64,000 bases of DNA from contig OZ004610.1 of the NCBI GenBank assembly GCA_963924565.1, positions 10,106,001-10,170,000 of the forward strand, written 5' to 3'. Origin of the DNA: Ascidiella aspersa. Lineage: Eukaryota. Position numbers and translations under genes: made by a program. Every line of letters begins with the position of its first letter. Position 1 is the stretch's first letter. This document shows positions 1-64,000 of this stretch, piece by piece. Below the pieces are notes generated by a model that was given only the letters and a program-made list of their open reading frames with translations, was not told the origin of the DNA and ran no database searches.

Positions 1-683
1 ATCTTGCCCGCAGATGAATTTGGGCTTTATGTCCGAGCATGATATTATTGAAACTTCCAGCGTCCATGACCCCTTTCCAATTTTTTTACTTATTTAATGC
101 ACAGCAATTTGTCCCGCGTTTCGCACGAATCTCTTTGCGTATACCACGGCGTTTTTTAAACTTGATTAGGTGATGTATTTTGGCGTTTAATAGGAAAACT
201 GTATGTCCGGTCTTTTGAATATAAAACAAAATAAAACGCCTTTTTTCAAATCACTACTTTTTTTAAACCTCAACTGTTAAAAAAATAATATAAGGCTTTC
301 ATAACAATACAAACAGAAATATTCGGCTTGGATTGCCCCTTTCGCTGAAATGTCCCGGCCCCTGTGCTAGCAGCCATACTAGTTGCTGAAAAACGCATTA
401 GACCTAATAAATTAAGGTTTACATTTCCATAGTTGAATTAATTAAGATATTATTGAGGTTAGATTTCGTTACAGGGGCCTAAAATTTTTGCGCGATATTT
501 ATATAAATACTATCAAACTATAGATAGGCTATATAGTGGAAGAAAAAAAAACTTACCACGAGGGTCTGTGAACGCAATTTTAACGTGCGTTTTGTGTCGT
601 TAGTACTAATTATTTGTGTGTTATGTGTTAAAACCGACTTGTACGTTAAATCAGGATTTCTGTAAATTACTGATATCACCGCC

Positions 684-3428
684 ATGAAGACGGTAAGGTT
701 TTTCGGGACGTTTTCGTTTTTGATTGGTATTGCTGATTTATCTCTGGCGGCCATTGCTCTCGGTACCACCTGGTGGAGAAAAAGTTTTGCTGATGATAGC
801 CACTTGGGTCTTTTCGAAACTTGCACAAACACAGGATGCACATCACCTGCATTTTCAAGTTGTAAGTGCAAATTTTAGTCAAATATTTACCTTGTTTTTA
901 CTTTTAATTAGTTTACCTAGTTTAAATCTTTATTCTGAAATTCTTCTTTGGAAAATATTAATGCTAACTTTTTTTGAAATATCGTGACGTTTTTTCTTAA
1001 TATCCGCATTTCCAGTTACCAATTTGTATTATCCTTCACAAATGTAATTAACGTTAGATTAGATCAGCTATAGAAAGTTTGGCCTTCTGTAATGTTCAGA
1101 TTTTTTTGATTTTTATGTACTGAAAGAAACACATAACATACATTAGTCAAAACTAGCACATGGACAGAGAAACGATCTTTAGGTCATCCAGGCATGCTGT
1201 CCTTAAGATGAAAAAATATTGTGGAAAATTATAGAGCAATGTTAAATTAGAACCTAAAATATAGAGATTAAGGAATATGCTCATTTTAAATAATCAAGAA
1301 ATGTTTAAAAAAACTATATAAAACCGATAAATAACAGAAGCGATCTAAAACCAACAAACGTTAAGTACGGCCTGTCTGCCTTCGCTGTTGTCACGCGGTT
1401 TTGCAGGCCCACAATTAATAAATATATGTAGCCTACAGCGTAAGGTAGAAGAGCGATAACTTTTATTTATTAAAACATCGTGTTTAAAGCTAAGTTTAAA
1501 AAATAAATAAATAATTAGGATCAGGCAAACTTTATCCATACCTGTTCAATTGCAGATGAAAGTTACCTAAGAGCCACACAAGCTTTTATGTGCATGGGAT
1601 GCTTCACCTTGCTCGTCAATCTCTTCGTACTACTGTTTATCACGTGCAAGAACGGCAAAAGGAACCTCAACAAATTTGCTGGAATGCTTTTTTTTCTTGC
1701 CGGTAAGGGAGTGAGTTCATAACTCTCCAGCTATATATTGCGAAAACCAAAGTGTCAAAATTTACCAGTTTCGTTTTATCCCGGAAAGTTACGCCTAATT
1801 GGTTGTTTGCGAGTGACAAGTTTGGTTAGAGACCTGTCGCTGTGGCGAAACAATTACTGTGCTGCTTTATAGTTTATACGTAGCCATAAAGTTCAGTGCA
1901 GCGTATTTTCGGGCGGCCATTTATTACTTGCTGATACGTGATTTCATTGAGTGTCTGACAAATGCAGTTAGGCGTCTGACAAAAATGCAGTTGGTGACAT
2001 CGGTTAGCTCAGTACAAAATAAAGCCGAACATCAAAATACCTTGGCGGCGTCGAAGAACAAGGTTTGTAATGATTAACTAAGTTAGTTTAAATTAAAATG
2101 ACTTATTTGTTAAATTTTTGGAAAGTAAGTGCATTTATTCGTTGATTAATGGCTGTATTTGTTACTAACGTGAAGAAGAAACAAGTGAAAAGACTTTAAA
2201 CACAATGCTTGGTATTTTTTATAAGCAGGGGGCCACGAGGGTCGAGAGTCTTTCATAGGGGGCCACGAAGCATAAAAGGTTGAGAACCACTGTACTATAG
2301 CCTTCTTTCCAAATGCATTAGGTCTGCGCAATCTTTTATTGGTTTAAATTAGTGATTTTTAACCTGTGTTCCGCGAAGTACTAGTGTTCCCTGAATAATC
2401 GCCAGGTGTTTTGCAAGAAGTTTGTTGTTTTGAATAATGCTTCATGAAACACCGATCAAAATTCACCGGTTAAACACACAATGGGCGTAATATTTTTTTT
2501 GTTATGTGAAGTTACTATATCTACTATCACAGTTTAAAATGTTCCATTGTGATTTGTTTCATTTATCGTTAAGCAATACCAGTGTTATATAGTATCATTG
2601 GTAAAACTAGGGTAACAATTCCGTGTACCTGTTGCTATACAGCCCGAAATATCAATTTTTTGCTCATCCAAACCGGCCCAGGCATCACACTAAGTAAAAC
2701 TAAAAGTGGATAAATTGTTGATTAGTTTGTTTTAATGTATTATTTTTTGGGTACACTATGCACGGATCTGTAATGTAGCTTAATAATAAATTTCAAAGCC
2801 AAAAAGGTCGAGTAGATCGACAGCATCTTGATTAAGACGTTTCGATGCGAACTTGTCTCATCTTCAGTTAGTGTGACTGAAAAGCAAATCAAAGCTTCAC
2901 TTATAAAAGGTAGGACGCAATTGTTATCATCAGAGTTTTTACAGTTGGAGCCTTTAGGTGTTGAATAGATAGAGCGGTGTAGATAAGGTGTCGACGTTCA
3001 GTTCAGGGCTGCAGTCACTAACTGACGATGATACAAGTTCGTATCGTCGAAACGTCTTAATCAAGATGCTGTCGATCTACTCGACCTTTTTGGCTTTGAA
3101 ATTTATTATTAAGCTGCATTAGTTTTGTTTTGGTAATGCATATATATATAGTAATCTTCATAAACACTGGTTGAGATGACAGTTCGAAATATATCTAAGT
3201 ATATATGCACATTTAGAAATCTTAAGCTCATTGTCGTACATCAATGATTCAACAGGTATTTTTCTGATGGTGGCGTGCGCCGTCTACACCGCCGAACACA
3301 GGCCTACCTTGGTGGCCGCAAACCAGAGCTTCGGATTCTCACTCTGGCTCGCCTGGGCTTCGGTTATTGTCACTTTGCTCTCGGCTCCATTTGGCTTCCT
3401 CGCCAAGGACGATGAGTGGCGCGTTTAG
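684..3428 (+). CDS. PMP22/EMP/MP20 (claudin superfamily) tetraspan membrane protein, 3 exons, ~165 aa
   Basis: Exons 684-861, 1556-1702, 3256-3428; both GT-AG introns are phase 1 and join in frame. Motifs W...GLF..C....C in ECL1, YLRATQAFM before TM2, A.AVYT in TM3, FGFSLWLAW in TM4. Confidence 0.9.
2771..3121. mobile_element. Inverted-repeat pair (~110-bp arms), probably Penelope-like element terminal repeats
   Basis: Arm 2771-2879 is the near-perfect reverse complement of 3012-3121; each arm contains a CTGAnGA...GAAACGTC motif. Confidence 0.65.
3019..3059 (+). ncRNA. Minimal type I hammerhead ribozyme-like motif (second copy on - strand at ~2833-2870)
   Basis: TAA-CTGACGA-T-GATAC-aagttc-GTATC-(gtc)-GAAA-C-GTC-TTA: core boxes, 5-bp stem II, palindromic ACGT stem III, short TAA/TTA stem I. 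Both copies carry lesions. Confidence 0.5.
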
Positions 3429-4059
3429 AGCGCACCTTTCATGTGGCGCCAAACGTTGTGGAAATAATCGTGTAGATGTCACTCGGTTGTTAATGAAATA
3501 TAAAACATACGATCTATTTGAACTAATGTATTTTCCCATAACTAACCCTAACGGCTTGTCATGATTTATATAACCACCCTTTCTTTAACTTGTAACTATT
3601 ATCTCCCGACCCGTGTTACTGAGTTTGTGTGAATTACAATATTGTCCGTTTATTGTTTATAAAGTTGTCTTAAAAGTAAACTTTAGCGAAAAGTAAAAGA
3701 GGAACCAAATATATTTATTTCAATCGCATTGGTGAAAGTCGAACGACAGCTTTTGTAATTAAAAAAAGGAGTTAGTCGCCGTTTTACGACTATATTATTA
3801 TAAAGTTTGATATTATAAAATATTCCTGATAGGAATTAACATCTATTGGTTTTGCTTTTTATTCCGTAAAAGACTGGAATTTTGAAAATACAGTTATTTA
3901 TTTACCCAGCCATCAATTGCAAAAAAAAATTAAGTTGAAATATGTATATTTTCGGAATTTACCCCAAAGTTTATTGATTGACATGGTATAACAAATACAT
4001 TACTGTATTTATAGCTGCTGTGATTTAATATGTATGATCATTTAACCGTCTGTTTAAAC

Positions 4060-4550
4060 CAGTGGTTCTAAACCTTTTTTTAGCTTACGGACCGGTGAAA
4101 TTTCAAAACAAATTTTGCGGACCGGTGGACCTTTAAAAATCAAAATCAACCCAAAATGTAATTACGGCAAAAGTATGCAACTTAAAAGCAAAGACGGGAA
4201 ACTTCAATTAAATTAGCAATTTTCTGCTGTCTTATATCATACGTGGTATACGAAAGTTTTTCACATACAACTATCTTAAAGAAGACTTCAACGACGTGTA
4301 GCCTACTTATAAACAGTTGGGCACAACACTGCTCATTGTAACGTACGGTAAGTCCAAAGTAGACAATTAACTTTATGTTACGTCACAATGCTGCAAATTA
4401 CGGAACTGGCAAAGTTCTTAATTTGGTAAACAAGCTTTTAACATCTTGCATTTTGCAATTGAGATATCAAATTGTAATATATTTGGCGGACCGGCAGAAA
4501 AGTTGACGCGGACCGGCACCGGTCCGCGGACCGGCGGTTGAGAACCACTG
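4060..4550. mobile_element. hAT-type MITE (CAGTGGTTCT termini)
   Basis: TIRs cagtggttctaaacc / ggttgagaaccactg; degenerate 8-bp TSD gtttaaac/gttaaaat; homologous inverted copy at 29967-30456. Confidence 0.85.
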
Positions 4551-5041
4551 GTTAAAATAATCTATATTAAAGTGAAATGCTATTTTCACCTTCAGGTGGT
4601 AAAACTTACCTAGTGTATTTAAAAACTATTCACAGACCACCACGGAGACCACACCATGACATCTGGAGGACCCTTTTGGGATTGTGGTGCACAATAACAA
4701 AACCAACAAATTTAAGATCTTATGTAAAAAGTTTTCTGGTTAGAGAGTATTTCTGAATTACTATAAAACTACACAAAGACCAACTCGAACGCTTTAAGAA
4801 AGCAATAATAGACCAACAACCTGTTGAGTCATTAGCGGCGAAAGTCGCGCAACCAATGGTACTTTCCCACCAAATCAGACAGGTGCGAAAAGGTCTTCTT
4901 TATGTGTCATCCATCGTGGAAAAATACGCATTGTTAAGATCGCACGGGAATCGCTCGTGGGCACCGCAAAGTGCTAAGACGACAATTGTTATTTTTCGTC
5001 ACTGGGCCCGTTCCGCTCTCAGTAACGAGCAACAGCGTCAC

Positions 5042-5208
5042 GTTGCCGGTGGCAACCGAGTGTGAGAAAGTGTCGCAAAACGAGCGGCCGTCGGTCGAGT
5101 GGCGCTCGAGAGGCTAACAAGATTATCGGTGGAAATATCGCGACTTGAGTGTTTGTGAGCTTTGCGCGGTAAATTCTAACACTGGAGAAACTCGTTGCGG
5201 TCGGCAAC
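5042..5208. promoter_or_regulatory. Two RFX X-box-like palindromes in a CpG-rich segment
   Basis: GTTGCC-ggt-GGCAAC (5042-5056) and GTTGCG-gtc-GGCAAC (5194-5208) match GTNRCC-N(0-3)-RGYAAC; about 1 kb upstream of the ATG at 6190. Confidence 0.4.
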
Positions 5209-6189
5209 ACTTTGTTGTGCGCCAACACATGCAACATGCAATTCCTCTCCACTATAAACCGGATCGATTAAAACGAGAAACTTTTGATTTGTGTTCCGTG
5301 AGCTAAATAGAGCTTTACAGAGCAACTTGTGCATGGTGCTCCAGTCTAACATCCTTAAAAAATATATTTTTATATATGAAACATTTTTCCTTTAATTATT
5401 ATTCACGATGTCACTTCGCAAAAACTTGATTTGTGGGTTAAAAGTTCTAAACCTTATACTGCCACGCCACTTAAGTAAGAGCGCGTTTTAAGGACGCACT
5501 CTACAAATAAAAGGACTTTCTTGGTCGGCGCCCCTTGCGATAACTCGGTTGTCATAATCTGGCTTTTGAGCAGGTCCTTAACGATGATATCCGGTCCTCC
5601 AGGGGGCATGGCGTGAAGAGCCAAACATGATTTGGCACCGATATAAGGACGACGCTTCGAGATGGCAACAGTGACAACAAACAAGTTTTAGAGGCGAACA
5701 AGCATAACGGCGCCTATAGACTTTGTATCATATTTGTAATGTTTCAGGTCCACATGAGGATCTTTATTGTCAACTTTGGTTTTATCAAGTTAGTCAGTCC
5801 TTAAAAATACCTTATATATTTCGAGAGAATGTTTATTGTGTTTCCTGATAGCGCGAATGATACGACTGTAGTAATATATTTTAAGTTTGGGCTAATATTG
5901 TTTCCTGAAATTAATTGGCCTATGCTTAGGAAATATTGTGCTACCCGGTTCTAACTTACGTACGCTAATTAAATAAACTTAGGCATCATATATGAACTCA
6001 TGTCCTTTCAAAGAAAGTTGACTTAAAGCTTTTTATATAAAAAAAACAGTATCTTAGCTATCAACGATTCTATATCTAATCAGGTTACGTATAATATTTA
6101 TAGGGCAATAGCAATATTTGTAGTTTTTATTCAAAGTTACAATAAAAATTAAATCAAGGATAAAACTATTTGAAAATTAGGACAAGAAA

Positions 6190-8936
6190 ATGTTTTGGAG
6201 ATCATTTCTTATCACTGTGAATCCGCTAGTTTTATGGATTCTTGGAGATGCAGTTTTGTCAACTCACCAGATGCCAGGCAAGAGAAAAAAAGGGTTACCA
6301 ACAAAGTATACCCATCGTTTAAAATCAATATTTAGGCAAATTATAATTTATGTTTTGTGCCTATAAAGATGAACTGTCATTTTTTTGCCACTTGCTTCAA
6401 ATCACTTTTCCTTTCGATTTTTAGTGACCACCTCACCCGGGCCGTATCGCCAAAAACGGCAAAACGCAAATGAGGTTACTTCACCGTCGCCGGAGTACGT
6501 CGCGTTACTGGAAGACTTTTGGCCGCTGCTAAGTTCCCGGTGTCCTACCGAGTAAGCATAGAAAAAATGTTGCATAACACTGAAACCGGCTCTCACGAAA
6601 ATTCGAAACTGTGTTTTTTTTCACAAAAGTTTTAGTTAAGCTAGCAACTTCGAGATTAAAAACGCGAGTAAATTACAGACTCCACTGTATTTTTTTTAAG
6701 AAGCGTACAATGTACACTGTACATGTTTGTCTCAGTGCCACCATCCATTTATATTGAGTAAATAGTTGAGTACACACATTGCTACCAAGGTTAGGCTACC
6801 AACAAACAAATAAAATTCAAAGTAAATTATTGTATATTTAAGAAACATCACCATTGGTAACCCAAACGTGTATGGAACCTCTAATCCTTCATTTATCATT
6901 CTATGTTAAAGTTGTACTAGTTGTATATGCGCCAACGAATTGGTGATCGATAAGCAGAAAAACCCGTCTGTGGTTTCGTATTTCATAAAGATTGATCTAT
7001 TGTATCTCCAAAAGAGTAAACAAAGGGTTACAGCAGTGGTTCGCAACCGGGGTTCCGCGGCGCCCTGGGGTGCCATTTCTAATGCCGAAGGGTGCCGAGA
7101 GATATTTAAGAGTCTTTAAGAATCTGATTTTCGCTTTACTCTTACATCTTTTTGTATAAGATTAGAGTGGAATAAATCCAAATAAAACTTTCTAGTTATG
7201 CAGATTTGATGTGTGTTTTTCCAGTTCGGTTTATTGTAATATTCTAGCGATTTACCTACGGAAAAATCTTGTAGGGGTGCTTTTATTTTTATTTTCTGAG
7301 AAAACCTATAATAAAAGATTATAAAAGAAGCTATAAAAGGTTGCTAACCACTGGGTTACAGGATCACTTATTTGCAGTCATATTTGTTTTTCTTTAATGT
7401 TTGTTTGTAAACGCTCAAAATCAATTAGTTTTCAAAACATATCACTATCTGTAGTTGCAAACACGCACCGTATGGTAACAGCCTACATCATTCCAACATT
7501 TACATTTGCAGCTATATGCTTTGTTACGATGCATCGTACTGCTTCAGTCCAGAACAGTTGTGCAGCGGCCAGTTGGGGCCTTGCTTGGACAGTTCTAACA
7601 ACATTAATGCGGTTTGCTTGGGAAAAACAACACCTTCCCCGACAACAGGTCAGACAGGTAAAACGTGTTACTAAATGAAAAATAATACATATAAAACAAA
7701 TAATTATAAGGTTACTTACTTATGGCGGCTCTGTGGTTCGTTGTTAATCAATACCCCCAAAAGAACCAAAATGCATTCTGGTCGGATATACGCTTGACTG
7801 GCTTATGTTGTGTAATTGGGGTGCTGCAACTTATGCCGCGATAAAAAGGCAAAATATAACATAAAAATACACTGGTGATCATTATAACCAACTGCAACTG
7901 CATTCTACTTATCTTGCTGGAAACAAACACTCAAACATGTTGTTATTTTCAATTCGAATGGTAAAATACTAAGATGATCTATTAGCAGGATTTTCCACAA
8001 TAACATCCACTGAAGCCTCATCCTTACCTTTAACAACATCCGAAACACTTACCAACAAAACAACGGAAAGCATAACGAATCGACAAACTGAAAACATCCA
8101 AAGGGTGGCGCAGGTGGGTAGCTTTAGGTAAGTAAGTGTTCACGCAGGAATGAATTAATTATTAATTACTTATCTTAATCTTTTCGGCTAAGGCTACCCT
8201 AATGTCACGCGTGGCATAATCGTTAGATTTTAACGGCCATAGGCCTTACTAAGAGGTAGGATTGCATTTGAATTCCCCCACACCCTTTGTTTTGTGTATT
8301 GGAGTCGTTATGCACCCTTGATTGGCTTGACGCCATTTTGTTTGTGCTGCAAGATAGTTCCACAATATACGTCACTTTGTCTTTAGTAAGTTTACATTTA
8401 AGACGCAATAAATCGTCCAGTTGTACACGATCGATTGGCAATCTCTTTTGTCCCCTAAAGCCCAAATTATTCTCCTAGTGAAATGTGAGCGTTATCTGTA
8501 AAAGGTTGATTTGCTGGTAAATGTCAGTGTCGGGAAGACAGAACTTTAACCTTGGTGGGAATGAAAAAAATGAGAATTTAACTTGACATCAAGGTTGCAA
8601 TAACCGTAGCATGTAATATTTAAACTTCTTTAATCTAAAAAATCGTATTCGAATAATCCCAAATACGTATCCGGAGGGTAGCAATATAGGCAACCATGGT
8701 TGACTACTCCACTTTAACCAACACCTTTTGTATACATTGTAGTTTTCGTTACATGATATGTCATGTTCTCTTATAGTCATCCGTTGGTGATTTCCTTCTT
8801 CGTTTTGGTCGGTGGACTTCTCGTTTACGTCGCGGTGGCTACAATCTGTTGCGTCACAATGCGTTGGAATATTGTAAGGCCCCAGCAAACGTTGGTGCCG
8901 CAAGATCAAGTACCCTGTACGAATGTTCCGCAGTAA
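6190..8936 (+). CDS. Single-pass type I membrane protein: signal peptide, RQKR furin site, one LDL-receptor class A-like repeat, Ser/Thr-rich stalk, TM, short tail (~216 aa)
   Basis: Exons 6190-6277 (GC donor), 6425-6551, 7512-7648 (or 7657), 7989-8127, 8777-8936; phases 1,2,1,2 all compatible. Six-Cys CPTDYMLCYDASYCFSPEQLCSGQLGPCLDSSNNINAVC; TM LVISFFVLVGGLLVYVAVATICCV. Confidence 0.8.
7034..7353. mobile_element. hAT MITE with perfect 8-bp TSD
   Basis: TIRs cagtggttcgcaacc / ggttgctaaccactg flanked by GGTTACAG on both sides. Confidence 0.9.
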
Positions 8937-11900
8937 TTTTGTTTTCTCTGTGAATTTTCAGTTATCTAACTCTCGAAATATTTTAAATACATTCGTCGGT
9001 CACAAAAGTCTTTCACAAACAGTTGCATGGCTTTACTGCAATGGTGACACCCTGGGCCACTAAATATAACTTTTGCAGCCATGAAAGTGTTTCGAAAAAA
9101 GGCAACTGTACAAAATTTTTGTTCATTTTATGTGGAAATTTGAATTTTAAAACTGGTCAAGTAGGTACGGTTTGTGCGCCAAAACAAAAATCAGTCTCCA
9201 ATTGTCGGTTATTATTTTGGCTAAGAGCAGTGTAATCAAGACCGGTCCAGAAGGGGGGTAGTCAAATTTATGTTAAATTGGAATATCAATGCCGTCATTT
9301 TTTACACTATGCGATTCTTTTTATGTACAGAAGAGCATTTTGTTTCAATTGCACTTTTACCAATTAAAACGCTAATAAACGTAATTTGTTGGCGCTTTGC
9401 GAGATTTGGCTCGATTTCAGTTGCATATTCGCGCACTAGTTTGCCCGAGAACAACCTGGTTTAAGATTAACTCTTTAACAACGTCACGTTATGCCTTAGC
9501 TTACTGACGTCTTCTGTAAAAAAACATTCTGGCGGTCGTGAGAAAAATAAAGACTGTTAATACGGCCCTTAATAGTGAAATACTTGTATGCCCCTGATTT
9601 ACTAGAAAGAGCAGCCTAGGCTATCCACTAATGCTGTACGATAATGCTGTAAAAGGGCAAGAAATGAGTGCTGATGACATCACTGTCATAAAGTTAAACG
9701 CATTTCTGTCATAAATTAAACGCAAGCTTCAAAATGCTAATACAACACCACTGAAGGTTTTCAGGGATAAGTACATACACTATGTGCACTTATATATTTA
9801 TTACAGTTGGTGTTTGCCTATATGCGTATTTCGGTATAAAAGCTGTGCCCTTTACCTCGTACGTATTGCGTTTTGTGAAGTATAGTCCATTAGCTTTTTT
9901 ATCTGTATAATCTTGAAAATAAAGCGTCATGTGGCTTACTTGACGTGTCTATTTTATTGTGATATGTTTACTGTCGTTTTGCTAAACTCCTTATGTTTGT
10001 TTCTCATCTTTCGGTCAGTACAACATCATTACATCCTTGGTTGCCGGTAAATTCACGTTTAGTCGTACACGGTAATATCAAAATGCAAAATCTATTTGTT
10101 TATTTGTGCATAACTTGCTCAGAACGAATTTTCCTAGACTTCTTTGTTAGAAGAATTGAAGTCACGTTTTTTGTTGTTCACAGAGACTGCTGCGGATACA
10201 CCGCTAACTTAACAATGCTTTCAAGTTCGCTGTGAATATTTGAAACTTCATAATATGCCGTGGCTGAAGAATTTTTAATTAGTATGTGTTAAAGCGTGAT
10301 TTAGCAGGCCTTGCTTTGCCTATAGTCTAGTTGTAAAAATAGATAAGTTCACCAATCCATGATCAAACCAATGATACTATGATCAAACTGTATAATAAAA
10401 ACAACATTTAAAGCACAAAAAAAGCAATGTATGACCTAATTGTAAATTTCGGTCAAATTTACTGCTTATCAACATGGTGTGTCACACGGGTTAGCAAGAA
10501 ATACCTAAAATGATTGCCAACTAAATTTATATATACAAAAGCATATTTTGCGATTCTCCACTTTAGGTAGGCTTTATATATGATATTAATCATTCGTATA
10601 AGAGTAAAATAGCCGCTTAAAAACGTTTTGCCAACCTTGGGGGAATTGCATTTTTACACTACCCGCAAGTCTGCTTTATTTATTTGACGTCGTTATGTCG
10701 CCGTTAAGCCTATAGGCTTGCCAGGTGACAGGGTCGCGCAATGCGTTTTGCAGTTGCGAGTACAAATGCACACAAAGCGAACATTTTAATTGTGCGTTAT
10801 AATATGTAAATGTAAACTTCCCACTATTTTTACATTGTTTCACCACAGCGCCCGAAAGCACCACGACGAGAAATTGTATTAGAATAGAGGGTTGCGAAAG
10901 TTTTATTAAATTGAAGCGTTGCAGACTGAAATGCAAAACCCTGAGTTTTGACCATGGCCGTAACTTTTCCGTTTTTAACTCGAGTTTAGTAGACAAATCA
11001 CCGACGAAGAAAAGCCACGCAGAGACACTATTAGGTGAAAAATGATGGATTAAAATATTTCTATAAAACTTAAAGAAAAAAAGTTTTATAGAAAATTTGA
11101 AAAAACGGTAAAGAAGTTATCAATTAGCGTTTGAATTTTTTTTTTTGAGTAATAAGACGCAAATATTTACAGCGTGGTAATTTATTATTCGAACCAAGGT
11201 TCAATCGATTTAAATAATCTGCTCTACACAAGGTTACGTTTGCTTCAGCAAAATGTTAAAAAAATCGTTTCGCCAAACGCGTATAAAGCATTTTTTTAAA
11301 TGATTGGTTTGGTCTGAATTTCTTATAAGAGGATAAAATGCTTAGCTGAACCGCCCCCCCGAAAAACACAAATTAAAGGGTTTCCTACAAGGCCAGGCAT
11401 CGTAATCTCCTAAAATCTCTGCAATAAGATAGTTTTGCATCTGTCTGGCAATTTGCAGGTATGATTGATCGTAATTTTGTTTTCAGTAAACGTTCTTCTA
11501 CAAGCTTTGTGTGGATGCTGTCTGGTCTACGAGCGTCTGGAAACCGAATTTTTGAAGTCACGGCAATTGTTTGAGATTTCTTGGTACTGGTATTGCTATA
11601 TGAATACATTTATTTTACTATTCGCTTTGTGGTTCACCAAAAGTCTTCTTAACTGTTGATTTTGATGCGTTCAGTTCAGATGCAATATTTATTGCGTCAT
11701 ATAAAAAAAATTATTATTGTAATAATTTTATAAACCGCTTTGTTACACCAAACTGTGACCGCAGATAGAAATCTTAAACGTTTGAAAAAGCCTCCGCATC
11801 ACAAAACCGTAATCAAAGAAGCGGTTTTTAACGGTTCATTCAAATCGTCTGAACCACGACTTTCGAGTCACCTTTAATGCAATTGTATACTGTCGGTCGC

Positions 11901-12038
11901 ACAAATTGCACACACTTAACCGAGAAGCGTCTCAAATTTTCAATACCCTAACCTCTTGTTGCTTCAAACAGCGTTTGTTTCTGAAGTATTTTAAAGACTG
12001 GTTGAATCAGCACAATCCATTGTTTTCCGGTTTACGAG

Positions 12039-12187
12039 NNNNNNNNNNNNNNNNNNNNNNNNNNNNNNNNNNNNNNNNNNNNNNNNNNNNNNNNNNNNNN
12101 NNNNNNNNNNNNNNNNNNNNNNNNNNNNNNNNNNNNNNNNNNNNNNNNNNNNNNNNNNNNNNNNNNNNNNNNNNNNNNNNNNNNNNN
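12039..12187. other. Assembly gap (149 N)
   Basis: Run of N. Confidence 1.
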
Positions 12188-12332
12188 TTAATTTTACCTA
12201 AATGGAAACTGGTTCCTACGATATTCGGTGTTAGCTCTATCTTTATTTTTATCCATGTTTTGAACAACTTGTTTTAAAAGAGGTTGTATTCACGAAATAT
12301 GATAGATGAAAAGTATTCACGAAATATCCTAT

Positions 12333-13049
12333 CAGCGGTTCTTAACCGGGGGGGGGGGGGGCAATTTTTAGGGGGGCGCGAGCTCCAAGTTAATATTTAA
12401 TTTTTTTTACAATGATTCTAATGGTTTCGTCACTCCTACAGCGCTGTACAAATTCTGTTTTTGCCAACATTGAAATTGCCAAAAATTTTCTCTTCGAGTG
12501 TCATTTCATGTTTTCATATCATCAATGGTTTAACGGGCCTATTCAATAAAAGCTTTGTCAACTTATAGATAAACGATCGAACTATTTTTTGTCAATATTT
12601 TATATATGCTAACAGGCTAGCAACAGGGAAACTTAAGAATCTATAATGTTTTTGCAATATTGCCATTGTATTGTGTGCCGTCACATCTTTTGAAACACGA
12701 TAACGCAATGTTTAATATTTGCGCTCGACATCACAGCCTTACAACTGTGGAGTAAATGCCCCCACAACACGTTTGTCTATATCAGCTCGGTAAAAATCAA
12801 TGTGTCGAGCACGAGCAATTTGCGGTGTGCCCAATGCGAAAATCCTCCTGAATTTACAGGTTAGCGCCAATTCAACCAGGTAAAGCTCAATTTTTTTCGC
12901 GCTCCGCGCGTCCTACAACAAACTTCACTATTTTCAAGTTATCTCAGTGATGTTTAATTGAAAAATCCGAATTGTTTTATGCAGGGCGGCGCGAGGCATA
13001 GGAAAATTACCAAAGGGGGGCGCGGCTGAAAAAAGGTTAAGAAACACTG
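12333..13049. mobile_element. hAT-type MITE
   Basis: TIRs cagcggttcttaacc / ggttaagaaacactg with subterminal ggggggcgcg motifs; no clean TSD. Confidence 0.75.
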
Positions 13050-13555
13050 CTATAGATGAAATTATATTGGTGGAAAGTAATTTAGTTTAAATTTATTATA
13101 GCAGTGGCAACAATACTAATCACAATTATATAAGCGTAAAGGTCGGCGGTTATAGCACAACGATAGAATACGCGTGATTGCTCATGAAACTGCCTCCGTT
13201 ATTGTTTAGCCTACAATTTTTAACCCTACTGCTACTGTGTTCGCATTGTAGCAACAAATAAACAGTTATCTAATACTTATAGAAACAATCAAAACTTGAA
13301 ATATGAGAAACACTCATAAATTACTTTATAACTACAACACCAAAATAAGCAATATTTTTAACGCTTTTGCAAAAAAAAAAAAACTTTTAATTATGTCGAT
13401 TTTTTACTTGAATCCACGCTTTTAGTTAATAATTCAAACGACGTTTTTTCGTTTCACATTTTCTAAAAAAAAATCGAAACGCTGTACAGAATGGTATATG
13501 CAGCGCGCGCGGGCAACCCGCCGCGACACATCGAAACGCCAGAACTCGGTCCTGT

Positions 13556-13833
13556 TCAAATGTACTCCATGCGCTTTACCGGCTTCTGGTCCCGGCTGGG
13601 ATAGCTGGTGCGCAGTGGGTAAGAGGCCACGCCGTATTTGTCGGCCTCCTCTTTCGGGCCCGGCATGCAGACGCACATCAGCCCCGTGACGAAACACAGA
13701 AGGCTGCTGACGTAGCCCAGGTAGGTGGTGGCACCCAGCTCGTAGCGAATCATGTTGTCCTGATTGGCGAACGAGAAGAATTCGTACACCACCATGCTCG
13801 TGTACCAAGCCACCGACGCCAGCACCAGCGCTC
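13556..13833 (-). CDS. CLDN: Claudin constant exon C2 (TM3 end, ECL2, TM4, tail ending EYI)
   Basis: Acceptor ttttattag; V.WYT..VV.EFF and RYELGA..YLG motifs of classic claudins; C-terminal PDZ-ligand-like YI. Confidence 0.92.
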
Positions 13834-16800
13834 CTAATAAAAGTCCAAACAAATCAAAAATCCAACCCTTAAGAGACGTCTCTTGTTGAAGCCACGTTGA
13901 ATAATAGCGCCTTTTTGATTTATGCAGCTTCAGACATTAACGCTCGATATGGAAAAAACGATTTCCACATGATGCGCACATTAATTAAAATGGAACGCAC
14001 AAACACTTTACCGTAGTTATTATTTTGTTTTAACCGCAATGCGGTATATTGTTGTTATTGCTTGTCTTTAATTAAAAATACTTGAGCAATTCTATATCAT
14101 GTTAATGGAGTTCACCGTATTGTTTCATTCATATAGAGATACAGTTTTGTACTGCCTAAGAGCTGAGCCGAACAATGCGCCCTGAAATGCTAAATATTAA
14201 CAAAACTATAAGCCATTTGTCATCAGTGGACTTGACACTTAATCTAAGTAAACAACAGAGTATTTTCTTTCCAGCAATATTTTACGAACTTATTGATGTA
14301 CGCCGAACCGACGAAGCGTTGTGGGAGAAATACAAGACGCCGGCTCCACTTGGCACAGTGCCCCTACCCACTTGCCGTTCGTGATCAAAGCTAACCCCAC
14401 CTAAACCCTATTTTCTAACAACACGCTTTGTTTTTCTCGGTTCGGTTCACCTTCGGTTGAAGTCTCCCGCCCTTAAAAAAAAATTTGGCTATTCGGCAAA
14501 AAAAAAATTGCGCAACAGTTTGCACGTTATTGGCGCCAGACGAATTTAAATCTGAAGGTGGAAAAGCTTTAGAAAATAATGCAGCACTTCACACCACTGC
14601 AAAAGTGTAAATACCAAAATAATGACGCATCCTACACCTTTTGTCCATTTTATTTATTTATTGTCGCAAATGCTATATTTTACTATCCAAAATATTAGCC
14701 ATTTTTTAATAAAGAATTTTTTTATGTAAAATGCCCAAACAAATTTACAGAAGCGAGACGAGCAAATGCATATCTCTAAAAGAGATGTTTTGACAAAAGA
14801 GATGTTTTGACAAAATATACGTTTTGTCGTAACTACGTATATTTTTTGTTCGTCTGAAGATGACCTTTATACGTAATGATTGTGCGCCAAGTTTTGGGCT
14901 AGTCCATGTTAAGTTGTTAAAAAAATCAAGCTCAAATCTGAACTTTTTTGCAGTGTTGAAGTTTAATTAACACTGCGAGTTATACCTTGACTTTTTTAAA
15001 CTTTTTATTTTACAAGTTAATGCGTATATTTGTTAGATTCCAAACAACTATTTTGCGTTATATTTGTGTAAGGTCATTACAATACTAACAACGGGGTTAT
15101 TGCAAAACTCTTACCGATTTAGGGAACACACAATAAGACCTAAAAACAACAATATCTCAATCAGAAAAAACCTATATACCATAGTATTAAGACCAGAAAC
15201 GACTTAATAAAGCCAAATACACAGTGATATCCAGTACAGAATAAGATCGAAATCGTCTCAATGATATTTAAATCTGACGAAATACGCCGTAAATCTATCG
15301 GAAGAAGGCCTACGGCCAAAATAACGCCTGAAACTATAAGTAGGGGGTATTGGATAAATGGGGGCCGTCGGTCTGGCACCGACCGTTCTGGTGTCGACGT
15401 TAGGACGCCCTAATTTGACCGGCGCCATTAGGGGGCCGCTATTTTAACACCGGATTTTGGGCCTCGCGTAGGTTTATTGGTGGGTAATGAGTGGGGTTAA
15501 AAAAATGTAGCGTTAAAGTTATTAGGGGAGTTAGTGATGTACATAGGGGTTAGGTTTGGGTCTATGTAAAGTGTTGCTTAGACCAGATTCTGACCATATA
15601 GGCCTTATTCCGACGGGTTTAGGACTTATTCCGATTTGGACTGTACTACGACTATTGGGTGTTAATCCTATTTTATTTTTATTCGTAACTGTGTTTATTC
15701 CAACGTTACCGTTGTTATTATTTCGGTCTTATGGCTGGGGTCCGCATTTCGCAACTGCAGATAACCCAAGCCGATGCCTTACAAATATAATAAGAAGTTA
15801 AATCACAGATTTCGTACCGTGTCAATAATAATAGATAAAGTGCGATTTAAAAACAAAAAGTATTAACAATTTACCACCAATGAAGAACATGATCCCGCTG
15901 GTGATCATCAATTTCCTCTTTTTATTGGGCGTTTCCTCGAGCAACCTTGAGCACTGAAGACCGACAAGCACGAAACAGCACCCGACAAACGTCAAGATTA
16001 TCGCAATGCACATCATGCCGCGAATCGCGTTCAGGTACGCTGAAACAAGAAACCAAACCTTATTTGATGCGATACTTGTAGATAAATTGCACAGTAGATG
16101 GGCCTGTAAGAAAAATAATAAGTGGTCTTATTTGCTTTTAATTTCTTTAGTTGTCCTAATCGACCCGCTGCTTAACAACCGATAAAACTGTGGCACCGGC
16201 AAAGATTCATATTTTTGCACCGACAAAATCTTGATCAAAGTTGACAGCTCTTTAAACAAAATCTACTAAGAGATTTTTTGCGTGCATTTTCTGATCGAGT
16301 TCCAGAAGCTTCTCCCGGATTAACTTTCATTCCAATTACCGTCTTCGAGAAACATGGAGGCCTGTTCCTCGCAAAAGTACTGGCCGGCATAGACCTGCAT
16401 GCACTCTGCCCAGATGCCCTTCCAGTTCCAAGTCGGGCCCATCATCGTGGAAGATGCGGCCCCGTTCATGACCCACTGGTTCCAAAATGTCGTCGCGATT
16501 ACTGTGGATGACGACAACGCTGCTCCGAGAAAACACCCTACCTGACCGTACATTGCGACGCGACTATATCACAGCTTTGCGAAAAAAATTTGCTGCGGCT
16601 TATGTCCTGCCTGATCAAAAGATTTGTATTTAAAGGCTTTAATATATATAGCGGATTTTTTTGTTAGTGATCAGATTGTTTTAGTTCGCGTATTTTCGTT
16701 GTCGTTTATATTACTTTATTTTAAAGCAAATTTTAGTGAAACATGTTAAATATTTTTTTTCCCGTTAAGTGTTTTACACATGTTTTTTTCCTTATCTACT

Positions 16801-19800
16801 CATCTTAAACAATTTATATCCACAACAACTTTTCTGCCAATTGCGCATTTAGGTGCGTAACAAACTAACCACGAAGTAGCAGATCTCGTGCGGTTTTGGT
16901 GTTTTTTTCTGTTCAAAGCCCGTTTTTCTCGCCACCAAGCGTTTAAACCTATTTTCACACTGTTTGACTTATTTGCTTAACTTTGTTGGTTGATATTCTA
17001 TCAGTTTGAGTGGAAATTTTGAAACATCTATATTCTTTTATATGTGATGTCATCGTTTTTATCAATGCGCTCCTATTTTATGAAAAGCGGCAATATAATT
17101 AAAAAGATTAAATTTAGAATCAAATAAAAAAACTGAATTTCGATTGGCGGAGAATATCAGCAGTTAGCCTTAACGTTGTAAAGCATCATTGTTTGGAATA
17201 TAAAATCTCTTTCAAGCTTTGTGTTGGCTATTAAAAATGTTCTTCTTATGCCCCCGTTTTAGTCAGGACAGTCCCGATTTTTAGGGCATCGCCACGGCGT
17301 TCCGATTAGTCAATGTCACGTTTTTAGTCAGCCAGCATTTTCCTTATAGGAAACTAGATACGGGTAATAGACCTTGCGGTCGTGATTGGTCTGTTTTGCT
17401 AACTTTTTATGAGCAATAGCCTACATGTGCGATTTTATTTCCTTTAAATGTAAATGTAATTTCTATGTTTCTAAATAGCGTGTATTTGGTGTTTTGGTCC
17501 AGCGGTGGGTTGATTGTTAGCGCATTAGCTATTTCAGAAAAAATATGCCAAGAAATGTTATTGTAGCAAGAAGTTACAATCGAGCTTAAAAGTCAAAATC
17601 GAAAAAAAAAATGTTGCTTTCGGTGTTTGGCAGCATCCTGACCCAAAAATATGGCATCCCATTAGCATAATTAAACGTTTAACGACTAACGTACACGGCG
17701 GTCTAAATAGAAAAGCATGGCCAAAAATAGAATTAGGTTTATAACTTTACGAGCAGAAAATCAAAAGCATGAAAAATATAATTGCGTTTTTGTGATTAAT
17801 TACACCTATGTACGATATTATGTTATGCACCAAATTCACACTTTTTTCGAGTGTATAAATGTGTTTGGATGTTACGTGTTGCGTATAACAAAATCCCACT
17901 CCCCTTTACAAATATTTCCACTCGAAACGGCATAATCGTCGCCAAGCGGCGCCTTGGTAAACAACGGTTGAAATCGCTGGTGCGCATCGAGCGAAGCGTT
18001 AAAGTTGTTTGCTTAATGTTAGTAGTGATGTTAGTGAAGCCGTTTAATCTGATAAATCTTATAAATTCAAACTGGCAAGGCCCAGTGATTAATAAAAACA
18101 ACCTCTCTAGACCTTGGTTAAGTAGGTGGTTTATGTTGTTTGTAACTTATTTTTTTTTGTTAATGGAAACCAGTATTTTTTTTCTAAAATTATGATTGAA
18201 ATCTAGCGTCAGTCGTCAGTTCAGCAGAACTCTTGGGAGGAAAGGTTTAATATTGTTTCTTCAGACAAAATTAATTTACTATGTATTAGAAACTTGCTTG
18301 TAATTTAACTTAAGCGTTCAACTTTGTTGAATTTATGAACATTAAAGTTGGTGTGAACGCTGTTTTATTTTTTAGATTTTGTTACACATGGTAAAAATAA
18401 CCTTTTGAAAAATGGCACTGAACATGGCGCAACAACCTGTATCCCATTTCAAACATAAACCACTCAACCGAAAACAGGAATCCAAAATGGTCAAACAGCG
18501 TAATGTTGTGGAATACCAGAGCAGCGATGAAAGTGGCGACACTTACTCTGATTCAGAATACAGTGAATTTTCTGATGACCTCGATCCACCATGGACTGAA
18601 GAACCAATGAGGACTGGAGAGTTGTTTTATATTGAAGATAATCAGCCCACTAGTGATCTTCCAGAAGGTTCCTACTCTGCAAATGCTCAACAAGATGAAA
18701 GTAATTTAACCAGGGCATTTTACAATGTGTATGTCAGAATAGATGCTTCTGCCTATCTGAGAAAACCTCCGACTCATTTACTTGCAAGTATGTTGGGGAT
18801 CATTACGCTGGAAGGAAAAATTCCTAGCAGACAAATGCACCAAAAAGTAGTTGTTGACGCTTTGGTACCTGGCGGTTTGGCACTTAGAACTGGACAAATA
18901 AAAGTTGGTGATATTTTGATTGCCATCAACGATGTCGCAGTGACCACTGTTAACATTGAACACTTCTTGCGCAGTTTTCCTCAACCATCCAAAGTCAAAC
19001 TAACACTTGAAAACTCGCAAAATGAATTTCCTTTGCAAAATTTAAGTAAGATGAAGGCTACTGATCAATTAATCAATAGCTCTGTTCAACTTTTAAGTCC
19101 TAACAAAATAGCCATCAAACACAAAAGTTCACTGTCTGGGCCAAACGGTGTATTTTTTCTCACATTAAATATAAGATCGGATACAGCAGGTGAAAATGAT
19201 GATGTTTTATACTCCTTTTCACCTCTTGAATCATCAGCCCTACCATCCAAGCTTGCCCTTATAAGAGGTATGTTTGTCACTCTGGCTGATTCAATTGAGG
19301 ACACATTTGCATGTGCTGTGAAAAGCTCAACTTTGGTTGTTGAGGAAAAACTTGTACATTGTGTTTACCACCATGTGGACACCGAGGTTTTTGTTTTATG
19401 TTTTCCAGCTGATGACTATTCACTACCAAGGGCACACCATACAATGGCGGATACAGTTCGTCTTCTTAGCGTCATGTATGGGTCTGTGCTGCAGGCATTT
19501 CAACCAGAAAACAAACAGAGACTGGACCATTTGTTTCAGTTTTTGCTAACATTAAATGCATCGGCAGCCAACATGTTCCAATCAATGTCAAACACTTGGA
19601 AATTTCCTGGCATAGAATTTTTGTCACTTCCCAAAGATTTACATGCACATGCCAACTTTGCCTTGGCTGAATTAGAAGCTTGCGATTTTGATGATGGTAC
19701 AAGTGGCAGGAACTACACTAGACGTTTATACACTATCAGGGGATCATGTGTGTTCTATGATGGCTACATACTAGCCACACACCTACCTCCCGAGGATTTA

Positions 19801-22800
19801 AAGGACATTGCTTTGTTTAGTTACAACCATTCACTTCTTTGTGAAAGTAATAAAGAGAGAATAGGTCTTCTTTTAATTTGGCGTGAAGTTTTTCCCTGGA
19901 GTAAAAGAGTAGCAGCGACAAAGGGAGACTACCTGCCGGCAAATGGAAGATATTTTTGGATGTTTGTAGGTTTAAAACACAGCCTTCTGTGTGTTTTGTT
20001 ACAAATGAATGGCAACCTTTTTCCAGACTCTCACACTCCAAGACCAGATCCAATGTATGTGAGCAAGGCTCGTGCTACGTTGCTTAACTTGGACACTCAG
20101 CGATTTCAAGAATATGTTAAAAAGCGTTTGGAGTGCCCATCCCACCCTTGTCTGGTACAATCAGATCATTTTTTATCCCAGGGCACTTCCGGATTAGGGC
20201 AGCTGTTCAAAGGTGCCAAACCACCTAGTGGAATGAAGCCAGACCGAAGTCAGAAGTTTCCATTTAGCTCACCATTAAAATCAAAGAAATCTGTTGACGG
20301 CGAGCCTTCCCCAAAGCTACAAGTCAAGTCACAAAAAGACATAGCAATTGGCGAAAAAACTCCACCCATGTCTGTGAGGAGCCTGTTTCGAGAGAAATCT
20401 TTTAGCTCTCAGGGTTCCACAGAAAGTGGTAAGTCAACCAAAGCAAATGTGGCCTCAGCATATTCGTTAAATGATATCAGGGATGTTATAGAAGATGTTG
20501 ACATGAGCGAAATACAGCCCTACAAGCAACTTACTATTGGAGTTGAAAATGCACTTTTTTGTTACCTATCTTTTGACAAATTACAAGGAACTTTGATTGT
20601 ACCAACTGCTAATGACTTGCAAACTATAAACTCTGCATTACACAGGGAAATTGTTTCCAACTTTAAATTACATTGCATGGTCCTACATCAAAGATTTTCG
20701 TGCTGCAGACCAGACAGTGACCATTGTACTGAAGAAGGAATTCTTTTTCAGTGTCACAGGCCAACTACACAAAATAATTATAAGAACAAACCTCCGTTTT
20801 TACAGTATTGGGTAATCGGCCGTTGTGTGCAAAAACCTGTTCAGAAGGAAATTTATGTGTGTTTTCATAATTCGGCATCTCAAAACATGGTTGAGCTTGC
20901 GTTTAAAATGATGTGAAATTATTTGCTAATTTGAAATCTACCTAACTGCTAAGTAATCTTTTTGACCATTGTGTTCATTTGTTGGTACCAAAAAACTGTA
21001 TTATTTTTTACGTGTAATTCATTTCTTTCCCTTGTTTTAATTCCAATGCAATAGTTTCATATATTTTTTAAACAGTTTGAATGCTTTGTACAAGTTAAAA
21101 TTAATTTTTTGCCAAGTTATTAATAGTTCAGTAACAACTCAGTGACGCTGCACTCTTGTTTTTTTTGTGTCGTTCGTGATACTGATTGCATATATTTTAT
21201 TTTTGATTTTCTGCAGTATTTTCTTTCTTGCAAGTATTTTTAAACATTGTTTTCAAAGATAAGCGCTATTAAAGTAAAATAACGTTTCGTAAAGCGACTG
21301 TAGTTATTAGCCTAACTAATCGCCTGTCGTTAAAGACGCAAAATGCGTGAACACTACCAATTATCTTTGCAACCGTAGTTTTAGACAATGGTTGAAACTC
21401 TCACCTTCATGAAATATCAACAATTTACATATTACAACAGGATTCGAACTAGGCCTATTAAAACGAAATAATTTTTTGTAGTTTAAACACCCTGTTAGTG
21501 TAGGCTTTCAAGAGCTGCAGGTTTGTATCAGCTACAAACTTAGAATAGGAATAAACTCATCAAGCCTTTTCTTCATTTTGTCAATATTTAAACGCATTTA
21601 TCGAACAAAATCAACAGTCAAACGCCAGCCAGACTGCAACAGTGCAACCTGTTAAAAATCGTTTCATAAGGGATGATGAAAAAAAAGTCGACAACACAAC
21701 ACGTTTAGAATCCGTGAAAAAATAATAAAAAAAAAAAAATTCCTTAAACTTTATTCTATTTTCCTTAAACATTTTAACGAAATGCTGTTTCGCAGCGTCC
21801 AGGCTTACGTTAGCCATAGATTTATTCGGAAACTCACTGCAGGAAATTTTTTTTATTCACTTTGCTTGCTGATAAAAAAAAATAGCATTTTAGGTGATAA
21901 ACATACCTTTAAACACCCGATCCGTCAGAAATCAGTGCATATCTAAGCAAAAAGGTCTATGACAATCAGCGCATCCTAAGGCAGAAAAGTCTAGACTTTT
22001 AGACCTTGAGGTCTTGGACAATGCACTGATTGTGAGCCCTATGCAGATTTGGTTTGTAAGCGTTCACCCCATCCGTCAGAAATCAGTGCAGTTCTAAGCA
22101 AAAAGGTATACGACAATCAGTGCATTCAAAGGATCAAAAAGTCCGACTTTTAGGTCTTGGACAATGCACTAATTTGCATTAACAAATGTGCATAAGAAGA
22201 TTAAGTTTAACAATACTTGACCCAACCAAACCCAAACGCTAACCAGCGCCCTAACCCAAATAATGTGCGATAATTTAATAATTATAACGCTTCAGGCCCC
22301 AATACCTCAATTTGTGATGTAATAATCTTAAATGCAATTGACGAGAAACCATCTTATGCCCATCCGAGTTTGGGCTTTTTTCCCCAGCATTTAAAGAATT
22401 ATTAAAATAACGCACATTATTTGGGTTAGGATTCGGGTTAGCGTTAGGGTTTAGGTGGGTCAAGTGTTATTAATCCTATCTCATACTTTTTGTTATCTTT
22501 TCTGAACTTTTAATGAATATTTTTAATTAATCTACGCCGGGAGTTTACCTAAAGATCCAAATCAGTGCATTGCCAGGACCTCAAGGTCTAAAAGTCTAGA
22601 CTTTTCTGCCATTGGATGCCCTGATTGTCGTAGACCTTTTTGCTTAGAAATGCACTGATTTCTAACGGATCGGGTGCTTTAAAGGTGGATAAGTTACTTA
22701 TACAACACAGTTTTAAATTTTCCGGCAAATCTATTTAAAACTGTGATTGAGGTTATAATGACAACCTTTCGGTCTTTTACGTTGTGTTTTTTTCAGTTGA

Positions 22801-25800
22801 GTTTGAGTGGCGGAAATTTGATTTTTGGTTTAGGCATAGCCTATAGCGCTTTTCAATCATCCCAGCAAAATCATGTGGTTTGTGTGTTACCGACGACAGG
22901 ACAAGTAGGCTACATATCACCGGGACTGCAGTAAGGTTAAAATGATTCTAAGCGTAATATTTCGTTTTTCAAGTCAAAAGATTAAATTTACCCTTTTCTT
23001 CAATCTTTTAACGTGGGCAAGAGGGGGTTCTTCGAGTTGTTGTGTTGTATAGCATCTTGTGCAATTTACATTGATTTAACCCAATATTAAAACCACACAT
23101 TTCGAGTCACCGAGTTAATCACGACTTACATTCATTGAGGCAAGCCGATCGGTATTGCTGTTTGCTATCGGTCGTTCACCTTTCTGTAGGCAACATGCAC
23201 TAAACATGTGTCAATGTACCCGCATGTACATAATCCTAACAGTGTCATGTTGTTGAATTATTTGCCATTCACGACAGATTTGTAAGGTCTGGTTTAAAGT
23301 ATTGGGGCCCGGGTATAATTTTTTATCTATAATCGGGCACTCGGTTACAAATTGTTTCAGACATATAGTTGGTAAAGTCAGTTTAAATAATGTTTACTGT
23401 TCTAATGTTTTCTACCGTGTTTACAAAAAATCCCGCGTTGCACATGTTTTAGGACTGTTGAAATATAACTATTTTGAATCTCTTGAAAGCTAAGATATTA
23501 TAAAAATTACTTTGCAAACAATTGTTTGGCTATTTTCGCCATATCTTTGCCGCAGCTTATTGCCTGTAAAAAATATTCAGTCAGAAAACAATGACTCACA
23601 GTAGTGTTTTACAATTGCCCAAATATGTTACCATTATGGCTATAGACCTATAAATGAAAACCTACCAGGGAAATTGATCCAATCAATGACCAAATTTTCT
23701 AACGCAAAATAGTTCCCAATGCAGGAAACACCCGTTGCCAAGGAAGACAAAAATCCCAGAATAAGGCTGGCTATTTGACAATACATTTGTAGAGTCTGTA
23801 AATACTGAAGTAAAATAAGCATTGTGTTTTAACATTTTCTTGCACATGGACCAAATAGGCTAAACAGACCAGTGTATTTATGCCAACATATCGCAATCTA
23901 AAGTCAACCAGTAAGGATATAGAAAGCCGCGGCGCGATAAAACAAGGGCATTGGACAATTTCCAACAAAGCAAAATCAGACAAACTTGTTATCTTGCATA
24001 TTATAGACTCTGCGACACAATGTAAACCTACGACACTTTTAAGGCTTACATATTTTTTTAAGAAGCTCACGAAACTTCCCAATTGTAAGATAAGGGGAAT
24101 ATAAAACGTTATATTTCGGAGCTTTGGAGCAACTAACAATCAAATAATGCATTTTAGGGGTGCCGCCGATTTTTTAGGTTTCGTGTCGGGGAAACTGTTT
24201 TAGAGCCCGAAACAAAACTCCACGAATCACAGGCTATATATGCTACTCTTCTGGTGTAGGATGATTTTATTTTTTCCCTGAGGAAATGTTAACTCTTTCA
24301 AAACAACATTTTATCTTCACATAAAACCTGTCTTTTGCGCAACTACGTGTAAAACTTCTGTTTTAATTCTGTTCTGTAGAATCCATATCTCGTCAGCTTT
24401 TCATTTGCAACAGTTGCGGTATCGGTTAAGAGGTCGCAAAACTCTGCCAACCGCAGGCACCAACAGGTGTAGATGTAGCCACTCTGACGCGCCTGACAAC
24501 AGATTGCGCTGTATGTGTTGTCAAAACTAAATGATATCTACTGCAGTAAGACTTTATGTTATGTTGTCCAAATATGTTATGTATGTTATGTTGTCCAGAG
24601 CAATATAATCAAAGTATTCCAGCCAATCTACAAAACATGTTTTCTCAGGTCAAACTTACATCATCTTTCTAAATCTAAACGGACGCTCTCTTCCATTTAT
24701 CATATACGGTACTTTACAAGTTTAGAGCCACAAGCAAACATTTATATCTGAACACAATAATTACACAAACAACACTAGTTCAATTTTTTTTTTGGCATGT
24801 AATGCTTACAAAAATTAGACATGCCATGAGCTAAGTTATGTTTTTTATGTTAGTGTAACGGTTTTAAAGGTAAAATTATGCATAGGTTGCTGGCAAAATT
24901 TTATACTGATAAATATGGACAGGAGTGCGGAAGCTGGAATCAGCATCGGGCCGTCCCAGGAAAAGTAGATATATTTCATTTATGTAGATACGTAGATTGT
25001 AAATAAAAAGATTTGCCAATTTTAACTAAACATACGCATATTTTTCGCTATTTGAGTGTAATTTTGCCCAATTACAATTGCACGAATCAAGGTTCGCCCC
25101 AGATGAAGAGTTACTACATAAAAGTGCTTAAAAGAGTTTTATCGTGTGTCGCCAAATCTGTTCTTACTTTAAGGTTATTTTTCGACAATTGATTAACAAG
25201 TAGAATTTTTAGAAATGCGGCTGGTTTCGCTTCTTCTGTATTGCTAAATTTTTGTTTATAACTTTTTGTTTATTCATCAAGCTATTTTTGTTTACAAAAT
25301 TTTTGTTAGGCAAATAATACACGGCAACCCCCAGACAAAACATGGCTACCCACAGGTTGGAAATCAGTTTACTAAAATCATTTTGGCGCCTAAATTAGCG
25401 CCCCCAGTTTAAAGTATACTGTTTATTTATAAAAATCAGCAAGCCCTGTTTTTATATCGATTGAATGCTACCTATACACTAACAATATTTCATACTTTTT
25501 CTTGACAGCGTGACCAAATAAACAAAAAATAATTTGAATTTTTTTGTTTAATAAAAAAACTCAAATTTGCTATCGATCGCATTAGTTGTTTTTTTACAGC
25601 AAACCAGAATAGATATTTAACTGATGCGTTCAACAGACCAAGCAGGGAAATCTCAGTGCTGTATTCTTCATCAGGTATAATTTTACTCGTGATTTTTTTC
25701 AATGATTTTGGCAAGTATAGAGCAAACAAAAGTAACGGTTTGTTTAAGTCAGGTTGATTCACGTTTGAAGCCATACACCTACCAGGCAGATCCATCAAAG

Positions 25801-27973
25801 TCACATCGAAGTTGTCGCATTGAAACTGCCCAGTGGCGTACTGCATGCATTGTTCCCAAATCCCGTTCCAGGCCCAAATCGCGTTCAGCAAAGATGTACT
25901 ATGGGGCCCTGATATGGCCCACTGGTTCCAAATACAGGTCAAAGTTGCACTCGCTAACGCAAGTGTTCCAAAAATAAAACAACTTATTTGACATAACATG
26001 GTTTTGCCTGTATAATAAAACTATCTCAACTGTGAAATTCATCCAAAGTAACAAAATTAAAAATTGAAAAACATCTTTGCACTTTAGGGCCTTTTTGTTT
26101 GGTAGAATGATCAATCGCGTAAATATTTCGTTAGTTTTGATTTAGTTAGTATGTAAAAAGGGGTTAATATTCGTTTTTTTATTGGTTAAGTCAAACTTAA
26201 CTAATAGTTTAGATATTTTCGACTTATGATTATGATTAGAGTATTATTTTTCCATAAATGTTCAACTATATAACAACATATAAATTGCATCGAAAATCCA
26301 TTGATGTCATTAAAGTAAAAAAGCGTTCTTTATCCAAACTTAATAAATATTTTAGAAGTCAACTTAAAGCAGTTAAAACTTGCCAATTTTATATGATCTT
26401 TACCGAAAGCTCATTTCTAATGCTTTGAGCAAGCTCTTAAATAGTTAACACACCCTTCCTACAAAAACTAAAACAGCGGCTTGATGTTGCGTTGTACTTC
26501 ATAAGATAACAGTGGTCTTCATCACGAGGGACAACCCGTGATGCCATACGCGGCTTAAGTGACGGTCATTCACCTACTTGCGGTGGGGATCAGACATCAA
26601 GGATGTGTTGCATATTTGCCTGACACACATGTAAAATAAGAAGCGTTGCTGTTTTTATCACGTAGCTAACTGTCGCATTTTTCAGTGAATGTCCACCATT
26701 CGTTCCACCAATCATAACCCGATACAACGTCAATCTTAACGCAGTGGTCGGGTAATTTATATTACTTTAATCCAGATTAGTTATCGAATGACCTGGTTTT
26801 CTGACAGCACGATGTCTGATAGGTCCACTTCAACCGATGTTTATTGTTTACCTTGATAAAATTTCCTATACTTTTCAGTTAGGTGTGTCTACCGTCTGGC
26901 GAGTGTAAGACTATACGGAATATACGGAAGCAAGCGACACGTCCTGGGCAAAAAATGACGCGTCATCAAACAGCGTATGTTTACCGATGCTTTTTTTGCG
27001 CCAATAAGCGCACCTGCATACTGATTTATAAATGGTAGGCTTTGTATCCCAGCTCGGTTATCTCGCAGTTGCAATACATGAAATCACGTCGAAAGCAATA
27101 CACATGAAAGCACGTTGTTTATAAATTCTGAATAATATCCTTCGAAAAGTAAATCGATTTCTGTTTTTTTTATACCGGTATTCAAAACAATGAAAAAAGC
27201 AATACAACCAAAGATCTTTAAACTGTTGAATAAAAATATACAAGACATTTCGTGTTTCATGAGAAATTGTTTCAGCATCCTATATAATTTTTGTGGAGTG
27301 ATGCAACCTTGGATCACATTTTATTAGCGGTGAGATATTCCTTGTATGAGATTTCATAGCGAATCACTGTTAGTGTGGCTTAATTATGTTTTGCGATCAA
27401 ATGGGATTTACCAAAGTTAAATTAACACGCTTTCCTTCTCAGTGTCTTATTATCACTGAAATCAGATGCCTGATTCTCACCTGTATTTTTGTAAATAGTC
27501 TAAATATTGATCTGGTTTAAAAGAGAGAAAAAAATAAGTCATATTTTACATTTTAAGGTCTGTAAAATCATTAAATATAAGTATTTTTAGCTATGTTCGA
27601 CTTATGTATAATTTTCCAATTTTCAACTTAAACAAATTCACAGATTTCGTTCAAACAGCATGCGCATATTGCTTATATACGAAAACAACCTTCCGAGTTA
27701 AAGGTGAAAAGTTTTAGCGTCTTAAGGGTACGAATTTGCAATCGTTTACTTACTAGGAAGGTTAATCCACATCATAGCGAAATTGTCGCACTGAAACTGT
27801 CCCGTGGTGTACTGCAGGCATTGTTCCCAAATCCCGTTCCACGCCCAGATCGAGTTAAGGAGCGATGAGCTCTCAGGGGCATTGCTGACAGCCCATAGGT
27901 TCCAAAAGCAGGTAAAGGTCGTTCCAAATGTAGAAATGCATCCGACGATGAAGGTGCACATTTGACCGTACAT
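13556..27973 (-). CDS. CLDN: Claudin locus with four alternative first coding exons (V1-V4) and two shared constant exons
   Basis: V1 27973-27754, V2 25999-25783, V3 23786-23666 and V4 16553-16340 all end in phase-1 GT donors; each joins in frame to C1 16039-15875 and C2 13833-13556. Predicted proteins 220, 219, 187 and 218 aa. Confidence 0.8.
15131..15733. mobile_element. Foldback/MITE-like element in the claudin C1-C2 intron (ends approximate)
   Basis: Inverted ends ataagacc.aaa..aacaac / gttgtt...tttcggtcttat; internal ggggttaggttt motifs. Confidence 0.5.
15875..16039 (-). CDS. CLDN: Claudin constant exon C1 (TM2, intracellular loop, TM3)
   Basis: Acceptor ttgtttcag, donor G|gtaaat; YLNAIRGMMC...VGLQCSR...K....SGIMFFIGG. 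Confidence 0.92.
16340..16553 (-). CDS. CLDN: Claudin variable exon V4 (proximal; TM1+ECL1)
   Basis: W...WKGIWAEC...GQYFC signature; donor GAC G|gtaatt, phase 1. Confidence 0.92.
18412..20916 (+). CDS. INTU: Protein inturned (CPLANE/PCP effector; PDZ + longin domains), single coding exon, 834 aa
   Basis: PDZ (LVPGGLALRTGQIKVGDILIAIND), IRGMFVTLAD, LAELEA.DF, RRLYTIRGSCVFYDGYILATHLP, and C-terminal YWVIGR...EIYVCFH...VELAFK, all characteristic of Inturned. Confidence 0.95.
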   Translation: MALNMAQQPVSHFKHKPLNRKQESKMVKQRNVVEYQSSDESGDTYSDSEYSEFSDDLDPPWTEEPMRTGELFYIEDNQPTSDLPEGSYSANAQQDESNLTRAFYNVYVRIDASAYLRKPPTHLLASMLGIITLEGKIPSRQMHQKVVVDALVPGGLALRTGQIKVGDILIAINDVAVTTVNIEHFLRSFPQPSKVKLTLENSQNEFPLQNLSKMKATDQLINSSVQLLSPNKIAIKHKSSLSGPNGVFFLTLNIRSDTAGENDDVLYSFSPLESSALPSKLALIRGMFVTLADSIEDTFACAVKSSTLVVEEKLVHCVYHHVDTEVFVLCFPADDYSLPRAHHTMADTVRLLSVMYGSVLQAFQPENKQRLDHLFQFLLTLNASAANMFQSMSNTWKFPGIEFLSLPKDLHAHANFALAELEACDFDDGTSGRNYTRRLYTIRGSCVFYDGYILATHLPPEDLKDIALFSYNHSLLCESNKERIGLLLIWREVFPWSKRVAATKGDYLPANGRYFWMFVGLKHSLLCVLLQMNGNLFPDSHTPRPDPMYVSKARATLLNLDTQRFQEYVKKRLECPSHPCLVQSDHFLSQGTSGLGQLFKGAKPPSGMKPDRSQKFPFSSPLKSKKSVDGEPSPKLQVKSQKDIAIGEKTPPMSVRSLFREKSFSSQGSTESGKSTKANVASAYSLNDIRDVIEDVDMSEIQPYKQLTIGVENALFCYLSFDKLQGTLIVPTANDLQTINSALHREIVSNFKLHCMVLHQRFSCCRPDSDHCTEEGILFQCHRPTTQNNYKNKPPFLQYWVIGRCVQKPVQKEIYVCFHNSASQNMVELAFKMM
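21914..22676. mobile_element. Foldback element with ~120-bp TIRs and a telomere-like internal module
   Basis: 21914-22031 is the reverse complement of ~22560-22676; an extra tandem arm copy lies at ~22065-22172; inner inverted pair ~22212-22260 / ~22420-22472 carries ccctaaccc motifs. Confidence 0.85.
23666..23786 (-). CDS. CLDN: Claudin variable exon V3 (TM1 plus very short loop, no GIW-C-C signature)
   Basis: MYCQIASLILGFLSSLATGVSCIGNYFALENLVIDWINFP; homologous to V1/V2 at both ends; donor CCT G|gtaggt identical to the V2 donor, phase 1. Confidence 0.7.
25783..25999 (-). CDS. CLDN: Claudin variable exon V2 (TM1+ECL1)
   Basis: WNQW...WNGIWEQC...GQFQC signature; donor CCT G|gtaggt, phase 1. 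Confidence 0.9.
27754..27973 (-). CDS. CLDN: Claudin variable exon V1 (distal; TM1+ECL1)
   Basis: WNLW...WNGIWEQC...GQFQC signature; donor CCT A|gtaagt, phase 1. Confidence 0.9.
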
Positions 27974-29400
27974 TTTATGCAAGTGTTTGTATTACGGCAA
28001 CTATGCTAAAATTACGTGGACAATTTTTAACTATAACAATATTTTATGAATTAGATGTTTTTTGTTAAAATGTTTAATTGTAGTGCAAATTAATATCTAA
28101 TAAGTAATCTAAAAAACGGGGCTTTAGTCGGACCTGTTCGAACAAACTATGCACATCAAAAATTAAAATTAAAGACTGGTTTATCGATATTCCAGCCTCC
28201 GTTAACCTCTGAAGAAAACGTTAATTAAACAATGCTAATTTATTGTTCAGCAGCAAGTATTTCACTAATGCACGGTTGAATAAATTATCTGTTTTGAAAT
28301 ATGTTATGCAGTCATTTGTTCTAAACCTATTTTATAACTATTGTCATAACTTTTAATTTTTGTGCAACAAATATTGGCCACGAAAGTAAAAAGGTTGGGA
28401 ACCAAATCACAAAGGCATTTATTTCCCGATTTAGGCAAATGTTTTTGCGTTTTACCTATAGTGTGCATCTATACAACTTTAGGGTTAATGACTATTCCTA
28501 AATAAATGATTATTGTAAATGTATTTACTCGATTTTAGTTGAACATCTGTACACAAATTCGACAGAACAAATGTCATACATAATATGGGCTATATTAGGT
28601 AAAAGGAATCTCCCAAAGTTATCTCGTCTTGTAAGCATTCGTAAAGGGGGAGTTTCTCTTTAGCATTTCGTAACCTGGTTTGTTATCGAAAAAACATTTT
28701 TGACATTTGCTTTACATCAGCGTAAGATAAATTCCACGAAGAGTGTACAATAACATTGACTTCGAACTTTAGTGCTTGTTCGAAATCCTAAAATACGATA
28801 GCAGCTGCCTAACTATCCAAAATCTAAACAACAACTACAAATCAATTCATGTTTATGCCTTTAAGATTACCGCAGGAACCAAGTAAAATACGTTATTTAA
28901 GGAAGAGCCTTAACACGGGTTCAACAGTAATTACTAGCCTACTGACAGTACCAAGAAAATATTTTTTCATTAACCGAATTATTCTGAAGTTTTCCCTGAA
29001 CGCATTACTTTCCTGCTTTTTTAATCTTGTCTAGCAATTTTCTAAACAAAGATCTACACTAGTAACATCCCAGTTGAACCCGAGTTGTTAGAAATTTAAA
29101 ATTCTGCGTTATAAACACTGTGTGATGTGTTTTGTTACGTAATACAAGGCATAAATCAAAAAATCGAAAATTGATTGTCACAACAATCAACGGCAAGAGA
29201 CAAACAGTCCATGAGGCCACGCTTTCCACAAACTTCATTTTTTGTTAACTTATTTGAATATACATAATAACTTTTCTTTACTGATATAATCGTTTTTTTA
29301 TAATTTTAGTCATTTTTCAAGTAATCTATTCGTCTCAAAAAAAAAAAAAAAAATACATATACTGTGGAATGTTGCACGGTGTGACTCGTAAACTCTACAG

Positions 29401-30456
29401 CAGTGTTTCTCAACTTTTTATGGCTGGCGGCACCCCTTCAAAACAGCAAATAGATTGCAGCACTCCTAACATTTCTTCGTAGGTAATTATTCACTAGAAT
29501 GTCGCAATAAACCAGTGGTTCTTAAACTGGGGGACGCGCCCCCCTTTGGGGGCGTGGGAGGTTCACAAGGGGGGCGCGAGAAACTGACAAACTGTGAACT
29601 CGAAGTGATATTTGAGTGGACAAAATCGAGTTATCATACATTAGTTGTACCGTTAGAACATTCCTGTGGATTTTTAGGCAATAACATCAAGTGACATGTA
29701 AGCATTTTAAGGTGAGTATTTTCGTTTTGTTCAAATCCAATAAAACCTTTTTTCGTGGTGCGCGCGATTCTACTGTTTTTTAACTGCATATTTGCGCACT
29801 ATATTTTGTTTGAGAACAAAGTTTGCGCGTTACATTGGTTAATGGCTATATCAACTTCAGTATGCGGTTCGCCAGTTTTGCTTTGGGTTATATTATACTT
29901 TTGAATAGTGCAGGCGTGTTATAGACCAGTGGTTCTCAACTGCCGGTCCGCGTCAATGTTATAGACCAGTGGTTCTCAACCGCCGGTCCGCGTTATTTGC
30001 CGGTCCGCCAAATGTCTTACAATTTTATATCTCAATCACAAAATGTAAGTCGTTGAAGGCTGCTTGTCCATCAAATTTAGAACTTCGCCAGTTCTGTAAT
30101 TTGCAGCATTGCGACGTAACATACAGTTAATGGTCTAATTTGAACTTTATCGTACGTCACAATGCTACAAATGTTGTGCCCAACTGTTTAAAAGAGGGCT
30201 ACAACTCGTTTAAGTATTAAACTTTAAGAACAGTTGTACGTGAAAAAATTCAATTAAACCACGTAAAACATGTATGATATCAAAAACACAGCAGCAAATT
30301 GCTCATTACATTGAGGTTTTCGTTCTTTGCTTTTAAGTTATATACTTTTGTCGTAATTACATTTTGGCTTGATTTTAATTTTTAAAGGTCAACCGGTGCG
30401 CAAAATTTGTTTTGTTATTTTACCGGTCCATAAGCTAATAGGGTTGAGAACCACTG
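29401..30456. mobile_element. Cluster of nested/adjacent hAT MITEs
   Basis: Left termini at 29401, ~29513, 29927 and 29967; 29967-30456 is an inverted copy of 4060-4550; 40-bp tandem duplication of its left end. Confidence 0.8.
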
Positions 30457-33400
30457 TTGTATAACATGGATGACCAAGAGCCGTCTTTCTTAGGCAGCAC
30501 CACATGTGACACATGGGCAGAAATGAAACACCACCACACACCGCGTTTCTGCCTTGCAAACATACATACCTACGATCAGCTAGATTTATGTAATATTGCA
30601 AATTAAATCCAAAAACCCCTTAAAACTGTTGTGTTATCTCAAGCAGGAGATGATTATAATGAACTTTTAAGTTCTTTCAAACACTTCAAAAAAATTAGGC
30701 CAGATGGTTTTGGAAGCTTAATACAAAAGACAGTATAAGATAAACCGATTGACAAAGTAGGATAACGTTTTAGCACTTTAGGTCTGCAATATTGTTAAGA
30801 TTTTATTGTGAATTCATTAATAATTTGATTTCACATGTTTTGTAGATATCAATAAATTGCTGAAAAAGTTGAAACTATAGATTTTGCGATACTTTTTTTT
30901 TTGTTAACTGCTGCGATGCGAACTTAACCGGATAACTCGGGTGTTACTGTACTTCATTTAATAGTATCTGCTTACAAAAACTTATAGCAAACAGCAAAAA
31001 ACATTCGTATGGGTAGACGGCAAATCTTAATTAAAAAAAGTGTTTTTTAAACATTATTTTGCCAGCCCCACCGACGGGGATGACCTAGGTTTTTGTTTAG
31101 GGGGGAGCAATGAAAACTTTCAGCGATGGCATCAAAAAGCATGTTAAATCGCTTATAAAGAACGATTATTTTCCGGCAAACCAGTAGGCAAATAGGTAGG
31201 TGAAACATATAGGATAATGCAAAAAATTGCATTTATGGTTTAACTTCGGCAAACTTTCTATTCAAAATGATATACGTGGCGCATTATAGGCACATAAATG
31301 AAATTCGCATATTGCCTGAAATAGTCTAATACAGTTTTGCACTCCAAAATACCCAACAGCTATTAAAGGCTCGCCACTTTAAAAAAAAAGTTTTAAATCG
31401 GCATGGAAGAGATTCGAATTTTTCCCGAAATAACGGAATCTAATTTTACAGAAAAGTGGCAACTTATGCTCTCTATTTTGTAGAAACAATCTAAATTTTA
31501 TCAAAATAATGTATCACATTTATTTATCGTAAAAACAAGTGTTATTGGATTACGTATACGGTAAATATAATTCCACATACCGCACACACAAATGTAATAC
31601 AGTCATCCACTATAGTGACCGTATATCTTAAAAAATACACAAAAAGACGATTTTCAAATATTGGTCTGTCGAAAATAGCAGCAAAAAGGTAATTGGGTCA
31701 ACTCATTTTTCCTATTTGTTTTGTTACTTTCGACAAAATATAATACTTCTCACCTGCGGCCGTTATTACGTCTAGTAGTTGACTTTATTTTGTCAAACAA
31801 GGCTAAGACCGACACTGCTCGACTCGAAAATTTGTGCGATACAAAGGTTTCTCTTCGAAATGCCGCGAAAATCAACGGCCTTTTTCAATCTGAATCAAGC
31901 TTGCAATCACCGCGTAACACGCCCATAAACGTGTGACCTCCCGACATCCTCGGAGCGTAAAAGACCTCCATTCCACAAGCCAATATAATCCACGACGCTT
32001 GGCAACCGTTTACACACGGATCCTTGTTTGTAGAACGGGTTGTCAAAACTCTACGCGACACGCAGCATTGCCCTGCCTAAATTTACCTTCTCTGCCGCAA
32101 ACTCAATCATCGGTTAATGATCGCAAACCACGATGACGTGATCTTCTGTTAAAATCTAGTCGTCACAATTTTTATGACAGCTGTTCAATGCTTTACGGCA
32201 GTTTTGGTGTCGTTTTATGACGTAATACAAAGTTGCTACCTTGGCATTTTTGTCCGCAATATTTAAGGTTTATTTTAATGACGGAAAAATTTTGGTTACT
32301 TTAAGCACTAAAAAATTATAGTAATCTGATGCATGTTACATACAGGCCCGGGGGGTATTTTTTGCCAGCCTGCAGCATATAAAATTCACATAAAAGGTTG
32401 CCGAATTCTATTCTAAACTAAATTATGTTTAAATTTTTAACTGAACGTCAATTTTATAAAAGCTTAGTACAGTTTTTGTTAAATATAGTTAGTTATATCT
32501 CTTTGTTCAACGATAATAAAGTTAATAAAGTTTAACTCACTAAACTTTTCGTAAGCGAACAAAACATAAATGTTTACATCAGTAAACTCGAACTGATTTC
32601 GTATTGCCCCTGAAATTTTCTAAAAAAATACCTAGATCGAACGACAACCTATAGTTTTGGGTCGCGACCAATGGGTTTAAAAACGCTGCTCTAACTTATT
32701 CGAAAAGTAAAAATCGTTTTTAGTACACATGGGCTGTTTAAATTTATGGTAAAAGTCGTAACAGTTTTTTACCCAAACACGATTCTGACTTCTATTTTTT
32801 TAGGATTTGACACGCAACGCTGCCTTATCAAATTAAACAACCTAGGTCCGACATTGGGTAATTCGGTCATTAAGCAAATAAAGGCTTTGCAATTGGGCAA
32901 CGGTTATACGTTCTAATATACTTTTGATTGTGGTCGAAACGACTGTGCTGACCTGCCATTTCACATTTACCTATCACGCATGCAACTCGAGTTTGATTAA
33001 ACCAGCTTGGTCATTATGCGACAACCAAACAACACTACAAAATGAATCACCGTTTGTTTAACAACTTCCCTCAAAATACTTAATAACGACGCCGTAAGGT
33101 AAAAAGTGTGCAAACATAAACGCACGCCAAGCAACATGATATGGCTGTTTAAGCCCGTCGACGTCATATTTACTTTTGCGCCTATTCCATTCCGGTAGTT
33201 TAAGATTTCTCCGAAAAAACTTTTTCAGGCCTCATCTCTCCTAAACAGTTCAAACCACGCTTCTGGTAACTTTCAAGTGATTGCTATAAAAAAATGGGAA
33301 ATTCCTAATTTTATTTGACAGTTATAAAACCAGGACTTCATTGTGTACTGTACTGTGTTTTTGCAAGTGCGCAGTTTGTACAAGCAATCTGTGTATATGT

Positions 33401-34921
33401 TTGTGTTGTATTTTGTATCTTGGAAACGAGATTTGAACCGTTTGTCAACACATCAATATCTTGTAGCGGACGAAATTACACGAAACATGATGGGGACGCA
33501 AAGCGACTGTATAAACACCAGATTGATCGTTATATATTATATTTCAAACAAACAAACTATTGAGAGAATAAAGAACTTTAACTATATTTAACATTATCTA
33601 AGTTTTAATTGCCGTCAGGGTTTTTTTAAGGTTTGGTTTGGGTGACCGCCAAGTAGTTTTAAGAGACCGCAAGTGTTTCATTTAAATACCAAAAAGTTGC
33701 AAGTCCAAAATTTGGGAAACCGCTGGAGAAATTGGGGGAGCGTTTCGGTCCCCCAAAACACCTTAAAAAAAACACTGGCCGTGGTCAATTATTATGGATC
33801 CACAAGCCCTTCGAAAGCAAGTTTCAAATTTTATGTTGACAAACTTAAAAATATATTTAACAAACCTGGCCTGTAGTTTATTTGTGTATCGTATCAAGTC
33901 GTGCACAGATATGATTTACAAAAGCGCCTCCGACAAACAGCAGACTAAAGCTCGGAATGCAAATATTGGCCGTCTCGATGCAATAAAAATACAATATTTG
34001 CGTTAAACGTTTTCAAAGTCAAGCTACATTTAAAGGATTTATTGTTGCCGTAAAATTTTTCAATTTATTCAAATTGAATTATCCAATGAGTTTGGTTTGT
34101 TGGCCGGCCCTAGTTTATGTCGGTTAGGTTTTAACTAAAAGATCTCAACATGGACACTTTAGGGATGTCTGATACTGGCCATTATGTTCCGATAGCGAGA
34201 CCCGATATTTTGACACAAAGTATCGCGGGCCGATCCAATACCAAATGCTGCCATTACTATATCTTCAAACAATAAAAATAGACAAAAATTAAATGTTAAA
34301 AGGTCATTTTTGAATTTATTAGGCTAAATTAGCGCTAAGACTATAATTATCTCCAATTTCATCCCTTATGTTAAGTCATATTTTGGTACCCCAAACAAAA
34401 TCAATTTCAGCATAGCTTATCAATATAAGTGGAACCTCTAGGATAGGATACGTTAGAGTTTTAACGTTATATAGCAATTTATTAATAAATAATTTTTAAT
34501 TGATTTGATAGATAGTGATTTTACTATTGTTTGAAATTCTGCTCAAAATTTGCAAACTAGGATTATGACAAAACCGGTAGTAATTTATCGTCTGGTAAAG
34601 ATTGCACGTGGCTTTTTTATGATCTGTAACGCTAAATAAATAAACGTCCTAAATCGTATTATAGCATACAATAAGCCGTTTGATTGATGTTTAACGTTTG
34701 GACGCAAAGAGTGCAAGGTAAATTTAGCCTATAAAGTATTTTTAACGCCTATTAAAATGCATTTTAACCACCCTCTAAAACTCAAACCGCTATAGTCCAA
34801 CATTCAACGAAAATTTGTAAAACGATAGGCCCGTGTGGTAGCAGTAATTGTTCTACTTGCGTGATGCGATTTTTTGGTACAAATTGTTCTCGAGGCACTA
34901 TAACGCAAACAGCCTCTAACT

Positions 34922-35259
34922 CAGGGGTTCTTAAACTTTTTTTACCGCGGAACCCTAAAATTTTCGTTCATTTCGCGTGGACCACTTTTAGGCAAATTTA
35001 AAAAAAAATAACGTCATAAATTGACGCCGCAGTACAAGTAGACTTCATAAATTTGCTGATTTTGGTCCAAAAATGTGAAAGTGAAATGGAATCTAAATAC
35101 ATTCGGTGCAAATCCGTTTCATTTTTAATTAGATTGTTTTCTTTAGTAAATTAATTACTTCTTAAATATACACTAATATTTCAATAAGACCTTCATGGAC
35201 CCCCTAAAAGTAGTTCACGGACCCCCAAGGGGCCATGGACCCCAGTTTAAGAACCCCTG
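34922..35259. mobile_element. hAT MITE with perfect 8-bp TSD
   Basis: TIRs caggggttcttaaact / agtttaagaacccctg; CTCTAACT on both sides. Confidence 0.92.
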
Positions 35260-37442
35260 CTCTAACTCATATCGTCATTAAAGCTGTATAGTTTAAGATG
35301 ACCAAAATTTTATTTTCGATGGTGCGATGAGACACACGGCGCAATTGAGTAAACCGAAATCAACAAAACGGGATAAGACACAATTAGTTTCGGACACCTC
35401 TTCAAGTATGTTTCAACCGTAGCCGTAGCCGTAAGTCAAATTGGTGTTTATACGCAGTTTAATATTTGGTAAAAAAAACAAAAAAATATATAATCTTGCT
35501 TGTTTAGGTTTTTCCATTATTTAACTTACGAAATAAAAATAAATAAACATACTACCGGTTGAACGTTTCTGTCTAAAATTGACTAAAATAGAACGCAATC
35601 CACTAAAACTCTTTTCCAAAGCGGAAACAAAATGATTAAAACGTATTAAACATGGTCGTGTGTGACGTAACAAAGAATAGCATTGCACGCAACAGAAACG
35701 GTTATGGTAACGTCCTTTAAATAAAGCTATTTGCTCAACAGAACAAAAAATTGAGCTAATTTTAGTAGTTAAATTTATCGTGTGAATGCATTGGCGATAT
35801 ATTATTACAGCACCGTCAAATCCCGGACATATAAGCAGATTTTGCCATTTCTCCCTTACGCAGATTTCAACACTAAATTCCCTGACATGTCACCGAAAAT
35901 CCTGACGTATGACAACCCTATTATATGCCCTAATCCTCTAAGTCTAATATAAGTTGTGACGTCATGCTGAGGGAAACGGTCTTTTTAAGTTTCGGGTTCT
36001 TTCAATAGATATTCGTTTAAGTTCCGGTACGGCTGTTTTAAATCTACAAAAAAAGGCTTAGGTTCGATTACGGTTTGGTAAACTGAAAATTTTAGCATTA
36101 AACCGGTTTATAAAGAACTTGTCGTGGCTCGGTTCATCCCCTGGTTTTTACTAACTCATCCCTGTGAAAAACACAAAATAAAATGCTTCGAAATATAGCA
36201 CGCTACAAGCGACTAGCATACTTATTGCTCATTAACAATAATCAGGACCTCCTCTCTAAGGCGTGCTAATGCGCAGAACCCTCAACTCATTTACTCAGTG
36301 AAATTCTATTTCGCTCACTTGCAGACGTAATTTTAAAGCTCACTAAAAGTTTAAATTTCCAAGGGAACACTGGTATACGTTTTGACAAAATTTATAAACA
36401 GCAAAATAAGGAATGCTTTATGAAATCATTTCCTACATACAGTCAATTGCTAAGTTCATAGAGATCTTCGATGTGCTGTGATCGATATTATATGTGCTTC
36501 CACTGATGTTGTTATTCGTCACACAAGAGCGATTATTATTATTCTCCCAGCTTAATTCGTTCGTAAGCAGAAAACCAGAAAAAGTCGTATTTATTGTCTT
36601 ATTGCAAACCCTGCAACTAAAAATATGCTGACGATAAACGGATACACTGTACAAAAATTAAGCAAATTTGTAAGACTATTTTCAAGTTGTTGTTTACTAA
36701 CAGCAACGGTAACGGTAACGCTCACAGAATGTAATTGATATGAACGATGTGGTAAAAGGCGATGGTCTCAAATCCTACCACAGCGTTCAAACAATTTTTA
36801 AATCTTTTTGGGAAATTGGGTTAGGGTGCAGGAAGAATAAATATATTGATAATACAAGACCCAGCCCAAACCAACTTACAGTCCTTACTCAGATCCAGGT
36901 TGGAAACTAAGGTCTGCTGATCAAAATCCTTTCCATAAAATACATTCAGCTCCGGAAAGTCACTTATTTGTTTCATTTCATTTGTTTAGAGTACAAACAC
37001 AACATTTTGATTGTGCAAGTTACATAAAATAATATTTGGGTCTCAGGATGAGACTGAAAGTTTTTAAACTTAAAAAGACAAGAATCCCAACATTAATTTG
37101 TTCTTTCACAAAAAATGAAATTAAAAGTTCAGTTAATTCTAAATAAACTAAGTTGTATAACTGTTTATTTATGGCATTTCTTTGGTTGACTCGTTTAAAT
37201 AAACACATTTTTTTTATTTTTAGTGAAAATTTTATTTATCTTGTGTAAAGATGTTTTTACATTTAAATAATAATCTATAACAAATTGATATTACAATTTC
37301 TTGCCACTTGGTTTTGTTTTAAGCTAGGCACATGATAGGCAAAATTTATAGCATCCGTTCCTTGGCCTATTTAAATGTAAAATAATTTAATTAAGCCAGA
37401 TAATGTCTGGCTAATGTGCTTTGAAACTGTTCATTAAAGAGT

Positions 37443-40400
37443 ATGGACTTCTCAGATGTTCTTATAGAACAACTTTCTTCTGCCATTAAAGCTGTATGTA
37501 GCCTTTGTTCTAAATTTAAATGCCAACTATGTGTGTGTGTAGTGTGTTCACTTAAATATTTAAAATACTGACTTGTAACTTGTATTGAAAATGTATACAA
37601 TATAAGTTACTGAAAATTTTTTTATTGAAAATTTATTTTGTAAATACATAAAATAATTATTTACTATTTTTTTTCTTTGTCGTCTAATTCCAGGTTCAAA
37701 TACATCAAGTCTTAGTGGACGATGCTGAAGGGTTTGGGAATGACAATAGCAAATCTGTTAATACACTTCTGCTTAGCCTTGACAAGATATTTCTTTATGG
37801 GTACTGTATGTTGTCCAATTTAAAAAAAAAACATTTAAGCAATTTTTATTGAGTTTGCCATGAAGAGTTTGTCAGCTTACAATAAAAAATAAAAGCAATT
37901 CCTTTTATGCGTCATAATAGTTTATTTAAACTAAAAGTTTATTGTATAATGTCATATATTTTTGTTTAATAAATATTTTTAATTTTCATAGGTTGCGAAA
38001 CAAGCAAAATGGATATTGGAATGTCGTTAGACCCTATTGTAAAAGAGACATGGTTCAAATGTTGTATTCTCTTCGGAATGTAACTACTGATCTGGGAAGA
38101 GGTTTGAGCTTCTTTTTTTCACAGAAAAACATAAGTAAAAAAACAATAAGAAATAAGTAATTGATCAGACCAAAGGTTTCAAAAATTGGGTTTGACAAAT
38201 AGAAAAACTTTTGGATAGATTTGAAAAACTTTTGGATATTACTATTATTTACTATCATTTTTTTACAAAGTTTTGTTATGTATATTGATTTTGTTTTTTG
38301 ATTTTTTATACAGGCCTGTGTGAAAAACTAAAAAATAGTCTGAGTTTGTCATACTAATTATATTGAAAAGTTTGGAAACCACTAGACCCGTTTAAGAAAT
38401 TTAATTGCCTTTTTACAAATATGGTTTTCGCATTTAGTCAAACATATTTTTTGTTCAAATGTTTTTGATATATAATATGTTTATCCATTTATTTTTAGGT
38501 CGTGCTTGGTTATGTGTAGCACTCAATGAAAAGTTACTTGAAAGCTTTTTAATTAATATCCAACATGGTATGCAGCAAATGGATATGTTCTACAACAGGT
38601 AAGTACTAATATTTGCTTTACCTTTGTTAACTAACTTTCCTTATTTTAAGCAAATATTGTGTGGTTATTCTAATTAGCTTTTTTACAATGTATTTATATT
38701 AATTCAATACCAAAGTTGCGCCTCTGTAAAAAAATTTTAAATAATTTTTAAAAGTTAAATAGATAATAAATGATTTTATTATTTTCACAGCTTTGCAATT
38801 ATCAAGTCACACAAGGTAAGATAAGTTTTGTGTCAATTTTATAATAGTTACTCTGTGTGTTTGAGTCTTTACTTTCCCTGTTTTCACTATTTTTTATTGT
38901 TTCTCTGACCTGATGAAGCATGGTTGTGTGAAAACTCATTAACTTGTTAACAGTGACACCTGTTTTCAGTTTTTGAATAATACAAATACATAGTCTATCA
39001 ACCAAGATTTTTATAATAGTGCATTAATCTTATGCAAGAAAAAGTTTTAGTGGCTCACTTAACATTTTTTAAAGTCATAAATAGTATTTGAATCGTACCG
39101 AACTACTCATCCAGGCCATATAAATTATTGATACATGTAAGCATGCACATCTGTGATATATATACTGTTAAAACTTTATGGGCTGGGTAAAAGGAAATTG
39201 ATATTTATTTAGACAGGCACACATGCAGACATGAGGCAGTGGGACTATGTATGAGAAAATAAGGCATGAGTTTGCCTTTTTTCCTGTTTTTTTTAATAAT
39301 GGATTATTTTTAATTATTATAATTGGATAAAGTTGTATTGTATTTACAAAACATCCAAATAATGTCAGTCCTAGGCATGCTTTAAAACCTCATTACAAAA
39401 TATCATTTTTCCTCTTATTGTTTTCAGATTCATCTGTTTGTTGATTTGTTATGTGGATTGGAGTTTGTCGATTTTTCTTTAGATATGGTGAGAAAACATA
39501 CATGTTATTTAAAAAAAACAATAGGTTTTTACTTCATCAGACACAATGGTTCCAATTGTCTGTCGAAATGTAAATTATAGACTCTAAATATCTAATTTAC
39601 ATTCTATACCTAGTCTATTCTGAAACAAGTGACAGTTAGATTTATACTTTTCTATACAGGACCAAAGTTTTCTTGATATATCAATGCTTCCAACAAATAC
39701 ACCTGAACCCCCAAGGTTGCCCTATATAGCGCCTACACTTTCAGAAAGTTTAAATCCCAATGTTGAAGCTGGTTCCTCTGTTTATATTAACACAGACCCT
39801 ATCGCAAATCTAGCCAAAGTTGGAACTCAAAAGGCTGCCAATGCTTTGCAAGGTTTTCTACAATCTTCTTCTCGGAAGATTTTCAACAGGCGAACAGAGA
39901 CAGGAATAGTTTTGGACACCATTTATGATTATTCCACTTGCATACCAACGACTCGGCCTCCTACAGAATGTTTGCTAACTTCAGATGAGGACATACAACA
40001 CAATCCAACTCTATTGGAACCACTTATTCCGCCAATTGATTGCCCAACAGCACTACCCAGTTCACAAAATATATATTCAGCCCAAATTGACATCCCTAGT
40101 TTTAGTGTTGAGTCAAACTCTGGTGTAAATGTGAAAAATTTAAAACACAACCCCAGGGTAAGGCACAATCCATTCGGAACTGTCAGTGAAGAACAAATTG
40201 CTGAAGAAATCAAGCTGAACTATGCACCTTCATCTGCCACCAGACACAACTTGGATGTCCTTGTAACTGACAATCCCATTGAGGTGGTTCACCAAAGAAA
40301 GCGAAAGAAGAGTGACAAGCGTAAGAAACAAAAAACAAAATCGCAAAGTACGCAGTGCGATGAAATCAAACTAAAAAGAGAATTTTGTGCTGAAACTGAC

Positions 40401-43400
40401 TCTGGCTTAATGAGTGACTGTGAGGATGAGCACTGTTCACTCTATTCAGCCTCCTCTGGCATGAGCACATCATTCAATGATGAACCTATATTTGCTTTGT
40501 CGCCTAACAGCAGTACGCAAGAGTATACCTTGGTAAAAAGCACTTGCTCTATTCAGGAAACCAAAACTTTGAAATATGTTGCACCTGATGTTTCCGATCG
40601 AAACACACTTTTCACAACAAATAACTCGGAGGATTGTGCCATTATAAAAAACACTGCAAGTGCCATGTCTGTTTTTAATGATACAAGTCAGAGTCACACT
40701 GTTTCTACAGATTTAAAATCAGAAATTGCAGAAAATAGTGATACATCTATTTTAAATATGATTTCTATTGACGAAGGTACAGTTGACCTTCATTCCAGCA
40801 ATGTTATTCCATCAACCATGGGTACCTTTAGTTCATGCTTATCAGAGGTTGGCCAGCAAACGTCATGCAACAACAGTGCAATTACAGAGACTGAACAAAA
40901 CACCTCATTTGAAAAAGCATCTGCAATGGGAAATTTAAGTTATTTATATGCTAACGTGCACAAACCTTTAAAGAATTCTATTAATTTGCCTTTTGAACCA
41001 ATACTAGCAGGAAATGAAATTTCCATAAATTCCAGTCTTAAAAAGAGAATTAAAAATTCACCAGTTGATGCTGAAGAAGATTGTTTTCAGCAGCATGTCT
41101 CCACTTCCACTGTGTTGCCTAAAAGTGTTGAAGCAATGGTTGATCATGAGTCACTTTGTGAAAACATTTTAAATGAAATAATTGAAACTGTTCAAATGAG
41201 GTTGTCAATATCAGATTCAGACAAAAAGTCAAATGTTCAATACTGTGAAGACACAGCACAATTCCAGGTTTTAAGCGACTGGTCAATTTACACCTTATCC
41301 TCAATGGATGAGAATGAAAGCATTTCTTTTTCTAAAATAAAAACTGATAATAGCATGTGCCAAAACAAAATATGTGTAAGTCCAAAAATTGTAGATGTTG
41401 TTTCTGAAATTAGTCTTTGCCAAAATAAGGATGAAAGAAAAGAATCCTGTGTATCTAATTTATGTGAAGAAGATTCTATCGCAAGCGAATGCAACTCTGT
41501 TTCAAATTCTGCCAACTGTACAAATTTAAACAAAACCCCAAATGAACATACATGTATTGTAAATATTGACAATAATTTAAAGCTTAAATTAATGCTTGAC
41601 GTGTTTCTCAGTGAAGATGAGCAACTATTAAAGGTAATTTGAATATACATTTTTTTTATAATAATTATACAATATATTATATACATTGTTATAATTTTGC
41701 AGGATAAAACACATTTCGATTATTTTTATCGCTTTTAATATCACTTATTTTTTATATCTCCAGCAGCTCTACATTAATGAGCCTTATTTATATTTATTTT
41801 CTTGTAACAGATGATTAGATTTAAAACGGGCAACCAACAAGAACTTGTAGGTTCTCTACATATTGCTTTTGCTGACAAGTTTGTCTATATCGTAGAAGAG
41901 GATTGTACTTCATTTTTGAGAAAAAATTATTTTGCATACAATAAAGTGTCTATGGAATTTATGTGTGACAACCAGGTGAACTACCAAATAAATACTTAAA
42001 GGACAAACTGTTATTCATGTTGAACTTAAATCTTGCCTTTTCAGGGTGTTTTTATCACTTGTCTAACAACAGGAAAATGTTTGTTTAACTGTGAAACCTC
42101 CGATGCTTCTGTTTCCCAAATAATTCAATCACAATTTATGAAGTATCATGTAACCGATACTACTTTTGTTGCACAACAGGTACTTCATAGCTTTGTCATA
42201 TCTTTAGTCTTGTACTAATTTTATTTTATTTTTGTAGACAGCTGACATTGGGTTTGAGAAGCATTTAGCCGCGATCAGGAAATGCATTTTCTTGGAAACT
42301 GGAAAGCCAAACTGCGTGATTGATCTGTACCGTTTGATTAACATGTTGAACTTGTGCCAGTCGAATATATATGGTTAGAATTGACTACTGGCTCAATAAT
42401 ATACTTGACTGTGTATGGTGTTTTACAGCCCTTCTACATTTTATGATCGTTTTTTAGGACGAAAGGAGGGAATCTTGTTATGCAAAGGTACAAGATCCTT
42501 GTTTTTTAGAGAGCGCTGGAGTAGTTTCAACTTCGTCTTGGATAGGATCAGCCTGTCACAGTTTAAAAACAGGTACATCAATGCTATTAATCAGATGTTT
42601 CGATACTCAATAAACTAATATTTATATAGTAAAACAAAAAAATCAACTGTTTGTTTTTCTGTTGAATGTGTTTTATGCGACCTTTAAGAAGCAGCAGCGT
42701 TATATAACACAAAACTATAAAATAATATTCTGTGAAATTATAGCTCCAAATTCAGAATTGTAGTTATTTAAACGAAAAACTATTAAAACAAAAAGCCTTC
42801 TCTTAGTTATTTACCTTCCATGTTACCCGTCACTTGTCAAACACAGCAAGAACGTGGCGCTCGTGATTGAAAAGCAAATGCGTGGCACGACTCTTTAGCT
42901 AACCAAGTCACATTTTTTGCATTAAGAAACGCCAGCAAACCGGAACAGAGCTGGCAAATATCGAACTTGTTGCACTGCCAGATGTCAATGAACGACCCAT
43001 GCTGCTTCGAGCTGCTAATGAATGACGGCAAGACTGTCGAGCTTAAGGCTTTAAGTGCGCAAGCTTGTACTGAGTGGATCGCCGCCGTTCAAGCCATTAT
43101 CGAGAACCCCAACGCGGTGGGTGACACTGTATGTAAGCTTTCGCGGGTAATACTAATTTACGGAATAACGAATGGTCGGAACGCTCACTAATTTAAGTGT
43201 TTTCACGTTGAAACAATTATTAAACCAACGCACAATATTTGAGTTAGGGTCGGGGTTAGCGTTTGGGTGCAGGTGGGTCAAGTGTTATTATATTTAATAA
43301 TAATACTGTGTGCGTTCCGACCATTTATCATTCCGTAAATTAGTGTTACCTGCTTTTGCGGTCGTGCGTTATCGTTTTTTTTTTGTATTCGCATATGAAA

Positions 43401-45730
43401 GCATGAAGGCAAAATAACCAAAAGAAGACGTTTGCCTGATTAAGTTTTATTGTGATGCCATCCCATTGATGCTCCCCATCGTATTTTTTTAAAACGAATT
43501 TATATGAAACAACATATAGTTTTGCTAGGATAGCAAAACTTTACATTAACGTCTTGATTGCTGCTGCAGTGCTACTACTTAAGCCAGTACGAGGATCAAT
43601 ACGTAATTATTTCAATGTACAGGATTGAATTGTGCACTCGCCCGCTCACCAATGCGAGTGAAAATCGCTCCGGGCGAGTGCTGATTGACACCCACGCGCC
43701 CGACTAGCGAGTGGCCTTAGTGAGAAATTTAATTAGTTGTTGCAGGACAACCAAGGGCGTATCCAGAAATCCAAAAAGGGGGTCCCGAATTTTCAACTTA
43801 GGGAATTTCCCGTTTTTCCATCTGACGTTAATCACGTCATAAAATAGTGACAGATATGCCGTCATAAAACAGCGATTGTAATGACGTTTTAAATAATAAA
43901 AAAAAATCATCGGAAACAGCAAATTAACGTCCAGCAAAATCAAACTTTTAGACGCAAAACGCACACGTGCGTCGCCGACACTCCTGCCAGGCGCCAGCTG
44001 CAAAACCGCTTAGTGGGCATTCGTTAACTTCAGGCGAAAAACTAAACAAGACCGTAAAATAAATGTGATTGATTTTGGTAGAACCGTGTACGGGACTACG
44101 CTAAATTACAAGCACGTCCGTCGCCTTCTGCAATACTAAACGAAGATCGTTTTTCCCCGGTGTTATTTGAGTAGCGCAACATCTGCAAAAACGCCACTTT
44201 AATAGTTAATCTAGTTCAGTGTTTATAACCTTTTTAACTGAGTGCATAACTGGCAAGCTAAGCGAACGCGATTTTTGGGGGGGAATAACAGAATTTCATT
44301 TAAATTTCTTGCAAGTTTTTATTACATTGCCGAAAGTAAAAAAGCTGTTAAAAAATATATGATCAATATTGTTTAATACGTTATCCGTTTGTCCGCGACG
44401 CACTTGACAGCCTTCCATGGCGCAACGGTAGAGAAGCGCTGATTTAGTTCAAAAGACAGCACCAAAGCTTACCACACCGGACGTAGAAAGAACATTCGCG
44501 CCAACCGCGAAAAAAAATTTTCGCACCTGCGTAGTTAAAATAGTCAAAAAGTATTTAAAATGGACTCGTGTATAGGTTGTCGAAGAGGCAGCGGACCCGA
44601 TGAATTACAGAGACCGCTTGATTGATTGTTATTAATTGTCGAACACACACTTGCTATTCAGCCAACCCGAACGAGTAACGAAAGGCGAAAGAGAAAAACT
44701 ATCTAGCGTTTACGGTCGACCAAACAAGAAACGAAAAAGGCCTTTGCGTTTGATTTTGGTTTCGCATTATCCAGACGCGTAACTCAATTACACTGAAAAA
44801 AAAACGCAGCTTCGGACGGTGAGTTAAACCCTGACAAAAACGAACAAAAAACGATAATGTCACTTACGAAAAGGGGAGCCCCCCTTGATACGCCCCTGAG
44901 AACAACTCGCCAATACTATGCGAAATATTACTTGTGGCCAGCCAAACGATTCTGTTGCTTGTTGGCTGAAAAGTGTCAATCAAAAGTGACACTAAGTACA
45001 GAAGCAAATTTTCCTCAAATACATTTAACCTTATTGTAAGGCTATTCGAAATCGCGTTATAAACTCGTAATAAACACTATTTGTCCCGTTTTATGATCGT
45101 AATAAAGACTCTTTGTCCCGTTTTTTTTTCGTTTACAGTCAAACAACCAAAGGCGCCATTACTGCAGTGGCAAATAGTTACGAGGTTTATTGATTAACTT
45201 AAACGTTGTAAATTGTTAAATGTTTAACCTATAGTCGTTGAATCCTTTGGAAATATTTCTTGGACTTGCGTTGTACCCAGCGATAAGAATTTTACTTTTT
45301 TGTTTTTATAGTGCCCCAAAACAATCTCAGCGTGCCAAGTTGGTCCAGGTGCTCAACACCTGGCCGAAACCCACTATACTCCAGCACAAAAATGACTCCT
45401 TATCGTGCACTGTTACAGGACTCGAGCGGCTCTTGCGTGTCCTGCTCCGTGGTGGTGGCGGAGAACCAGCTCTTTTTCCTGGAGGAGGAATTCGCTTCGA
45501 TGTTCTGCCGCTGCCTCTCGCGTCTCCAGATGAGCGACATCGACAGCGTCCAGACGCAGAAAGAAGATGATGAAGGATGCGGGTGCATCTTGAAGGCGAG
45601 GTGCGCGGAATGTCGCCGGGAGGAACCGTCGTTTTCCTTAGAAGGAAACTGCTCTTGCACGAATCTGCTCCTTCTATTTCGTACTCCAGACCAACGCCGC
45701 GAGTTTGACCGACTGGTTAAAGGCACTTGA
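37443..45730 (+). CDS. PLEKHM2: PLEKHM2/SKIP-like RUN- and PH-domain protein, 13 coding exons, ~1200 aa
   Basis: Exons 37443-37493, 37694-37800, 37992-38101, 38499-38598, 38791-38815, 39428-39487, 39660-41633, 41811-41975, 42045-42179, 42238-42373, 42458-42572, 42927-43132, 45312-45730 join in frame. RUN motifs LD.IFLYGL, GYW, TDLGRGRAWL.VALNE..LES, GLEF..F.LD; PH domain KEGILLCKG...W...EWIAAV. Confidence 0.88.
43146..43350. mobile_element. Small foldback MITE with telomere-like internal module
   Basis: TIRs ggtaatactaatttacggaat...atggtcggaacgc / gcgttccgaccat...attccgtaaattagtgttacc; internal segment shared with ~22437-22472. Confidence 0.8.
43752..44898. mobile_element. Non-autonomous hAT element containing a nested MITE (44217-44441)
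   Basis: Outer TIRs caagggcgtatccag / cttgatacgcccctg with TSD aggacaac/agaacaac; inner TSD atctagtt/atttagtt. Confidence 0.8.
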
Positions 45731-47738
45731 CGCATTTTTTTTTCTTGATTCATATGAATTTTACAGGCAGGTACCGATTGCATTTTAGTGCCTTCCCGCC
45801 AGAGATCTTTGGCGTGGAATGCTTGCCCTAAATCACGCCAGTAACGCCATTTGGCGTCGAATTTCGACGGCCTAGTAAATTAACCGAAAATAATGGTCAT
45901 TTTTATCCTACCAGGATAACATTGTACGTTTTGTTTTATTTTCTCTTCATGACAGTTACATAAATATGCATGTCAAAGTGTTACAACTACGTTAGTTTTT
46001 ACTTCGCCACGATGCGCACTGAAAAAGTACTGCTAACTTATTGTCAAAGCCGACAGGTATACGACCAGAACTGTTTGTGTTTGAAAACTCCTCTGAACAA
46101 GGTTTAACTGGTTTGTGTAAGGTCCGAAGTATATTACATTCCAAAGTTTGGTATTATTTTATGCAAATTTTTACTGATGTTCGAATCTACAAACCGGTTC
46201 CAATAGTAAATTAAATATAATAGTGACTACTAAACTAAAATAATAGTGAATTGTTAATATTCACTTACACTACTTCGTTCATTACAATAAGGGAATATTT
46301 AGCTCGAATCCTACTAATTGCAATATGATACTACTTTTTGTTGCTAAATTCGTAAAGCAGTGTTTCGTAGCCTTAGTCATAATTCTATTGAGTGGAAGAA
46401 TATCGTTAAATGTAGCGGAAGAGTTTTTTCATTTCTATGTTGATAAGTGTTATTTAAAGATTTACCCGAAAGTTGAAATGATTTCTAACAGAAATATGTT
46501 ATCAGTTAAAGAGTGGATAAGGTATATTAATAATTTCTGTAGGTTTTCGAACATAGCTCACTGTGATGATTATTTTTGATTACTTGACTATACACTTTCT
46601 TTCCTGTGTTTTTACTCGTTTTCTTCACTGCCCTTCTTAAGTTTCGCAATAAATTCATCGGCAAACACCTTGACCAATCTGTAACCTTTATTTTTGCCAT
46701 TTCAAATCAATTAGGTACGTTCTGGATCGTGGTTATGGTCGCGGATATAAAGAAACGTGTCTTTTAGAAAGAAAACAATTTTTTTCATTTCAGTTTAAAC
46801 GTTTTTCTAAAATCTAAATGACTGTTTCCAGCACAGTGTTTTCAAACTATTTGTCGCCGAAAGTTCTCAACCCCCTTTTTAGTCTTCCAGATCCTACCTG
46901 ACCCCCTAATTTTGGTGGAATCCTATACAATTCGGCAAAATGTTCGCATTTCCAGACAATTGTATTAAATTTGCCAAGAATTTCTGGGGTACCGGTACGT
47001 CATAAGCATGCAATAAGAGCTATATATAAGCTGTGTAAGTATCTTTTTTTTGTTAAGGCTTAATGTGATCATCGTGCTACAGAAAAGCCCTTTATTACAT
47101 GCAGTAATATAGTTTAATGACTTGTAACCAACTGATATAAATCTTATGTGACATTACAAACCAATATCAAGGTAATTAAAAAATAAATTTTAGGTGCGTA
47201 AACTTGAAAAAAATGACACAAGATACGCCAGAAAGGTACGTATACCAGAGTTGACTGGGCAACACAACATTGTAAAAACGACGCAGTTTGATTACTCTCT
47301 ATCAACAAACGTTATTCTAAATAATTCAAATACTTTTTTTTATAAAAATTGCCCAGTATTCTCATCACATTTCAGACCATCGTTAGTTTCCAATGCAATA
47401 AAATATAATGGATGTAGTAGTAAAGCATGTTTATGGTAAGGCGACCGTCGCCAGCGGAAAACGAAAAGAAAGTCGTTTCCTTTTTACGCCAGTTATTTTT
47501 CGCGACATGCGAGGCTATACACGGTCGACTATCGTCGAATAACAAAGGAAATAGGACAGGATACGCATAAGGTCTCTATACACAACATACGTCATCAAAC
47601 CAAGTTTTGTTTTTGTTGCACTTTAGAAATCACTTTGTAGTGTGATTTAAACCAAATATTGTCTATTTTTTGCAGTGGTAATGCAAAAGGTTAATATTTA
47701 GATCTGCAAATTGCCAAATCGAATATTGGGTAGATACT

Positions 47739-50700
47739 ATGTCATTAGTTTGTAGGCCGCATCGGCTTGCGTGTTGCGTAAAGCTTTTATGGAGGACAAG
47801 TCTTGTGATTTTCATGATATGCATTTCTGTCGAAAGAAGAAACTTTGTCAAACTGTTCGAAAGCAGGTAAGAAGGTGCTATTCATGTTTATATAAAAACA
47901 TCGTTATATCAGGAAATCGAGTATTTAAAAATTAATAAAAGTCACAATGAATTTTCTTTTAAAATTTGAACTAAAATCGTTTTCGTGAGTTGAGTTAAAG
48001 ATTATCACAAACCACTGTCCACTTTGAAGGTTTAATTTAGCTGAAGGAAGCAAAGAGGCAAGAAATTTCGATTTGCAAGCGGTTCGTACAAGGCTTCCGC
48101 GAAATATTGAAGATGAACGTCTTTATCGTTGTCAAGGTTTGCTTTAAATTGTGGCAATAGTGGATCTTTAGTGGTTTTAAAGCTTTAAAGAGTTCGAATA
48201 TTTTAAAGGAGGTATGTGAAATAACCCATGACGAAAGGACCTACCAAACTTCTAATTCCTGCAAGTAATTTTAAAACGATAAAACAGATTCTGTGGAGAA
48301 AAAAACATATTAAAAAATCAAACGTTTTAGGCGAGTATTTCCTTTTGCATTTTGGGTATTTATATTCTTTAAATGTTCAGATTAGTTATAAGCGTCAATA
48401 TAAAACATGTAAAAGATGTTTTATCAGTTTTAAAATTCAACAAAAACACTATGCGTGACGATTATAATGTATTTATACCCTATGTTTAGCGTCTTACCTT
48501 GGATGTATCCACAATAACAATGGCGCCGAGAAGATATTTCTGCGCTTGACTGGCAAGATCTTTGATGACAACACGGTACAGAAATGCATCTTGCAGTGTT
48601 ATTTGCAGTAAGTTTTAGAATTGGGAGTTGACAATAAGCGTAACTAGGTTAACTGTCGACTTCCTAAAACACTAAAAATAATATACTCTGCGTATAAAAT
48701 TTACTTTTCATAAACGACGTCTTAAAGCTTGCACTCTTACTCACTTATAGGGGACTTGAACTTTCGGCAGTGCAACGAACGCGGTGTTATTGCGCCAAGT
48801 TTTTCACGCCCAAGCAAAGAATCGATGTGCGGCGAAGGGAGGAATGTGCGGCACCTTGTCCGGGCAACAGTAATGCTACTTGCGGCGACGAACTGTCCAT
48901 GCAGACCTATCTGCGGAACACTCCCTGCCATAAAGGTTGTAACGAATGCGACAATATTGGCCTGTAGCATTCCGTAACATGGTATTAATACTGAGTAGAC
49001 GCATTATACTTAATTTTGATCTGTTGTCACAAAATGCTGTAAATTACCCAATAAGACAAAAACAACAGTATTATTGTTTTTAAACGAACTTCATTTACCA
49101 CAGGAACACAGTTACATTTAAATAAAAGCGTACCACAGGTTGAGAACCACTGCTCTAGAGAGTCGAACTCACCCCCGTGAGTTTACCTACATTTATCTAC
49201 CGGCCAGCTACCAATTAAACGTTTAAAGGCTGGTATAATTATATCACATTTTATAAGTTTTACTTTTTCGTAGGCCCGTTTACCCAAGGTGACGCAAGAT
49301 CTGCTGAGTTCGGCTGTTATTCGTTATCCTCTTTGTCTGGCTTTGTTGCCAGAGATCTGCCTACCGTAGATCACATGCGACCCATTGACTGCCTCTTGGA
49401 ATGTGAAAAGGCGGGATTTCACTTGGCAATGATTGATGAGAACGCGAAATGCAGTTGCGGAAATTTAAGCGGGTATATAGACCGATACTTTTATTACTTT
49501 AACTGTAAATACGATTACAGCAGTAGCAGCTTTAGCTGTATTTTTTATTCAAATGTGATCTTGTTTTAGTCAACTCAGAAAAAAATGGAGGTTTTTGGTG
49601 TATAGGTGAAATAAGAAATAACTATTTCTTTAGTTGACCGATAAAATATACAAAGAATTAATTGATCTTATGTGGAATCCCCACCTAAAAATTGAATCTC
49701 TGGAACTACGTCTCTTACCTATATTTCGAAAGTGTGCCTTTGTCTATAAAGCGTTTTACCTCGGACTTTAGCCTCAAGACCACATTAAGAACAATATCAA
49801 TACGTCGAAAAAACACACTTTGGAATAAAACCAATATAGGACTAATATCAATACCTAAAAGATGTGCGGACACTTTGAAGGCATTTTGAAATGTGCGCAC
49901 ATATTTTCACAGCATTTAACGGTTTCCTTTTTACTCTGCATCCTTTTACTCCAACCCTTCACAACTAACTATTCTTCTCCTACTCTTTGTCGCTAAATAT
50001 TTTTCTCTAACTCTTCCCGCTTCCAACGCTTTTCCTCGACTTTTCCTTTAACTTTTTCCTCTAGTGTTACTTCTTCCTCTTAACTCTTCTTTTAACTCCT
50101 TTTCCGACTCTTTCTCCGAGTCTCCATCTTGATCTTCCCCCACCTCGATCTCAAACTCGTTCTCCAACTCTTCCTTTAACTCTTAACTCTTTCCAAATGT
50201 GCCCACATTTTTTAAAGCATTTTAAAATGTGTGCACATTTTTTTGCGAATTTTTGCGTGCACATTTTTGAGCACATTGTGCAAAAGAACGCCATGTCTCC
50301 TGTTGCAAACAGGGGCAAACAATCTGGTGAAAATTCAGCAGCGCCCTAACAGCGCTCTTTAAACTCAAACGTCGACATCATTGCAGCCGATGCCGGATTG
50401 ATGGCCCTCTATCGTCCCATACCCTCTCTCTGCAGTTTCAGGCGATATGTTGGCCACTTAGGCCTTATTTCGATGAATTTAGAAAGTATTCTGACAGGTT
50501 TAAATCTGTTTTAGGTCTTCATACGATTTAGATCTTATTCGGCCGTGGATTTTACTGTGAATTAGGATTTGTTAGGTCGTTATTCTTAATGCTATGATAT
50601 TGTAGATTAATCTGCTTTAGATTTGGTTGCTTTGTAGGTATTATTGTGTGCTACCCTCAATTCAAATAAAATACTTGCGATATCAGTTGTCTATGTATAC

Positions 50701-53700
50701 CAGGGCTGCGGAGTCGGTTTAAAATACCCCGAATCCGACTTCGGTCAAGAAAATAAACCCTTATTCGAGTCACGTGTCCGGCTCTGACTCTATAGCCGGC
50801 ATTTCACTCCATTACGTAACGATTATAACTTGGATATTTAGCAATCCACTCATAGGAGTGTCATATAATTGATCCACACAAAAATATTCCAACATTTGTT
50901 ATTACACTTATACCATTACAATTAACTGCAATATGAGTATCAAAAGTTGGTAATGCGCATGCGTACGTCGGATTCGGGACTCGGGTAGCTTACGCAGTCT
51001 TACTCGAGTTACGAGTCTGACTCAAGCAAAACAACCCGACTCTGTCGAGTCCCGAGTCCGACTCCGACTACGCAGCCCTGCTATGTTTAAAATGCTTCAG
51101 TCGCTGACTTTTTAGGTTTGACCAGTGTTTCCCAACCTTTTTTTATACTAGTACCTCCTTAGGCTCCATAATATTGTATATCACCCGCAACCCCCTAAAT
51201 GAGAAAATTACTCAAAACAACCCATTTTAATTTGCCAACACCCGCAAGGGGGCGGTACCGGCCACATTGGGAACCGTGGTTGAGACTTTAAATGTGTATT
51301 TAAACATTGCAGTCGAGCAAACTGGACGAACGCGGCGTCAAACGCATCGCTTTGCTCGCAAAAATGTCCAGGTTCAGGAGCTTACGCAAACGGGGACCTG
51401 ATGTGTGGGGGGCCGAGCCACGTGTCGTTGTGGCGCACCCTAGTGGAGGAGAGCTGCGGTTCGGTCGGATTCCTCAAACCCGGCTCTGTGCCGCTGGTGG
51501 GACTGGTCAGCATGCCCGGATCGGGCAACTCGTGGCTACGGCATTTGATCGAGACCGGTATCGGGGCGTACACTGGCAGCGTGTACCACTCCATGTCAAT
51601 TACGCGCAAAGGTACGCTGCGTCGCTTTTCACCAATAATGATAACTTTGTTTCGTAAAAAGTGTGCCGAGATGTTTTTTCCGTTTCTTTGTGTATCGCAA
51701 GCGTAATCACGGCTCTAAGGAATCTAATAATACAACCATGAGTTGTTTAGTAACTGCAGACGTCTGCTAGTATAAAAATATTTTATTTTGTAATACGTGG
51801 TGAGTTTTTCTCACATCAGCGTTTTACGCTTTATTCAATGCAGGACGTCAGCTGTGTTTGCCACGGCGGTAACTGTTTGTTAAAACTCGAGGTTACGTTT
51901 TCGCTGACCAATGTTTTCTCGCATCCAGGCTCAATAAGAGTCAAAAATTAACCTCAATATTCAGCTTATCCTGTGGTTAATGCGCCATTGCTGGCCAGGT
52001 ATGTTCGGCGAAATGGAACCGGCTACTTCGAACCGCACACTAACCATCAAGGATCACGTGATCTACCGTGGCATCTCCGTCTACCCACACAAGTTCGACA
52101 AAATCATCTTGCTGCTTCGGAACCCTTACGACGCCATCATCGCCGAGTTCAATCGTCGCATGACCGGAAGTCAAACGGGCCACGTGAACTCCGACAAGTT
52201 TCAGTCGGCGCGTAAGACGTTTATAACTGAAGGTTGGGATAGAATGTCCCCTTTTACCAGTGCTGTAATAACTTAAGTCAATGGCATGAGTTAACTGCAC
52301 CTAAGTGATTGTTTTCAATTTGAGTGTTTTGTGCACAATTACTTGAGTTAACCTAGGTCTTTCCGACTAATGACTTGATTTGACTTAAGTCTTTTGGACA
52401 AATACCTTGGGTTGAAATTAGGTGTTTTTCTTAAGCATGTTTGCTATAAAATTGAGCTATTTACCCTAATTTTTGCACATAAAATAATTTGCTTGCTATA
52501 TATTGCGTTTTTCTTGTTTTTTAGTTTAGTTGTTGTTTATAATCGTACGACTTTAACAGTTTCCAATTGTTTAACTTTTTTTTGTATGACAAGGACGTGA
52601 TTTGAAATTGACTGGCTGAAATTGTGAATTGACTTGGACAACTGATGACTTTGACTGAGACTTGACTTATTCAAAAAGACTTAACTTTGACTTAAGATAT
52701 TTTACAAATGACTTGACTGGGACTTAAGTCGTTTTACAATGACTTGTTTAAAACACTGCCTTTTATTCTTTTTTGGTCAACTTTTTGTGTATCGTACAGC
52801 TTCACACATATTTATAGAGAAAAACTAAACTCTAAACGTATTCCAAAGCTCGTCATGAGCGATCACCACAAAAAGGTTTTATATTGTCACCACAAATACC
52901 AACTTTCGTGATGTTAAGATAAAAATATATTTCGGACAGTCATTGCTTTTTATTGGTATTGGGGGACTAAATAAATTTATTTAAGGGATTAAACTATCTA
53001 GTATTATTGGCACAGATTTATAGAATAAATGTCAGGGTAAGGACCAGGGTCACGGCATAATTATTTGTACCCTTTTGGCAAATGCCATATACCTGGAACA
53101 AATCTAATCAAAGTAAATTTACTCACTGCATGATACGTGCGTTAAACAGCGATGAGCAGCATTTTTAATTTTTGAAATGTAAAAGCCTTTTTCTGTATTT
53201 CCAACAAGACTTGAACTTCAACATTTTAACATATGTTATTACACACCTTTACAAACATATTGCTGAATAAATTTATTGGTAACAATTTAGTTAACATATT
53301 TTCATCTTTCGTTTTACTATCTGGTACTCTTTCCAGTTGCACCCTTTTTCGAGGTTCAAATTTCGCAGGTTGGTACGGCTACCTGAAGTGGATCATCTCG
53401 GGCTACGAGAAGGTCTACCGTGAAGTGCTGACCGGTCCACACCCCATGCTGGTCATCACCTACGACGACCTGAAACGGAGCGAGGCCGAGCAGCTGTACA
53501 GGATCCTGGATTTTGTGGGCTACCAGCCGGCCAACCTCCAGCGGAGGCTGGCTTGCCTTAAACGGAACAGTGAGGGACGGTTTAAGAGAAAGGCCAGAGA
53601 AGCGACCCCGGACCCGTACACCTACAAGGACGTACGCTCAATCGATAAGCTTATCGCTTTACTGAGATCTGGCTTAGCGGCGCGCGGCTTCGGAAGGCTA

Positions 53701-53745
53701 CCAAAGTGGGAGCGAACTTCATCTGAATGTGGCGATTGTCTTTAA
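47739..53745 (+). CDS. WSCD: WSC-domain-containing sulfotransferase (WSCD1/2-like); first exon uncertain
   Basis: In-frame exons 48041-48136, 48490-48607, 48751-48935, 49274-49472, 51313-51611, 51999-52211, 53369-53745. Two WSC domains (YLGC...C...C...CYC...C..PCPG...CG); PAPS motifs SMPGSGNSWLRHLIE and LLRNPYDAIIAEFNR. Candidate signal-anchor exon 47739-47866 is out of phase. Confidence 0.85.
49861..50283. repeat. Repeat with AATGTG(C/T)GCAC-type ends and a pyrimidine-rich aactcttcc core; related copy at ~54236-54510
   Basis: Multiple aatgtgcgcac/aatgtgtgcac motifs flank ~280 bp of C/T-rich degenerate short repeats. Confidence 0.65.
50701..51080. mobile_element. MITE with CAGGGCTGCG termini and gagtc/gactc subterminal repeats
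   Basis: cagggctgcggagtcgg / ccgactacgcagccctg. Confidence 0.8.
52258..52758. mobile_element. hAT MITE with GACTT subterminal repeats
   Basis: cagtgctgta / taaaacactg ends; TSD ccttttac/ccttttat; many tgactt repeats. Confidence 0.75.
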
Positions 53746-55573
53746 CACTTTTGGAGGACCATCAAGTTTAGCTAACTGGTCATGGAAGGATAAAAAGGCT
53801 TTGTCTATACGTTACCATTCTTGACTTGAATTCCAGTAATATAATGATCAGCGTTTTATGGAAGAGGTTGCATTCTATATGTAACTGCTCATTTCATGAA
53901 TAATTTTACGGAATAAATTTATGTTATTAATTAATTACAAGATATATATTTTTTTTAACTATAGTGGAAACATAAAATTACCTGATACATCCTAAAAGAT
54001 TTAGACACATTTTAAAATGTTTCCTGGAAGATATAGAAGGAATATGCTATACACCCTATGTTATTTCGTTATTAAATAACCGTGAGTTCGTAAAGTTGTT
54101 GATGTTCTGGTTCTATATAAACATCTAACATAGAAAGCTAAACGTAGCTCCGTAAAACCTTGCCTATAATAGAGAAGTGCTCCGCAACCGGTGTGTTAAA
54201 ACCATGCCAGGTGTGCCAGACGGAGATGCGAGCGTTTTTTGCACAATGTGCGCAAAATGTGTGCACGCGAAAGTGAAAAATCTACACACATTTTCTCTTC
54301 TCTTTTAACTCTAATCCTTAGATACTTTTTTTAAGTCTTTCTTTTACAATTCTTTCAAACATTCATACAAATCTTTTTCCAATTCTTCCTCCAAATCACA
54401 TTGTGAAACCCTTTTACCTCTAACTATCTGAATCTAACTCTTTTAACTCTAACTCTTCCAAACATCAGTAAAAATGTGCACGTTCTGGAAAAATGTACGC
54501 AATGTGCAAAACATGCCATTGAGGTGTGCCGCGATGTGACCAGACATTTTCACTTGCACTTTTTTTCCAAACGCACTGTCTAAAATTTCGTACTAATTAT
54601 CAAAAAAGTACCGTATAGCTTTAACAGGCATTTCGATTTTATGCAATAATTCTGGTAACGTCCCTTCCTTATGTAGCTAGTTCTGGTAAACTTTCTTTCG
54701 ATTATAAAAAAAATTTAAAACTGTGTTGCTTTCAATCGCAAAAGTAGTAAATTTGGAGTAAATTTTAAAACAAACTCAACTTCCAGGCCATGAGCGCATC
54801 CAAACTACACAACAACGCTTTACCATTTTTATACTGAAGCGGAACCCCGGGGACATTATCCATACACTCAAAGTCCAAGCAAATATAAAGAATAGGTAAG
54901 GTAACCCAGGCAAGTTCCATGACTTTGCGCAGCTTGTTTTAGTACACAGCCCCTTAAATGAGAAGAGAGGTGAATATAATACATCAAAGCATTCTATATT
55001 GATCCTCGGTTGCATTGGATATTATCCCACGAGTTTATCGTCGTTTTAGTTTTTTGTCTAGGCGTGCCGCAAAGCATTTAAACTTTGTTGGTGTACCAAA
55101 AGCTGCAGAGCACTGTGATAGATGAGACATGATCTCGCATAACTTCGAACTGCTAAGATCCTTTCGAGGGATACAAAAAGTGAGGTTAGCTTATCGACAT
55201 GGTTTTTACATTATAGCTTCCGATATGTATTTTTTTTTTAATAAAAAACTGTTTCTATACCATATTGATTCTTTTCTTATAACGACAAAACAGTTAATAT
55301 ACAAACTACTAGAATTACATCTTTTTATTGCTACGTTACACGAATTGTATTGAAACCAAGCTGTCGCGGCCGAAGTGCAAAAGTAGGGTATAGGTAAAAA
55401 ATGCTTCGAGGCGTTTATGTTAGGCTAAAAAATCTCACAAGCTAAGGCGAAAAACTCATAACAAAATAGGAATTATCGCATACTGTAAGTCCACCATACC
55501 CAATCGAAAATAGCAATACATATCAGAATAAAAACGTTGCAACATTACAGCATAACATCGAGGTATATGTGAC

Positions 55574-58500
55574 TTAGGTGTGCAAGTGCTTTCGCCAAAC
55601 ATAACAGCCAATGGCAAGCACAAGCGTTCCAGCACCGAGAGTAGCTCCTCCGAAAACAAATGACATGTGATATGTGTGCGTGATGTCGAAGATCAGGCCA
55701 CCTATAGTGGGGCCAACCAAAGCCCCAACGCCGTCGAAGAACTCCAAAAATCCGAAGGCGGCACCCAGGCACCGGTCGCCTGCGCAATTAAAGTGCTATT
55801 TTAACCAACAAAACTATCTCACTTCATATGATATAATCTTTTTGAACGGCTTGCTGCTAATGGCGTTAATTGGTGCTTGCAATTAAGCCTTGAAGTCCAC
55901 TCGGGCATATAGGCTACTGGGATCTAGCCCTGCTGACACAGTGCAGTAAGACTTTGAAGCAATTGTTTTCTTGCAAGGAGTACTTGCATTATAATCCATA
56001 TTAGGCGAACTAATTTCGGTAATAGCCGTTCAAAAGGAACCCAATATATTAGTTCGTACTTCTTTTAAAATCTTCAGCCAGTATTGTAAAAGTCAACAAA
56101 TTTACGGCTCTTTTGCGTGTAAGGCCGCTAGTAGTCTATACTCACAGCATTAAAAGTAATATATAGCCTATAATACGGGCAAAACCCACCGAACATTTGA
56201 GCCAGTACGAGGGGGTAGAGCGACCAGGCGCCAAAGGCCAGCCCGACCGCCACGCTGTACGACATTTGCAGCGCAAAAGTGGTGGCAAGAGGGCTGAGCA
56301 GGGTCAAGGCCGATGCAGCGATCCGAAGCCATATAAAGAAGGTGATCGGATTGATCCAGGGGAAAATGTTGGTGATCGACCCCCACGAAAATCGTCCCAC
56401 CAGGTTAGCGAGGCCGATCGCGGACAAGAACACGGCACCTTTATGCGTCAAAGCAATGCGGTAAAACAAAACTCACTTGCCATTCCTAAATTCGAAAAGT
56501 CGATATTCGACGCAAAACGGTGATTTCTGTATTTTTATGTCAAGCAACTGTTTGATACAGGTTTAAGCAAAGCCTTTAAAAATCGATGGATATCATTGAT
56601 TGTCAAATAAGATGAAAGATTTTCATATGCAGTTTTATTTTTTACACTTTTTGCAAACGCAGGTTTTTCTGCAAATCATTTAATTCCCCCTTTTTTTAAG
56701 TGCCGCAAAAACGATACAAATTTGTTTGGCGGCGATATACGTTGAATGACAGCAAAATAAATAAACATATTTTGGGCTGAAAGGGTTATTTTGTGTCAAA
56801 GAGTGAAGAATGGTAAAAGAAATAGGCGGCTGTGGTATCACATTACCTATCAGTAAACATTACCTTGATCTTTCGAGAAACCGAAGTCGTTAACCACTCT
56901 GCTTGGAGTGAGTCCGTAAACAATCATCATGCCGATGAACATTGTTAAATTGTTTACCACCATGAGGTAGAATAAGGGGTGCTTCATAACAAAGCGCAGT
57001 TGGTCGGAGAAAGACATCTTCTTATACGAAATTTTGGTGGCAATCGTACAACGACTGGCAGTTATTACGTCACCATACGATGACGTCAACTGATTCACTT
57101 GGCTTGCGTTAAGTTCCTAAAAGAAAAACGTATAGTACAGCCTGCACAACATACGGCCACTTGGCGTTCGCGACCTAAATGCGGCCCGTGACGTAACAAT
57201 ATTTTCCGTTTGTCAATTAAGTTTAAAAAAGTACCGATTTATTTAACTTCAAGGCAGACTTTTTTAACTTGGCGATATATTTTTATATGTAGCAAGGATT
57301 CGGAGCCTATCGCTCGCGAGCCTTGTTGTCGCTTGTTTGAAGACGTCATTGACTCGCAGACAAAAGAATCTGGCCTTTATTGGCACGATTGTTACAAATA
57401 TTTGTTTTCTGTAATATTGTATAACGTAACAATTCATTCGTAAAAATCGTTTCAAAAGTGACAGGCGTTATTTTCAGTCGCTTATACTGGTTTACCAGGA
57501 TTTCTGTTGGTCGAATTTTTTGTTTTAATTCTAAATATTTAATATTGTGGAATCACATGCGCGAGTGTCGTGCGTTTACTGGCAATCTGTAGTAAAATAT
57601 TTTCCAACTTGCTTTTGATGTCTCTTTAATATGTACAAATCATCAAGAAATTATAACGGCCTTATTAAGATCACAATTTTTGCCAACCTAAAATGGTTTA
57701 CAATACAACGGTTGAATCAACATTAATATGCGGGCCGCGAAAAAATCGTTTTTCTTTAAGCGCCCCTTGAACAATTTTCAGGTGTGAAGGCCTGGTAAAG
57801 TAGAATATATTTGCTCTTTGGATAGAAAGTTAGAATTGTTTAAAGACCAACCTTGCAAGTTGGCAAACATTATTCAAGCAACAAAATTAAATTAGCAAGC
57901 GGTTCGGGCTCCGTCAAGCTGTTTTCGAATACAGTGCTTAGCCCCAGTGAATGCCGACAAAACACGACTTGCAAAGCCTTTTGGTCATAGGTAAACAAAC
58001 CGTTCTAACGGCACCGAAGTCGGAAGCTCTTACGTATAAAAACAAACCTCGTATGATTTCTCGAGCACGCTCTCTAGCATCGCGTTGTGGGGCGTCACGT
58101 CCATGACGTCATCTGGGGGTGGCATCTCGGAAACGGAGACGGCGATGGAAGACTTTCGTCTCATCCAGGGGTGCCGGACGAGATTTCGGACGAGCGAAAA
58201 TCCACTTTTTCTCCTTTCTCTGCTTGCGATTCTCTGTTTGAACTCTTCCTCGAGCGCTAAATCACCTTTTTCAGTTAAGTCGTCGAAAACCTTCGGTTCA
58301 TCGGCGAAGCAGTCCTGCTGGTCGGTTTCGTCGGAGGCCAGCGCGAATTTTCGCTGGTTTCTGTTAATGTCGTGATTAAGTGACACGTTCTTGGCCGGAT
58401 CGAAGTGCGACAGTGGAAAAAGCGCCGCGGCTACGACCACCATGTTGGCCATGATGGCGGAAAGGATCAGCATCGATCCCCGCCACCCGTACAAGTCCTT

Positions 58501-61500
58501 TGGAGAGAAGTGAGAAAATAGCGAGCGGTAGTGAGGCTAGGTTAGTTTCAAAATGTTGCGGCCGCGCCAACAACTGTATGTACTATGTTTATAGGCCAGT
58601 TCGCCATTGCAGTTTACTTGCTGCTTCTATAGTTGTTGTTGTTGTTATCTGCGATATCCTGTTGCCAGCTCAGTGGCACTAACTGACCCACGTCATCCAC
58701 TTTGTATCGGTATAAACATTATTTATGAGCTTACGGCAATTAGCAGCTAAGTGATACGGATGTCACTAACATAGTATAAATATCTCATAGCTATACGATT
58801 GGTATGTTACGGCAGAAGTCTATTTGGTCACCAAATCAAACATATAACAACACTAAAAAGATACTTAATGCGGTCTAATAAGTTTTGGTATAACACTTTT
58901 AACAGACACTTGTATGTACCAAAGTAATAATACACATAACGACAAGAAGTAATATAAATGGCTAACGCTTTTTAACTTTCAACAATTCAAATTTTTTTCA
59001 CGGGAATTACAAGAAGGAAAACAAACTATACCTGTAGATATTCGATGATAAACGGAAAGATAAAAGATCCGACTCCGATTCCACTGCTTGCCACACCCAG
59101 AGCCAGGGGTCGCCGAACCTTGAAATATTCGCTCAGGACGATGATTGACGGCACATAGCAAAACCCGATGCCGATTCCTGAATGTCACGAACACAAATAA
59201 CGTGTGTTTTTTTAGCCTGAATACCCAGAAGTGTTAACTTGCAGTTAGATTTCTGAAGCGCATAAAACACACGTATTTTCACCGCCACGTTTAATGTAGA
59301 TTGACTGGTTTTAACCGGTAAACATCACGCCACTCTGGGGGCATTATGACGTAACACGTAAGCTAAACGTAAACAACATGACAAAGTTTAACGCATAAGG
59401 AAAAGTTACACGGTTAGATACTAATTTGTGACACTTAACAATAGTTCGTTTTATGTATATGCCCTACTCAATATTTGCATCCGCGAAAAAAACGGTTTGT
59501 GGGTATCAACACATTGTAGCTGCTCGATTTTTATAACGTTTCGCTATTTGTTTACTGTGTAAATGTGTAAATCGCAGACCTTGTTCAGGATATAACCTAA
59601 TGAACAAGAGAAATAAGCCTCGTTTATCACAAGGCTTTACCGTTGAAGATACACTTCAAGCAAAGTTTGGTAACATTCAACTAATAACAGTCTTTCACCC
59701 TGTCGCCCATTATCAAATTTACAAAACTAATAGCATTATTTGGTTGCAAAAATCGCGTTTGAAAAGTATGAGCAGTTTTAGGAAAATAGACTGATGGAGT
59801 GATGGCCTTTACTACTTTGGGGAAAAATTAATATTTGATAATATTTTGTGCTAACAGTATTGTACAGCGATATTGTCTGTTATCACGTTTATTCGTATAG
59901 TTTATTTTTTGTATGTTGAAAACAGTTGTAAGCATTGTTGTTTATCCACTTAGTCTTATACAATCTGTTTTTATAACTTAACAATGTTTTATTTATTAAA
60001 ATGCCTGCATTCTTGCCAAATAGGCCTAGGACTACATCAACAGTCTATTTTGAATACGACTTTCAAGTTTGTTTATGTTTCTTGATACACTTCTGTCCTA
60101 ATTGTGTTTCTTGGATTACATTACAGTAACATTCCAGTTATGTTCGCATCCCACTTAAAAGTGCGGAAAATAATATCACAAAATGTAGGTTAAAATTTTT
60201 CAGCAATTTATTGATACTTACAAATATTCAAACATTTCGACGAAAGTTTTTCTTGATTTAAACTATCAGATTTAACCTCTCGATTTTCGCTTTCGGATTT
60301 TTCGGATTTAACTGCAATGTCAATAGTGCATCGTTACAATTTGGCGTCCAACGTACAAAACTAACTTCCTCACAGCAAAAGACACAAATTATGTGTTAAC
60401 GAGTGTTTTGAGCCGCCGGTTAGTAAGCAGGGTATTTAGCAAAAATTTGGTGGACGAGATGTCGGTTCGTAATACCAAAAGACGACCAAATGGGCTCGTG
60501 CGACATAAAAGCAAGCTCGCTGAGTTTAGCGAGGTGTGTTTATAATGCCGCCCTAGGCTATTTATTTCTGCAAACGCACATGTTTAGTGTTGAAATTTAC
60601 CGTATTAAAGAGTTATAACATCCTTCAAATAATATAAAATATGACATATCATATTTTAACCAGCAGTTGTTGATTTTAACACCTGCGCAGTAAACTGCTT
60701 TGAACTATTCGACAGCAGGTGTGAACATGGCAAAAAATAGTTGTCATTGAAGGTAAATACGCGATGCTGCAGGGCGAATATAACACCGCTAGATAGTAAG
60801 TGACCGTATTATGTGTGCAACGACGGAACGAAGTTGTTTTTTAGCCTGCTTGGTACTTTGAGCGATGCGTCGCCCAAGTTAGTTTGCTGCTCTGCGAAAC
60901 GTTAAGCCGCAAAGTGGCTTTTGCGACAACTGGCATTTACGCGCACTGAGTTGTCGCAATTGCGCTTGCGTCAGCTGCCGATACGAGCAAACACAAACAC
61001 CATGACGATTTTGAGGAAGCGGGCGTAGGTTGCCTGCCAGGATAACGTGTTGTGTTTCCTACGTTGGAGTTTATGTTTCGTTTGACCGTTTTGATGATCG
61101 TGCTATCCTTGTAACGTTGTTGGTAAACCCAATGCCACCACTAACTTGCAAATTTACGGCCGGGCAGTAGCAACTTGTTTGCCTTTCCCAGCTGATGGTT
61201 TCTAAACTGTTCGGCTCGCGTCAAGTCATAACAATAACAAACCGTGGTGACTCACCGCCCATCACTCCATAAAAGACGAAAAGTTGGACAAGTGAAGTGG
61301 CGAACGACGATAGAAACACGCCAACCGACACAACGATGCCCCCGATGAGGTGGCAGCCTCTGCAACCGAGCCTGTGCTGGATGAAACTCCCCAGAGGCGC
61401 TGAATTAAAGTACAACTTTGTTTTCCCTGGCCCTGGAGATCACTTTGTTAGCAAAGTTCCCGTCAGGCGATTTAACGGTGTTTAACGTTTTATAATGGAG

Positions 61501-62120
61501 CCTATAGCCACAACAGGTTCGACCAACCAATATCCCCACTACATGTTTATTTAAAAATGAAAAAAAATGTTTTCAAGCTAATTCTTCCAACGCCTGCAAT
61601 TAAAAAAGTATTGGGTCACACACCGTTTAAGCACCACAGCCTAACCAGGAAAAGATTATTTGAATAAGAATAAGTAAGCCGCAGTGATCCCAAAGAATTT
61701 CGTTTGAAACCCGTTTACATCATCCTTTAATAAAAATATATAAGAGTTAAAAAAACGCTTAAGCCGAAAGCAAAGGTTTATGCACGTTGAGCACGTACTG
61801 TAAGACCGCAAAGGCGTAAACAAAACCCACGGTAATTTGAGCTGGAGGGCTTTTTTAAACTGCAAAGTATCTGATGGTGGTTTACGTCTATAGGGCTTAC
61901 CTGACATCGAGGCGAAAGCTGACGAAGTGCTGCCGACCATTGACGTCAGAGCGGCCGACGAGTTGAACTCATTTATCCACGCTTGGGTGAAGACGCCGTA
62001 GGCAAAGTACGAGGCGGCGAGCAGCATATGGCTGATGAAGGACGCAACGACCACCGCCCAACCCCATCCGCCGTCCAATGCAGTCGGGTGCCTTGAGTTA
62101 GTTTTCTTGCGCTGCTGCAT
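55574..62120 (-). CDS. SLC16A: SLC16/monocarboxylate transporter family MFS protein, 7 exons, ~555 aa
   Basis: Exons 62120-61901, 61399-61256, 59177-59032, 58497-58048, 57116-56864, 56438-56190, 55779-55574 join in frame. Motifs DGGWGW.VV.ASF, EYFKVRRPLALG, YGWRGSMLI, LVGPTIGG.IFD.T..Y. Confidence 0.92.
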
Positions 62121-64000
62121 TTCTCCCTACTGTTGCTTTGGCTGCTACTTGTGCTGTTGGCAAATGTGCAGTCGATTTACACGCGTTCTTAGCTGTACAC
62201 GGACATGCGCCTTGCTCGGCTCCTACCTACTGTTACACGATAAAAACAAAGAGCCACACTTTTAAAACAGTATTTGGTTGTAGATATAGTAGTTTAAAAG
62301 CTTTGCTCGCCTTGGATGAAAACGATTTAAAAACAAACGTGAAATTTAAACGGATAGTGCAACTATCTTAACACGTTCGTAATAATAAAATGTTGTTTTA
62401 CTCCTAAAGAGGGGCTACAAATTAAAAACAACACAGTTAACACTTTAATGTCAAACTGCAGTTTAACAAACTTCCAATACAACTACATTTTTCCCGACAT
62501 TGGCTTCATCAGTAAAACTTTATTTTACTATCCTCCGATTTCTCTCTTTCAAAAACTCAACCTTTCAAAAGCAATTTGCAATCCGACGAAGTGTTATAAA
62601 AAAGCGCAGTTATAAAATAACGGGAGGTGTTGCGCGCTAAACATTTACGAACTGGCCTGAACTAAAGTAATCGCTGTATAACTCTGCACAACCCGGTGAA
62701 ATCAGGTTTCTATCAACAACAACCGCGTTTCAGACTGACGCAAATTATTTGAAGTCAATCGAGCACGTCCAAAAGCGCAGCGACTTTGGTGCAGCTCAAC
62801 AAAATCCGGATTCTTAGCTGAGTTTCAATTTTGTTCATTCAACAACACGCTTCTGCTTTGCCGACAACATCCCTTCTGTCCATCGAATAACAAAACAGCA
62901 CGCTCGCCGCGGCAGACGATATGCTTTTTACAGTTGAAGGGCGGATTAGTTAGCTCTCGCTTAGAATTTCGACTGAACGCGGCTCGCCTGATGATAAAAA
63001 TTTGATGCGTTGATTTTGCGTGACGCGCCAAGACCTTGGTATACAACGTGTTCGTATCACTTTAACTAAAAGTAGTTGCCCAAAAGCTAGAACTGATGGG
63101 AAGACGTTTATACTTTGTTATGGTGTAGGCAAAATAAAAACATTGTCGCCGTCAGGGTGGTTAATCGTGTGTTAGTAAACAACAGCTGACGTAAGTAAGA
63201 AAGCATTGTTTTTAAGAGATAAATTACGAAAGTCCCAAATCACTTCCGCAACGACAAACCGTGACGCATCTTTTTGTGTACAACAGCCTTATCGACACAC
63301 AGTGTCGTTGATGTGCTTCAGTAGTTGATGACCAGGCACGCGCGGCGAAGCTTTTTGTTTATCAAAAGCAAATCGGGGAGAACATAGCTGCAATGGCTGT
63401 TTTTCGGCGCAGTACGTTTTAAACTAACGGATGCGATTGATATCACCAGAGGCCTTTGCCGATTGTAACTCAACGGCGGGAAGCCTCTATTTACATGTAA
63501 ACCAGTAGCGGCGAAATGTCCGTTGATTGACACTGCTATAACCCCATGTTCGCTGTTTAGCCTGATATGATGTGTTGCGTTGGTAGTCGACTGCAAGTTT
63601 TCCACGCCATTTTATTGGTTTGGCAACATTTGGCAAAAGGGTCAAACCTCACAGGAAGTAGATGTCGTATCTGATCGTTGCGATTCCCTTAATTTGTAAG
63701 AACTGTACGCGCTGTTTTACTATGCGCGGTAAGTATTTGCGGTTACTGTAAAAAATTAATGAGCTACAAATAATTTATAAATGACTTTGCTATGAACGTT
63801 CGAAAGCCGCAAAGTGATTATATAAGTCACATACCGAATGGTGGCAATGACGATGCTGTAAAAATCCACTAAAATCTTCACGTATAGACGTATTGCCATT
63901 TGCCCGCATTCAAAAAAACATGTCGGAGATTCATGGTGTTTTTTTTGTCTATATCTTGCATCAATGAATTTGCTCTGATATGTTTTGCTATACAAGCAAA

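Follow-up and report, generated by a model that had tools for sequence, protein, structure and literature searches.

A probable single claudin gene with alternative first exons at an ascidian locus

Introduction

Do four similar exons, each encoding the beginning of a claudin, belong to one gene that can exchange its first extracellular loop (ECL1), or are some of them the remains of neighboring genes? This question is raised by a minus-strand locus of Ascidiella aspersa, where four variable exons (V1 to V4) lie upstream of one pair of further coding exons (C1 and C2). We analyzed a 64 kb window, the whole stretch of DNA under study, together with related ascidian loci. We put the probability that the ascidian locus is one claudin gene with alternative first exons at about three in four.

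Results

The translations of all six exons agree with the description given in a first-pass annotation, which had claimed four paralogous V exons with a common start and a common splice phase. V1 (27754..27973, minus strand, 73 codons plus one base, donor A/gtaagt) is a V1-type first exon encoding TM1 and ECL1. V2 (25783..25999, minus strand, 72 codons plus one base, donor G/gtaggt) is its V1-type paralogue, V3 (23666..23786, minus strand, 40 codons plus one base, donor G/gtaggt) is a shortened V1-type cassette, and V4 (16340..16553, minus strand, 71 codons plus one base, donor G/gtaatt) is the proximal, V4-type first exon. As had been claimed, all four start with an ATG and an N-terminus M-Y/L-G/C-Q, and all end with one extra base before GT, which makes each a phase-1 donor. 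V4 lies 301 bases upstream of C1 (15875..16039, minus strand), the shared exon 2 of 165 bases, which encodes TM2, the loop and TM3 and is phase 1 on both sides. After its acceptor (...tttcag) and two bases, C1 reads in frame from Y-L-N-A-I-R-G; the codon formed at the junction is ACG (Thr) with V1 and GCG (Ala) with V2, V3 and V4. C2 (13556..13833, minus strand), the shared last coding exon, follows an acceptor ...ttattag and encodes ECL2, TM4 and a tail ending in ...E-Y-I before a TGA stop. The intron that separates V3 from V4 contains, in antisense orientation, an intronless Inturned gene of 834 residues (18412..20916, plus strand), and a domain scan of its product finds Intu longin domains 1-3 and a PDZ domain. 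Inturned is locus context and a conserved landmark, outside the claudin gene itself.

We searched the 64 kb window by tblastn and with profile HMMs built from ascidian exons, the HMMs with all filters off. Both methods return these four V exons and no others, with E about 1e-31 for V1, V2 and V4 (HMM values 1.2e-31, 7.9e-33 and 1.3e-31, respectively), as well as one C1 (E 2.5e-30) and one C2 (E 6e-43). The next C1 match in the window is a different PMP22/claudin-like gene on the plus strand (1519-1719). The 308 Mb genome holds no close copy of C1 or C2, the next best matches being at most 39% identical and at other loci. The earlier claim of a single C1 and C2 with in-frame junctions holds. 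Two sets of candidates were rejected: a further V exon proposed at 29265-29167, which contains a stop and matches by tblastn at E 0.43 but which the V profile misses at E up to 50, and P0001 and P0025, the top matches of the V1 search (more than 1000 residues, 10-13 matched stretches), which are unrelated repetitive proteins and not strings of V exons.

Assignment to the claudins rests on similarity to PF00822 (PMP22/EMP/MP20/Claudin) and on the ECL1 signature W-x(n)-G-L/I-W-x2-C-x(8-10)-C. C1 alone matches PF00822 at E 0.0026 and C2 alone at E 0.00021, scores under the whole-protein cut-off, as expected for fragments in searches that were made exon by exon throughout. The signature, here W..W...G-I-W..C...C, is present in V1, V2 and V4, whose ECL1 loops are acidic, and is missing from V3. 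The C-terminus is -E-Y-I here and -E-Y-V or -E-Y-I in orthologues; the PDZ-binding end of claudins is a hydrophobic -Y-V. PF00822 is also present in the Ciona orthologue, whose matches among solved claudins are 9, 19, 4, 3 and 15, with E values from 1e-20 to 1e-24. Taken as a proxy for the Ascidiella aspersa gene, it stands closest to claudins 9, 19, 4 and 3, all of the classic kind (E about 1e-24), and is more weakly similar to claudin-18 (1.5e-16), and claudin-10 is absent among the solved chains that it matched.

Related genomes, a comparison that had been proposed as a check, show both the layout and the donors to be conserved. The RefSeq annotation of Ciona intestinalis contains three isoforms, X1-X3 (XP_002128486.1, XP_002128468.1 and X1), of a 'claudin-19 / claudin-1' gene. 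They are identical from Y-I-L-A-I-R-A-M-M on, all differences being confined to the first ~72 residues, where one cassette is V1-type (X1) and two are V4-type (X2, X3). These isoforms are automatic annotation, and the evidence from C. intestinalis, C. savignyi and Clavelina consists of gene models; in that of C. savignyi (H2Y935), a V1-type exon is spliced to the constant part. The UniParc identifier of a Ciona Inturned-like protein neighbors those of the claudin isoforms.

At four other ascidian loci, a V1-type exon precedes an intronless Inturned in antisense orientation, and two of these loci, from Clavelina (L020) and ERZ25067590 (L021), extend to a V4-type exon and C1. The order in Clavelina is V1b, V1a, Inturned (antisense), V4, C1 and C2, with a deposited gene model (4793-16641) that runs from V1a across Inturned to C2 and one protein model of 276 residues; in ERZ25067590 it is V1-type, Inturned, V4-type and C1. 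In L022 and L019 the V1-type exon lies 2.5 kb beyond Inturned, and the V4 and C exons of L013/L019 and L022 fall beyond the 10 kb flank viewed. None of these ascidian loci has a private C exon beside its V1-type exon. Every V exon across the loci ends with one base and then GT, and five of the six C1 acceptors read cag plus two bases. The exception, a plainer AG in the same phase, belongs to Clavelina gene B, a complete, separate tandem claudin gene adjoining the locus, whose protein returned two proteins only in a homology search.

In a tree of the V exons, V4 forms a group (support 99/96) with Ciona X2/X3 and the V4 exons of Clavelina, while our V1 pairs with V2 (91/84) and Ciona X2 with X3 (89/95). 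The Clavelina V1a and V1b exons form a 2.8 kb duplication of 91% identity, one copy of which is minus a cysteine. Judged from these sequences, the split between V1-type and V4-type exons, with the nested antisense Inturned, is older than the divergence of Ascidiella aspersa, Ciona and Clavelina, and the cassette duplications (V1/V2 at the present locus, X2/X3 in Ciona, V1a/V1b in Clavelina) took place afterwards in separate lineages. Together with the truncated V3, these pairs represent tandem variable exons with birth-and-death turnover.

RNA evidence comes from one run, sampled at ~6%, with reads placed on 22201-28200; V1, V2 and V3 receive 1-3 reads apiece. The few V1 reads fall in bins 27601-28000, and V2 reaches a depth of 1.8 in bin 25801-26000 with zero in the flanking intron bins, so that reads occupy the V1 and V2 exon bins without reads in the adjoining introns. 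The mate orientation of the V1 and V2 reads is that expected for minus-strand mRNA in a dUTP-type library; that of the ~3 V3 reads is opposite. At this depth of 1-3 reads per V exon, which is below the threshold for reporting joints or loose ends, neither reads nor contigs connect V1, V2 or V3 with C1. The original claim that several first exons feed one constant set is carried by the Ciona isoforms, the conserved loci and the selection on V1 and V2 described below, and not by a junction read to 16039.

The sequences next to the start codons bear on how a cassette would be chosen. The V2 and V3 ATGs are preceded, at a distance of 8-9 bases, by strong acceptor-like sites made up of a pyrimidine run and acag, and V1 and V4 have AG sites 10-30 bases ahead of them. 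V2 and V3 could therefore also serve as internal exons or as targets of SL trans-splicing, which would be unexpected of exons that are first exons and nothing else. Ascidians commonly use SL trans-splicing, and the same layout might be read from one long primary transcript, with the cassette selected by alternative SL trans-splicing or as an internal exon instead of by a promoter of its own. We consider this unlikely. The TATATATA stretch ~85 bases upstream of the V4 ATG suggests that V4 may have its own promoter, and if several V exons shared a long transcript, the donor of one could be cis-spliced to the acceptor of another farther downstream; a V1 to V2 join would keep the frame and yield a doubled TM1-ECL1. 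No SL-bearing loose ends are listed, at a coverage too low to reveal them.

The comparison of V1 with V2 (dN 0.28, dS 1.75, dN/dS about 0.16) shows purifying selection on both exons, which are the only alignable part of segments whose flanks have diverged beyond alignment. In V3, the 33 codons with the W-GLW-C-C core of ECL1 are deleted in frame and TM1 and the exon end are retained; the HMM matches V3 at E 0.003 over profile positions 1-29 only, the TM1 part, and a dN/dS of 0.5-0.6 indicates relaxed constraint. V3 is a V1-type copy that is probably decaying, as V1b is in Clavelina. Of the four-cassette array first described, V1, V2 and V4 stand as intact cassettes, whereas V3 does not look like a fourth working one.

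Alternatively, V1, V2 and V3 would all be dead relics of tandem claudin genes that lost their own exons 2 and 3, leaving V4-C1-C2 as the only working gene. The state of V3 fits such a history, as do the very low RNA coverage of the V exons and the complete gene B retained beside the Clavelina locus. A C1-like stretch 640 bases downstream of V1 (27070..27114, minus strand), reading R-A-F-M-C-I-A..V-I-S-C over 15 residues and then a stop, is possibly a decayed relic of a private exon 2, and at E 0.65 window-wide it is not significant alone. Against this reading, the frames of V1 and V2 are still open and their W-GLW-C-C core and phase-1 donors are intact, with a dN/dS of 0.16 despite unalignable flanks. 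Moreover, intact V1-type exons without private C exons stand upstream of Inturned at four other ascidian loci, and the Ciona and C. savignyi models splice a V1-type exon to the constant part. Wholesale loss of function in V1 to V3 is improbable. Least probable, and already largely refuted, is the reading that downstream exons private to V1-V3 have diverged past detection or that the array results from faulty assembly: nothing positive speaks for it beyond weak sub-threshold matches (the 27070-27114 stretch and a C2-like one at 24114-24194 on the plus strand, E 0.019), whereas unfiltered profile HMMs, answering the earlier concern about missed private exons, find nothing more on the gene's strand from 16.6 to 64 kb, independent DNA contigs from two runs are colinear over 22677-28200 and so give no sign of misassembly, and other species share the layout.

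Discussion

In the gene that we propose, V1 and V2 (V1-type) and V4 (V4-type) each encode an ATG of their own, TM1 and ECL1, and the phase-1 donor of each fits the only such acceptor available, that of C1. TM2-TM3, ECL2, TM4 and the tail come from C1 and C2. Because each cassette has its own donor and C1 and C2 are single, each mRNA would combine a single V exon with the common body, and the isoforms would differ in TM1 and ECL1 only, with a common ...E-Y-I end. We infer that splicing in Ascidiella aspersa links V1 and V2 to 16039; cassette choice would proceed via separate promoters, and the isoforms may differ in junction properties. The difference in paracellular selectivity first proposed for the cassettes is conjectural, and the ECL1 loops of V1, V2 and V4 are acidic alike. 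Functional differences between isoforms have been shown for vertebrate CLDN10 and CLDN18. A more far-reaching version of this proposal makes the locus a small, old ascidian counterpart of the protocadherin and UGT1A arrays, with cassette promoters used per cell type, birth and death of cassettes by lineage, an ECL1-less V3 acting as a modulator and an origin independent of CLDN10/18. As a whole, we regard this version as tentative and rather doubtful.

If the isoforms are tissue-specific, a chordate with few claudin genes would diversify its paracellular-selectivity loop by swapping first exons. Ciona is tractable, offering reporters, CRISPR and single-cell atlases, and could show how the choice of ECL1 works and what effect it has. 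The first intron of Ciona Claudin.j (KY21.Chr10.463), a possible orthologue of the gene, drives motor-neuron expression (PMC12724666). The earlier statement that nothing of the kind had been described in an invertebrate chordate is contradicted by the Ciona isoforms as far as annotation goes. The literature searched contains no paper describing the Ciona isoforms or the ascidian cassette layout, but the three isoforms are already in public Ciona annotation, and the practical gain is for that reason modest.

The closest known system is the Ciona gene itself, an orthologous locus type in which ~72-residue first parts meet an identical constant part at a Y-I/L-x-A-I-R junction. The cassettes differ: Ciona has one V1-type and two V4-type, and the Ascidiella aspersa locus has two V1-type, one truncated and one V4-type, through separate duplications. 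Among vertebrate genes, CLDN10 (10a/10b; PMC7140793) and CLDN18 (18.1/18.2; PMC9153115) each have two alternative TM1 + ECL1 first exons and common downstream exons. The ascidian locus likewise places at least two ATG-bearing TM1 + ECL1 first exons before one shared exon 2, and its layout is a three-plus-one cassette version of this design with lineage-specific cassette turnover, having three or four cassettes where the vertebrate genes have two. Since the Ciona orthologue is nearer to claudins 9, 19, 4 and 3 than to claudin-18, the ascidian arrangement probably arose independently, so that the same strategy, extended to three or more cassettes, has apparently evolved separately. Like the clustered protocadherins and UGT1A, the ascidian locus has tandem paralogous variable first exons upstream of shared constant exons, shaped by lineage-specific duplication and decay. 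Unlike them, it has an unrelated gene, Inturned, nested inside, its variable exons may have acceptor sites, and its array is far smaller, with 3-4 cassettes against the 9-58 of the protocadherin and UGT1A arrays.

Four candidate first exons and a single constant part

All six exons of the claudin gene that the first-pass annotation had proposed are found on the minus strand at the coordinates it assigned. Four are paralogous candidate first exons, V1 (27973-27754), V2 (25999-25783), V3 (23786-23666; 40 codons) and V4 (16553-16340), each with an ATG start and an N-terminus that translates as M-Y/L-G/C-Q. They are followed by C1 (16039-15875; TM2, loop and TM3) and by the last coding exon, C2 (13833-13556; ECL2, TM4 and tail), which has a ttattag acceptor and is open to TGA. 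The coding end of every V exon is one extra base and then GT, a phase-1 donor, and C1 reads, after a tttcag acceptor, as two bases, then 54 codons and one base, so all four V-to-C1 junctions are in frame, as had been claimed. The junction codon encodes Thr with V1 and Ala with the other three V exons, and the C1 translation opens Y-L-N-A-I-R-G. The reading of all four as TM1/ECL1 exons holds for V1, V2 and V4, in which the claudin ECL1 signature is present, but not for V3, which is without it. C1 and C2, as fragments, match PF00822, and a search with V1 among 1.8 billion representative proteins returned ascidian claudins.

The proposal of one C1 and one C2 agrees with tblastn using each exon and with profile HMMs made from the V, C1 and C2 exons of ascidians and run without filters in six frames. 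Both approaches find four V exons in the window (HMM E ~1e-31 for V1, V2 and V4; 0.003 for V3), a single C1 (E 2.5e-30), a single C2 (E 6e-43) and no further intact copy of either that had been missed as a private exon. The best other C1 or C2 matches in the 308 Mb assembly are at most 39% identical and lie at different loci, and DNA contigs from two runs are colinear over 22677-28200. Two weak matches, neither an intact exon, may be relics: a C1-like stretch at 27114-27070 (E 0.65), which has the same strand as the gene and begins 640 bases downstream from V1, and a C2-like stretch at 24114-24194 (E 0.019), which has the other strand.

Apart from these, the only C1-like match in the window, at 1519-1719 (+), belongs to a second, divergent PMP22/claudin-like gene (666-875, 1519-1719, 3180-3425, +), which lies downstream of C2 and is read from the opposite strand. 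Searched exon by exon, this gene matches PF00822 at E 0.0019 and 2.6e-05, and it has no V-type exon. A run of 149 N occupies 12039-12187, 1.4 kb beyond the stop codon of the claudin gene. A 652 aa ORF at 39684-41642 (+) has a match to the PLEKHM2 PH-like domain at its end (E 5.6e-06) and probably represents a single large exon belonging to the next upstream gene.

Locus layout and cassette history

Between the V1-type exons (V1, V2, V3) and the V4-type exon lies Inturned (18412-20916, +; 834 aa, closest match Phallusia mammillata, 61% identity), head-to-head with V4 and 1.86 kb from it. In five ascidian genomes this gene is intronless and antisense within the same interval of the claudin intron. 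Along the gene's strand, the Clavelina lepadiformis locus (OX392441.1, L020) reads V1b and V1a (both V1-type), antisense Inturned (10001-12607), a V4-type exon, C1, C2 and lastly gene B, a claudin gene that is separate and complete; the gene model deposited for Clavelina extends from V1a past Inturned as far as C2. The ERZ25067590 contig (L021) has V1-type, Inturned (10001-12556), V4-type and C1 in order, and two further contigs, L022 and L019, carry an intact V1-type exon 2.5 kb past Inturned (10001-12544 and 10001-12487). C-like exons adjoin the V1-type exon in none of these four loci. Comparison with related genomes finds the V1-type/Inturned layout kept, with no private C exons. The "one base + GT" donor is kept in all V exons compared, and "cag + two bases" in five of six C1 exons, the exception being Clavelina gene B, whose AG site is plainer but has the same phase. 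The Ciona intestinalis RefSeq isoforms X3 (XP_002128486.1), X2 (XP_002128468.1) and X1 share one and the same sequence from Y-I-L-A-I-R-A-M-M to the C-terminus, their differences being confined to the first ~72 residues, and C. savignyi H2Y935 has a V1-type first part on the same kind of constant part. As judged by sequence comparison, the V-C locus layout is conserved among ascidians.

In the V-exon tree, V4, Ciona X2 and X3 and both Clavelina V4-type exons form one clade (support 99/96), outside which V1 groups with V2 (91/84) and Ciona X1 with C. savignyi (93/92). The V1-type and V4-type therefore predate the split of these ascidians, and duplications within a type are lineage-specific. V1 and V2 differ with dN 0.28 and dS 1.75 (ratio 0.16), and the 2 kb segments around them are alignable over the exon only. 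Clavelina V1a and V1b stem from a recent 2.8 kb tandem duplication with 91% identity (OX392441.1, L020 19430-19212 vs 16641-16423); in the distal V1-type copy the first conserved ECL1 cysteine has become tyrosine.

V3 aligns to V1 codons 1-30 and 64-73; it is a copy of the V1-type from which 33 codons, the ECL1 core among them, have been deleted in frame. Its dN/dS values are 0.49/1.0 against V1 and 0.62/0.99 against V2, and no counterpart occurs in the other ascidian loci compared. We interpret V3 as a cassette in decay, though perhaps one that can still be spliced; a function for it seems unlikely.

RNA reads over the array

RNA depth was taken per bin over 22801-28200 from ~6% of one run with the same species label. 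Reads cover V1 (0.43 at 27601-27800, 0.47 at 27801-28000) and V2 (0.18 at 25601-25800, 1.82 at 25801-26000, 0.02 at 26001-26200) with the first mate on the + strand; the few V3 reads (2.14 at 23601-23800) have the opposite orientation, first mate on -. By arithmetic, the 36 letters in 25601-25800 correspond to two reads ending at the V2 donor, 25783, with no clip observed. No splice joints or loose ends at the V1-V3 donors rose above the listing threshold in this small sample of few reads. The V1 and V2 reads are compatible with low expression as exons of a minus-strand RNA, and no splice to C1 is seen in them.

Depth is zero in the remaining bins except at 24801-25000 (0.7), 26801-27000 (0.38) and 27001-27200 (1.04), between V exons and over no known feature. 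These reads share the mate orientation of V3, opposite to V1 and V2, and may derive from transcription of the + strand through the array; the 26801-27200 spot overlaps the weak C1-like relic. A very high-copy repeat at 22201-22680 (DNA word depth 1000-fold above neighbouring sequence) has abundant RNA reads on both strands, opposite-strand joints, and A>G and T>C differences each restricted to one mate orientation.

Discussion

We propose, with a probability of roughly three in four, that V1, V2 and V4 are genuine alternative first exons. The default would be V4, the proximal one, and a distance of 9.7-11.7 kb containing Inturned would be spanned to join V1 and V2 to C1; claudin transcripts starting at V1-V3 must cross that gene in antisense. 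A TATATATA stretch lies ~85 bases before the V4 ATG. Strong acceptor-like sites 8-9 bases before the ATGs of V2 and V3 make it possible that these two are SL trans-spliced or used as internal exons. The ECL1 loops of V1, V2 and V4 are all acidic and differ right after the second cysteine (D-N-F vs E-E-Q), a position that governs charge selectivity in vertebrate claudins. The first intron of Ciona Claudin.j (KY21.Chr10.463) has been used as a motor-neuron driver (preprint, PMC12724666), which, if Claudin.j is the orthologue, would fit an internal promoter serving an alternative first exon.

The arrangement had been thought undescribed in an invertebrate chordate. This stands for the literature searched, which neither mentions the Ciona accessions nor describes a multi-first-exon ascidian claudin, but databases already contain the arrangement, with three isoforms annotated in Ciona RefSeq. 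Taken as a proxy for this gene, the Ciona orthologue comes nearest to the classic claudins 9, 19, 4 and 3, with claudin-18 more distant and claudin-10 absent among the solved chains it matched; an origin independent of the CLDN10/CLDN18 arrangement is likely. The alternative-first-exon design is that of vertebrate CLDN10a/b (PMC7140793) and CLDN18.1/18.2 (PMC9153115), with more cassettes in the ascidian gene, and in its turnover of cassettes this gene resembles the variable-constant arrays.

Follow-up and report, generated by a model that had tools for sequence, protein, structure and literature searches.

The locus described here raises the question of whether a claudin first exon that has lost the signature of its extracellular loop still encodes a protein that the animal uses, or is a duplicate in decay. 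The gene lies on the minus strand of a 64,000-nucleotide stretch of Ascidiella aspersa DNA (hereafter the window, to which coordinates refer unless stated) and comprises four alternative first coding exons, followed by a single set of constant exons, C1 and C2. V1 (27754..27973; 73 codons plus one nucleotide) encodes TM1 and a full ECL1. V2 spans 25783..25999 (72 codons plus one nucleotide) and ends in the donor CCTG/gtaggt. V3, the loop-less exon, spans 23666..23786 (121 nucleotides, 40 codons plus a G; ATG at 23786), and V4 spans 16340..16612, with its ATG at 16553 (coding 16553-16340; 71 codons plus one nucleotide). C1 (15875..16039) encodes TM2 and the start of TM3, and C2 (13371..13833) encodes TM3, ECL2, TM4, and a tail ending EYI (coding 13833-13556; stop at 13556), followed by the 3′ UTR; splice joints were found at 16039/16340 and 13832/15874. 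All four first exons are phase 1, and V1, V2, V3, and V4 joined to C1 and C2 give products of 220, 219, 187, and 218 amino acids, respectively, with no internal stops.

The common exons are homologous to claudins by Pfam and by identity to Ciona. PF00822 was found on C1 at E 0.0026 and on C2 at E 0.00019, each exon scoring below the curated cut-off, and C2 is identical to Ciona intestinalis XP_002128486.1 at 46 of 89 positions. Among solved claudins, a profile of V1, V2, and V4 matched PDB claudin-3 at E 6e-7 (one of 11 sequences within E 10), in an alignment that puts W27 at the first tryptophan of the W-GLW-C-C signature; the signature is present in all three exons. With several same-phase TM1 and ECL1 exons upstream of one constant set, the gene has a layout of the CLDN10/CLDN18 type.

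Between V3 and V4 lies a single-exon Inturned gene (Intu; 18415..20913, also given as 18377-21284), nested on the plus strand antisense to the claudin gene, so that transcripts from V1, V2, and V3 must traverse it. Intu has Pfam Intu_longin_1/2/3 and PDZ matches over cut-off, is represented by a 2,909-nt contig in run X3 and by reads in run X8, has no introns of its own, and lies within the claudin intron ~1.8 kb from V4 in a head-to-head orientation. The window also holds a further PMP22/claudin-family tetraspan gene (666-3425, plus strand), whose first exon encodes GLF and a pair of cysteines, and an inverted-repeat element (21905-22686; 128 bp arms, 93% alike), likely a non-autonomous transposon, with high RNA depth from other copies. 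By their motifs, three long open reading frames resemble genes for a PH-domain protein (39633-45727, plus), a WSC-domain sulfotransferase (48698-53742, plus), and a monocarboxylate transporter (58033-62126, minus). Exact look-up of five window open reading frames in the protein collection returned 0/5.

V3 aligns to V1 residues 1-29 and 63-73, and V1 residues 30-62 (33 amino acids, 99 bases) are missing. The initial annotation had described V3 as an exon of 40 full codons against 71-73 in V1, V2, and V4, retaining ATG, TM1, WINFP end, upstream acceptor, and phase-1 donor CCTG/gtaggt, with no stop and a missing length that is a multiple of three, and the exon coordinates bear this out. Its claim that the W-G(L/I)W-C-C motif is absent also holds, as G47-I-W49, C52, and C62 fall in the 33-residue gap, as does the predicted 187-aa product of V3, C1, and C2, which has no internal stop, the four hydrophobic segments expected of four transmembrane helices, and the tail RMEYI. 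What did not stand is the description of this loss of ECL1 as clean. V3 also changes W24 to G and W27 to F, the latter requiring two base changes, so that the signature has lost its first W as well. W24 is kept in 21/21 subfamily exons and W27 in 31/31 aligned full-length first exons (23 of 60 profile matches, V1, V2, V4, and five paralog exons). As the signature used to define claudins (PMC3875640) is missing from its ECL1, the V3 product would, on its sequence, be a derived isoform of a claudin gene and not a canonical claudin.

The retained parts of V3 are its TM1, with a hydropathy of 1.95, the highest among the four first exons, and the end ENLVIDWINFP. V3 alone matched no Pfam family or Atlas family. 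A full-sensitivity, six-frame scan of the window for a separate loop-coding exon, with a profile that included V3 itself, found none, the next match being at E 2.2. The acceptor resolves into two candidate AGs (23796..23806, minus strand), 18 and 9 nt before the ATG and recognized from sequence only; V1, V2, and V4 have similar AGs upstream. Splicing at either V3 acceptor would eliminate one in-frame ATG together with three upstream ATGs that are out of frame. The V2 and V3 donors share an identical 10-nt context, and V3 is likely still spliced to C1 and C2, which would yield a four-helix membrane protein. As a candidate PDZ-binding motif, this isoform would have a C-terminal EYI; five full-length relatives end in YV.

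The deletion in V3 is genuine DNA and not an assembly error. A contig of run X2 (8,536 nt, depth 111) spans V3 with one differing letter and no gap, and in run X7, from another study and with SNPs of its own, 16/16 raw reads over V3 are free of any indel, joint, or loose end. V3 is also single copy in the 308.6-Mb genome by DNA search. Run X2 possibly comes from the source project of the assembly itself, and we found no point in favor of an assembly error or private allele, a reading that we consider extremely improbable. The only SNP in the exon, at position 23771, changes codon 6 from Ala to Ser, and variable sites are 1/121 in the exon against 6/250 in the flanks (p 0.43).

To place V3 among its relatives, we used a full profile search, which returned 60 matches at E up to 0.001. 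The nearest named relatives were C. intestinalis XP_002128486.1 (“claudin-19 isoform X3”, a name that implies further isoforms), Ciona savignyi H2Y935, and Clavelina lepadiformis XP_076804861.1 (claudin-19-like). Also pointing to a tunicate is a GH6 domain above the Pfam cut-off, which fits tunicate cellulose synthase. V4 is nearest to the first exon of XP_002128486.1, and V1 and V2 are nearest to that of H2Y935, in which a V1/V2-type exon runs on into a closely similar C1/C2 region. In a tree of 23 of the 60 matches (the best subfamily ones plus five others), the V4-type exons are united in one clade at 99% support; V1, V2, and V3 fall among the V1/V2-type exons in a weak group (59%) that takes in one foreign row. 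Given this clade, the weak V1-V3 grouping, and the exon joining in H2Y935, the array of two exon classes probably goes far back in ascidians, with V3 likely a later duplicate within it; the upstream class has three copies here. No loop-less first exon was found among the 60 matches, from a query profile that favored loop-bearing exons, and a search for a V3 ortholog, itself a weak test, found none. Metagenome loci L026-L029, from one species, carry a V4-type exon and C1 but hold ≤2.1 kb upstream and therefore include no V1-V3 region. Nothing in runs X4 (organism B) and X5 matched V3; as that stretch offered no positive control, the result carries no information on conservation. Word-index searches for proteins, using V2, C2, or the alignment of all four exons as query, gave 0/48, 0/182, and 0/7,417 candidates, respectively, which is weak evidence, and the accessible portion of PMC11203038 gives tunicate claudin orthologs without exon detail.

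We put at an even chance the reading in which V3 is translated and selected as a 187-aa loop-less isoform. Somewhat short of that, but a serious competitor, is a redundant duplicate that died, in which the deletion and the changes at W24 and W27 would mark the onset of decay, and chance alone would have spared the ATG, frame, and donor. Over the 40 shared codons, the V3-V1, V3-V2, and V1-V2 comparisons give 74/120, 67/120, and 73/120 nucleotides, leaving V3 equally distant, and second codon positions are the best kept over the codons common to the three exons. A branch model gave V3 a dN/dS of 0.75-0.97 against a background of 0.22-0.25, and this differs significantly neither from 1 (p 0.80-0.98) nor from the background (p 0.18-0.29). 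A ratio indistinguishable from 1 favors the dead exon and speaks against the isoform, as does the non-synonymous nature of the sole exon SNP. Loss of two otherwise invariant residues points the same way, and a second claudin locus in the genome shows duplicated exons too, so spare copies would be no surprise.

The loss of W24 and W27 implies a phase of relaxed evolution of ~0.15-0.3 substitutions per site, which fits 4-11 log units better than none in a model that holds both tryptophans near-invariant while the exon is functional. A neutral exon would retain its ATG, GT, and frame and acquire no stop with a probability of 0.15-0.25 at d 0.1, a figure that favors a dead exon, and 0.02-0.07 at d 0.2, taking an indel ratio of 0.10, measured from 16 repeat pairs, with 0.05 as a low case. 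A dead V3 would have had to survive the neutral phase of 0.1-0.2 demanded by its own best fit, and its deletion would have had to fall in frame (~1 in 3). Under the codon model, the integrated ratio of “kept translatable” to “dead” for V3 is 31-94, a value that depends on a uniform prior and a home-made model; an earlier, less constrained run, in which the slow class was still free to inflate, gave 18-60. At their best-fitting times, the two models are apart by only 3.2-4.1 log units. A further term for a clean TM1 raised the ratio to 1,400-4,500 but was post hoc and was set aside.

Two features of the protein sequence also argue for the isoform and against a dead exon. V3 residues 2-29 are free of D, E, K, R, and P (neutral probability 0.02-0.29, in a test chosen post hoc with the sequence already known), leaving TM1 uncharged as well as highly hydrophobic, and changes are conservative at 6/8 sites where V1 and V2 agree (p 0.03-0.10). 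Together with the ratio of 31-94, the V2-identical donor context, the same short form in X2 and X7, and an ATG, frame, and donor left intact through a relaxed phase, these support a translated V3. The view of the initial annotation that V3 is not a dead exon gains moderate support from sequence evolution; the V3 dN/dS, indistinguishable from neutral, adds to the case against a clean loss. No precedent for a working loop-less claudin was found, which sets a low prior; combined with the sequence-evolution evidence, this leaves the odds near even, slightly toward a live isoform.

Where two of V1, V2, and V3 agree, the odd one out is V3 at 8 sites, V2 at 6, and V1 at 4, so that V3 is not much faster than its sisters. 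This would suit an atypical loop-bearing exon that lost W24 and W27 first and was deleted only recently, with its fate not yet visible in the sequence. We think this improbable, as W27 is kept in 31/31 loop-bearing exons and no long allele appears in the 16 X7 reads or the X2 contig.

We then considered transcription. Run X3 contains a spliced 912-nt contig of V4, C1, and C2 that carries poly(A) and has a depth of 218, and the run shows zero depth in the V2 and V3 bins and in the repeat-free V1 bin; this sample expresses only V4. Splicing onto the constant exons was therefore seen for one of the four first exons. The contig terminus lies two bases past position 16611, a candidate acceptor; such an end would be consistent with spliced-leader trans-splicing, a process that occurs in tunicates. 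In run X8, where Intu served to assign the strand, the two V2 bins had claudin-sense depths of 0.10 and 0.51, one V1 bin had 0.14, and C1/V4 had 0.29, corresponding to one to three read-equivalents each (~2-3 for the two V2 bins). Sense depth in the V3 bin was 0, and no splice joint appeared in the claudin gene at the listing threshold, with ~6% of the run read and a handful of reads gene-wide, which is too shallow for a verdict on V3. The zero, in a run where the V2 and V1 bins do show a little sense RNA, nonetheless counts for a dead exon and against the isoform, tempered in both cases by this depth. The V3 bin (23160-23823) also has about three read-equivalents of plus-strand RNA, antisense to claudin and possibly Intu read-through or a repeat.

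Since V3 has an acceptor as well as a donor, it could instead act at the RNA level, as a poison exon spliced behind V1 or V2 that shifts the frame and lowers those isoforms. Either acceptor would put a stop at residue 110-114 after V1 or V2. Such an element would, however, have no need for an ATG frame, a hydrophobic TM1, or a conserved WINFP end; V1, V2, and V4 carry similar upstream AGs, and no V1-V3 or V2-V3 joint was seen at this low RNA depth. We regard this reading as unlikely.

If V3 is indeed a translated isoform, its history and action can be outlined as follows. A first exon of the V1/V2 class was presumably duplicated, and 99 bases of the first extracellular loop were lost; with the loop gone, its two anchoring tryptophans would have been free to change, with TM1 and the short segment before TM2 apparently held under protein-level constraint. 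In claudin-15 models, as set out in the accessible parts of the sources, ECH residues packed against TM3/ECS2 keep each row together, beta4-beta4 hydrogen bonds make double rows, and cell-cell contact is made by the beta1-beta2 loop and ECS2 (PMC7037046, PMC9629798). By analogy, the V3 protein, which keeps WINFP from the stretch beyond the second cysteine, would retain the side-by-side contact of ECH with TM3/ECL2 and a PDZ-type tail and would lack beta2-beta4, including the face-to-face contact of beta4, and the beta1-beta2 loop needed in trans. Neither pores nor double-row strands are expected from it; it would enter a row, or draw scaffold away from it, and leave the channel unclosed, acting on the full-length forms as a competitor or as a partner that loosens them. 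The mapping of the deleted strands rests on the PDB alignment and these papers; the predicted fold of the Ciona ortholog has four helices (mean pLDDT 64.7) but falls below 50 over residues 31-70, unusable for this mapping.

The dominant-negative or strand-terminating role proposed by the initial annotation is, on the published claudin-15 strand models, a reasonable inference. A strand-loosening role carries about half of the probability given to the isoform itself, and the more specific proposal, in which V3 would be a strand terminator built into the gene and would set how leaky tunicate tight junctions are, is tentative at best. The V3 protein may alternatively be excluded from strands: the human ECL1 point mutant Cldn10b N48K is described in the available text as left out of meshworks and not poisoning them (PMC9411157), which weighs against a poisoning role for V3.

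How claudin strands end, break, and remodel is an open question. In current models, assembly involves three kinds of contact: ECH acts side by side, beta4 face to face, and the beta1-beta2 loop head to head. V3 deletes the latter two and keeps the first, so that it offers a natural test of the model even if the animal makes no use of it. Were V3 selected and expressed, this claudin gene would code for an antagonist of itself; a dead V3 would be a commonplace decaying duplicate within a known type of exon array.

Related arrangements were seen at two other loci of the genome. At the first (G000:C1:25469300-25477600, minus strand; L014 9310-9505, L015 50-7600), tandem duplicates occur at three positions: three TM1 and ECL1 exons, two TM2 exons, and two TM3/ECL2 exons ~60 nt apart, with one tail exon, which could give up to 3x2x2 combinatorial claudins. 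Its first exons E1a and E1b have separate relatives, the third has no obvious donor, and a protein from elsewhere (P0032) resembles E1a, E2b, E3b, and the tail. The second (G000:C2:6723301-6735730, plus strand; L019, L020) has two claudin ECL1 exons, at 6723301 and 6728619, then one TM2 and one TM3 exon, and is possibly another alternative-first-exon claudin.

Arrays of alternative first exons are themselves an architecture already known from other genes. UGT1 places a tandem array of variable first exons on constant exons, and clustered protocadherins and chelicerate sDscam, as described in accessible text, likewise join tandem variable 5′ exons to constant exons; against these arrays, the present gene has only four cassettes, each with an upstream AG. 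Within the openly accessible literature, we found no report of this array and no natural claudin without the whole ECL1 sheet. The accessible account of chick claudin-23 reports a protein that, like the V3 isoform, has no W-GLW-C-C motif, but that is a separate gene, reported to be without a PDZ-binding tail as well, and no deleted loop is described in that account (PMC3875640). Closest in architecture, a comparison that does not extend to orthology, are human CLDN10 (10a/10b) and CLDN18 (18.1/18.2), in which, according to the accessible parts of the sources, alternative first exons swap TM1 and ECL1 on common downstream exons (PMC6862131, PMC7140793, PMC13650739, PMC12172364); each has two first exons, compared with four here. 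One CLDN10a splice form is described, in the text available, as lacking 19 ECL1 residues (PMC12172364); that loss arises from an alternative donor, whereas V3 carries a genomic deletion that removes 33 residues and the whole signature.
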